Part shown: positions 1-64,000 of the stretch, piece after piece
Layout: every line of letters starts with the position of its first letter
Numbering within the stretch: the stretch's first letter is position 1
NCBI RefSeq assembly: GCF_000143415.4
Contig: NW_003314261.1
Location: forward strand, 1,289,674-1,353,673
DNA length: 64,000 nt
Direction of reading: 5' to 3'
Source of the DNA: Selaginella moellendorffii
Taxonomy: Eukaryota; Plantae; Lycopodiophyta
The notes under the pieces: model-generated
Databases searched by the model: none
Told to the model about the DNA's origin: nothing
Seen by the model: the letters and a program-made list of their open reading frames with translations, nothing else
Translations under genes and position numbers: made by a program

Positions 1-790
1 GTTCCACGTCTTCCTTTCCAGCTCATTACTTCTCCGGGTCCCTTTTTCCAGTGGGGACTTGACTTCGTCGGCCCAATCAACCCACCGAGCTCAAAAGGAC
101 AGCGTTATATCATCGTGGCGACAGACTATTTCACAAAATGGGTTGAGGCCACCCCTCTGTGATAGGCAGATCAACAGTCTATAGCAAAGTTTGTCTACGA
201 GTACATCATTTGCCGATTCGGAGTTCCTACTATTTTGATTTCCGATCGTGGCAGCGGCTTCCTTGGACAGGTGATGCAGCATCTTCTCCAGCAGCTGCAG
301 GTCAAGCACGTGAAGAGCAGCAACTATTATCCTGAGTGCAATGGCTAGGCAGAGTCTAGCAACAAGATATTGAAGACAGTCATCTCAAAGCTTGTGGAGG
401 ATCATCCGAGGCGTTGGCATGAGCACTTGGTTATGGCATTGTGGGCCTTTTGGACATCCTTCAAGACATCCATCTTTGCAACCCCATTCTTCCTTGTCTA
501 TGGGATAGAGGCCATGCTTCCAATGGAGATCCAAGTGCCATCACTCTCACTTTCACTTCGATACGTAGCAACAATGCAACTTAGCGATGAGGACAAGCTT
601 CATGCACGTGACTTGGAGGTTCTTGCCTTGGAAGAACAGTGACAATCCACATCAAAACATCTCCTTCAAGGCAAGCAGAAGATCAAGTTAGCCATTGATC
701 ACCAATGGTCTACCAAACCATTCGAGGATGGCGATCTTGTTCTACTCAAGGGGTTTATGCCGCCTTCGAAATTCTCCCCTACTTTGTCTA
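1..790 (+). mobile_element. Ty3/Gypsy integrase fragment (decayed)
   Basis: Reads QWGLDFVGPINPP..RYIIVATDYFTKWVEA, CRFGVPTILISDRG, YYPECNG*AESSNK and TPFFLVYGIEAMLP, the rve integrase core, with in-frame stops. Confidence 0.9.
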
Positions 791-2585
791 GTGGCACATC
801 GGAGGTGGAGCATATATCCTAGTTGATGCTGATGGATGTGAGCTCTCACACGCTCACAACCACTCTCATCTCAAACGCTTCATCCGGTGAGGCGTTCCTC
901 TTCTCTTCTTTTTCTTTTCTTCCTGTCTTTCACTTTACTTTCATGACTCCTTTTCTTACTTTTAGAGGGTGTTTCTCCATTGTACCATGGCCCATGCCTT
1001 GGATTTTGTGCTCAGGCTGCATTGCCATTTGTATGGAGGTTCCTTGCTTGGCTTGGTCTATGTTTTAGGTTCTTTGGCCCTTCCCTTACCATTACTACAC
1101 CCCACACATTCCTCTCACTCATCCCATATCATCTACACTCACAGTTCCATCAGCAATCACTTCCAGCAGCGTTTCCTGCACTTATCTCTAGATGCCCATC
1201 TTGCATCTTTCATTCCTTCACCATCATTCACATCTCCGCTTGAGGTCATATTTACACCATACCATGGATACACATACATGCACCAGCAGCAAAAGACACC
1301 ACCTCATTTGGACTCACCGTTTCCAAGATATCCTTATGACCATTTGCCAACGACGCACTAGCATTTTTGGAGTGACTTTCTTCTAACCAGGTGAGCCTGT
1401 TCACTCAAGGCACCTAGGTGGATCTTTAGGCGAGGCTATAGAAGTCGAAGCCACTTTCTTCTACTCTAGCACTCAGTGGACACATACCACCTCTCTTTAC
1501 CGGCAACACAGTGACTATACTATCCTTTTCAGATGCTAACTTCTTCAGTCCGACACATTAGACTAGCCACCTTCTCAGAGTGCCACCACCATCTTGGCGC
1601 TCCACCATATCACTCCATCATATCAGTGCTGGAGTAGGTGCATAAGTAGGAGTGAGAGCATGTGGTTACCGGTTACAGGTCCCTAGTTGCTGATTACTAG
1701 TTACTGGTTACCGGTTACCAGTTACTCCGAGTGGTCAGCACTTACACTATAGGCCAACGGTTATCAATGGCTACCTTTTCAGAGTGCCACCATCATCTCG
1801 GTGCTCCACCATATCACTCCATCTTTTATCATTTTCACACTTACCACCCTTGGGTAATGCATCCCCTCTTCTACCTCTCTTTCTTTCTAAAATTCGGCCA
1901 ATCCTTAGAGCATACTGGAAGTCATCAAGAGGTTGCATTTGCATATTACACTTTCCTAAGTCAAAATCTATATACAGGTTAAGTTCTTTGGGTACTTACT
2001 CTTTTTCCCCTATTTTTCTCCTTTTTTCACAATTTTTCTGCACTTTTCTTTAACTTCAAGGTCCAGTTTAACTACAGGGTTTCCCACTAGGTTTTCCTCC
2101 TTGTCTCCAAATTTCACACCTACCTCTTTTCTTTCTTTTCCACTTTGTTTTCTACAGTTTTTACTATCTCACACAGCTACCAGCACTTGGCATTAGGGGG
2201 ATGGTCCAAAGTTGAGTTGAGCTCAATTCAGCTCAAGTCAATGCTAGTCAACATAGACAACCATAAGTCTTATAAGGAAATATTAAGTCAGAAAAATGTT
2301 ATTCTTTGGTGAACTTGAAATTTATGAATTTAAGTATCAATGGTTTAGAGAGATTTCTATTTTTGAATCTTTCTAATGTAGTTTATACAATTTCTAGAAT
2401 TAGAAGTTCGTCTGAGCCCATAGAAATTTTTGGGCTTTATTGGTCCCAAATAAAATGGGAATATTGAGAATGAACCTAAAATTTCTATTGTACATTTCAA
2501 CATTTTAACATTTTAACAATTGACCAGAAATATATAAATAATTCGAAACACTGATTCACTCATTCAATCTTTAGGGTTTACAGAG

Positions 2586-2830
2586 ATGGGAAGCAAGGAA
2601 GACAAAAAATCTGTAAATAGTTCTAGCATACAGAAATGTGAGAATATTAATTTTGTTTCACTACCACAATCTCCATATTACATGCCTAGTCTTTATTACC
2701 CATCCAGGAATGTGGAGACCACTATCACTATTGATAAAAATGCTCCTGTTACTTCCGAAACAACAATCTAGAGCAAGAGAAAAGAAGAAATGGACAGCAT
2801 AACGGAAAGCACTAATAAATCCACTCTATA
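2586..2830 (+). pseudogene. Small MULE-borne ORF of unknown function (copy A)
   Basis: MGSKEDKKSVNSSSIQKCENINFVSLPQ... is conserved with the copy B ORF at 53060-53260. No recognisable domain. Confidence 0.3.
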
Positions 2831-3273
2831 AACCTTTCAATGGCTTTTGTAATCCACTAAAATATTATAAAAAAAATGTAAGTTTTTTATATATATCTTA
2901 TTCCTTTTGATATGTTTTGTCTTTGCAAAGATATATGATGTGGACAAATCAAAGAATTAAATCTATATATGATTTTGGGATTGAAAGGTAATCTTGCAAA
3001 AAGGCATACTCACGTGCCTGTGTATATTCGCTATTATTATATATGGCAGGCCAACTATATAAAATAAGGCTACATATTAATTATATGCTAGTTTTTAGCT
3101 TCTGAAACCCTATAGCCACTTGTCTCTCATAGTAGGTTGTAATTACTAAGACTAACAATTATCATTCAATATAGTGTCATATCATAATAAAACATCATTC
3201 CCGAGATTGAAATATAGTATATTAATGAGAGAATTCTTATTGCTAGGAAGTTTAATTCTTCTTGTGTGTTGCA

Positions 3274-3828
3274 ATGGTTAGGAAGAAGTTTACTTTTGGT
3301 CCCGAAGGCCTCTCATATGAGTCTCCACCTCCATCTCCAATCTCAACCAATAATCCACTTTCACCTCTACACAACAATCCTCCTCTTCATTTTGAGGGCT
3401 GTTGTAAGGCTCTTCCATTTGCGACCTCGAATGCAACTGAACAAGAACTCCTTCCTTATGATGTTGTTAAAAAAGTTGGATTGCCTCCAATGCTTCAAGA
3501 GTGATGTCAATATTTTCTTCAAGATCTTGCTCCAAATATGGCAGGGGAGCTTAATGTAGATACATATTATCTTCAGTGTCCTATATGCAACTTTTATTTA
3601 AACAAAACAGATGGTTGCATGGGTTTGGTAAATTTTATTGAGCATTGTCGCAAATGTCCAAGCACGGGTTTGGAAGGTGTGCACGTGTGGATGTATAAGA
3701 AAATCAAGAAAAAATTAAAAACACACAACTATTATGATTTCATGTTAGAGAACAATATTCCATTGGTGAACACTATATCAATAAGTGTTGAATATAGAAT
3801 ATTTAAGCCACCCTTTATTGTAATGTGA
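3274..3828 (+). pseudogene. MULE cargo gene 1: unknown protein with CxxC...HCxxC motif
   Basis: MVRKKFTFGP..YESPPPSP..GLPPMLQE*CQYFLQDLAP..YYLQCPICNFYLNKTDGCMGLVNFIEHCRKC. One premature stop, which reads through as R in copy B (52150-52578). Confidence 0.55.
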
Positions 3829-4086
3829 AAGTCATACATAGTTTTTTCAAAAGTTTAATTCTTTATGAGTAAAGTGGAGAATCTTATATTTTCGAGAATG
3901 ATAGTATTCTAGCATGTATGAAGATATTATTATATATACAAGTGGTTCTGACACTATTATAATTCTGAAGTCCCATTTTTAAGACTGACAATTTAAACTT
4001 TCAAGAACCCTTAGATCTTTTCTTAGTATAAATACCAACAAGGGATGCTTTCAACATTGAAATTTCAGTTTGTTTAGAGTGTAGGA

Positions 4087-4450
4087 ATGGCTAGGGAAAA
4101 TGCTATTGTTACTCGCACTTGGCCCCCATGCATTTCATATGAGTCTCCACCTCCGTCTCTAACTTCTACCAACATTCCACCCTTCCCTCCATACATGAAT
4201 CGTTGTGAGGCTTTTTCTTTTGTAGCCCCAAGTGGGACGGAACAAGGGATCCCTTTTCCAGATAATGTTTTAGATGTTGCTCCTAAAGAGGGATTGCCTC
4301 ATGTGCTTCAAGAGGGATGCCAGATGTTTCTTCAAGATCTTGCTCCCGATAGGGTGGAAACTTTTGAAAGAAGGAACCCATATTATCTCTAGGGTCCCAT
4401 CGGCTACTTTTATTTAGATAAAATGGAAGGCTGTATGGGTCTAGAAACTA
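4087..4450 (+). pseudogene. MULE cargo gene 2: tandem paralogue of cargo gene 1
   Basis: Shares YESPPPS, CEAFSF, GLPHVLQEGCQMFLQDLAP and YYL*GPIGYFYLDKMEGCMGL with gene 1. Its 3' end is deleted here but retained in copy B (51330-51470). Confidence 0.55.
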
Positions 4451-4624
4451 CATCCCCAAGGGCGGAATAGGGTATTTTTGGGCCATCCTCCGGAAAATTC
4501 CAGCCCCTAATAATTCTTCCCCTAGGATATTATTTATCCCCCCCCCCCCCCCCCCTCGCCTTTTTCTTATTAACAAAATTGTATTACCTATAGATAATAA
4601 ACTGATAATACTAGTAATTATGAA

Positions 4625-4760
4625 ATTTGACAGACTGACACTGTAACTTTGTCATCTCTAACACTGACACTGTGTCTGTCACTGACACTATCACTGTCGC
4701 TATCTGCTGCACTGACACTGTCAGTGTCACAATCATTATCACATTGACATGTGACACATC
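4625..4760. repeat. Degenerate ~6-bp tandem array (ACTGAC/ACTGTC-like), next to a C18 tract at 4538-4555
   Basis: gactgacactgtaac..actgacactgtgtctgtcactgacactatcactgtc. Mirrored at ~51035-51140, with G19 at 51214-51232. Confidence 0.8.
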
Positions 4761-4929
4761 TTTCTCATTGCAAGTGGATGCATTCAATTGTCTTTTAATG
4801 TATCATTAATAAATAGATTTTTCATACCACTCCTCAATTTACACATTGCATATGATGTGCCATGCATACCTAGGAAGACTTCTAGAAAACTAAATATATA
4901 TTATTTATAAGTTTTTAAAACATCATAAA

Positions 4930-7900
4930 TTACCTCCTAGAAGCAACTGATAGAGAAAGACAAAAACCTCGAAGACGGCGTTTGAAGAACTCATATTCTT
5001 CAATCGCAAACACTGATCTACCAGAGTCACGTGCTGCTTCAACCATTGAACCGCTACCTACTGTGCAATCGATGACAACACCCCTAGTTGGGCAATAAAG
5101 CTCAAGTAGGACATGCATTGCCAATGGAGATCAGAACCGATACCCAAACAATGTGTTGCGGATGTCGTCGTCTATGAGATTTGGTATGATGTTAGTAAAG
5201 CTATCATACCCTGGCAAAACCCTTGCAGCACGCTCGCTATCATGAAAACCGTCATTTTCTTTTCTGTAGAACACATGGTAGGTCCACATTATAACATGAA
5301 TAATAAAACTTTAGAGACAACCAAAACAAAAAATGATTTCTTACCTTCTCTAGCATGCTTAGGACACCTTTGGTCTCGACCCCAACACTATCCATGATGC
5401 ATCCAAAAGAGAACCTCTTGAAGTTGACTCAACTTGCATACCTCATAAGGCAAGACATCCAATGGGTCATTCGGGAGAATGAAGGCAACTTGATCGGTTG
5501 TGTGAAAGAGAATTGTTGCCAAAAGGAATGCATCCTTCAAGTAGTCTTTAGTCAGGTTGTTCCAGCTTGGGACATCACCATTAGCATCTGGAAGACCATT
5601 TGGCATGTCAAAGAGCATGAAGTTTGTGCTCTTGAGCGGTTGCCTATGGATCTTTTGACAAAAGCGCTCCCACTTTTTCCGGATAGCCATATTCTCAACA
5701 TCCTCCTCAAAAGATGCCATCAATGAAATATAGGAGCCAATAAAGATCCCAACTTCACCACGGAATGCCACTAGAGATACAGGGCGAATCTAGGGGGAGA
5801 AGACAAAGATAAGATGTGAACTTAAGAAAAATTTACATACCGTCATGTGGCGTGTGGTAGATGTAAGTTCCTCCAAGTCCTCTTCTCGAGCATCAAGATG
5901 AGCTGGAATGAAGTTACTCCCGATAGTTTTTGCTGCAACCATTTTGAGGAACTAGGAAAAGGAGAGAATTAAAAGAAATATACCTCGAGAAGTTCCTCGG
6001 TTACGGGGACGTCTTGGACGATCATCATCACTGTTGACTAATTCCTCCAGATGTGGATTTGCACGCTGTCATCGAGGTAGAACTTCTTGGACGTTCTGGT
6101 TCTCTTGCTCGACTTCGTCTCGAAGAATCTTGTTCTCACCGCCATCTTCACTTTGCTCGCCATTGGCACCAACAGGGTCGACATTCTCATGGCCATCATC
6201 TTCGTCATCATTGTTGCCTCTTGCAGCCTCATGGTGGGTTGGTTCATAATCTAGCATCTCCAATTCCCAAGAACAAGCGCGCTTTATTGCTGCTGGAAAC
6301 TTCATTGTTGTGGGGTACATGCCTCCATCTCTCACACCATGCCTCAGGAGGCATGTGCATACCGGTGTTTCGAGAGGAACGCCTCTATATTGGAGATACC
6401 TATAATAAAATATAAACAATTGAGCATAGTTGAGAAATTGTATGTTATCTGAAAGCCGCTCGAAGCATGAAGTAAGGTTGGCCAAGTTGTTTATCAAATA
6501 GAGTTGTGCTTGTGGCCTTTTTTGGCAGCCAGTCCTCTCCGAGTTTTGTAAGCTCAATGGTGACGAAGTCCTTAAATGGAAGTTGCTCAAGATCATCCCC
6601 TATGAAAGGCGCTAGAAACATCTCCCCTTCATATACAGTTTGTGAAATGTAGACGGTCCTCCTTATCACAGTTTCCATTATATTGTCCAAACTTTTTTCT
6701 CCTTCCGTAAGTCTGCTATTGAGGTTGTTTAGAATGTGTATCTGTTCCTCATATGTAAGCTTTGACTTTGAGATGTTGTAAATAATTTCATCTGGAGTCT
6801 TGCCCACTAAAAAATAACTTTTGTGAGAACCTTCATGTAAACACAAACAATACTTACTTTCATAACAAGCAATCTCTGTTATAATATCGAACCACTCTTT
6901 GGGTGTCGAGGGTCAGCCACACTAAGTAATTTCTTTACCTTTGTCTTCTTTGTGTTGTTGATTTTCTTGTCAATTGCAGCTAAATGCTCTAAGAGTTCTT
7001 GATCATTTTCAGCTCGATGTGACTGTGCATATGCATCTTTCTTAACCTTCACTAATGGCTGAAGACAACACAAACATTCTATGATAAGAAGTATACTTGA
7101 AAGAACATACCTTACTCCACACAGCTGTCATAAAAGCCACTGGATTCTTGTACCATCTATTGGCATCCTGATGACCTCGTTGATGGCGAATAAGTGATGC
7201 TAAATCATCACCATAGTGGCTGCGGACTGCATCCTCGTCGAGATTGGCAAGAAACCAGATCTGCTCAATATCATGTACTAGGCTTTGTTTCTGCACTGCA
7301 AAACACAAATTGTTAAAAGTGATTGAAGAGGGAGAGGTACTTATGCATTAATTTTGTGGCAAGCTATCACAAGCCTTGCCACATCTAGAGATCCTCTCGC
7401 GTGTACATGTCCAACTGGAACATTGATGTGATAGACAGGATCGTCTTAGAAGCATTCTCGGATGCACTTCATCCACATGCACTAGTGATGATTCCCATCG
7501 ATAATGTAGAACATTTTCCCCACAAATTGTTGAGTCTCAGGATGGCTCATAAGCTTGATGTCAAATTCACGGGACTTCATTTTCCAAATGTCATCCCAAT
7601 CCCTCTCGATTTCCGGTGACACTGAGAGGGTATTTGTCATTCCTAGCTTGAAGACCGAAACAAGGAACATACCTATGTTTGTCCCAAGGCCATTCTGTTT
7701 GTACAGACTATAGATGTCCATGTTGACGAAGTGCGGTGAAGCAGACCGAACGATGCTTGTCTGAGTGAATCGACATAGTGGGATTTCTCGGATTATGTGC
7801 CCCGAGCCTTCCCACTTGAGAGACTCTAGAGTCGTGTGAATGGCCTTCTCTTTAGTTCTCAAAATTGTCTCTTGGAAGCGCTTGTCGACAATGTGTTCAG

Positions 7901-8441
7901 GTAGCTCCACTTTTCTTTCAGCTTCAGCTACACCTCCAGTAACACCATTATCAGATCTAGCCCCCGACTCGGGCCCAACACCGCCATCAAGCGCACTTGG
8001 GCACTGCTCCATTTCTGCCATATTTTGTGAATATGTTAAGAGTAGTGGCATTTGTGGTTGTGGCAGCAATGGTAGTGATGACAATGGTTGCACTGGTGGT
8101 GGTGATGATGGTGGCGGTGGTGGTGGTAATGGTGGTGATGATGGTGGTGGTGGTAATGGTGGTGATGACGGTGGTGGTAATGGTGGTGATGAAGGTAACG
8201 GTGGCGGTGGTGGTAATGGTGGTGGAGGTGGTGGCGGTGGTAATGGTGGTGGTGGCATCGATGGCGGTGGTGGGGGTGGTGGGGGTGCATGTGGACTGAA
8301 GCTATCTGGTTGAGAAGACAGTAGAGTTGTCGCTGTGGAAATCTTTATCTGAAGGTCAACTTGATTGTCATCCTGGATCTCATCTTCCTCATGTCTTCTC
8401 TTTGATCCAATATCCCTCTCCTTTTGTAGTTGCTTCCATTT
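4930..8441 (-). pseudogene. Multi-exon ParB/Srx-like domain + beta-class N6A/N4C DNA methyltransferase fusion (copy A)
   Basis: Pro-rich N-region, then IIREIPLCRF..IVRS and FYIIDGNHH* (ParB DGxHR-like), then an acidic linker. The MTase motifs follow in beta order: GIFIGSYISLM (X), NFMLFDMPNG (IV-like), ILFHTTDQVAFI (V/VI), LLELYCPTRGVVIDCTVGSGSMVEAARDSGRSVFAIEE (I/II). Short GT-AG introns and several stops. Confidence 0.75.
8040..8290 (-). repeat. (CCA)n-type trinucleotide tract coding for poly-proline
   Basis: ggt/ggc/gat triplet repeats on the + strand, in frame with ORF 7482-8258. Confidence 0.9.
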
Positions 8442-8549
8442 CTGAAAATAAAGAAAAACTCATTATAAATTATAAATGCATAAGAAGAGGGGAACAGGGC
8501 ATGGTCTCGGTGCAGGCGCCGGTTTGCCAGCGAACCGGGCCACCCCCAA

Positions 8550-11500
8550 GCAAAACATGGCAAAGTAAAGACTTAGCTTGGTTCCACTGTGTTGGCTATT
8601 GTTGTAAGCAAATTGCACCAACGGAAGATATAGATCCCATTGTCCTTGCCTTTGACCAATGCTACAATGTAGCATATCCTCCACCATCTGATTCATACGC
8701 TCGGTTTGCCCATCCGCCTGAAGATGATCTTCACTCGAGAGTTTCAAAGTCACATGCATAGCCTTTGCAAAGCTTTTCCAAAATCCATTAGTGAACTTTG
8801 AATCTCGATCACTAATTATGTCCTCTAGCAAACCAAAATCAGGAAAACCTTTTCTAAGTAAACCGCAGTCAAGTCTGAGGCAATGATAGTCTTCCGAAGA
8901 GCCAACAACTGCACATACTTCGTCAACCGATCCATTATGACCATACTTGCTCCTTTTGCCTCTGTGTTCGTGGCAAACAAGTGATGAAGTCCATAGAGAT
9001 ACTACACCAACGACTCTGAGGAATAGGTAAAGGTTGCAAAAGTCCCCCCGGCTTCTCCTGTGGCACCTTAACCTGTTGACAAAGCTTGCATGATTTACAA
9101 TACTTGAGGATATCAGCCTTCATATTCCTCCAATAAAAATTGAGTTTAATCAAGTCATATGTTTTCTTCCCCTCAAAGTGACCGGACTCTTGACAATCAT
9201 GATAGTGGAAAAAAACTTAAGTAATTAACGCATCCATCCATGGCAAATATACACGGCCATTGTAGTAGAGAATCTCATCCACCAATGAGAAAGGGGCTTC
9301 CATCTAGTCTCGCAAAGAGGCCACCTCAGCATCCTGAGCTTGAGCATGCCCAACCAACTGCCCAAACTCACTGACCACCTTACTCAAATGATGACAAAAT
9401 CATGTTTGTAACGTTGTCATATGACGAATATGAGATAAAGCATCTACCACCACATTTGATTTTCCCGGACGATGCTCAATAGGAAACTCCCCAAACTCCA
9501 TGAGTTTGACCATCCAACAAGCTTGTGTAGTGTTCAACTCCTTCTGTGTGAAAAGATACACAAGTGGTTTATGATCTATCAACACCATGAACACTACACC
9601 ATAAGATAGTGCCACCACATTCGCAAAGCATGAACAATAAAGAGTAACTCTTGCTCATATGTGGAATAGTGTTGCTCTGTGAAATTCAAAGTTCGACTCT
9701 TATATGCAATAGGCTGTCCCTCTTGCATGAGAACTCCTCCCAGGGCATAACCACTCGCATCACATGTCACCTCATAAGGTTTTGATGAATCAGCAATACG
9801 AAGCACTAGAGTCTTGCTCAACAATCGTTTTAGCGCCACAAAACTCTCCTCTTGTGGCTTCTTCCACTCGAATGGCATATTCTTGCATAACAACCGTGTC
9901 AAAGGAATAGCCACCTTTGCAAACTTATGCTGGAAACGTCGGTAGTAACTACCAAGAAAACTACGCAACTTAGCCACTATAATCGGTGTAGGCTAGTTTT
10001 CCACCACAACCACCTTCCGTGGATCTGTCTTGACACACTTAGATGTCACAATATGGCCTAGATATTCCACCTCCGACTTTGCATATTCACATTTGCTCTT
10101 TTTCACATAAAGTTTGTTGTCTCGGAGTAACAAAAGAACCTTGCGTAAATGCACCTTATGCTCCTCCATCTTGCTAAAAAAAAGAATATCATCCAAGAAA
10201 ATCTCAAGAAACTCATGAAGATAACACCCAAAAACCTCTGTCATCAACCGAGTAAATGTGGCTGGTGCATTCGTCAAACAAAATGGCATAACTGTAAACT
10301 CAAAATGTCCAAAGCTTGTGTTGAATGCCGTCTTAGAGATAGATCATCATGCATCGTTAAGTACATCCCATACTACTGCTTCTCCCCCAAGTCACAAACA
10401 AACAGTAAGTAACTCGAAAGTGCTTTTCCATTACAACAAGCCCGCTTCAAAGATGTAGCAGAGAGCATAACAACTGGTGGTTGAACACCCTTGCCAAACT
10501 ACACATCTTTAACGCCACCATACTCCAGCGAGATACACTTAATACTCCACTTTATCTCTGGATCCACCTTCACTAACCATAGCATCCCAAGAATGAGATC
10601 CACACGATGGATATCCACGAGTCTCAGATAAAAAGTCACCAGAAGTGTGGTTTTGCCAACCAACACTTCCAGCCCCTCGACACAAGCATCAAAATATTGA
10701 GTAGAGGTAGTTGCACCTTCCACTGTGTATGGAAGAACTCCGCATGTGACCAGGCCATGCTCCACAACAAAATTTGCCGAAACAAAGTTGTCATCGCTCC
10801 CACTATTCAGTAAAATCCGCACTAGATCACCACGGAACATGCCCTCTAGCATTAAAGCTGATTTACACGTATCCTCGAGCTCTATTTTGTTCCACACACA
10901 GTTGAGTTGATGAGGAACGATCGAAAGTCTCTTCCTCCGATTGGAATGGTCGTTCTCATCATCCTCACGCTGCAAAGTTTGCAACTTTTTAGTATTTGAC
11001 TTACCGTGAGAAGAAGATTTGCCATTCTTCTTGTCCCGCTGCTTGTTCTTTAATTGCGGACAATCAGCCTTGTAGTGTCCAAGTTTGCCGCAATGATAAC
11101 AACCTTGTCTATAATTCTTCATAAAGAACTTCTGCTTCTTAGACACCTTTGCATCTGAAGTAGTCACCACCGACTTCAACTTGTGATGTTTGTTCCCATC
11201 CTTGTGTCCACGGCGATCATCACATCAAGTCTCGATAGAAGGACTCCGCGAACGCTTGCGAGACTTGTGCTTGTCATTGTCAAGTTGATGAACCGCATCA
11301 AAGAGCTTCTCCAAACTCTTTGTAAGTTGAGAATGACGCAAGTGTTGCCCATTCTCTCACTATGTAGGCCATCAATGAAGTAGGACTTGTTTTGATCTGG
11401 ATCCTTCGTTGGAACACGACTAATTAAGCGAGTAAGCTTCTCAATATAGTCCCCGAGCGTCATTTTCCCTTGCTAGAAATATCGAAGTTCTATACAAGCA

Positions 11501-12200
11501 TCCTCCACATCCTAATGAGGGGCAAAACGTAAACAGAAAGCAGCCTCAAACTCATCTATAGTAGACACTAATGGTTTCTTATCCGCAACACAAGACTCCT
11601 CAAGCCAATTCCACCATCGAAGACCCGCATCACGCAAACCATCGGAATAGCCACTAAAGCCTTTGCATCTGAAGTTTCGTAGCAGCCAAAAACTTCTTCA
11701 CATTGGCTAGCCAAGCAAGACACTCATCCACACCACCATCACCGAAAAAGGTTGGAATCTTAAGTCGATCTACCAAAGAAGGTTTACTTGGAGCGCTACC
11801 CCGTCCAGCCTCGAGTGCCTCAACACGCCCATGCATGGTATCCATCATACCATACATCTCATCTTGCATCTCTTGCTGATTTCGATTAAGGGCTCGCAGC
11901 TCATGAACCACATCTTGAATGGTCCAAATCTCCATAGATTCGTCGGCACCATCGTCGGCACCACTATTGACAATAGGATTCCAGCATTCAACTTGGTTGG
12001 CCATCGCAACCAACCTCTCTCTGATACCAATGTTATGATCCGGCGCAAAAAGACAAAGATCTAGTTGCCCTAGACTATGCTACACCACCTCTTGAGGTTC
12101 CTCACCACCCAACCACCCCCAAGCTACCTCAAAAGCTCCACTGCGCCACCACTCCATTGTAGCCTCCCTTTGACCAATGTTGACCACGTGGTCAAAACTG
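8550..12200 (-). mobile_element. Decayed Ty3/Gypsy retrotransposon (gag-PR-RT-RH-INT), 3' truncated
   Basis: PBS TGGTATCAGAG at ~12029-12019 next to an LTR end at 12031. Gag, CCHC knuckle CYHCGKLGHYKADC, protease LLNSGS, RT FLDDIL, RNase H CDASGYALGGVL and integrase ISMDFITCLP/IISDRDSKF, all with frameshifts. Confidence 0.92.
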
Positions 12201-12219
12201 GCACCTAACACTCCAAATG

Positions 12220-14655
12220 TGGATCTTCGAGGCTGCCTTGCTTGTTGGCAAGAGTTTCTGCAAGAAATGTCTGTTAAGATCCAGTACAAGCATGGAGGTG
12301 ACAATAAAGTGGCTGATGCATTATCCAGGATGGTAAATTTTATCTCGTTTATGAAGCTATCTAAAAATCTCTTAGATGAGTTTAAGGAGTTTGCTAACTT
12401 TGACTCCTTTATTAGTGATATTCGCGCAAAGGTTTTGTTGAGGGATGCCTCTACAAATTTGAAAGGTGACAAATTTGCATCATTCGAAATACAAGATGGA
12501 ATCCTAGTCAAGAAGGGACATGTAGTGGTTCCTTATGTTGATAAATTCATTAAACAAATTTTGGTTGAGTGTCATGATGTGCCAAGTGCTAAGCATCCGA
12601 GGGTATTGAGAACGTATATGTTGGTGAAGAGGCATTTCTTTTGGCCTGGGATGAAGTTAAATGTTGAGAAGTATGTACATCATTGTTTGACATGCCAGGC
12701 AGTCAAAGTTGATCATCAGAAGCTCGCTGGCCTCTATCATCCTTTACGTGTACCCGAGAATAAGTGGGATAGTATCTTGATGGACTTTATCACTAGTTTG
12801 CCCAAAACCTTTCGAGGAAATGATGCTATTTGGGTGGTTATAGATCGTTTGACAAAGATGGCTTACTTCTTCCCTGTGAAGATGACGATAAAAGCTTTTG
12901 AACTTGCATAGTTGTTTGTATACCGGTTATTTAGTCTCTATGGTTTGCCGGGTAACATTGTGAGTGTTGGGATCCCAAGTTCATGTCCAAGTTTTGGCAA
13001 ATGGTTTTTGAGAAGTTAGAGACTAAGCTAAGTATGAGTACTGGTGAGCATCCACAATCTGATGGGCAGACAGAATGTATGAATCAGCTATTAGAAGATA
13101 TGTTGAGGTCCATCAAGATGCTATCCCACTTATTCTTGGGTACACGTAAAGGATAAGGCTAGTGAGCTTATGATGATCAACTTTGACTGCCTAGCAGGTC
13201 AAACAACGAGGTTATTCAGTCTCTATGGTTTGCCGGGTGACATTGTGAGTGATCGGGATCCTAAGTTCACGTCCAAGTTTTGGCAAACAGTCTTTGAGAA
13301 GCTAAAAACTAAGCTGAGCATGAGTAGTGGTGAGCATCCACAATCTAATGGGCAAACAGAGTGCATGAATCAGCTATTAGAAGATATGCTAAGATCTTTT
13401 GTGGGAAACTTGACTCAACAGGGAGTATGGGAGAAGTACTTGCCTTTGCTTCAGTTTGCTCACAATAGCACTCATCAATTGGCTATTGGCATGTCTCCTT
13501 TTATGGCGATGTATGGCTATGAGCCTAGGTCTCCTGTGAGTTTGAATTTGGCTTTGGTTTGGGTATCTCATGCTTGTGATTTTCTGGAGGATATGCAAGA
13601 CAAACTTGAGTTGGCAAAGTTGAACATGAGGCAAGCTCAAGAGTGAGACAAAAGATTGGCTGATGAGCATCATCGTCATCAAGAGTACAAAGTTGGTGAC
13701 AAGGTTTTCCTTAAGCTGTCGAATGCACAACAGTCTCTGAAAGGAGGTGGCAGTGCTAAGTTGTCTCCACGGTATTGTGGGCCTTAGACAATTTTACAGT
13801 GTGTGGGGCATCTTGCATACACTTTGGACTTGCAAACTAGTCCGAAGATTCATCCAATGTTCCATGTGAACAAACTTAAAATGTTTGCACTTTGGTGATG
13901 TTGTGGATCAGTCCATTATCCAGGTCCCAGAGATTGATGCAGAGAAGGCTGGTCCGGCCAATATTCTTGTTCAAAGATTCGTGAAAACACGCCGGAAGAC
14001 AACTAGGGAGTTGTTAGTTCAGTGGATGAAGCTACATGGGAAATTGAGGATGACGTGAAAAGAGTGTTTCCGAGTTTTGGTTATGACTTGGATGACATTC
14101 CTGAGGAAGGAGAGAATTGAGTTTTATAGCCGTATTGCTATATGATTTGAGCCATTTGTTCTATTCTCATTCTTTTGTTTCCATGACCGTATTGTCATGT
14201 GATAAAGCCGTATTTCTTTCTTTCTTTTGTGGCCATTTGTCGCAACGTTGGTGTTGCCGTTTGCACATCTTTTCTCCATGGCTGTATTGCCTTGGACTCC
14301 CTTCATGTGAGGCTCATTTAGCTTCTCGAGGCTGTTGTATGTGGCTGGGTCATGAGGGAGGAGAAAATGATGAAAAGTGATTTAGTCGTGGACTATACTA
14401 GCTTTATAGTCTATAATGAATAGCCTGTTCTTCTCAAGTGCCTGAAAGTTTTTTCACGTAAGTCTCTTTTGGTTTTCCTTGTCCATCGTTGGACATCCAT
14501 GTATTGTCATCACATGAACCATAAGAATATTCTGAGAATATTCCATGGCCATGTGACTTAAAGGCTGTAACGCCTTAAGGGTTGGGAGGTTGGCCTAGGG
14601 TTTGCTCTCTTGGTCGTTTCAATTCTGGGAAGCAAGGATTGTCAACTTCATCAAG
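12220..14655 (+). mobile_element. Chromoviral Gypsy 3' fragment (RNase H end, integrase, chromodomain, probable 3' LTR)
   Basis: NKVADALSR, HHCC zinc finger, MDFITSLP, IVSDRDPKF, LSPRYCGP, then chromodomain-like ELLVQW..EATWE (~13950-14070). A purine tract at ~14103-14116 is followed by TG...CA (~14118-14653). Confidence 0.88.
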
Positions 14656-17600
14656 ATGCGTAATCAAGTTCACCTTTTGAAATATAATTTGCCATTTTTT
14701 TTTCTTCTTCTCTCAAGACTATATACCTTAGGATGTAATGCCTCTCCAATGTAAATGATACAATCTGGTCCATAGTAGTGCCAACAATAGTAAAGTGAAA
14801 GAATTTGAAGTGAGGAAATGCATTCTATTGGAAGTAATTTGTGATATTCAATCCATAAAAAGTGTGGTATAAGGATTTTCATTTCTTTCATTGCAGCATT
14901 TCAAGTGAGAACTCCATCAACAATACTCAAGAATGGACCACTCCTTCTAATAATAGATGAGGATGAGCTGTTGCTGGAGCACATACCATCACAACTAGAA
15001 GTGAAAAATGATCTCATATGTTTGTGTTCAATCATAAACATTTGATTGTCTCCCTCTCAAAAAATGTCTTCTTTACAATTTAATTTATTTTGAGTGTCTC
15101 AGTGTCTCAGTGTCTCAAATACCCACACAACCTTTGTCAATGCTTGGTAGTATGAAGGTAGGCAAGATCCTAGCCTTGAAGATATAAAAAGCTAAGGAGA
15201 GAGAAAAGATAGTGTTGGGCAATGCATATTGTGGAGCTTAGCAAGCAGCAATAGCAGCTGAAGGAGAGCCAGCTGGAATAACATTTCTTTGCTTAGAGTG
15301 TAGGGAACTTTGTGCAAGGCCAAGAGATAGAGATGTGGGCCAAGGAGGGGCTGCATTGCTAGGTAGCGTGCATTGTGGTGTAGAGTACAGTGTTGCCTCT
15401 TTATCATGCTAGGTATTACTTGGGGAGTACCACAGCCCAAGTGAGAGTATTGGCCTTAGATGTGGCAGTCAAGGTAAGAATCTCTATCTTTATTTTGTTT
15501 TTTCTTTTTCATGAGTTTTCATCTTTTCAAAAAACATTGGTCATTATTAAAGATTTTTTGGCTACTATTGGCTTGGACAATATGAGCTTGAAGGCTTCCA
15601 ACCTCACAATAGCCTACAATACTTTGCCAAAGGTGACGTTGTATAGCCATGCTTACTTACATGCCTACCCTCCCAGCCAATGCCTACTAAATGGAGATGA
15701 GCCCAGGTAGGTTTTGAGCTCATGAGTTTAGCTCATGAGCTAAGCTCACAACTTCTCAAACACAGGAAAGGTTTGTCTTGAACCAACATTTTTTCATCTT
15801 TCAAATTTTGATTTAATCTATATTTTCAAGTAAATTTGACCAATAAAATACAAATATAAATATAGATCTGAACACTAAAAGCAATCTAAAAACACTTCTC
15901 AAGCTCCACAACTGTAAGGCTTGCTTGGTCGATGTGATGGTTAATTTTAGGATCTTCATTTAGTTCTTGCATAAAAATGTAATAGATGTGCTTACAGGCT
16001 AAATATACCTTTCCCTTGTTCTCCCTCTGTCTAACGGGGCTTTTCATATTTATCCTCTTAAAAACTATAGAGGTCCGGTTTTGACATGCTCAAAACTAGA
16101 AAAGAGCATATGGGAGGGTGGTGACGAAGGGGGGATCAATAGAACTAGAGTTTAGTTTTATGTAGATCAGATCAAGGAACTAGATTTTGGTTTTGTGTAG
16201 CCCAAATCCGTGCCACTCACTCCACAAATGCATGCTCTAGGGACTTGAGTCAATTGTGAAATCAGTGGAGGTACACCGCCCTAGCTCAATCTCCATCTAT
16301 ATGGTGCCTATAGTTTCCCAGAGATATAAAAAGCCCTTGGAGATGTACAGTCCTGGATCCCACGGTGTGGTGAACTATGGAGGAATGTACAATCTCCGGT
16401 AATGATGATGCTGCTGCTGCCTAGAAGTCCTCTCCTCGCTGTTGTATGACCGATCCCCTCCAACTAAGATTGTTGTTTCCAGCCTCCTATCAGGCTGTGC
16501 AAGTGTAGTGCCACCATGCCAGTCCCATGGCCTCATACCAATATAGCCGTACCCTTGGCTCTATCCATCTGGAATCACGACCAAAGGCGAGCCGCTCCTC
16601 TCAGATCTGGGTTGGAGTTACGTTTCCGCACTCCAACAAGCTAGCCTAATGCAGCCTCTGACATGAGCCTTGCCCCTCGAAACATCCCATACGTCTAAGT
16701 GGTGGTGCTTCGAGTGCCTTGATCATGGTGAATCCACAACCAAGGCAAGAAAGGAATCAGCCAACACAACTGTACCATATAAATTAGGACTTCAATATGC
16801 CATTGAAAGTTGTTCTATTGCCGATTGGAACTAGTTGTGCAATCAGAAGGTAGGGAAGTGCTGCCATGTAGTTTGAAAGACCTTGTGCATGTCAAAGAAT
16901 AGTGTTCTTTGCATGTTCAAACAAGCAGTCGTAATGGTGCCAAGCGAGTTGTCCCCTCCACTGTCCCCTCCTTAGGTGAAACTTGACCCCAAAACTTCAG
17001 ACCCCAAGTGAATGAGGAAGGAGAGGGCTTTGCTGATGAAGTTTTGTGCAGCTAGTGTCCTTGGAAGAAGTCCCAGCAACCATGGACCCCAAAACCCCAA
17101 ACTTGAACCATGTTCCGAAATTTGGACATTTTGATCTCACTTGTGAACCATTGGATTGCCATGAAGTTTTGCTAGTATATTGTATAGCTTTCCCATTTCT
17201 AGCTGGTCATGTATGCCAGTCTAATGTTGATATTGGTGATATAGCAGTATCAATAGTAAGATTTGAGCAAGTCTTCAGCTTGAAACCTACTCTTTCTAGA
17301 CTTTTAATCTCTTCTTTCAAAAGATTGCAGCCTCGCTTAACTAGCCACTTCTCTAGTATGAAATTTGGCTTCAAAATTATTGAGCTATGGATCTGGCTTG
17401 TATGAGTAACATCAGTCCCACAATAGTAAATTCAGCTTGACTAGTAGCCCTTTACCCCTAGATCTTGAAAGCCCCAGAAATATGGCACTGCTGAAGAACT
17501 TGAATTTGAGTGCATAAATGTGAGACACTGACCTCGACTCCCAATCATTCTGAAGCAACACATATTACTCTTAACATTGACTCTTCAAATTGCCTAGTTG

Positions 17601-18069
17601 ATATAAGAAACTGGCTTACGAGCAATAACCTTCTCAACCTCTGGCACTGTAATAACTGGCACCTCCTCCACTCCATGTTCTATAGTTTTTCTCCAGTGTC
17701 GTGGAACAGAATAGTAGTCAAAATTTGGATGGTGAGAGTTGGAAGGAGTGATGTTAGGCGCATCAAATGTCTGTCAATGCTTTATACATGCTATCCTCAT
17801 TCCCTCGAGTGGTTCATAACTTGATTCCATAGAAGTTTTAGCAGAAACTCTCTCCACCATCTTAGACATTGACCCTGTTGTTGGTGTTATCCTTCTACCA
17901 ACCTGCTTTCAAAGCCTGTCTAAGTTTAGATCTGTACTAGTAAACCTTGCTTCTTGTGCAACTAAATCTTTTGATGACTACTCAAGAAATCTAGTGAGGT
18001 TAGAGAGCATAGTTTCATATAGAGATACTTTTCCTTTCTTTGCATCAGAAGCTCTCCAGCTCCAATGTT

Positions 18070-19860
18070 TGCTTTTAAAGAGATTAATTACTGGTGTAAG
18101 TGCAATACCATTAAATGATTGATCTTTGGAAAAATGCACATTTGAATGTGACAAAAAATAAAATGAAAGAAAACTTACATAGAAAATATTCCTTCATGCC
18201 ACCATATACGCATCTTATTTGCCTTTGCTTCATGCTCCTCATTAGTTGGTGCATCCCTCCATTATCGACAAAGCTATTTGAACTCATGATGAAAGTCAAA
18301 CTTGATGTATCAACTATGTTTATTGACACTATTTGCCTAATAAAACTCATAACTCTTCTCTCTACTTTATAATAGCTGACTTTTATCACATCTAAACACT
18401 TGCCATACAGCTAATCAGTTAGCACCAGTAGTATCTACTATGAAACCACGGAAGTTGAGTTTCTTCCCAATTCACTATTCAACAACCTCGGACATACATA
18501 TCCAAAAGACAATTTAAGCTTGGAAATCTTGAATGTTGAATTTGGCTATAACTATAGTCAAGTTACATTACAACATATAACAGGAATAGGTATAATGTAA
18601 ACTAGTATGGAATCCTTAAAAAATGAAAAGTCACTTATGATCATAAACATGGGCTCCTATAGTTGACCAGCCTGAAACTCGTTTCATGTGGTCGAAATGG
18701 ATCCAGGAATTAGCCAAGTCCATCCATATCTATTATGAGTTTATTCATGGAAGCTTGTTCATTGGCCAAGTGACTTCAAACAGTTAACACCCTTCATCTT
18801 TAAAATGTTGACCCTTGGTCTTGCTTCTAGTGTGGACTTTGTATAGTGAGAGACATTTTCTCTCTAGCTCCAAAGGCACATTCAATATAGATTGAAGCTT
18901 TCCATCTTGCCCTTCTCACATCCAATTTTTTATTCTACCAAAAAAAGAGTGTTATTAGTGAAAAAGTAGATTTAAGCATTAATCTTATACTTGTTTAAAT
19001 TTATTATAGGTTCTATATTTCAAAGTAGATCCTTCAAGTTGTTCTCTATGATCTCTTTTTTGCTATTAAATTGTAACAATGTGTCCATCATATAGTCCTT
19101 TAGTATAGAATGTTAAACACACTTTAGAGTTGTAGCACTATTCTTCTCAACCTCTATAATAATAGTAACCTTCAAATTGTGAAAAGAATCACAGCAAATT
19201 CCTTCCTATATTGTGTATTAGTTGTATTCAACATAGACTACTTTACCTAAACAACCATCCCATAGAAGAAAATAATAGATCCTTGTATCACAACATGCTC
19301 GACACACAGATGTTACCCCACATTTGTGACATTTAAACCTTGTAGTAACATTATAATGCCTAAAGGAATTGATTGCTAAGCCTTAAAAAAAACACATATT
19401 CTTGCCATGATCAGAAATGCATTTCTTAGCAGCACACTCAAGGTGTCCACCACAATAGACTATGGACATGGATCTGTTGAAGTGGGAGAAGTGGGTTGTC
19501 TTTACCCTACACCAATTATGTGGATCAAAACGTGTTTCCATGCCTCTCTTCTTGCTTGACAAATTGGCTGGTGGAAATTCAAAGAATATATTCCCATTAT
19601 AAAAAGATGGAAGTTCCTCATCTCTCATGTACTCAAACTCTATAATAATACTGTCAAAATGAATGGGGTTATGAGTGAGAGGCATTGGTGAGTGAAAACG
19701 ACACACAAACCAACTCTCCAAGTTTGACTCTCTCTCACTTCTCACAAAAGAATGAAACTTTGTTGAAAGGAAGAGAGCACGGAGATGAAAGGGAGAACAA
19801 GCAATCAATGTTACAACTCTCATAATTGACCAGTGCCTCTCACTCATAACCCTATTCATT
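18070..19860 (-). pseudogene. Decayed MULE transposase (copy C), related to 38830-42050
   Basis: HNWCRVKTTHF..YCGGHLEC (GCM-like), NSWIHFDHMKRVSGWSTIGAHVYD, NFRGFIVDTTGAN and SYEFY*ANS each align with the copy B transposase. Confidence 0.8.
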
Positions 19861-20499
19861 TTAACATTATTATTCTTCTCACAATCAATTACACATATCT
19901 TAATATCTAAGCATTGAATGATTATATCTGTTGATCACCATAAAAGAGAATGAAGATCATGACTATTGATTCTGATCATTGATTGCAATTGTTGATTTTT
20001 AGGGTTTTACGACTTAGGTTTGAGTAGGGAAGGGCAAGAGAAAGGCGTGTTTAAGCAGGGCAAGAGAAAGGTGCATTTGAGTAGGGAAGGGCAAGAGAAA
20101 AGTGCTTCAATCTTGCAATGCACTTCAATACACTCCTCAATCAAGGTATGTTTCTTTAAGGTCAATTTGCTCATGAACTGACATCTTCTCATCTTCTTTC
20201 TTCCATTAAAGGTTATTTTTCTTGACTTTTGTTTTCTCTTGAGGGATGGAGATGTTAATTCTCATACAACCAACATCTCTTAACACCCTATTTCATTTTT
20301 TATTTAGCTTTTTACCCATCTCCACCCAATTGTTTTGTTTTTTTTTTTTCTTTTTTGAAAGGGTGGGAAAGATTGGTTCATGTGTGAACTAATGTCTCCT
20401 AACCTTTGTTTTCCCTAGAGGTGAGCTTTCTTGGTTTTTTTCTTGTTTCTGGGGGTGAGATCTTTATGTTTTAGAAAACAAAGAGAGATAGAAATGTTG

Positions 20500-21624
20500 T
20501 GTAAGCGACTAAATTTTCCATTCTACTTTAGTCACTTAACCACACCTTTGACCACTTGGGGGAGTCTCATTCACAACCTCCTTAAGTCCAATTCAGGACT
20601 TGGGACTTGCTAGTCCCGAGAATGGCATCCATGCCACTCATCCTTTGCACTTAGTCCAAGTGCTCCACGTGTCCAGTCCCAAGACCGACACCCCAAGGTA
20701 CCACTAACATATCGACCCATTACGCTAAGGCCATGCTCATTCACCTTTGTTGCACTAGTGGTCCAATACCACTTGCATCACAATCCCATCTCTCCAAGAC
20801 TGGGTCGTCCGTCCACGAGTGGTCATCCCAGATCCACTCCTTAGCATCCTTAGGATGCCCACAGACATGGGGAATAGCCTTCCCCAACATCCCTTTGTCA
20901 GTTCCTGCCAAGTCCCTTTTCCGTCCACGGCCATGTTCACCAACATTGCCACTATATCAAGGCCCGTAAGCCTGGCCACTAAGTTCCATTGTCCTCTAGG
21001 ACTTCCTCACCATATGACTATATCTGTAGTCACTACGCTAGAGGATTGCTCCTCCTCCTTTCCCCCATTTGGGACCTTGGGACAACATTTCAGAACACCG
21101 TGGCCCTATGCAGGCCCCGTGGGTACTCTCCCCACCTTCCGCCTTTAGGTGCTCTAGCCATGGGCTTAGAGCAAGGTTCTGTTGAGCCACACCAGGTATC
21201 CAAGTAGGTAGGGCTATCCACACTTGGATTGGGAGATCGGCCAGTCGATCTCCCGGGGGAACTAGAGCCGGCTCTTGAACACTTCACCAAGCTACCCCAC
21301 TTGATAGTCCGTATTCACTCTAGTCTTGGACTTCCTAGTGGTCAGTTCATCACCCAACACTGGGTCTGGCCTTCCTGAGCCAAATTGGCTCCACTACAGT
21401 CCTCCCCCTTACTATACTTTTGGAGCTCACCAAACCCCCCAGGGTTTGGGAGACGAACGCTTTGGGCTTTCACCCTCTCAGACTCAAACTCGGACTCGGA
21501 CTCGGGCTCGGGCTTGAGCTCGGGCTCGGGCTCGGTCTCGGCCTCGGCCTCGGTCTCGGTCTCGGTCCTGGTCTCGGTCCTGGTCTTGGTCTCGGTCTCG
21601 GTCTCGGTCTTAGTCTCGGTCTCG
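20500..21624 (-). mobile_element. Partial LTR of the 26160-33816 family, inverted
   Basis: Begins tgtaagcgactaaattttccattc, the reverse complement of the LTR end at 33816. Includes the 6/12-bp repeat at 21480-21624. Confidence 0.9.
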
Positions 21625-22049
21625 TTTAGCTCGTTCGAAAGAGGGTGCTAAGGTGAACTGACTCAAAGAAAGAAAAACCAGAATTGATAATATAGAAAAC
21701 TAGTGCAAGAATGAAAAAATCTTTGAGCCTGCACTCTGGATTTGTGGAAGTAGAAACCCTTAGCAGTCCTAGGGTTTCTAAGAACACGAATCTAACCACT
21801 ACAACTTGAGGTCTCTCTCAATTTCCTAAGAAAACTCTCCATTCTCTCAAGAAAGCTAAGCTAGCTCGTTTACGTTGGGTTCACCAACTATTGGGGCATC
21901 TTTAAGCCCCAACTATGGATCCATCCCTCAAACACACGCTCACAAACTCGCAGCTCTAAACTCAAGTGCAAGAGGAAATGAGGAGGACCTTTGATATTTT
22001 GCCTATTTGGGGTAACCATTTAGAATATTTCTAGAATTAGAATATCCTC

Positions 22050-25000
22050 TCTACATCTTTTATAATGCCCATGGGGGAGTGAAAGTAGGAATAGAGTACG
22101 AGTGGGAGTAAGAGTAGGAGCAAGAGTAAGAGTAGGAGTAGGAGAGGAGAAAGTGGCGATGAACTAGTGCTACAACAAAGGGATTAAGTCTCTAGAGAAT
22201 ATTAGATAGAAAGTGTTATATAATGTCCAAGGTTGACAAAAGTTAGAGACAGGTAAGTTTGATTATCCAAAGTGGATAAAGCCAAACGGATTTTGGCATG
22301 GCTAACTATAGGCATAAAGAAGCTTATAAGTAGCAACATTAATCCTAGTGTGTAGGATTGCAAGGTGAGTATATCTAAATTGGAAAACCACTCCTTAGGA
22401 CATTGAGTAGATTCATCTCTGAAAATACTTGTTAAGGCATGGTAAAAAGTGCAAAAATACCCTCTTGGCCTAGAGGAAAATAACCATGTAATACCAAAAG
22501 TAAGTAATAAAGGGATAGAACCAAACTATAGGAATTAAAGGCATATCCAAAAGTAATTATGCAAGTTGGGAGTGGAGAATTAAATGGGTGCTCAAAAGTG
22601 TTGCTATTGGCAATTGTGGCACTATAAAGAGTCTAAAGTATGAAATTGCCTATACTAAGACGCTTGCGAAAAGAGAAGCATTAGCAAGGTAAGGGACAAA
22701 GTTCCTTCAAGGTTCCCAAAAACAACTAAGGGTAGGTTAATACATAGAAACACAAGTGTAAATGGTTTATAGAAATACGTAAAATCAAAATGGTGTAACA
22801 AAAGCATGGTTTTGAAGTTTGCTATGAGGTGAGGCTATCAAAGTTAGGGAAATAGATCTTGAATGTTCAAAAAGATGGTTTTGAATGAAAGTTAATGTTT
22901 AAAGACTTTCACACATATGTATAGGACCATATTATGCTAGTTGGGTGACTTACTAAGTGAGACTGACAAGTCTAAGGAATAAAGACCTTAGTTGAAGGTA
23001 TTGACTTAAAAAAGGGGTGGCTCATGAAGCCAAGCATGGAGGAGACTATGCATGATCATAGGCTAATTAACTAGCTTGTCCAGTGAGAAGATTTGGAAGC
23101 TCAGAGGAATTAAGTTTTTAACCTGTGATCCGAAACATACATTAGATATAAATTAGTGCACTTGCATGGGGAGTCACACTAGGCATCTTAAGTGATGCCA
23201 TTTATAGAAGTTGGGTTTGAGCCCTAACTCTTTAGTGCTTAAGTTTGAGTCCCAACCTACTACAGGGTGGTGATAATATAGAATATGAAGACACTCATTT
23301 TTCACTAGTTATAGAACTTCTAGTAAAGAGGTTGGCTTGGACACACTGCTAAGAGAAGGGTGCCCCAGAGTCATGATGCACGGTTAGAATGTTTAGTGTG
23401 AAAGCTTGGCATATCTAACTTAAACACACTAGTGCAAGTGACACTAAAGACGTAAGGATACCCAATCTCAGTTGCTATGGACCCTTGGTTAAAAGGGTTA
23501 GCTCACTAAGTGTGGGGGATGCCCCTAGGGTTGTGGTCAACAACTTAAAGGTTTAGTAGACTTAATATCTATTGATAAACTTATTAAGATGTCTATATAA
23601 GATCACTAGGTGATTCTAAAGTTGATAATCAAGGACAAACTCTTTAATGAGTTAAGGAATAGTGTTCCTAATTCAAAGTAGTGATTTGAATAAATGGTAT
23701 AGTATGACTTGATCAAGGTGACCAAGTGAGAAGGACACTTAATGAAAATAAGTTGTGATAATACAATGGTAGTGTGAGTCCAAGAAAGTTGTGGGAAAGG
23801 AAATATGTTTCTAAAAATGGATTTCCCAAATGCTCTAATATGCCGAAGGTGAAAGCTCCAAGAGCAAGGTAGCTAAATAATAGAGCCATAGAAAACCCTA
23901 ACACAAATTATGGACAAGTGAAACTTAGTGTCTAGGGTGGCATGAAATAAAAGAGAGGAAGATGGTGCTCTCAAATAAAGGACTTCCTAAAATGGGGAAA
24001 TGGAGTTTGAACAACCTATGCAATGTAAGGTGTCGGAGACATCTAGGAAATTGATTCAAGAAGTCAGTATTAAAATCTAAAGTATGTTCATAGAGGCGGA
24101 GACTACTCGGAAATGAGTAGTAAGCTTGAGATAGAGAAGATGTCTCTAATAAGTTTAACGAGAACTAAACAAACAAAAGAAAAGGACCACCAGATAGGAT
24201 CTAATGAGACTCTAAGTTGGAGGACTAAACTCCTTAGAGGATGGGCAAAGTATAGTGAACCTTTGGTGTCGAACCATTGATGAATATTGGTATGGTGCTA
24301 AGGATGAAAATGGTAATACATGATGGAGTTACTTTATAAAATAGTTTATCGTTCAATGAGGACATCAAACTTTCTCTATGGGTGGTGGAGTTACGAGACA
24401 TAAATCCCTAAGCCTCAAAGTAGAGCCAAAAGGGTGTCACATGATAGTGGCCAAAGCAAAAGCTAAATGAGCGTAATACATTTGGACCAATAGCTCTGAC
24501 TTGAAAAGTTTAAAGCAAGAGTGGAGCTCCCAACAAAGTGCTTGAAGAATGAGCATGAAGAGATCAATAAGCGAGTCTCTAAAAAAAGGACACAAGAGGA
24601 CCAATACATGACACATGGAAGTGTCAGGACTAAGCCAACATAGACCCGAGATGGACCTGATATGGTGTCCGAGATGGACCTAAGATGAATTTGAGATGGT
24701 GTATGAGATGGAGTTTGAGATGGATGTGAGATGGAGTCTAAGATGAAGTCTGAGATGGACTTTAAAAAGGAATTTGAGATGGACCCAAGATGGAGTTTGA
24801 GATGGACCCAAGATGGAGTTTGAGATGGACCCAAGATGGGGTTCGAGATGGACCCAAGATGGGGTTCGAGATGGAGTCTGAGATGGACTTAAGATGAAGA
24901 TTGAGATGGAGACCAAGACCAGGTCTGAGATGAAGTCCAAGATTGAAACCGAGCCTGAGCTGAATTTGAGTTTGAATCTAAATCCTTGATTGAGTCCAAA

Positions 25001-26010
25001 TACTAATATAGGTTGTGGTGTGAAAGCCCAAAGCAATCATCCCTGGAGGGGGGGGCGGGGGGGTTTCCCAAAGTATAGTAGGGAGACTGTGGGGTTTGGA
25101 CTCCATTGGAATGAATTTGGCCAAGAAAGGCCAATGTGACCCAGGGAAGTTACACCTATATGGTAGATGATGATATGACCATTGAAGAGTTTAATGCTAA
25201 AATGAATATGGATGGACAAGTAGAGTAGCTTGGTGAAGTGTTCAAAAGCCAACTCTAGTTCCCCGGGAAATTGAATGGTCGATGTTCCCAATTTAAGTGT
25301 GGGTGGCACTACTTGGATACCTAGTGATGCTCAACAAAACCTTGCTCTAGCCACATAGCTAAGGCACCAAAGGTAGAAGGTGGGGAGAGTACCCATGAGC
25401 CTCGCATAGGGCCATGATGTTCCAAAATGTTGTTCTAGAGTCCCAAACTTTGGAAAGAAAGAGGAGCAACACTTTTGTGTAGTGACCAAGGATACAGTCA
25501 CATGGTGAGGAAGTCTTAGAGGTCAATGGGACTTAATGGTTGGGCCTTTTAACCTCGACTCAATGGCAATGTTGGCGAACACTACCGTAAACAGACTGGG
25601 ATTTAGTGTGGACTAAAGAAAGGATATTGGAGAAGGGTGTTCCCTATGTCTTCGAGCATCTTAGGTGTTTAGATATGGTCAAGGGATGAACACTCATTGA
25701 CAGATGGCCCAGTCCATAGGAGACGGTTTGTGGTACAAGTGGTCTTGAACCACCAATGAGACTAAAGTGAATGGATATGGCCTTAGCATAATAGTTAATA
25801 TGTCAGTGGTACTTTTGGGTGTCTATGTCAGGATCGGACATATGAAGCACTTGGACCAAGTGCAAAGGTAAGTGGTATGGAGGCCATTCACAAGGCTGTT
25901 AAATTCTCAAGTTGGGAATAGGATTTATGGAGGTTGTGAGTGAGACTTTTTCAAGTGGTCAAAGGTGTGGTTAAGTGATTAAAGTGAAATAGAAAATTTA
26001 GTCACTTACA
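22050..26010 (+). mobile_element. Older, diverged member of the same LTR family: internal region plus 3' LTR (24392-26010)
   Basis: Internal sequence matches 29400-32100. Polypurine tract atgggtggtggagt precedes the LTR, which carries the gagatgga.. array and ends gtcacttaca. Confidence 0.85.
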
Positions 26011-26389
26011 TATGGATTAATTAGGTACTATTTTATTTTCCTAGCTTCACATATGCACTTGCATATATCTTTGATAAAACACCATCTATGAGGTAATAGG
26101 CTCAAAGCCACTTTAAAAATCTATTCTATTTTTTCTTTTATCAAGCTATACTGTGTATATATGAGACACAAATCCCTAAGCCCCAAAGTGGAGCCAAAAG
26201 GGTGCCATGTGGTAGTGGCCGAAGCAAAAGCCAAACGAGCGTAACACATTTGGACTAAAAGGCTCTGACTTGAAAGGTCGAGAGCGGGAGTGGAACTCCT
26301 AACAAAGTGCTCGAGGAATGAGCACGAAGCGAGCAATAAGTGAGGCTCTAAAAAGGGACTCAAAAAGGACTAACACATGACACGTGGAA

Positions 26390-26945
26390 GTGTCCGAGAT
26401 GGAGTCCGAGGTGGACCTGAGGTGGAGTCTGAGATGGAGTCCGAGATGGAGTCCAAGAAGGACCCGAGATGGAGTCCAAGATGGAGTCCAAGATGGAGTC
26501 CGAGATGGAGTCCGAGATGGACCCGAGATGGAGTCCGAGATAGAGTCCAAGATGGAGTCTGAGATGGAGTTCGAGATGAAGTCCGAGATGGACCCGAGAT
26601 GGAGTCCGAGATGGACCCGAGATAGAGTCCAAGATGGAGTTCGAGATGGAGTCCGAGATGGACTCGAGATGGAGTCCGAGATAGAGTCCGAGATGGAGTC
26701 TGAGATGGAGTTCGAGATGAAGTCCGAGATGGACCCGAGATGGAGTCCAAGATGGAGTCCGAGATGGACCTGAGATGGAGTCCAAGAAGGACCCGAGATG
26801 GAGTCTGAGGTCGAGACCGAGACTGGGATCGAGACCAGGACCGGAACCGAGACTGAGGCCAAGGCCGAGACCGAGCCCAAGCCCGAGTCCGAGTCCGAGT
26901 CCAAGTCCAAGTCCAAGTCCGAGTCCGAGTCCGAGTCCGAGTTCA
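26390..26945 (+). repeat. 12-bp/6-bp minisatellite inside the 5' LTR (GAGATGGAGTCC)n
   Basis: Direct inspection. Counterparts at 24650-24960 and 32335-32825. Confidence 0.95.
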
Positions 26946-29900
26946 AGTGTGAGAGGGTGAAAGCCCAAAGCGTTCATCTCCCAGACCCTGGGGGGTTTGG
27001 TGAGCTCCAAAAGTATAGTAAGGGGGAGGACTGCAGTGGAGCCATTTTGGCCAAAAAAGGCCAGTTTAGCCCAGGAAGGCTATACCCAGTGTTGGGTGAT
27101 GAGCTGCCCACTGGGAAGTCCAAGACTAGAGTGAACATGGACCGACAGGCGGGGTAGCTTGGTGAAGTGTTCAAGAGCCGGTTCTAGTTCCCCCGGGAGA
27201 TCGAATGGTTGATGCTCCCAGTCCAAGTGTGGGTGGCACTACCTACTTGGATACCTGGCGTGGCTCAATCGAACCTCGCTCTAAGCCCATGGCTAGAGCA
27301 CCCAAAGGCGGAAAGCGGGGAGAGTACCCACGAGGCTCGCGTAAGGCCACGGTGTTCCGAAATGCTATCCCAAAGGCCTAGACTGTGGAAAGGAAGAGGA
27401 GTAGTCCTCTGGAGTAGAGACCAAGGATATAGTCGTGTGGCAAGGAAGTCCCAGAGGACTGTGGGACTTAGTGGTCGGGCCTATGGGCCTCGATCCAGTG
27501 GCAGTGTTGGCGAACACGGCCATGGGCAGAAAGGGATTGGGTGGGGACCGGAAAAGGGATATTGGGGAAGGCTATTCCCCATGTCTGTGGGTATCCTAAG
27601 GATGCTAAGGAGTGGATCTGAGATGACCACTCATGGGCGAAAAGCCTAGTCTTGGAGAGACGAGATTGCAATGCAGGTGGTGTTAGACCACTAATATGAC
27701 CAAGGTGAATGAGCGTGGCCTAGCGTAACGGGCTCATATGTCGGTGGTACCTTGGGGTGTCGGTCATGAGATCGGACATGTGGAGCACTTGGACCAAGTG
27801 CAACGGTTGAGTGGCACGGATGCAATTCCTGGGGCTAGCAAGTCCCCAAGTCCGGAATAGGACTTATGGAGGTTGTGAGTGAGACTCCTCCAAGTGGTCG
27901 AAGGTGTAGTTAAGTGACTAAAGTAGAATGGAAAAATTAGTTGCTTACAACTTGGTATCGGAGCTGTTTCTTAATTCGACTTTTATTGGTGCTCAAGTAT
28001 ATCACCACTTGTATTGGAATTGGAAGGTCCTAGGTATGGACCTATCCTCGAGGAGGAGCATGTCAAGAGGACATGGCTCTCCACTCAAGTTCATGCATGA
28101 ACTTGTGCGCAATGTGGTGGATAGAAAATGCCAGTAAGGGAACGACTTTGGGATCTTGGGAACAGTATAAAGGTTTCCTTAGAGAGTTGAGGATGTGATC
28201 CAGATGAGCGTTTAATGCAGCAAACGAGATAATGTAGTTGTGATAAACAAGTATAGTTGGGATCACGGGAAAGAGGTAGACTCCAAAACAATAAAGGAGT
28301 CACAAGATTACCCTCATGTAGTTGAGGCTGGTGCTCATAAATTTGAGACCGGAATTGATGACCGTGGGAGGTCAAATACGGAAAAGGACACAAGTCCTTG
28401 AAATAGTAGCCAAGGCTACCTTTAATAAATGCTGGAACAACCCAAGGAGTTCGGGGTGTACTTAGAGATGAGTTGGTATTCTCATCACATGAATAAGTAG
28501 TCATAAGGGGCAAAGGTTACCCCCAGAGAACAAAATCAAGTGTAAGAGTAACACTTTCAAAATGGTCCTTGTGAGTAGGACATGAATACAAGAAGTTGTA
28601 TTCTAATGGGCTAGCACCTCAAAAGTAGACCTCATGGGTCATCGAATTAGCAAAGTCCAAAAAGTCTGATAACTCTAATAGAGTTAAAGAATAATCCTAA
28701 GGGATTGATGGAAGCATTTGGACTAAGGTGTGTGGTGCCCCATGAAGGAGGGGGAGGATCTTGAGATCCAAGCATGAGAACAATATGTATCTCATTGATG
28801 GCAGAAGGTGCTATGCTAAAGTCGTGGGAAAGAGTTTCCCGGAAGAAAACAACTTTGACACAAAGTTGTGCGTGAACTCTATGGTGCAGTGCTAATGGAT
28901 AATTGGCATAAGAGACAACTATATTAGTCTTGGCAAAAGGACCTAGACATAAGTAAGAAGTGTCATAAAGGTAGGTTCGTGGGGCCAATGGTGTGGAGAC
29001 ACCAAATGTGCTAAGGTGTGATACCTTGAGGTTACGTTGGTGGGTTTATAAAAACCCCTTGCCAAGGGAATCCCAACGGAAATGGGAATGGCATAACCTA
29101 AGTTGGAAGGCATGTGGTAGAGTGTGGTGACCAAAACAATGATGGAGGTGTGGAAGCACCAGCAATGAGTTGTAGGACTTGACAACTATAAGGCAACTAT
29201 GCAAAAGGTGCCAAATAATTAGTTAAACTGGTAGAAGGTAGCTACCCAAGACTTCTTAATGGCATAAGGAAGTTAGATATACCCTTATGGGGGATAAATT
29301 GCTTATGTTGCAATATAGTAAGTTAATGTCGTAAAAGGGAATGCTCATTGTCAAAGAGGCTACCATTTGAGAAATCCAAACACTCTAGAAACCAGGAGGT
29401 GGTGTTTGATGTCACGAGGGCAATAGATAAGGCCCAAGGGACTAAGTCCCTAGCGAATGGTGGATAAAAGGTGCTATCCAAATGTCCAAAGTTGCGAAAA
29501 CAGGAGAAGACAATCTACCCGAATNNNNNNNNNNNNNNNNNNNNNNNNNNNNNNNNNNNNNNNNNNNNNNNNNNNNNNNNNNNNNNNNNNNNNNNNNNNN
29601 NNNNNNNNNNNNNNNNNNNNNNNNTGATAACTTCAAAAAGGGTGGGCCATGGGGCCAAACATGGAGGAGTCCATGCATGATCACGGACTTGTCAAGTGAG
29701 AGGACTTGGCAGTGTGGAGGAACTAGGTTCCTAAGCTGTGATCTGTAGCGCGCTTTAAGTATAAAGTTGGTGCACCGGCGTGGGGAGTCACGCCAGGCAT
29801 CTAGGGTGATGCTGTCCGTAGATGCATATACGGAGGTTGGGTTCGAGTCCCGACCCTGTAGTGCTTGGGTTCGAGTCCCAAATCACTAGGGTGTGGTGAT

Positions 29901-32334
29901 GGTTTGGAATATGAGGACACTCATATTTCGGTGGTCATGGACTCTCAATGAGGAGATTAGCTTGGGCACACTGCCAAGCGGGGGATGCCCCGGAGTCGTG
30001 ATGCATGGTTAGATTGCTTAGAGTGAAAGCTTGGCATATCTAACTTGAACACTTTGGTGCAAAGGGCACCAAAGACGTGGTGAATGAGATGGGGACACCC
30101 AGTCTCAATTGCTATGGATCCTTGGACAGAAGGGTTGGCTTGGGCGCACCGCCAAGTGTGGGGGATGCCCCCGGGGTCATAGTCAACAATTTAAAAGGGT
30201 CTGGAAGACCTAGTACCTATTGGCAAGCCCGGTAAGTTGCCAAGGTTAGATCACTAGGTGGTCTTATAGCTAAGCAAAGATAAGGTCCTTGTGAAGTTAA
30301 GGAATAAAGTTCTTAGTTCAGAAAGTTGATTTGAACTGTTGATGATGGTGGGACTTGGTCAAAGTGACCAAGTGGGAAGAACACCTAAGGGAAATGAGCT
30401 ATGTCAATGCGATGGCATAGTAAATTCGAGGAAAATAGTCTCTATAAGAGATCCATGGGAGGGTCTCAAAATTGGGCCGCGGATAGAGCCTACAGTAGAA
30501 AATGTTAAAGAGACGTACTAGGGGTGAACACCCTCTGGACTTTGCAAAGCAAAGTGGTTGCTATGGAACCAAAAGGATACCTCGAGAATGGAGGTAGCAA
30601 TCTTATGTTGCTGGGTGCAACAATCAAGGATAGGAGCAAAAAGACTAGTGGCTAAGAAGGTTAGGTCAATGGAATCTGAGACTACTCGAGAATGAGTAGT
30701 GGAATTGGGTTAGAGAGGGTGTCTCTAACGGGTTTAGCGAGAACTGAACCAATAAAAATGAGCAAACCACCCCAGGTGGTTGAGTGAGTCTCTAGGTTGG
30801 AGAGACTACGCTCCTTAGAGGATGGACAAGGCATGGTGAGCCTTCAGGGTCAAACCATAGACAAATATTGGCTAAGTGCCAAGGATGGAAATACCTGCGG
30901 ATGTTACTTTATAAAAGGGTTTACCGTTCGATGAGGACATCAAACTTCGTCTATGGGTGGTGGAGTTGTGAGACACAAATCCCTAAGCCCCAAAGTGGGG
31001 CCGAAAGGGTGCCACGTGGTAGTGGCTGAAGCAAAAGCCAAACGAGCGTAACACGTTTGGACTAAAAGGCTCCGACTTGAAAGGTCGAGAGCGGGAGTGG
31101 AACTCCCAACAAAGTGCTCGAAGAATGAGCACGAAGCGAGCAATAAGCAAGGCTCTACAAAGGGACTCAAAAAGGACTAACACATGACACGTGGAAGTGT
31201 CCGAGATGGAGTCTCAAAGTTGGGCCGTGGATAGAGCCCACGGTAAAAAATGTTAAAGAGACGTACTAGGGGTGAACACCCTTTGGACTTGGCAAAGCAA
31301 AGTGGTTGCTATGGAACCGAAAAGATACCTCGAGAATGGAGGTAGCAATCCTATGTTGCTGGGTGCAACAATCAAGGATAGGAGCAAAAAGACTAGTGGC
31401 TAAGAAAAGAGCCGTGGGAATCATGGGAAACAATCTAAATGGCAAAGTTAAGCATGGAACACTAATGTGTTGGATGCTAATGGATTGTGAGAAAGGAAGT
31501 GTTCTTCCAAGGATGGATTCCCAATCGCTCCAAGCTAGCAAAGGTGAAAGCTCTAAGGGAGGGAGCGGCCAAGTAGCCAAATGATAAAGCCGTGGGCAAC
31601 CCTAGCACAAATTATGTTAACTGAAACTTAGTGCTCAATGTGGCACGATATTGAAGAGAGGATGATGGTGCCCTCAAGTAAAGGACTTCCTAGGATGGGG
31701 AAGTGGAGTTGCACCATGTGCAACGTAAAGTGTCGGAAACACCTAGGAAATTGACTCTGAGAAGTCAAAATTAAAAGTTCTAAAGTGCAAAGCTTAGGTC
31801 AATGGAATCTGAGACTACTCGAGAATGAGTAGTGGAATTGGGTCAGAGAGGGTGTCTCTAACAGGTTTAGCGAGAACTGAACCAATAAAAACGAGCAAAC
31901 CACCCCAGGTGGTTGAGTGAGTCTCTAGGTTGGAGAGACTATGCTCCTTAGAGGATGGACAAGGCATGGTGAGCCTTCCGGGTCAAACCATAGACAAATA
32001 TTGGCTAGGTGCCAAGGATGGAAATGGTAATACCTGCGGGTGTTACTTTATAAAAGGGTTTACCGTTCGATGAGGACATCAAACTTCGTTTATGGGTGGT
32101 GGAGTTGTGAGACACAAATCCCTAAGCCCCAAAGTGGGGCCGAAAGGGTGCCACGTGGTAGTGGCCAAAGCAAAGGCCAAACGAGCATAACACATTTGGA
32201 CTAAAAGGCTCCAATTTGAAAGGTTGAGAGCGGGAGTGGAACTCCCAACAAAGTGATCGAGGAATGAGCACGAAGCAAGCAATAAGCAAGGCTCTAAAAA
32301 GGGACTCAAAAAGGACTAACACATGACATGTGGA

Positions 32335-32825
32335 AGTGTCTGAGATGGAGTCCGAGGTGGACCCGAGGTGGAGTCCGAGATGGAGTCCGAGAAGGACTCG
32401 AGATGGAGTCCAAGATGGACCCGAGGTGGAGTCCGAGATAGAGTCCGAGAAGGACCCGAGATGGAGTCCAAGATGGAGTCCAAGATGGAGTCTGAGATGG
32501 AGTCCGAGATGGACCCGAGATAGAGTCCGAGATGGAGTTCGAGATGGAGTCCGAGATGGACCCGAGATGGAGTCCAAGATAGAGTCCGAGATGGAGTCCG
32601 AGATGGAGTCCGAGATGGATCCGAGATGAAGTCTGAGATGGAGTCCGATAAGGACCCGAGATGGAGTCCGAGGTCGAGACCGAGATCGGGACCGAGACCG
32701 AGACCGAAACCGGGACCAAGACCGAGACCGAGACTGAGATCGGGACCGAGACCGAGGCCAAGGCCGAGACCGAGCCCAAACCCGAGTTCGAGTCCGAGTT
32801 CAAGTCCGAGTCCAAGTTCAAGTCT
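32335..32825 (+). repeat. 12-bp/6-bp minisatellite inside the 3' LTR
   Basis: Same unit as 26390-26945 with a different copy number. Confidence 0.95.
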
Positions 32826-33823
32826 GAGAGGGTGAAAGCCCAAAGCGTTCGTCTCCCAGACCCTGGGGGGTTTGGTGAGCTCCAAAAGTGTAGTAAGGGG
32901 GAGGACTGCAGTGGAGCCATTTTGGCCAGGAAAGGCCAGTTTGGCCCAAGAAGGCTGTACCCAGTGTTGGGTGATGAGCTGCCCACTGGGAAGTCCAAGA
33001 CTAGAGTGAACATGGACCGACAGGCGGGGTAGCTTGGTGAAGTGTTAAGGAGCCGGTTCTAGTTCCCCTAGGAGATCGAATGGTTGATGCTCCCAGTCCA
33101 AGTGTGGGTGGCACTACCTACTTGGATACCTGGCGTGGCTCAATCGAACCCCGCTCTAAGCCCATGGCTAGAGCACCCAAAGGCGGAAAGCGGGGAGAGT
33201 ACCCACAAAGCTCGTGTAAGGCCACGGTGTTCCGAAATATTGTCCCAAAGGCCTAAATTGTGGAAAGGAAGAGGAGTAGTCCTCTGGAGTAGGGACCAAG
33301 GATATAGTCATGTGGCAAGGAAGTCCCAGAGGACTGTGGGACTTAGTGGTCAAGACTATGGGCCTGGATCTAGTGGTAGTGTTGGCGAACACGGCCATGG
33401 GCAGAAAAGGACTAGGTGGGGACCGGAAAAGGGATATTGGGGAAGGCTTATTTGTGGGCATTCTAAGGATGCTAAGGAGTGGATCTGAGATGACCACTCA
33501 TGGGCGAAAGGCCCAGTCTTGGAGAGACGAGATTGCAATGCAGGTGGTGTTAGACCACTAATGTGACCAAGGTGAATGAGCGTGGCTTAGCATAACGGGC
33601 TCATATGTCGGTGGTACCTTGGGGTGTCGGTCATGAGATCGGACATGTGGAGCACTTGGACCAAGTGCAATGGTTGAGTGGCACGGATGCCATTCCTGGG
33701 GCTAGCAAATCCCCAAGTCTAGAATAGAACTTATGGAGGTTGTGAGTGAGACTCCTCCAAGTGGTCGGAGGTGTGGTTAAGTGACTAAAGTAGAATGGAA
33801 AAATTAGTCGCTTACAGTATAGT

Positions 33824-34696
33824 TGTAGTGCATGTGGTTTTTATCATTTATCATATGGTGATTTACCATAGAATAACCACGAAGCAGAACCTAAACCTTC
33901 TATGTGCCACATGTCACATTCCATGTGTCTAAAGGATAGTGGTGCAAAACCTAAATTTCAAGGCTTTGGGCCATTGAACAAAGAAACAATGCTAAACTCC
34001 TAGCATGGAACCAAGAGCACGGAATGACTTTTGAGCATATAGCCCAAGGAGCAAAGGGATAGGAGCATAGAGTGACTTGGAACAGTCCTAGAGCATCTAA
34101 CATTCCAATGCTAGGACTAGCACACAAAACGGAGCTAAACGGAGTCTGGTGCTATTTCAGCATACTTGTAGCATAACGCAAGGATATAGGGTATAGCCGA
34201 CTAACCTGAGGCATAGACTAGCTCCCGCTTGTATGCCTGTCTTTGTTTTGCATCTGGCTTAGGTCTAAGCCCAAGTTCCATACCATGTTAGTTAGTGGAG
34301 TACCCATATCCTCGCATTAGGCCACCGATATGCTGAAATAGCGCCAGACTCCAGTTGACTTTGTTTTGGGTGTTGGTCCTGGCATTGGGATATTAGATGC
34401 TCTAGAACTGTTCCACATCACTTTGTGCTCCTGTCCCTTCGCTCCTTAGGCTGCATGCTCGGGAGTCGTTCCGTGTTCCAATGCATTGCTCCTTGGTTCT
34501 ATGCTAAGAGTTTGGCACCGTTTCTTCTTTCAATGGCCCAAAGCCTTAAAACTTGGGTTTTACACCATTGTCCTTTGGACATGTGGCATGTGGCATATGG
34601 CATATGACACATGGCTCATGGAAAGTTTAGGTTCTGCTTCGTGGTTATCCTATGGTAAATCACCATAGGATAAAGGTAAAAACCACATGTGCTACA
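33824..34696. mobile_element. 873-bp fold-back element with ~365-bp inverted arms homologous to an LTR end
   Basis: TGTAGTGCATGTGGTTTTTA at the left and TAAAAACCACATGTGCTACA at the right. TSD ATAGT at 33819-33823 and 34697-34701. The arms match 43370-43870 and 48441-48930. Confidence 0.85.
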
Positions 34697-35544
34697 ATAG
34701 TGGTAGATATCAACATTAAAAAGCTTTTGTTTAGGCTAGAATTGACATCACTAATGTAAACATCATATACCACTATATTATGGAAATAACTAAGAAAAAT
34801 GTGCATCCTTTTTCATGACAATTTACTTGAGCGACTTTTTAACTCACATCTCTCCATGACTGCAAATAACTATTGTTGTTTATGTTTGAGGACATTTTTT
34901 AAACTCATTTGGTAATGAATGTGCAAAGGGCTAGCAAGGAAGAGAAAGTAGTGTGAATCTGGTGGGGTGAACATTAACACTTCTCTAAGAGTTGCCAATT
35001 GGCTCTACCACACTCTCAATCTCTTCACAAACATTGCAAAAAGCTCCCTCAAACATCACTCTATGACCTTTTTGTTAAGTTTTATTGTTGTGATCACTAT
35101 GAAATCAATCTTTGAAAGCTAGCAGTTAGTGTTCTAGAATTTGGAAAAATAGCCTACATTAACTGGAATATTCTAAAATATTCTATAATACCAAATAATA
35201 TTCTGTCAAGGTTTTAGCATCAGTAATTGTTAATCAATAATATTTTTTGAAAAATTAATATTTATGATTAATTAAAAATTGAAATCAAATTCTTATTTGT
35301 GCTAATCAAAAATATTTATAGCAGTACTATTTATTAAGTAACAAAGATTGAGCATTTAACTCCTTTTTTAGTTAATTTAAAGAATTTAATTGTTTCAATA
35401 TTAAATTTAGTTTTCTAATAACAAAAAAGTGACACACTCAAAGTTTTTATTGTATTGATATTGACTATAGATTTAGCTTTCTCTTATTTATAATGTACTT
35501 TAAAATAAAATTATTGATAGTATAGAATTTGTTAGTACATGGAA

Positions 35545-38229
35545 TATGAAAAGAGAATATAGAAAATATGTATATCAATTAGCCCAAAATATAGCTTATA
35601 TATAGGAACAAATAGTCCAGATTGAAACCAATCTAATAATTACCAAAGTCCCACTATGCTAATATTAATATACGGCATCGTAGGCATGCATTTGGATCTC
35701 ATATCATCTCCTCCTCTTGAAATGATGAAAGACTATCAGGGTTCTTTCGTGGATGGCCCAGGATTTGGAGGAACATCAGGAGGAGGCATTGGTAGATATG
35801 TAGGTGGCGCCAGTTGTTCTTGATCCCTTTGTAAGAAGCATTTTAGCCATTGCATATGCACAATTTCTAGAGGATCGGCCTATTGGATGTCATGCCAAAC
35901 CTCATAAGCTTGTAATCCAATTTGCCGCAACACTTGATATAGTCCTTTGTATTGAGCAAGGAGCCCTTTTGGATAAACCACATATCGTAAGATGGGGAAA
36001 ATGGATTAACACCTAATCATCCACTTTGTACTGTATAAATGGATGATGATGGGAGTTCTAATGTTGTTATCATCCCACTTGTATGCGTCCCAGGTGTTTA
36101 GCAGACTCTACTTGGATAAGTGGAAAGATGCTTGTCAAATACTAATCCCACGACCTAGCATCAATAGCTTGCAACAATTGCAAAGGTAAGCCCAACTTTG
36201 TTCGCAATATTGGATTATGACTATGTAGGAGTTTATATAGTGAAGCACCAACAGAAATCTACACTCTTGTGACATAGGTATACCAAAGAGACGGCAAATA
36301 ACCATCTCAATCTGAATGTTGAAAGTTTGTGTACTTCGCAATCATCCCTTTGAAAGTCCAAACTAGCCGTTCCATCAAACTGTTTAACTGTGGATGATAA
36401 GCACTCTTGAAAGTGTGGTGTATCCCCAATCGAGAATGTAAATGCCGGAATGGCAAGTCATCAGCAAGTGATGTAGAATTCTCAAACCTATCGTAAAGCC
36501 TTCCAATCCATGGCTCAATATTTAGAGCTTCACAAACTTTGTCAAAAGAAGGTAAATCTTGTTCTGCACTTTGTGGACACTAAACGTCAAGTACAACAAC
36601 CGCTGATAGCACGGATTCCTCATCCAAAAATTCCATAAACGTTAGAACAACAAGCTCATCAGAAACATGAGAAGAGAGTTAAGAAGGAAGAGGAGTTCGA
36701 GAAAGGGCATCAGGATCAACCATAGAACTCCCTAGGCGATGAACTACATCAAAATTATATATCTGAAGCTTTATAGCTCATTGAGCAGTATGACCAACTA
36801 AGTTCTTCCACTTCAATAATGAAGTAACTGTAGCATGATCACCTTCTAATAACATCCAAGAGCCATGTAGATATGCATAAAGTTTCTCAAAACAACCAAA
36901 ATATTGCTAAACAATTCTTCTCTATCGTGGAATAGTTCACCTCGAATGGCTATAATGTACGGCTGATATATGCAATAAGATGGCATTGACTAAGCACACT
37001 CGAGCTCTTTTGCATTAACACATCAGAAGCATTTACAAACAAAATGAAAGGTTGAGTGTAGTTAGAATACACCAAAACCAGAGGAGTTGTCAATAGCTCT
37101 TTGAGATTCATAAATGCCCACTCATAGTTTGCAAACTAGATGAAAGATGATGTTAATGACTTTAGCAACACTTATAACAGTGTAGTGCGATAAAAAAGAT
37201 GATCAACAAAATGACCAAGATACTGCACCTTGCTTAAGAAGCATTGCACATCATTCACACACTTCGAAGTAGGAACTTTAGAATAGCTATAAGTTCTTCA
37301 AGATCAATATGCAAACCCTCATGAGAAATATAGTACCCAAGATAAGTTCTGTCCCTAGATCTGAACACACACTTCAACCGCTTTAACTTTAAACTAACTT
37401 TTTGTAGCCGACTCAACACCTTATAAACATCATGGATGTATTCCTCCTACGTCCCCTCTGAGTGGATCAAAACATTATCGATGAAGTCAGTAGCGACCTT
37501 TAGCATATCACAAAAAACCTCTTCCATCATCTGCTAAAAAGTGGCTAAAGTATTGTTCAAACTAAATAACATCACCAAAACTTCATACAAACCAAATAGT
37601 GTATGAAAAACAATTTTAGGAATATCTACTTTAGCCATTAGTATTTGCCAGTACCTAAAAGCAAGATCTAACTTGGTGAATCAATGACTTCTCCCCAGAT
37701 GATCCAAAATATCAGTAGTGCTAGGAAGAGGGTACACATTCAGGATTGTCACTTTATTTAACGGATGATAGTCAATGCAAAAATGAATACTCCCATTAAG
37801 CTTCATCATAAAATGAGGTTCATATGCCCAATGACTTTTGAATAACACCCTTTTCCAATATCTCCTTGATGTTTGCATGTAAAATATTAATCTCTTTGGA
37901 TAATCGACAATGAACTAGAACCTTGATTGGACAAGCATCCTTAGTTGGAATAGGATGACGTGCGGCAATTTTGGCCCCAAATGACAGGTTAAATTCAAAG
38001 AGATCAGCATACTCCTGCAAGAGCTAGTCAACTGCTACAATACAAAGACCATTGGAAGGATTGAAAAAGGGAAGAGAGGAACAACATGAAAATAAAGGAG
38101 GAAGTAATGGGGAGACAAAAGTGATGGAAGTAGAGGAAGTAGAAGGACGAAGGGGTACAAAAGTAGAAGGAATGAAAGAAATATAAGGGAGTATGAAACA
38201 AAAGAGAGAAGCCTTAAAGTTACACTTGG
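35545..38229 (-). mobile_element. 3' half of the host Gypsy element (PR end, RT, RNase H, partial INT, polypurine tract, truncated 3' LTR)
   Basis: FCIDYHPLNKVT..YPLP, FIDNVLI, FVNASD and SAYHPQLNSLMER. Polypurine tract aagaggaggagatga precedes an LTR starting at 35703 that matches 55284 downward. Confidence 0.88.
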
Positions 38230-38829
38230 GAGCATAGACTATACATAAGCTCACGAGTTGAAGAGTTGAGCTTACTAGTTGAGCTCAATTTTCAATTGTA
38301 ATTTAGTAGAAACATTATAAACTTTAAAATTTTAAAGTTATGGTGAACCTAATAATTTCATAACTCTTTATATATTATATAGATAAAAATGTTCTAAAGG
38401 ACACTTCTTGTTCTAATAATTTAAATATTTACTACTTGCAATGATAGGGATGTTTGTTAGAACATAAAATAAAATGCTTGCAAAAAGAGTATTCTTATCA
38501 CTTCTTTAAATTTGTACTTTGTGTTTTCTGGCTAGTAAATGTTAGGTTTGTCAGAATTTTAAAATTATTAAATTGGAATTAAGATTCTATATAAGGATAT
38601 ATAACCATTTAAAAGGAAAAAAAAATAACTGTGATGGTACATATGCTCTCACAATACATTGCAACATCATGCATTCGAAAGATTACCATGAAATATTTTT
38701 TGAGATGGTAAAGACAAAAATGGAGATTCATAAATATTATGGGCAGCATTGCAAAAAGAACCCTCGCAAGTATATGAAATAAAAAGTGAAATAATAAAAT
38801 ATTTTTATTAATTATATAAGGTATAATTA

Positions 38830-41800
38830 GTTTATATTATTGATAGAGAATAAACATCAATAGTGCTGGAAAATCTAATTAGCTCCAAAAGTTTTTTGCA
38901 ACTCGGCAATAGTAAGGCTTGCTTGGTGTATATGAATATCCACTTTAGGATCCTAGTGCAAGATGTTGATGAAGATGTAGTATATATGCTTGCAAAGAGC
39001 ATATGCTTTCCCATGTTCCTCGCGCTTCGTAAAGTCTGGACATGTGCAAGAAGGAAAGTCTTGAATGGCAATTGTGTACTCTCCACCTTCTATTTTGACT
39101 GTGTACTCCTTTGCGAGCGCAGTGTTGTACTTCGTGGAGAGAATCTCACACTCAAATGTTTGAGCCAAGTTTATTTTACCTTTGCTTTTTCTTGGAGACG
39201 TTACCAATAAATTTAACTGCCTTACCTTTTCTCGCTGGCCTCCTATGCATCTCTATAGGAACAGTCCTAGTTTTATCACTCATGTCTCCAACTTTCTTTT
39301 CAAGATTGAAACCAAATTTCTCAAGGTTTTCAATCTCATCTAAGGTGAGCGCAACACCATTAGCAACCAGCCATTCTTTAGGTACTGCATAAGTTTTAGT
39401 CACTATAGTGTTTTCAAGCCGCTTTGTATGGTTGACATCAGTGTTGCAGCAATATAACCAACACCATCTTAAAAATCCTACTTGCTTTCATTCCCCATGG
39501 AAACATGGGGCTAGAACAAAAGCAAACTTGTCACCATAGATCCAAGCCCAACACTTGCCCCTCGGAAGCATCCCCACACACCTTACATTTAATTTTGCTG
39601 GCACTCAACGGACTGCCTATTGCTTCGGCTCCACATTACGATAAGCAATTTCAACCTACTGTGATGCACTCTCTTCATCAGTCACTTGAGGTGGCTCAGT
39701 TCAGGGGCGATGTTTTGGAGCAGAATGATACTCAACATCAGGCCTGTGATAGATTTTTGCTCCAAGATCCGTGCCAACATCTTCACCAACAAAGGAAAAG
39801 CAACGTTTTGAGTAGATGGTCTTCATATCACCAATAGAAGCCCAGGGAGTGTACTCCATAGATGTGCCATGGACCACATCCTCCACTGCAGTTGCCACTG
39901 TTCGTGCTGGTGGAGTCACTTTCTTCTTCATCCGATCGTGTAACATCTCAACCAAAGGTCTTGTTCCCATGTATCTTCCTTCCTCAAATGCCAAGGCTTT
40001 TGAAACTTACTCTACAGTGCATGTCAAATCTGATAGACATGCTTCATATAGACTCATTTTCCCTTTCCCTGCCTCAGAGGAATGCTAGCTCCATTGTTTA
40101 CTTTTTGAGAGATTTCCAGTTGGGGTGTATGCAAGATCCTCAAGTGGTTAATCCTTATAAAAATATGATATTAAAAAGCAATAAAAAGAAAGATAAAAAA
40201 GAAAAACCAACCTGAAAAGAGTGATGTCCCCATTGGAACATTCTAACTTCCCACCACCCCAACCACGACTTAAGTTGTGGTAGACAACTTATGTGAGTAT
40301 GGCCATCTTCACACCACCACATTCGGATCTCATTTGCTTTTGCCTCATGTTCTTCTTCAGAAGGTGCAACCTGCCATTGTTTGCACAACTCCTTAAATGC
40401 TAATTGGAAATCTGGCTTGATAAGGTGGCAGTGCTGGTTTAGGCTCTGAGCCCAATGGAACTCACAAGTCCTCTCACGACCTTCTAGGGGTTGACTATTC
40501 CCAAAGACTGCCCGAACACCATTCTAATTAGCCCCAGCTCCATCTGCCATGAAACCGCGAAAGTTGGCAGGCTTACCAGTCTGCTTCAATACAATGTCAG
40601 AGAGGGACTTCCAAAATATTTCCTGAGCCATCTGGTCTTGTACTTTAAATTTTGCTGTTGCAATTGTCAAGTTACAACGTAGCCTGTGAAAAGCACAATG
40701 CTTAAAACCATTTTAAGATAATGAGAAAACAAACTACCTCAGATCATATACATGAGCTCTCATGGTTGTCCAACCCGCCACCCGCTCCATATGGTCAAAA
40801 TAAACCCATGCATTAGCAAGGTCACTCGACCCAGACATATCTATTTGGGAAACAAGATCCACACCAGAGGTGGGGCCCATGGTAGACATTTTGAAAATGA
40901 AGGGGCGCTCTTGCTCACTAATGACTTGATCTGGAAATAAACTCCTATGGATAAACTCATAGGGACAAGTCCATTTTAGTTCAAGGATTGAGTCGATTTT
41001 TTATTGGAGTTTCCCCTCTCGAGATTCACACATCTAAGACTTTATCCTAAATAAAACAAAATGTAAGAGAGATATTATTGAAAAGTATGTAATAATATTT
41101 TCATACCTCCTGAGGCTAGTTGCAAGTTGCACATGTCGTAGTAACTCTTGCAAGCTAGCCTCATCCAGTTGAGTATTCTTGTAGTCCGGATCAAGTAAAG
41201 TGCTTGCGATAAAATCCTTGAGCACTGTCTTTTGAACATGCTTCGGAGTTGTAGATGAGTTTCTCACAATCTCTATTTGCACTACATCTTTGAAATGGTT
41301 AATTGAACTCCTTTGTATCCCTTCCTGCATTAGATGTGTGTGCATGCTAATATGTACTACAGCTCTACCAGCCTCTCTATCCTGTGGAAGAAAATAATAC
41401 ATCTTGGCCCCACAAATAGCACAACATAATGGAGCATTCTTGCAAAACTGACACTTGAATCTAACACCAATGGTGTCACAGATGGGAGGATTGGTTGCAG
41501 ATCCTTTAAAAAATGTGGAGTTTTTACCACGCTCTCGATTGCATGTTTTATTCACACAATCCAAATACCCACCACAATGAACCATGGACATTGTGCCTTC
41601 AAAATGCTGGAAATGTGTGGTTTTAATCTTGCACCAGTTGTGGACACCTTGCTTCATCTCCATCCCCTTTCGTTTTGAGCTGACAAGAGGTGGTAGTTTA
41701 AAGAAGATATTGGCATTGTATGTAGATGGGAGCTCGCTAACGGGCCTATGTAGAAAGGAACACACGTCGATAGAGAGGCGGGAAAACTAGAAAGCGTTGC

Positions 41801-42050
41801 AAACAACTTTGAATATCGGTGAAGTTGGAGTTTGGAAATTTTTGGCTTACATTGGACTAACATCTCCATTAGAACTAGAAGAGGAAGAAATGATGACGAC
41901 AGACTCTTGCTTCACATTCACTTTAGCAGGATCGCAGCCTCGCACTTTGATTGGAGATCCCAATGTTGTCCACCTTCACCTACACCCGGTAGAAGAAACT
42001 CTGATTGTTCAACTACACCAATATTGTTGCGAATCACAGCCTCCAATGAA
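38830..42050 (-). pseudogene. Mutator-superfamily transposase with GCM-like DNA-binding domain, DDE core and SWIM finger (intron-containing, decayed)
   Basis: HNWCKIKTT..HCGGYLDC..CQFC..CGAK..MHTH, then AWVYFDHMERV (first D), FRGFMADGAGAN (second D), TCEFHWAQS (CxxH), PTGNLSKSKQ (expected E position, read as K) and SWIM CTCPDF...CKHIYY. Confidence 0.88.
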
Positions 42051-43039
42051 ATAGAACCGAAAGAAAGATCGAAACGTCGGCAAAGAAAAATTTCTGAAAT
42101 AAAACTTTAGGAGAAAGAAAGCGGTGTGTGATCTTGGTAATGCAAAAGGAAGCTCTCCATTTTGTTACCTTTAGGTTTTGGAACTCTGAACTTTTGGGCT
42201 ATGCCATTATGTGAAAAGAAAGGGCAATTTTATTCTAGGATCTAACATCAAATAATGTTGTTATAATAAATTTTATATGAAGTATATAGGACTATGTTGT
42301 ACAATATTAAAAGTCTGTATACATTGAATTCAAAAACATGCTCAAATTTATTATATGGACTAACTTTTGGTAAAACGGAAAGAAATATCAACTCAAGCAT
42401 GTGCCATGATATGAAAGATAGGAATGATTTTATTCTATGATCTACCATCAACCAACTGTTGCTAAACAAATTAAATATTGTACATATTTTTAGTACTTCA
42501 TTAAAGCTAAAAATCATCACATTCTTTTGAACTCATTTAAATATATTCCATCTTTGTACTACCATCTATCACCTATAGTAAATTATCTATATACATTGCT
42601 TTGGAAATAACACCTTACGATTTAATAACCTTATATTTTCTAACAAGATGCTATTACTTGCAAGAAACACATAATTCTCATTTATAATTTCGTACTGTGA
42701 TCAGTTCAACACATGCGTCTGTGACATTATTTCACATTATGGCATAGTCATATTAGAGCACACCTCCATTATTAAATTACAACTCAAAAGGACTTTATCA
42801 CATGATCAAATATAGGACGGAATAGAAATTGTACATTGCTAGCAAATATTTGTAGAATGTAATGAAGATTTACTGCATCCACGATGAATGGTTGTGATGA
42901 AAGTTAGGTTAGGGTTAGGGTGGCCACCGGCATTAGGGTTTTACAGAAAGAGATTGGGAGTGACTGCGGGATCCATCAACATTGAACAAAATGCCGCCAA
43001 GAGTAAGTTTTTTCTCCTCCACTCCCTCTCCTTTACTCC

Positions 43040-43369
43040 CATGCCACGCCCAGCGCCGCTGTGCCCAACGCCCTCGCACCCACGCCACGCCCAGCGTCGC
43101 CGCTGCCTAGGGCCACTGAGCGCTGCCCAGCACCACCCAGTGCCAGACCACACCCAGTGCCGTGCTACCTAGGTTCACTGCTGCCCAACACCGCTGCTGC
43201 CATGCCACCGCTGCATGCCCCGTTGCCCAGCATTGCCCACGCCATGCCACGCCCAGTGCCGCGCTGCCTAGGGCTGCTGCTGCCCAGCACTGCTGCTGCC
43301 ATGCCGCCACCGCTGCCACGCCCAGCATTGCCGCCGCCATGCCCAGCACTACCGCTGCCAAGTGCCTGA
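43040..43369 (+). repeat. GC-rich degenerate repeat (Pro/Ala-rich coding potential), probable 5' part of the cargo gene in copy B
   Basis: Recurrent ccacgcccag/ccgctgc units at the position equivalent to the Pro-rich region of copy A. Cut by the LTR at 43370. Confidence 0.45.
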
Positions 43370-44657
43370 TGTAGTGCACATGGTTTTTACCCTTTATCCT
43401 ATGGTGTTCTACCATAGGATAACACCACGAAACAGAACCTAAACCCTCTTTGTGCCACGTGACAGATGCCATGTGTCACATGCCTCGTGTCCATAGGATA
43501 GTGGTGTGGAACCCAAGGTTCAGGGCCTTGGGCCACTGAATGAAAGAACGGTGCCAAACTCCCAAGCATGGAGCCAAGGAGTGATGGAAGCGAACCACGG
43601 AGCAACTCCTGAACATACAGCCCAAGGAGCAAAGGGGCAGGGGCATGGAGTGACTTGGAACAGTCCTAGAATATCCAGCATTCCAATGCCAGGACCAGCA
43701 CGCAAAATGGAGCCAAATGAAGTCTGGCGCTATTTCGGCATATTAGTGGCCTAACGTGAGGATATGGGTACCCCACCAACTAGCATGGTACGGAACTTGG
43801 GCTTAGACCCAAGCCAGACGCAGAACAAGGACAAGCATGCAAACGGAAGCTAGACTATGCCTCATGTTAGTTGGCCATGCTTGACCTACCCACTATCACG
43901 CTTTGGGCTTTCACCCCAAGCCTCCCTTAGTACCAAGAGTTAGTCTCTGGGACAAGCTCAAAACTTACTAAATATGGAATGTTTCTAGATTGAAAATTTG
44001 GACACGAGACGAACACCATTGTGTTTAGGACAATCTCTATATTCCGTAGATATGCCAAATGAGCAAATCTGAACACTTTCCATAAATAGCATTTGGGACC
44101 GAAATGAGACTAACACAAAGGGCACGATAGCGAGGGTGTTTGGCAGACACGGTAGGCTATCATATAGCAAATATTGAGGGGGTTCCCAACACTAGCAAGT
44201 GCAAGTCAACAAATGAATTTCTCTAACCAAGTCAAGTATGCTTGACTAAATAGACACTTAGGAATTCCTTCTTTATGCTGATCTGGTCAAGTGCACATGC
44301 GAAAACCAGTTTCTCAACTAGCTTAGGCAGAGACTGATAACAAGTTCAGCAATACCGATCTCCTGCCATCATGGCAGTAAGGTAAGAGTGTCCGTAAGGA
44401 CTGGCCGATAGGTAACTTTCGATACCTAAAGTCACATTCGCAACACCTGGGCTGAGCATTTGGCCGGGCACTCCGCCTGGGCCGGCCATGGCAGGCCGGT
44501 ACGCCGGTAAACCAGCGCCCGCGCCAAGTCTCCGCAGGTTGGCAAAGGCACTTGGGGGCGGGCCGGTGCCCGCACCAAGTGCCTGTGCCAAATGCCCATG
44601 TCGGGCATTTGGCGCAAGCCAGCCAAGGCAATTGGGGGTGAGCCCGTTCGCCAGAGA
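43370..44657 (-). mobile_element. Truncated LTR nested in MULE copy B
   Basis: Near-identical to 48441-49717 and begins TGTAGTGCACATGG. Joined to the cargo gene at ~44657. Confidence 0.88.
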
Positions 44658-47600
44658 GGTCATCAAGATGCCAATAGATGGTACAAGAATCCAGTGGCTT
44701 TTATGATAGCTGTGTAGACTAAGGTATGTTCTTCCAAGTATACTTCTTATCATAGAATGTTTGTGTTGTCTTCAGCCATTGGTGAAGGTTAAGCAAGATG
44801 CATATGCACAGTCATATGGAGCTGAAAATGATTAAGAACTCTTGGAGCATTTAGTTGCAATTGACAAGAAAATCAACAACACAAAGAAGATAAAGGTAAG
44901 GAAATTACTTAGTGTGGTTGACCTCAACCAGGTTAAAGGAGTGGTTTGATATTATAATAGAGATTGCTTGTCATGAAAGTAAGTATTATTTGTGTTTACA
45001 TGAAGGTTACTCACAAAAGTTATTTCTTAGTGGGCAAGATTCCAGATGAGATTATTTACAACATCTCAAAGTCAAAGCTTACATATGCGGAACAGATACA
45101 CATTCTGAATGACCTCAATAGCAAACTCAAGGAAGGAGAAAAAGGTTTGGACAGTATGATGGAGACTATGATGAGGAGGACCGTCTACATTTCACTATAT
45201 ATGAAGGGGAGATGTTTCTAGCACCTTTCATAGGGGATGATTCTGAGCAACTTCCATTTAAAGATTTTGTCACCACTGAGCATACAAAACTCGGAAAGGA
45301 TTCCACAACCACGACTCCATTTGATAAACAACTTGGCCAACCTTACTTCATGTGTCGAGTGGCTTTTAGGTAACATACAATTTCTCAACTATACTCAATT
45401 TGTTTATATTCTATTATAGGTATCTCCAATATAGAGGCGTTCCTCTCGAAACACTGGTATGCACATGACTCCTGAGGCATGGTGTGAGAGATGGAGGCAT
45501 GTACCCGACAACAATGAAGTTTCCAGCAGCAATAAAGCAAGCTTGTCCTTGGGAATTGGAGATGCTAAATTATGCACCAACCCACCGAGAGGCTGCAAGA
45601 GGCAACAATGAAGATGTGCTAGATGATGAAGATGATGGCCATGAGAATGTCGACACTGTTGGTGCCAATGGCGAGGAGAGTGAAGATGGTAGTGAGAATG
45701 AGATTCCTCAAGACGAAGTTGAGAAAGAGAACCAGAACGTCCAAGAAGTTCTACCTCGAAGAAAGCATGCAAATCCACATCTGGAGGAATTAGTCAACAG
45801 TGATGATGGTCATCCAAGACGTGCCCGTAATCAAAGTCAAAGATAATGATATCTAAGAGTCTTAATTATCAGTGATTAAATCTTAGATTAGAACACAAAA
45901 GTATTCCAAGTAAGTTATCATCCGATAAACCAATATTATAGTATAGGAACCACCAAGATCACTATAGTTGGAAAACATAGAATGCACTATCCAACAAAAT
46001 TGAATAGCAAGTATATCATCAAGTAAACTCAATAATTAAACTTAACTATCAAAAATTGCAGATAGAATGCTAAACAACTCATAAAAGACAACTATAAGAA
46101 CACAAAGTATCATTAACAGACAAGCAAAATGCTCGCAAATGTATCACCTAAATTTAACAACATTCAAACCTATTAAAATCAACCTAATCAACAGAACAGA
46201 ATGAATGTTGCAAAACAAACAAACTCTAATTCATGCTAACTATCGCACTAGCGAATCCAAATAAATCCCAGTCAATAATACTAAGGAACTCAAATTGCTT
46301 AAACAAGGGTCAGCAACTTCCTACTGATGTCTTAAACCCAAGAAACCAATTCAGAGCAAACCACAAAGAACATGTGGTAATACAAAAAGCCAAAAACCAT
46401 CAAAGAGAATAACAAATTATCATGAAAGATCATCAATCATCTTATCAATGAAGAAATGCATAATCATTGCTGAAGAAAGAATCCACCATCCCGGAGAATG
46501 GCATATCATTCTAAATCAACAACAATCAAGCAAAACCTTTGACAAGGATAATCAAACATCCTAGATGATAGTCAATCATCACTAATGGTTTGCCAGATGC
46601 AAATACCAACTTCAATATCGAAGCTAATGCGCAAAAATGCTTTCCCCAACAACTTCTAACAAATGGAACAATGAGCATAAAAACTCAAGGAACCAAAAGC
46701 TCCAAAATGCCTATAGCCAAGTCTCTCATAATAATAATCATAAGTTTCACATGAACTAACTTTAATGCGAAAGAAGAAATCATGGTATAACCCACAATAT
46801 CCTCCTCAACACATCCATAAGCTAAACTTCATAATGCCAAAGCTAATGAAAAGTATATTTGCATCAATCCAAAAGCCAAGCACAATGAAATTATGCTCAA
46901 CAAGTGATCACCAAACTATCCTCCATGAATCCATCTATAGCAAGACGTAACTCACTTCATAACAAACACAAGAAAAAATCATCAATAATCTATATATCCC
47001 AACTCAAATCTAATAAAGATTCAAACATCTCAATATTGATCATTAACTCTTCATCTCATAAAACTAGCATAGTCCATGACTGAATCACTTTTCAAGGAAA
47101 AGCTCAAATCTCAACCCTGACTAAGCAATCTTGTCTAGAACACAACTAAATCAAACTTACTACTCAGTTCATTTGAACGTCAATATAGTTGCTAACTAGC
47201 AAATGCACGAATACCAATAACACAAAACCACAACCAAATCATTAATACTATCTCCATCAAGACTAATGAAACTCAATATCAATCTTACAAAAAACATTTC
47301 ATCCCACTTGAATCTCAACATCAATAATATCAATGATAGGGCATCACTTCAATGCCATCAACACTAGAACAAAGCTAGAAGAAAGAAAGAGTGAATCACC
47401 ACTCAAAACTCTCTTAGCAACTAAGTTAACCAAAGTCGAAGATACTTTAGTTAGTATCCGAGACTAATCCTCCTCACATACTCAGCTACAGAACACATAT
47501 TATCAAAGAGTGATTCACCACATCCAAAACTCCATAAAATCCAACACCCACAAACTAAACGTAACCAAATGATATCAACAAAAGAATCGATATGCCAACA

Positions 47601-50600
47601 TAGAAAACCATGCAAGCCACGACACGATCCTCCACAACACCACTCGGTAAAGCAAGCCCATCATTACTAAATCATCATCGAGTGAAGCAAGTGTCAACTG
47701 TCTTTGACAAACTTTACAAGAAATCACTAATTGCAAAGCAATTAACAATCACTCTTCAACTTGCCTTCACAAAACTCAAACATTAAACTCACATCATCGA
47801 GTCATATAATTGTTTAGTATGAATATAATACCCTATATATGAGATATTAGCTCACGAACAGGCACAAACTAAATGACCACTCGAATCCAACTCAACTGCA
47901 ATAAGCTCACTAATGCATTTAGCCTATAGCTCTGAGCATGCCTTGAAGAAGCTAGCTATGCATAATCAACACTTAGCCGAAACTAAAGTGAAGACCATGA
48001 GATGAACTTATATCAATACACAACATTCTCACTAACAAAGCTATATAATAGACCAGCCTATTTGCCACTCTTTGCAAACCTAGGGAAGGTTTACTTTCAC
48101 CCATGGTACATGGAACAACTCATGGAACCATTGGAACAACTTATGGAACCATCGGCCAACTCAAAGTATAACCTTGAGTTGCTAATATGCCTCACTCATG
48201 AGCCCAAGTGCAAACTCGTGCAAAATGATACACCTCAAATCCATCCTATGAGCCCAAGAGCAAGCTCACATCATAAGGTACAACATGGTAACTAAATCCA
48301 TACCTAAGGAACGATTGTGAAGTCTTTGCACCCAAACGTGTACCCACTTGGATCATTGTTTTCGTCTCTGCGTATGCAATGAGACTAGTTGTCCAATCTC
48401 ATTGAGTAGTACTCGCTGAGACTCATTCTTTGATACCAAATGTAGTGCACATGGTTTTTACCCTTTATCCTATGGTGCTCTACCATAGGATAACACCACG
48501 AAACGGAACGTAAACCCTCTTTGTGCCACGTGACAGATGCCATGTGTCACATGCCACGTGTCCATAGGACAGTGGTGTGGAACCCAAGGTTCAGGGCCTT
48601 GGGCCACTGAATGAAAGAACGGTGCCAAACTCCCAAGCATGGAGCCAAGGAGTGATGGAAGCAAACCATGGAGCAACTCTTGAACATACAGCCCAAGGAG
48701 CAAAGGGGCAGAGGCATGGAACAGTCCTAAAATATCCAGCATCCCAATGCTAGGACCAACATGCAAAATGGAGCCAAACGAAGTCTGGCGCTATTTCGGC
48801 ATATTGGTGGCCTAACGTGAGGATATGGGTACCCCACCAACTAGCATGGTACGAAACTTAGGCTTAGACCCAAGCCAGACGCAGAACAAGGACAGGCATG
48901 CAAATAGGAGCTAGACTATGCCTCATGTTGGTTGGCCATGCCCGACCTACCCACTATCACGCTTTGGGCTTTCACCCCAAGCCTCCCTTAGTACCAAGAG
49001 TTAGTCTCTGGGACAAACTCGAAACTTACTAAATATGGAATGTTTCTAGATTGAAAATTTGGACACGAAACGAACACCATTGTGTTTAGGACAATCTCTA
49101 TATTCCGTAGATATGCCAAATGACCAAATCTGAACACTTTCCATAAATAGCATTTGGGACCGAAATGAGACTAACACAAAGGGCATGATAGCGAGGGTGT
49201 TTGGCAAACACGGTAGGCTATCATATAGTGAATATTGAGGGGGTTCCCAACACTAGCAAGTGCAAGTCAACAAATGAGTTTCTCTAACCAGGTCAAGTAT
49301 GCTTGACTAAATAGACACTTAGGAATTCCTTCCTTATGCTCATCTGGTCAAGTGCACATGCAAAGACCAGTTTCTCAACTAGCTTAGGTAGAGACTGATA
49401 ACAAGTTCAACAATACCGATCTCCTGCCATCATGGCAGTAAGGTAAGAGTGTCCGTAAGGACTGGCCGATAGGTAACTTTCGATACCTAAAGTCACATTC
49501 GCAACACCTGGGCTGAGCATTTGGCTGGGCACTCCTCCTGGGCCGGCCATGGTAAGCCGGTACGCCGGTAAACCAGCACCCGCGCCAAGTCTGCGCAGGC
49601 TGGCAAAGGCACTTGGGGGTGGGCCGGTGCCCGCACCAAGTGCCTGTGCCAAATGCCCGTGCCGGGCATTTGGCGCGAGCCAGCCAAGGCAATTGGGGGT
49701 GAGCCAGTTCGCCAGAGAACCGGCTCACCCTCAATTGCCAAGTCCAAGTGCCCAGGCTAGGCACTCCGTGTGGGCTGGCAAAGGTGTTTGGGGGCAGGCC
49801 AACACCCGTGCCAAGTCCCTGCGCCAAGTGCCTGTGCCGAGCATTTGGCACGAGCCGGCCAAGGGACTTGGGGGCGAGCCGGCGCCTGCACCAAGTGCCA
49901 AGGCCAAGCGCCCGCACTAGGTATTTGGGGTGAGTCGACCTTGGCACTTAGAGGCGGGCTGGTTTGCTGGCAAGTTCACATCTTATCTTTGTCTTCTCCC
50001 CCTAGATTCACCTTATTTCTCTGGTGGCATTCCATGGTGAAGTTGGGATCTTTATTGGCTCCTACAATTCATTGATGGCATCTTTCAAGGAGGATGCTAA
50101 GAATATGGCTATCCGGCAAAAGTGGGAGCGCTTTTGTCAGAAGATCCATAGGCGACTGCTCAAGAGCACAAACTTCATGCTCTTCGACATGTTAGATGGT
50201 CTTCTAGACATTAATGGTGATGTCCCAAGCTGGAACAACTTGACTAAAGACCACTTGAAGGATGCATTCCTTTTGGCAGCAATTCTCCTTCACACAACCG
50301 GTCAAGTTGCTTTCATTCTCCCAAATGACCCCTATTGGATGTCCTACCTTATGAAGTATGCAACTCGAGTGAACTTCAAAAGGTCCTCTTCCAAGTGCAT
50401 CATGGATAGTCTTGGGGTCGAGATCAAAAGCATCCTAGGCATGCCAGAGAAGGTAAGAAATTATCTTCTGTTTTAGTTGTCTTTAAAGTTTCATTATTCA
50501 AGTTATGATGTGGACCTACCATATGTTCTGCAAAAGAGAAAAGAGAAAATGACGGTTTTCATGATAGCGAATGTGCTGCAAGGGTTTTGTTAGGGTATGA

Positions 50601-50868
50601 TAGCTTTATTGACATCATATCAAATCTTGTAGACAACAACATCCACAACACATTGTCTGGGTATCGGTTCCGATCTCCATCAGTGATGCATATCCTACTT
50701 GAGCTTTATTGCCCAACTAGGGGTGTTGTCATCGATTGTACAGTAAGTAGTGGTTCGATGGTCGAAGCAGCATGTGACTCTAGTAGATCGGTGTTTGTGA
50801 TTGAAGAATATGAGTTCTTCAAACGCCGTCTTAGAGGTTCTTCTTTATCAGTTACTTCTAGGAGGTAA
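44657..50868 (+). pseudogene. ParB-MTase gene copy B (middle exons 44657-45829, MTase exons 49972-50868), interrupted, ParB part deleted
   Basis: Collinear with the reverse complement of 4930-7180. Reads NFMLFDMLDG and LLELYCPTRGVVIDCTVSSGSMVEAACDSSRSVFVIEE. Confidence 0.8.
45830..49971 (-). mobile_element. LTR retroelement fragment: 5' LTR (48441-~49971), PBS and non-coding or decayed internal region
   Basis: On the minus strand the LTR ends ...CTACA at 48441 and is followed by TT-TGGTATCAAAG (Met-tRNA-type PBS). The internal region is strongly strand-skewed with no long ORF. Confidence 0.85.
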
Positions 50869-51319
50869 TTTATGATGTTTTAAAAACTTATATATAATAT
50901 ATATTTAGTTTTCTAGAAGTCTTCTTAGGTATGCATGGCACATCATATGCAATGTGTAAATTGAGGAGTGGTATGAAAAATCTATTCATTAATGATACAT
51001 TAAAAGACAATTGAATGCATCCACTTGTAATGAGATAATGATTGTGACAGTGATAGTGTCAGTGCAGCAGATAGTGACAGTGATAGTTTCAGTGACAGAG
51101 ACAGTGTAGAGATGACAGAGTTACAGTGTCAGTTTGTCAAATTTCATAATTACTAGTATTATGAGTTTATTATCTATAGGTAATACAATTTTGTTAATAA
51201 AAAAAAGCCAAAAGGGGGGGGGGGGGGGGGGGCATGAATAATATCAAAGTGTAAGAATTATTAGTAGCTAGAATTTTCAATAGGATGGCCTAAAAATACC
51301 AGATTCAGCACTTGTGGAT

Positions 51320-51755
51320 GTAATATTTACTAACGGAATATTGTTCTTCACCATGAAATGATAATGGTTGTGTGTTCTTAACTCTTTCTTGATTTTCTTA
51401 TACATCCATTTATGCATACCTTCCACATCAATTTTTGGGCAGTTGTGACAATGTTCTAGAAAAGTTTCTCGACCTATACAGTTTTAGCCATATCTAAAGC
51501 AAGATCTTGAAGAAACATCTGGCATCGCTCTTGAAGCACATGAGGCAATCCATCTTTAGTGACAACATCTAGAACATTATTTGAAAGAGGGATCTCTTGT
51601 TTAGTCACACTTGAGGCTACAAAAGAAAAAGCCTCACAACAATTGTTGTGTGGAGGGAAGGGTGGAATGTTGGTAGAAGTTGGGGATGAAGGTGGAAACT
51701 CATATGAAATGCATGGGGGCCAAGTACGAGTAGCAATAACATTTTCCTTAGCCAT
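51320..51755 (-). pseudogene. MULE cargo gene 2 (copy B)
   Basis: MAKENVIATRTWPPCISYEFPPSSP..GLPHVLQERCQMFLQDLA, then after a deletion LEHCHNCPKIDVEGMHKWMYKKIKKEL. Confidence 0.55.
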
Positions 51756-52014
51756 TTCTACACTCTAAATAAATTGAAATTTCAATATTGAAAGCATCCC
51801 TTGTCGGATTTATACTAAGAAAAGATCTAGGGGTTTTTGAAAGTTTAAATTGTCAATCTCAAAATAGGACTTTAGAATTATAACAGTGTTAGAACCACTT
51901 GTATATATAATAATATCTTTATACATGCTAGAATACTATCATTCTCGAAAATATAAGATTCTCCACTTTACTCATAAAGAATTAAACTTTTGAAAAAACT
52001 ATGTATGACTTTCA

Positions 52015-52566
52015 CAATACAATAAAGGGTGACTTAAATATTCTATATTCAACACTTATTGATGTAGTGTTCACTAATGGAATATTGTTCTCCAACATGA
52101 AATCATAATACCTGTGTGTTTTTAATTTTTTCTTGATTTTCTTATACATCTACGCATGCACACCTTCCAAACCCACTCTTGGGCATTTGCGACAATGCTT
52201 AATAAAATTTACCAAACCCATGCAACCATCTATCTTGTTTAAATAAAAGTTACATATAAGACACTGAAGATAATATGTATTTACATTAAGCTCTCCTACC
52301 ATATCTGAAGCAAGATCTTGAAGAAAATATTGACATCGCTTTTGGAGCATTGGAGGCAATCCAACTCTTTTAACAACATTATAAAGAAGGAATTCTTGTT
52401 CAATTGCACTCGAGGTCACAAATGGAAAAGCCTCACAATAGCCATCAAAATGAAAAGGAAGATTGTTGCATAGAGATGAAGGTGGATTATTGGTTGAGAT
52501 TGGAGATGGAGGTGGAGACTCATATGAAAGGCCTCCGGGACCAAAAATAAACTTCTTCCTAACCAT
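52015..52566 (-). pseudogene. MULE cargo gene 1 (copy B)
   Basis: ORF 52150-52578 with YYLQCLICNFY..KHCRKC. Stop at the position of W in copy A. Confidence 0.55.
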
Positions 52567-53664
52567 TGCAACACACAAGAAAAATTAAACTTCCCAGCAA
52601 TAAGAATTCTCTGATTAATATACTATATTTCAATCTCAGGAATGATGTTTTATTATGACATGACAATATATTGAATCATAATTGTTAGTCTTAGTAATTA
52701 CAACCTACTATGAAAGACAAGTGGCTATAGGGTTTCAGAAGCTAAAAACTAGCATATAATTAATACAAAGTCTTATTTTATATAGCTAGCCTGCTATATA
52801 TAATAATGGTGAATATACACAGGCATGCGAGTATGCCTTTTTGCAAGATTACCTTTCAATCCCAAAATTATATATAAATTTAACTCTTTGATTTATCCAT
52901 ATCATATATACTTACACTCTTTGCAAAGACAAAACATATCAAAAGGAATAAGATATATATAAAAAACCTACTTTTTTTATAATATTTTAGTGGATTACAA
53001 AAGCCATTGAAAGTTTATAGAGTGGATTTATTAATGCTTTCCACTATGCTGTCTATTTCTTATTTTCTCTTGCTTTGGATTGTTGTTTCGGAAGTAACAG
53101 GAGCATGTTTATCAATACTAACAGTAGTCTCCACATTCCCGGATGGGTAATAAGAACCAGACATGTAATATGGAAATTGTGGTAGTGAAACAAAATTAAC
53201 ATTCTCACATTTCTGTATGCTAGAACTACTTACAATTTTTTTGTCTTCCTTGCTTCCCATCTCTATAAACCCTAAAGAATGAACGAGTGAATCAATGTTT
53301 TGAATTATTTATATATTTCTGGTCAATTGTTGAAATGTTAAAATGTTGAAATGTACAATAGAAATTTTAGGTTCATTCGAACTTCAATATTCCCATTTTA
53401 TTTGGGACCAATAAAGCCCAAAAATTTCTATGGTTCAAATAAACTTCTAATTCTAGAAACAGTATTTTATTGTATAAATTGCATTAGAAAGATTCAAAAA
53501 ATAAAAATTTCTCTGAACCATTGATACTTAAATTCATAAATTTCAAGTTCACCAAAGAATAACATTTTTCTGACTTAATATCTCCTTATAAGACTTATAG
53601 TTAACTATGTTGACTAGCATTGACTTAAGCTAAATTGAGCTCAACTCAACTTTAGACCATCCCC

Positions 53665-55284
53665 ACACTTGGCATGATTGCGCTGCAATCAATCTATACC
53701 AAGGATGAGGTCAAAAGTTTTATTTACCACCAAATGCAATGACTGCAACTCAAATTTGAGATTGCCCATACACATAACTAGGTCCACCTCATCCCACGCA
53801 CATGCATGTGTACAGCCATTTCCATAAAAAATGAAAATTGGCTCTGCCACATGACACAAATGTAGATGGCAATGTGTGGTAACAAGTCGAGCAATAGAAG
53901 ATAAACTCGAATCTATATCAACCAACATAGAAAGAATAATAGGAGACCTCTTATAAAAACGAGTTTAGAAAGTAAATATTGGATGAGCTTGTGCTAAGTG
54001 AACCCCTGATGATACTCCCAAATGAAAAATAGAGGGGTCACTGACTTATTCACATAAGGTCCTTCCACTACTCATGCGACTCCTCATTTCCCAGATGTAT
54101 CTGAATGTCCAAAAATTCCACTACAGCAGCACTAATAGGACATTGTTAACACCAAGGTCTCCACCCAGAAAATGGAGGTTGCCATCCAAAAAACGTTGAC
54201 AATGCCAATAAATGTGACCAACTTCATCACACACCCAATAGTAGACATCACGGCCACAACTATGTCCATGCCCTTGTCCTTAAACTCAAGCAATAGCAAC
54301 ATCAACCACCATTGAAATAGGACCATCTCCCACAGGAAGTGGAGCTAAAACATGTGTAATGAGAAGTGAAAGAGGTGATATTTTAGAACATTGTGTCAGG
54401 TGAAGAGCATCATCAAGGGTGGGTGGAGCAAGTGCATGCATAAGTCCTACAAGATCTTGACAAAATGCTAGCCACAACATTCCTAGTTTGATCTGCTTTA
54501 ACATATTTAGCTCCGCACGAAGTAAGAGGCTTCAGAAATAAATGCCAAATTCTATCACCGACTTAGATGGCCCTTAATGAAGATGATGTAATTGTTGGAA
54601 AGCATCATTACAATCGTCGACATATCTAAATGCATGTTTAAAGATATCCGAAAGAATACTTCAATTACCACAAATGACTGCATTCAAACACATAGGAAAC
54701 TTATATAAACATTGAGTATCATCCTAAAAATGATGTGTGGCAATCACCATGAAGTGATCAAACCAATAGTACACATCATCCCTAGGATTCCCACAAAGAG
54801 CTCCGGCTGAACGCGAGGATTGGCAGCAAGAGTAAGAGGAGCTTTACCATGCACCATAAATGCTACTATCAATTAAGTTTGGTTGTTCAATTACAATCGC
54901 ATAACATCAAACAATTGCACTAATTGCTACTCCAAAGTTAAAGGAGTAGGAGATTGTTGCTCTACCATGCAGATGAATGAAAAGAAAAGAGCAAAAGAAA
55001 AGAAATGAAAAAAGCTAGAAGGAAAGAGAGATCTAGACGATGCAAAAGTTAAATCTAAACCAAAATCTCAAATTCAAGCACTCTTTAAGGACAATCAAAG
55101 TTGCCCCTCACCTCCACCAATATGAGTGTATGGATATGGAAAGAGAATACATATCAATTAGCCCAAAAACTTTAACTTATATACAGAAGCAAGTGATCTG
55201 GATTGAAACAAATCTGATGGCTAACAAAATCCCATCACACTAATATTAGTATACAACATTGTAGCTATACACTTGGATCTCATA
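53665..55284 (-). mobile_element. 5' half of the host Gypsy element (5' LTR ~54970-55284, gag, protease)
   Basis: LTR matches 35545-35703. PBS-like TGGTAGAGC at ~54967. Gag-like GDDVYYWFDHF, protease MLVDIDS and FDLILGID*LQRNHAKC. Confidence 0.82.
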
Positions 55285-56737
55285 AATCTATTTTACTTCT
55301 TTCTTTGTTTTTTATTAATATAAAGTATATCAAGAAGTTCCCATTCAATACCTCAATTTTGATGATAGTGCTTATCCTACTACTCCATAGATTACTAATG
55401 AATCTCATCTTTACATAACATTGTAAAAGGAAAAGAAGAGTTAGTGGAATAACATAATATAAATTAGTATTGCATACTTGCTCACATAAAACCTTTTCTA
55501 TGTACTTGATTGTGTAAAACCCTTACTAGATTTGTGATGTTGTCATATTATTTAGGATGATGTCTTATATGGCAGTTTGAGGTGTTATGCTCCCACCCAT
55601 AACAAAAATATTATACACATAATCACATTTCAATTGCTTATATAGCAATCTAAAAATGATTGTATGCATAATATTTTTGCATGCAACTCAAAACAAAAAA
55701 AACAAATCTTCATATGTGAATGCTCCTATCAGTCACATTGCCATAACATTTAAGTTATTTTACAATTTCAACTGTTTAATTTAAAAAATGGAATAGATAA
55801 TAGCTCTGAACATTTTACAAAGAACAAAATGATCCCACTCATAAACTTGCTACTCTCCTTGAGGAGCTCAACTCGAAAATTTTGCTTCTTCTTGAGGACT
55901 CAAAAACCTTTGAACCTCTGATGGCTAATATTGAATAATCTACTTCGAACATCTACCGGCTGTCGCCGGTGGCTCGTGGATAAATGTGAACTTTTCTTTT
56001 ACTGCGGCGTCGACCGCGCCTCGCCGCGTCCGGCACGAAATTTTCCCAACAGGAAAACTACAAATCCAAGCAAGAGCAGCCACGTCGCAAGCTTTTTACC
56101 AGCGGTAACTTTGCGCCCTGGACACGTGCCGCAAAACAATAAGGAGGAATCTCCATAGATCAGAGATTTACCCCGTGGTAGATGTAGATTTTACCACACC
56201 CCCTGTATCATGCAAGTTTGAGGGCGAAGAACATTGGCGGAGGGGAGGAGGCCGCTCGAAATTTTGGGGGAGAGGCGCTCGCGGCTGCGTCGGCGATTTG
56301 TCCTCGCTCATCCGTGCCCTGGTGAGCGCCAATCCCTGCCTGTCGAATGCGTCCATGCTTGGAATCTCTCTGGGAATGGGGGTTTTAGTGTCAGATCGAT
56401 TGCCGTGCGCAGCGATTTCTTCGTCTTGTCATGGCATTGGCAGCTGGGAACCTAGCTCGCGGCGCCGGATTTCTCCGTGGATCGGGGTCGGGGCTCTTGA
56501 GATTTCGCCTGTGGTTTCGTCTCCGTGAAGATTAATGTGTGTGTGCGTGTGTGAGTGAGAGAAGCAAGCTTTCTTTCCTCTTCTTTCTTCTTTGATCTTC
56601 CTGCCTGGATGGTCTCGTTTTGCTGCGCTCTCTCTAGGTATTCTATATTTCTTATCAGTCCCGAATTGATTGAGTCTCTCTTTCTCTCTCTTGTTGGTTT
56701 GTTTCAAAGATCTCCAGATTGGTGCCAAGCCAAGAAG

Positions 56738-57978
56738 ATGAAGATCCCATCATTTCAGCGAGCGTCCTCCAACAATCGAATTCTCCCTCTCTGCGACGAG
56801 GACGACGACTACGAAGAAGCACAGCGCAAAGAGACAACGCCAGCATTACCGCCACCATCGCCACCGTCACTACGACCAGGGGGAGATCCCAGCTATGGAG
56901 CTACTGGGTTCCAGGACCCATCTTCGCCCATGGATCCCAAGCTGTGGAGCAAGCTCCCGGAGGACTGTGTGGACAGGATCCTGGCGCGGCTCCCACTGCC
57001 CAGTATGTTCCGGCTACGCTCGGTGTGCAAGCGCTGGAACTCGTTCGTCCATTCCGAGGCCTTCTTCTCGCTCCAGTCGGAGATCTCCGCCAGCCGCTCC
57101 AGCTTCCTCCTGTGCACCCAGGGCCGCGTCTCGTGCGTCTACAACTTCTCCCTCGATGGCTGGCACTTCGTTCCGGTCCCGAGGATCATCCTCCCCATCG
57201 ACATCCCGCCGGTGACCGTCGTCTCGGCCTCTGGAGGCCTGCTGTGCTACGCCAACCAGGTGGCCGAGTGCTCCACGCTCTTCGTCTGCAACCCCTTCAC
57301 CAAAGTTCTCCGAGAGATGCCACCCATGCGGCGCGTCCGNNNNNNNNNNNNNNNNNNNNNNNNNNNNNNNNNNNNNNNNNNNNNNNNNNNNNNNNNNNNN
57401 NNNNNNNNNNNNNNNNNNNNNNNNNNNNNNNNNNNNNNNTCGACAGCGGGAGCTTCTACTCCATCACCGAGCTCCCGTACGGAGTGGTGAGCTTCGACTC
57501 CAAAACTCGAACTTGGTCCGAGGTGAAGGCGGAGATGCCGTCCGGCCTCGCCTCGCCATCGCTGGTGGCGTACAAGAAGAGCCGGCTCTTGATGATCGGA
57601 CGAGTGAAGGGGAGGAGCTCCGCCACAGCGAAGCCGGAGCTCAAACCAGCGACGGCGATGACGGCGATGGTCGAGGAGGGATTAAAAGTTTGGGAGCTCT
57701 CGCACGGTGCCGGGCTCGGGACGTGGACGGAGGTGAACAGGGCCCCGGTGGAGATGTGCCGCGAGTTTCTGGATGCGCTCAAGCCGAGGACGCCGCTGGT
57801 TTGCTCCGGGGTGGGGGACTTGGTGTGCGTGACGAGCCACCTCAGTCCAAAGGCGCTGGTTTTCGACGTGAGCCGCGGGAGCTGGCGGTGGCTGCCCAGG
57901 GATCCACTCTTCCCGAAGAAGAGGAACTTCCATCTCCTGGGATTTTGTTTCGAGCCAAGGCTGGACATCCAGCCGTGA
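56738..57978 (+). CDS. F-box/kelch-repeat protein (UFO/LCR/At5g15710-type superfamily), probably intronless, with an assembly gap at 57340-57439
   Basis: F-box WSKLPEDCVDRILARLP..FRLRSVCKRWN, VVSASGGLLC, LFVCNPFTK..EMPPM and C-terminal WRWLP..GFCFEPRL. The frame change across the N gap is explained by the nominal gap length. Confidence 0.92.
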
Positions 57979-58898
57979 CCGAGAAGAACTGGTGCACTGC
58001 TGCTGCTGCTGCTGCTGCTAGACGGCTGGTTTACTCGACCGAAGAAGATGCTCTCACTCGTCACTCGTCGAGACAATGCCATCCATATCTGACTTCCGGA
58101 CAAGATCCTGCAGCAGCACGAGGTTCTCTCTTTCTCACTTTTTATTTTATGGCCTTCCCTTGTTTTTCGGGTTCTCTCTCTCGCTCTCTTTTTTGCTTAC
58201 GTTGATCATCCAGCTCCTTGGTGGTGGTGGTGATTCTCCAAATTTTTTTAATGCTTTCTAGGTGGATAAAGATGGCTGTGACTAGATAAGATCAGAAGAG
58301 AGCCAGCCAGCTGCATCATCAATCACCATTTGAAAACAAGCAAGCAAAGCAGGCAAGATCTTTCTTGGTGTTTTTTTGGCTCAAGATATATACTAGAGAA
58401 GAGAGCATTCATTCACCACTGGTTTAGTTTAGCTCCCAAGACTTCGTCGATCGATTTGTCAGGATAAAGTGACAACGTCGATCGATTTGGCAGGATAAAG
58501 AGACAACGCTCGCTGCTGACTCGACCGATTCCTTGGCTGTGCGAGAGTCCTTCCCACTGTTCCAACTTTCTTGGGCGATGCAAAGAAAGATGAAAGAAAG
58601 AAAAGCAAAGATGATGTTGTCTCGGGGAATGCTTTCTAAAACCCACTCCTTTCTTTTATTCAAATCCCAAAGGAAAAATCACTGCAAATATCTTCCCGGT
58701 AAGCAAGCTCTACCCAAACGCTTGCTTATATTTTTTTTGTTTTATGATGATACTACGCTGGCCGGATCAACTTGGTCATGAGACTTGACTGTACAGCAGT
58801 TACCTCTAGAGCAATCGTTGCTTATTCTTTCTCGCTTCTTCGTCCTCGTTTGATCTGTTAAAGAACTCCTCTTTCCAGTCTTCTCTATAGAATGGAAG

Positions 58899-60487
58899 TT
58901 AGTAGCTCCACTCGGTGGGAAGCGTCGACTCCGAGGCCTGGTGGAGATGGGAGCACGACGCGGTGTAAGTTTTCCATTGGCTGCTCGATGGCGGCCACTC
59001 TTCGTCCGCGGGGTAGCTTAAGTTGGCAGCATCAACACTTCCAGTGGGAAGTGTAGGACCGCTTCCTACAAAAACAAAGAGAAGATTGTTAAGCCAGGGA
59101 GCCATGATAATGCTAGGCCATGATCAGGAAACGCACCAGGAGGAGAGGTCCCAGGCTGCACTGACGGATAACATCGCATGTCATCGATATTTAGATTCAG
59201 TACTTGGACAATCCGCGACGGCAGAAGTACGCTCGAGCAGGCTGAAGGAAAGAGTTAGCTTGATTGAGAGTTGGAAGAAAAGTGAATAGCTTACATGATT
59301 TGCGTTTGGCGTAGTCATTGCTGCTACGAGGAAGGAAGACTCCAGTTCCGGTGGAGGACCTGTCTGCTGTTCCTCCCAGAAACACGGCACGCATGACAGA
59401 ACCATTTGCTGGGGGCAGTGTCGGCCAATGCCCCACCGGACGTGGAGTTACTCCACACCGATATGTAGAGCGAGGGGCCGCAGGCGGAGCTTGCGGCTGG
59501 GCCCTGTTATGCCGATTCCAGACTGGTGCGGCCTGCTTGGAGCCTCGACACTGGAAATGAAAAAGAAAAGGAGAAAAAACGTATTCAATGAGAAAGCTGA
59601 AAAAAAACAGGAAGAAAAAGAAAAACTGGCTAGCTGCCTAAAGAAAAAAAGAAAGAAAAAGGAAATAGGTACCTGAGTGAGAGGACTTCTATCCTCTTCT
59701 TTCTGCGTCCACCCTCTCTGCACAGCAGCGGCATAAGGCTTGGCAAGGACGCACAAGGAGGAGTCATTCCCATTCCCGGCAGCGCCATACCGGACCTCGG
59801 GCAAATGACTTCCACGAGGAGAAACAAACTCCTCGACTTGCTGAAACCTGTTGCTGCTCATGTCGGCCCCTATAGCCGAATCCCACCCGTCATCAACAGC
59901 AGCTCCTCCAGGAGTTGAAGGAGGGGAGGAGACTTGAGATGAAACCTTGGAGCTGGAGCTACTGTTGATGGCGTATCCAGAACTCCAGCACCCGGCAGAC
60001 CACTGAGACATCATAACCAAAAAAAACATCAAAAACTCCTTTCAGCACACAAGAAACGAAAAAGCAAGAACACAACACATACCTTTCGGAACTCCGTTGG
60101 AGATCCCATCGGCTGGTGCGGCACCGGATTCCAGCTACTTTCGCCCCACAAACCAACTCTATCTACGTTATCTACCTCACTAGTTTCGTCACTATCATCG
60201 AGCATGGAATGAGCCATTTGCTCAGCCAGCCCCGCCACGAAGTCGTCATCCTCGCTGCTCTCGGTCTCGGCAAACGAGTAGTCCGACAACAGGCCCGGAG
60301 GAGTAGAACATCCCCCAAAACAATTACTCTCCCCCCACTGGTGCTGAGAAGTCGGAGAAGCACCGCTGCTATTGCTATTGCTACTGCTACTGCTACTGCT
60401 ACTGCCGCCGCTGCTACCACCCGGAATCACCACTGCTCTGGCCTCCAAACCCATCTTATTCGGCGACACCGGAAAAAAATCTCCCAT
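58899..60487 (-). CDS. Conserved land-plant protein of unknown function, ~5 exons
   Basis: Family-typical blocks EDDDFVAGLAEQMAHSML, GSVMRAVFLG..STGTGVFLPR, ACSSVLLPSRIVQVLNL and terminal LPTEWSY. GT-AG introns near 60082-60004, 59671-59554, 59291-59244 and 59119-59069 (approximate). Confidence 0.82.
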
Positions 60488-61966
60488 TCACTGGGAGAAA
60501 CGACGACCCAAGTCCCCGGGATCTGTTTTTGACTGGAGCCGTTACCTCAATGCCTGGAAGGAAAGCTCCACAACTGTGAAGAAGCGATGGAAAAACATCT
60601 TTCAGAGCCACCAAAGAGGAGATGAACAGAGCAAGCGCACAGACATCCAAGCACACAGACACCCAATGAGCAAATGGCGTAGATCTTTCGTTTTGCCACT
60701 TCCACAAGCAAGAGAGACGAAGGGGAGGAGAGGATAATAGGAACAACGCGGAAAGATGTGCCAGTCGCGCACAACACACTCTTTAAAAGTTAAAACAGCC
60801 AAGGAATCTCAAGTCGGCCCGGCCAGACAAAGAAGAGACCAAAGAAAAAAAAAGAGAAGAGAACCCCAGCACTGTAGAAAAAGCCAGTCTTTGCTTGCGA
60901 AAGCGAAGCCACGGGGGCAATGACATGGGGCGGGGGGAAATACTGGGGAAAGCCAGCTGATTCCGGCCCGAAACTCAAGGGAAAGAGAAGAAGCTAAAAA
61001 TTTGCAGGCAATGCAAGAAATAAAAGATCTCTCAAGCCTGAGTCCTCGCGATCTAGGTACTTACATTCCCGGCGATGGCGATGATAAGCGAGCGCGAACA
61101 AGAATCTCGCGGAGAACACCCGGCGGCGGCCGCGATCTCTTCCACATTCCGCGCGCGCTCCGCCCATCCCTCCCTGCAATTACGCCGCCATAGCCACCGA
61201 TTTAGGGCAAAGCCGCAGTAAAGCAAATTAGCCGTTATTTCCCGCCCAGTCAGCCCTAGCCCGCCGCGTCACCGTCCACCTCAGCAGCGAGCCAGGCCGT
61301 CCGATCGCAATCCGACGGCTGCAGCCGGCCGTGGAGAATATCTGCGCAGCGCTTTTGGGCGGGAATGTCTCCGTCGCGGTCTCGATTCTCGCGACTGGGC
61401 GGCATTTTTACTTTTAAAGTTTTTTTGGTTGTTTTGAAAATCGCCCGCGCGACCATCTCAATGTTGTGAGCGGCGGGAATTTTATAACTCACAACAAAAC
61501 CGTTTGGTGTTAAAATGGACCGGAATCTCCACCAGTATCAGAATCTCTATATAATCTATGATTCATGCATGCCATTGTTGTTGTTAGATTTAAGAGTATG
61601 GCGAAGAATCGGCCTGGGACCATTCTATTTATTTGTATCTTTTCAACGTAGGATCATATCAAAGACAAACCCTACCACCCTAATCTATCCAAAAGAAAAG
61701 GTATCGTGACTATCATGTCAAGTTGAAAAATCCTCACCAAATAAATCATCGACAGCAGACACCAAACCCTAATTTCGCCGCCGCGCCACCTTAAAAGATC
61801 CCGCTGCCTGGTGTCGACATCACGGAGAATATCCGCAGCTTGTCACGTAGCTCATTTTTTCTTGGAACAGAGCTGGGCTGCATTTACGTGCAACACACGT
61901 TGGCCGTATTTTCTTTCTCCAACTTTTAAAAACTCTGCGCGTGGGCGCAAAATATTCTCACTATGC

Positions 61967-63591
61967 TCACTTGACAAGGAGCTCCGCCTTGAGCTTCAAG
62001 CTCACCAGCAAATCCTCGAAACTTTTCTTGAAGGAATCCACCCCTTCGATCTCGAGGAGCGAGCCAACGTCGTCCCACCGGATCCCCAGCGCTTCGATCT
62101 TGTCGTAAATCTTTTGGGCTCCATCCACGTCCGAGTCTAAAGTTCTCGCCAGCGTCCCGTGATCCACAAACGCCTCCAGTGCATTTCCAGGCATCGTGTT
62201 CACCTGCGCGTGTCAAGACATGGATTTTTCTATCAGTGACAAAAGAGAAAGATCTAGTCGCTTTACCGTGTCAGGGCCGATCAAAGTGTCGATGTAAAGA
62301 GTGTCGGAGTATGCCGGGTTTTTCACGCTCGTTGAAGCCCACAAGAGTCTCTGCTTCCTGGCTCCACGCTTTTTCAGTGCTTCCCAGCGAGGTCCCGAGA
62401 ATTTCTTCTCGTAAAGTTGGAAAGCCAGAGCTGCCTGTGCAACGGCTGCCTGCATGAAGAACGCAAAGAGAGGAAGTCAGGAAAAGGAAAAACTTTGTCT
62501 CGTCACCTTGCCACGCAGCTGGAGCGCCTCGTCGGTGCCAATCTCATTCAGCCTTTTATCAACGAGAGTGTCGACCCGGCTTACAAAGAAGGAAGCCACA
62601 CTCGAGACGCCCGAGAGATCTCCTTCTCTAGCTTCGAGTCCATCGAGATATGCATCGATTACAGCTTCATATCTTGGGAGTGAGAATATAAGCTGTTACG
62701 CAAAAAAAAGAAAAGAAGAGGAAATTAAAAAAAATTAAGTAGAGAATTAAGAAGCTTACGGTGACGTTAACACTGATGCCGAGGGAGATGGCGCTTCTGA
62801 TTGAAGGAACACACTCAGCCGTCGCAGGAATCTTCACGTAGACATTGGGACGATTGACCTCCTTGTGCAGCCATTTTGCGGCGTTGAGCGTCTCGTCTGT
62901 CTCATGCGCGAGTAAAGGTGACACTTCCACAGAGACGTATCCATCTTCGCCTTTGCTGGAGCTAAAAACACCAAGGAAAAGGTCGCAAGCATCCTGGATG
63001 TCTTTGATGACCATTTGCCAATAAGCATCCTCCACTTTGCTACCACCCTGTACCAGCTGCCTGAAAAAAACAAGAGTAGAAAAGCAAACACTAAGTCAAA
63101 GTTTCTACGAACCTGAACTGTGGATCATAAGCGTCGGAGGAGGAGATGGCTTTCTGGAAAATCTATCACAAGGAAGAAGAGAAGATTTGAGAAAGAAAAG
63201 ACGTTGTTCTCGACCACACTCACCGTGGGATTGCTCGTTACTCCTCGGACGCCACTGTCGATGAGTGGCTGGAGATCCGTGACAGGGCGCCTGAGATTGT
63301 CATACCATGGACTTTGCTGGTGTTTGCTATAGAGCTCGTGAAGAAGCGTAAGTTTCTCCACCTTGGAGGGCGTTTCTAGCACCATACATTGCACTCTAGT
63401 GAAAGCACAGTGTTACTTAGCACACACACACACACACACAAAGGAGAATACCTCAAACCCTGCGGATCACGGGTGTTCTTGAGCGGTATCACACATAATC
63501 TCTGTGTAGAGGAGCCACCGGCCGAGAACCTAGTAGCATCAGATCGCGAAAGACCTAGCGAGCTTAAGGATTGCGCCTTGAGTAACGCCAT
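61967..63591 (-). CDS. Plastid transaldolase, multi-exon
   Basis: Transit-like N-terminus, then [70 protein letters not shown] and [10 protein letters not shown]. Confidence 0.96.
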
Positions 63592-64000
63592 GCCTGCCGG
63601 AACACAAGATTTACCAAGCTCGTGAGCGAAAGATTTTCACAAGAGAATCGATCGATGATCGCAACCTAGAACCACAAATGCAGCAGAGATCGCAGGGTTT
63701 TACCTGATATCGAGCGTGGACCGCGCGCTCGACCCTAGACGACTGCGATCGGGCACAAAGAGAGCTCGCCCCTAGCTCCTCGCGAGAAGCCTATTTACTT
63801 TGACACTTTGATGATAAGCTTGGATCCAACGGTGGCTTCGGGGCATCTCAACGGCCGAGATGAATTCAAAGTGGTCTTCTCTGACCAGTAGGCACGACTT
63901 CCACGTGGTAACATCCAACGGCTGACATTCAAACGGTAGCTGCTGACTTGGCAAAAATAAAGGCGCGACGCTTTACCGTGATCACATTAAAGAGGAGCTC

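What the first reader, a model, noticed from the sequence alone, without database searches (positions are those of the whole stretch)
38230..53664. A Mutator-like transposon family carrying its own ParB-fused amino-DNA-methyltransferase and accessory genes
Seen: one TSD-bounded unit holds a GCM/DDE/SWIM transposase (-), a divergently oriented spliced MTase-fold gene (+), a short-motif array and two paralogous Cys/His genes (-). The whole cargo arm recurs in a second copy at 2196-8500, so it is a family trait and not a one-off capture. Established: MULEs with poor terminal inverted repeats can carry accessory genes (Ulp1 proteases, VANDAL VANC anti-silencing factors), while beta-class amino-MTases are typical of prokaryotes and phages. 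Inference: this may be a plant DNA transposon with a self-encoded DNA-marking or anti-silencing module (6mA/4mC), or a vehicle for horizontally acquired MTases. I cannot check whether it is already catalogued.
Basis: partly seen in the sequence, partly recalled or inferred. Interest (0 to 1): 0.92.

Follow-up and report, generated by a model that had tools for sequence, protein, structure and literature searches.

The report
Mutator transposon with ParB–methyltransferase-like passenger gene
This stretch holds two decayed copies of a plant "Mutator-like" jumping gene whose family carries, next to its transposase, a second gene resembling a bacterial/phage ParB–DNA-methyltransferase fusion. The same gene pair occurs in the lycophyte Selaginella, so it is an old family trait, of a kind so far described only in algae.

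Summary
Bases 38230-53664 are an insertion with an 8-bp target duplication (ACACTTGG) inside one Ty3/Gypsy pol gene. It contains a Mutator-type transposase (minus strand), a divergent spliced gene with a beta-class amino-methyltransferase fold (plus strand), and two tandem Cys/His ORFs. The cargo arm recurs, inverted, at 2197-8459.

The decisive new evidence comes from Selaginella moellendorffii. Three loci there carry the same transposase (42-62% amino-acid identity) directly upstream of, and divergent from, the same ParB-like/MTase-like gene (26-52%). The linkage is therefore ancient, not a recent capture.

- **MTase fold:** well supported. Foldseek top hits are CcrM, M1.HpyAVI and MboIIA (E about 1e-8); PADLOC gives E 2.5e-7.
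- **ParB/Srx domain:** only weakly supported, by a DGNHR motif and TIGR03187 at E about 0.005 in two paralogues.
- **Catalytic loop:** D-[L/M]-P-[D/N]-G replaces DPPY, while the SAM-binding motifs are kept. Methyltransferase activity is therefore doubtful.

Both window copies are dead, through stops, frameshifts and nested LTR insertions; unit B lacks the ParB exon. They are essentially untranscribed. The family is high-copy.

ParB–MTase accessory genes on DNA transposons are already published for brown, red and green algae. This is therefore a new variant in vascular plants on a MULE, not a new category. The same scan flagged ParB-like transposon cargo elsewhere in this genome.

The parts
38222..38229 (.). 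Left copy of the 8-bp target-site duplication ACACTTGG
   Evidence: the flank is Gypsy pol
38230..38330 (+). Left terminus of unit B, with the subterminal palindrome TTGAGCTCAA at 38279-38288
38956..41786 (-). Mutator-type transposase pseudogene. The N-terminal Cys/His finger region is at 41037-41786, the DDE/CxxH core at 40158-41000, and the SWIM finger at 38956-39252. There are at least 5 in-frame stops.
   Evidence: SWIM E 6e-4; MULE look-alikes; stops; 42-62% aa identity to Selaginella copies
43369..44657 (+). Nested LTR-like repeat R1. It joins to exon 2 of the cargo gene at a short stretch of microhomology, and the ParB exon is missing upstream of it.
44656..45830 (+). Middle exons of the ParB-MTase-like gene in unit B, with at least two frameshifts relative to copy A
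45831..49971 (+). Nested insertion: an A-rich segment plus the second LTR-like repeat R2 (48440-49718, 95% identical to R1). It replaces about 177 bp, including one exon that copy A retains.
49972..50868 (+). MTase-like domain of unit B in two open exons, 50006-50473 and 50509-50865. The loop reads FDMLDG in place of DPPY, and the motif I sequence is VIDCTVSSGSM.
51040..51140 (.).
51280..52584 (-). Two tandem paralogous Cys/His ORFs: gene 2 at 51280-51764 (decayed) and gene 1 at 52015-52584 (one stop)
   Evidence: (D11)
53565..53664 (-). Right terminus of unit B (GGGGATGGTC...), with the palindrome at 53635-53644. It is 94% identical to the copy A terminus at 2197.
53665..53672 (.). Right copy of the TSD ACACTTGG
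2197..8459 (-). Copy A, the cargo arm only, truncated against a Gypsy integrase at 8466. Contents:
- terminus at 2197;
- Cys/His ORFs at 3256-3825 and 4078-4450 (+);
- MTase-like domain at 4933-5789 (-), with one frameshift and one stop;
- middle exons at 5793-7347;
- ParB-like exon at 7347-8459 (-), with two in-frame stops.
   Evidence: (PF01555 E 2.3e-4)

Best explanation
The window holds two dead copies of a high-copy Mutator-like (MULE) DNA transposon family of a vascular plant.

**Inferred intact element (about 11 kb).** This is reconstructed by combining the two copies:
- poor terminal inverted repeats, each with a subterminal TTGAGCTCAA palindrome;
- an 8-bp TSD;
- a transposase with an N-terminal zinc finger, a DDE/CxxH core and a SWIM finger;
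- divergently transcribed from it, a multi-exon accessory gene of roughly 800-850 codons.

**The accessory protein.** It has an N-terminal ParB/Srx-superfamily-like domain (DGNHR motif, closest to the DGQHR/DndB type). A conserved helical middle region follows. The C-terminus is a circularly permuted beta-class amino-methyltransferase fold.

**Shown.** The gene pair is inherited together: the same pair, in the same orientation, occurs in Selaginella moellendorffii. The MTase-like domain keeps the SAM-binding loop (D-x3-G-x-G-S) and the following acidic strand end. It has replaced the base-contacting DPPY loop with a family-wide D-[L/M]-P-[D/N]-G.

**Inferred.** The protein most likely acts as a transposon-specific DNA-binding, SAM-binding accessory factor. 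Possible roles are self-recognition, or help with transposition or escape from silencing. I consider it unlikely to be a conventional N6A/N4C DNA methyltransferase.

**The two window copies.** Unit B inserted into a Gypsy pol gene and was later broken by LTR-type insertions or rearrangement. Copy A is a fragment lacking the transposase. Both carry stops and frameshifts and are essentially untranscribed.
For: **Boundaries**
- TSD and Gypsy pol continuity across the empty site.

**Transposase**
- SWIM finger, MULE look-alikes, and 42-62% aa identity to Selaginella copies.

**Linkage**
- In L002 and L004, and rearranged in L001, the transposase (-) lies directly upstream of the ParB exon, middle exons, MTase-N and MTase-C (+).
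- These loci share 87-93% DNA identity across both genes.

**MTase fold**
- PF01555 E 2.3e-4 on copy A.
- A family profile hits the DpnA-type MTase 5hek first.
- AF2 model (pLDDT 58, core 70-89). The top 50 Foldseek PDB hits are all amino-MTases. The best ones, and most of the rest, are beta-class DNA enzymes, led by CcrM at E 1e-8.
- AFDB clusters give N4/N6 DNA methylases.
- PADLOC mad2 E 2.5e-7 and MTase_II E 5e-5.

**ParB**
- The DGNHR motif is conserved.
- TIGR03187 DGQHR is the top hit at E 0.004-0.008 in two paralogues that are 32% identical.
- Atlas look-alikes include ParB_N and DUF6551 clusters.

**Selection**
- dN/dS 0.53, p 0.006, plus deep motif conservation.

**Copy number and silence**
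- 4311 DNA contigs laid at 88% identity or more, and 4 RNA reads.

**Decay**
-.
Against: - No HMM reaches a curated threshold: PF01555 scores 21.6 against 26.7 bits, and TIGR03187 about 16-17 against 58.9.
- The ParB-region structure prediction failed (pLDDT 41), so the ParB fold is not shown.
- The MTase model is only moderately confident.
- The intact element is inferred from two broken copies. No intact copy was seen.
- The left terminus has no independent second copy.
- PF10551 (MULE) did not hit the transposase pieces.
- Nothing here tests function. A non-canonical loop does not prove inactivity.
- One intact Selaginella homologue (LOC9661604) lies among ordinary host genes with no transposase within 10 kb. 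The original direction of transfer, host to TE or TE to host, is therefore open.
Confidence: 0.8

Rival explanations
1. The accessory protein is a working DNA amino-methyltransferase. It marks the element's own DNA with 6mA or 4mC, is targeted there by the ParB-like domain, and so promotes transposition or counteracts 5mC silencing.
For: - The beta-class DNA MTase fold.
- SAM-binding motif I and the acidic motif II residue are conserved from this plant to Selaginella.
- The variant loop is itself conserved, and therefore selected.
- Published algal transposon proteins with ParB and PF01555 domains are interpreted this way (PMC12477816).
Against: - The loop lacks the second proline and the aromatic residue of (D/N/S)PP(Y/F/W), which stacks on the flipped base. 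By established MTase biochemistry, comparable changes mark inactive paralogues such as METTL14.
- Land plants are reported to have few N6A DNA MTases (PMC4738411).
- There is no methylation or expression evidence here.
Confidence: 0.2
2. The MTase-like gene is a host gene that a MULE picked up, Pack-MULE style. It is a passenger without a role in the element's life cycle.
For: - Introns are retained.
- An intact stand-alone homologue lies in a gene-dense Selaginella region without a transposase.
- The accompanying Cys/His ORFs evolve neutrally and have no Selaginella counterpart.
Against: - The full-length gene keeps the same position and orientation relative to the transposase in two very distant plants, with both genes diverged to a similar degree.
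- dN/dS between TE copies is below 1.
- Pack-MULE captures are usually fragments, and recent.
- Any capture must be ancient, with the gene maintained since.
Confidence: 0.08
3. The transposase and the cargo arm are two independent repeats that merely lie side by side in this window.
For: - Copy A has the cargo arm without a transposase.
- A third, divergent MULE transposase at 15958-19616 has no cargo gene beside it.
- The termini are poor inverted repeats.
Against: - The same adjacency recurs in three Selaginella copies.
- A single TSD and an interrupted Gypsy pol bracket both genes.
- Copy A is visibly truncated at a junction with a Gypsy integrase.
Confidence: 0.04

Closest known systems
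ParB-like + DNA-methyltransferase accessory proteins of algal DNA transposons. Examples: Sola1-1_Ec32 of Ectocarpus (PMC12477816); PAG2 (PF01555+SET) and PAG3 (ParB+2OG oxygenase) of red-algal Plavaka, Mutator and Zisupton elements (bioRxiv 10.1101/2025.02.11.637652); and the chlorophyte ParB-HTH+Dam family (PMC4738411).
   Same: - A eukaryotic DNA transposon carries a large accessory gene on the strand opposite to the transposase.
- That gene combines a ParB-type domain with a PF01555-type amino-MTase domain.
- Copies are mostly degenerate and weakly expressed.
   Different: - The host is a vascular land plant (plus Selaginella), not an alga.
- The carrier is a MULE with an 8-bp TSD.
- The catalytic loop is D-[L/M]-P-[D/N]-G rather than DPPY.
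- No array of palindromic sites was found, only one TTGAGCTCAA per end.
Phage and plasmid ParB-MTase fusions (ParB_N PF02195 + N6_N4_Mtase PF01555), such as those in ParB-terminase loci.
   Same: Same domain order: ParB-like N-terminus and beta-class MTase C-terminus. The best structural matches are bacterial enzymes of this class.
   Different: - The plant gene has several spliceosomal introns and a long conserved middle region.
- It has a non-canonical motif IV.
- Sequence similarity falls below the family thresholds.
VANDAL (non-TIR MULE) elements of Arabidopsis and their VANC anti-silencing protein.
   Same: A MULE with poor terminal repeats that carries an extra gene plausibly acting on its own DNA or chromatin.
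   Different: As far as I know, VANC has no ParB or MTase fold. It binds arrays of short motifs, and no comparable array exists here. No functional data exist for this family.
Bdelloid rotifer N4CMT (structure 8s9m), a horizontally acquired beta-class amino-MTase that marks transposons (PMC8885841).
   Same: A beta-class bacterial-type amino-MTase fold in a eukaryote, linked to transposon biology. It is among the structural hits (rank 27).
   Different: N4CMT is a host gene with a chromodomain and an intact SPPY-type catalytic loop. It is not carried by a transposon.
DndB / DGQHR-domain proteins (TIGR03187) of the ParB/Srx superfamily.
   Same: The only HMM that matches the N-terminal domain. 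The match is centred on the D-G-x-H-R motif.
   Different: Scores are far below the family cut-off, and the rest of the domain is not recognisably aligned.

Membership tests
Mutator superfamily (MULE) DNA transposon | Transposase with a DDE core carrying the C/DxxH signature after the second D | tested here: met
   FMADGAGAN ... CEFH is read directly in 40158-40712. 75 of 100 Atlas look-alikes of this piece are PF10551 MULE clusters.
Mutator superfamily (MULE) DNA transposon | Pfam MULE (PF10551) or Transposase_mut HMM match | tested here: not met
   No hit at E <= 0.1 on any of the seven ORF pieces. The gene is split by stops, so only short pieces could be scanned.
Mutator superfamily (MULE) DNA transposon | C-terminal SWIM zinc finger | tested here: met
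   PF04434 E 6.3e-4, 19.7 bits against a cut-off of 19.6.
Mutator superfamily (MULE) DNA transposon | TSD of 8-11 bp | tested here: met
   8-bp ACACTTGG on both sides. Gypsy pol is continuous across the empty site.
Mutator superfamily (MULE) DNA transposon | Long terminal inverted repeats | tested here: not met
   Only weak subterminal similarity (z about 3) and a shared 10-bp palindrome. This is compatible with non-TIR MULEs.
Mutator superfamily (MULE) DNA transposon | N-terminal WRKY/GCM1-type zinc finger | tested here: inconclusive
   A Cys/His pattern is visible in 41037-41786 and is conserved in Selaginella, but there is no HMM hit.
Beta-class (permuted) amino-methyltransferase, PF01555 | Fold: Rossmann-like MTase with motif IV N-terminal to motif I | tested here: met
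   Foldseek PDB top hits are CcrM, M1.HpyAVI, M.BceJIV, MboIIA, PvuII and RsrI, E 1e-8 to 1e-5. AFDB clusters agree. The model has moderate confidence.
Beta-class (permuted) amino-methyltransferase, PF01555 | Curated HMM threshold | tested here: not met
   Best score is 21.6 bits against 26.7. P0003 scores 13.8 bits. PADLOC MTase models give E 2.5e-7 and 5e-5.
Beta-class (permuted) amino-methyltransferase, PF01555 | Motif I SAM-binding loop (FxGxG) and the acidic residue after the next strand | tested here: met
   D-x3-G-x-G-S-M followed by ..A[IL]E.. in all members.
Beta-class (permuted) amino-methyltransferase, PF01555 | Catalytic motif IV (D/N/S)-P-P-(Y/F/W) | tested here: not met
   D-[L/M]-P-[D/N]-G in most members with that region; unit B reads DMLDG, having lost the proline. 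It lies at the end of the predicted strand 67-73.
ParB/Srx superfamily | D-G-x-H-R motif at the end of the core sheet | tested here: met
   DGNHR in Selaginella P0009, P0010 and P0011 (L001 exon: NGNHR). Copy A reads DGNHH followed by an in-frame stop.
ParB/Srx superfamily | HMM or fold match | tested here: inconclusive
   - TIGR03187 E 0.004-0.008 in two divergent paralogues.
- No PF02195 hit.
- The profile search against PDB found nothing.
- The AF2 model is unusable (pLDDT 41).
Algal-type transposon ParB-MTase accessory gene | ParB-like plus PF01555-type domains in one accessory protein, encoded opposite to the transposase inside the element | tested here: met
   Architecture in copy A together with unit B, and in Selaginella L002, L004 and L001.
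Algal-type transposon ParB-MTase accessory gene | Common descent with the algal proteins | not tested
   The algal sequences were not at hand. An exhaustive phmmer search with the MTase-N exon found only Selaginella proteins.

The most novel reading that the evidence does not exclude
An ancient MULE lineage of vascular plants has co-evolved with a ParB-like/SAM-binding MTase-like protein. That protein recognises the element's own subterminal palindrome and chemically marks or shields the element's DNA, as a self-targeted epigenetic or anti-silencing device. It has been domesticated at least once as a host gene (Selaginella LOC9661604).
Probability: 0.2. Interest if true: 0.85.

Novelty: new variant of a known kind. 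Interest (0 to 1): 0.62.

Why it matters
- **TE biology.** Accessory genes that let a transposon act on its own DNA are rare; VANDAL/VANC is the textbook plant case. ParB-MTase cargo has only just been noticed in brown and red algae. Finding the same architecture on a MULE in vascular plants, conserved between two distant lineages, would extend the phenomenon to land plants. It would also show that such a gene can ride with one transposase for a very long time.

- **A concrete biochemical question.** The conserved but non-canonical catalytic loop poses a clear choice: pseudo-enzyme, or an MTase with new chemistry.

- **An experimental handle.** Selaginella LOC9661604 is intact and lies among host genes. 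It can be used for biochemistry, and it is a possible case of domestication.

- **Annotation.** These genes should not be called host 'DNA methyltransferases' in fern or lycophyte-type genomes.

Tried and rejected
- **Pfam on ORF pieces of unit B.** No MTase or ParB hit. Only copy A's last exon hit PF01555.
- **phmmer of single exons against PDB.** Nothing.
- **Word-indexed search with the ParB exon.** Nothing in the allowed length range.
- **Atlas on the MTase-N exon.** Uninformative AAA-type look-alikes, which I rejected.
- **ParB exon in unit B.** No counterpart by blastn, tblastx or tblastn, so 'ParB-fused' cannot be read from 38230-53664 itself.
- **AF2 of the ParB region.** Failed. A profile of the ParB region against PDB gave only chance hits.
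- **parS-like arrays or other repeated palindromes in the element.** None beyond one TTGAGCTCAA per end.
- **The (GTGACA)n stretch as a VANC-like binding array.** Rejected as a short simple repeat.
- **Cys/His ORFs.** No Pfam family, no Selaginella counterpart, and a neutral dN/dS. I do not claim they are functional genes.
- **Shared target site of A and B.** The flanks share CACTTGGCAT next to the same terminus, but the rest of the flanks are unrelated. I treat this as unexplained or chance.
- **RNA evidence for splicing.** Only 4 reads in about 12% of each of three RNA-seq runs.
- **False positives.** Three repeat proteins in the exhaustive search (P0001, P0006, P0007) were discarded.

Full report
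**Setting.** The window is repeat-rich plant-type DNA with nested retroelements. A self-comparison shows that 44656-45830 plus 49972-53664 recur, inverted, at 7178-6001 and 5823-2197, with 87-91% identity.

**Boundaries of unit B (38230-53664).**
- The octamer ACACTTGG flanks both ends.
- The right end coincides exactly with the end of homology to copy A. Their termini (GGGGATGGTC...) are 94% identical, while the flanks differ.
- The flanks belong to one Ty3/Gypsy pol on the minus strand. The protease end lies at 53692-53964; RT and integrase lie at 36310-37914. The spacing is normal once the insert is removed.
- The two termini are poor inverted repeats (score 69 against 48 +/- 6.5 for shuffles). 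Each carries the palindrome TTGAGCTCAA 20-50 bp inside the end.

**Transposase.** One reading frame runs on the minus strand from 41786 to 40158 and contains five stops. Downstream pieces follow.
- The last piece holds a SWIM finger (Pfam E 6e-4).
- The core shows D...D followed by CEFH, the Mutator signature.
- Atlas look-alikes of the core are overwhelmingly PF10551 MULE clusters.
- PF10551 itself did not hit the short pieces.

**The cargo gene.** Copy A (minus strand, 8459 to 4933) gives the fullest picture, with canonical GT-AG introns.
- A first exon has a proline-rich start and a domain ending in ..YIIDGNHH. This domain continues in frame through two stops.
- Several middle exons follow.
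- The C-terminal domain's last exon hits PF01555 N6_N4_Mtase (E 2.3e-4, below the cut-off).
- Copy A also has a frameshift and a stop in the MTase part.
- Unit B has that part open (50006-50473 and 50509-50865). However, it has frameshifts in the middle exons and has lost one small exon to the 45831-49971 insertion.
- Unit B has no ParB exon at all. The LTR-like repeat R1 (43369-44657) joins directly to exon 2 at a stretch of microhomology.
- Both window copies are therefore pseudogenes, and the 'ParB fusion' is visible only in copy A.

**Relatives.** An exhaustive phmmer search of 1.84 billion representative proteins, using B's MTase-N exon, found only five real hits. All are hypothetical proteins of Selaginella moellendorffii. 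A profile search added two more.

I fetched their loci and compared them with the window pieces.
- In L002 and L004, and rearranged in L001, the same transposase (42-62% amino-acid identity per piece, minus strand) lies directly upstream of the cargo gene.
- The cargo gene on the plus strand comprises the ParB exon, the middle exons, MTase-N and MTase-C.
- These loci are copies of one repeat that spans both genes (87-93% DNA identity).
- The gene pair is therefore conserved between two very distant plants.
- The Cys/His ORFs have no Selaginella counterpart.

**One homologue is different.** LOC9661604 (P0009/P0003, locus L005) is intact. It lies between ordinary host genes (ribosomal L29, a PH/SMP protein, a SINA-type protein, GSH peroxidase, an ABC transporter). 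No transposase similarity occurs within 10 kb. It is either a domesticated copy or a relic of the source gene.

**What the protein is.**
- *Conserved blocks.* Family alignments show IPLCR..Q..VR.A, F..(D/N)GNHR, APEE.IYNISKS, GWLP, QPGQPF, CPWYLEL, LIGDY..LL, F.FFD.P.G, WN.L...H and ILP.S..W. The C-terminal block is D...G.GSM followed by A[IL]E.
- *MTase fold.* An AF2 model of P0003:345-627 (pLDDT 58, core 70-89, pTM 0.61) was searched against the PDB. The top 50 hits are all amino-MTases. The best ones, and most of the rest, are beta-class DNA enzymes: CcrM 1e-8, M1.HpyAVI, M.BceJIV, MboIIA, TTHA0409, rotifer N4CMT, PvuII and RsrI. AFDB clusters give N4/N6 DNA methylases. PADLOC MTase models hit at E 2.5e-7 and 5e-5. 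A family profile ranks a DpnA-type MTase first in the PDB. The MTase fold is well supported.
- *Catalytic loop.* The loop after the strand ..DF[IV]FFD is D-[L/M]-P-[D/N]-G (DMPNG in copy A, DMLDG in unit B), not (D/N/S)PP(Y/F/W). The SAM-binding loop and the following acidic residue are kept. By established MTase biochemistry the aromatic residue and the PP turn hold the flipped base. I therefore infer that this is a SAM-binding but probably non-canonical or inactive enzyme. This is inference, not a test.
- *ParB domain.* Support is weaker. There is the DGNHR motif. There is also a top-ranked but sub-threshold match to TIGR03187 (DGQHR/DndB type, ParB superfamily) in two paralogues that are only 32% identical. 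Atlas look-alikes include ParB_N. Pfam, a PDB profile search and AF2 gave nothing.

**Selection, copy number and expression.**
- Between copies A and B, the cargo-gene exons give dN/dS 0.53 (31 synonymous and 62 non-synonymous changes, binomial p 0.006). Part of their divergence therefore arose under constraint.
- Cys/His gene 1 gives 0.94, which is neutral.
- Laying one DNA run's contigs on 2600-8050 placed 4311 contigs at 88% identity or more, evenly along the arm. This indicates a high-copy family.
- About 12% of each of three RNA-seq runs gave 4 reads in total.
- Copy A differs from the family majority mostly by A-for-G and T-for-C. This pattern is expected for C-to-T decay of a methylated repeat.

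**Comparison with what is known.**
- A 2015 survey lists few N6A MTases in land plants, and ParB-linked Dam-type enzymes only in chlorophytes and chytrids (PMC4738411).
- In 2025, Dinatale et al. described a 1104-aa ParB-like + DNA-MTase protein encoded opposite to the transposase of Sola1-1_Ec32 in Ectocarpus. [quoted passage not shown]
- Petroll et al. described PF01555+SET and ParB+2OG-oxygenase accessory genes on red-algal Plavaka, Mutator and Zisupton elements.
- Two further searches, for Selaginella/Mutator-like and for ParB/accessory-gene/Mutator terms, found no land-plant report in the held library. Repbase and Dfam could not be consulted.
- The kind of system is therefore known. The land-plant MULE carrier, the deep conservation with Selaginella, the altered catalytic loop and the stand-alone Selaginella gene are the new elements.
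- First-stage notes of this scan also report ParB/MTase-like cargo on Sola-like and other transposons elsewhere in this genome. I did not test those.

**Verdict.** The 'family trait' claim is strongly supported. The 'DNA-marking enzyme' reading is possible but disfavoured. Both copies in this window are dead.

Noticed in passing
window 15958-19616 (-): A third, much more divergent MULE transposase pseudogene, with 26-66% aa identity to unit B's. This is about as distant as the Selaginella copies. No ParB or MTase-like gene was detectable beside it.
   Followed up: partly
L005:10001-13177 (Selaginella GL377567.1, LOC9661604): An intact ParB-like/MTase-like gene among ordinary host genes, with no transposase within 10 kb. 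It is a candidate domesticated copy, or the source gene, of the transposon cargo.
   Followed up: partly
window 43369-44657, 48440-49718, 33824-34696: An LTR-like repeat family. Two direct copies, 95% identical, lie inside unit B. A fold-back made of two inverted copies of its first ~500 bp lies at 33.8-34.7 kb. R1 joins the MULE gene at a microhomology (TTCGCCA), which suggests rearrangement rather than clean insertion.
   Followed up: partly
window 2181-2196 and 53665-53680: The flanks next to the same element terminus in copies A and B both contain CACTTGGCAT, in opposite orientation relative to the element. The rest of the flanks are unrelated. This may be weak target preference or chance.
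   Followed up: partly
window 2600-8050: Copy A differs from the majority of family contigs mainly by A-for-G (54) and T-for-C (42). This is the signature of C-to-T transition decay typical of methylated repeats.
   Followed up: no
window 24300-34000: Large duplicated blocks of about 5.9 kb carry long arrays of a 12-bp unit (GTCCGAGATGGA) and 6-bp units. They show strong GC and AT skew on one strand.
   Followed up: no
window 56555-58200 (+): A GC-rich host-like ORF with an F-box-like motif (..LPEDCVDRILARLP..) and Kelch-like tail, interrupted by a run of N in the assembly.
   Followed up: no
window 8466-12000 (-): A Ty3/Gypsy element (gag, protease, RT, RNase H, integrase) whose integrase end abuts the truncated 5' end of copy A at 8460-8466 with no LTR between. 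This is a deletion or recombination junction.
   Followed up: partly
AFDB cluster hits of the MTase model: Several hits named 'DNA methylase N-4/N-6 domain-containing protein' have accessions of the A0A388... series. From memory this series belongs to the charophyte Chara braunii. If so, streptophyte algae may hold related TE-type MTases. The organism was not shown by the tool.
   Followed up: no
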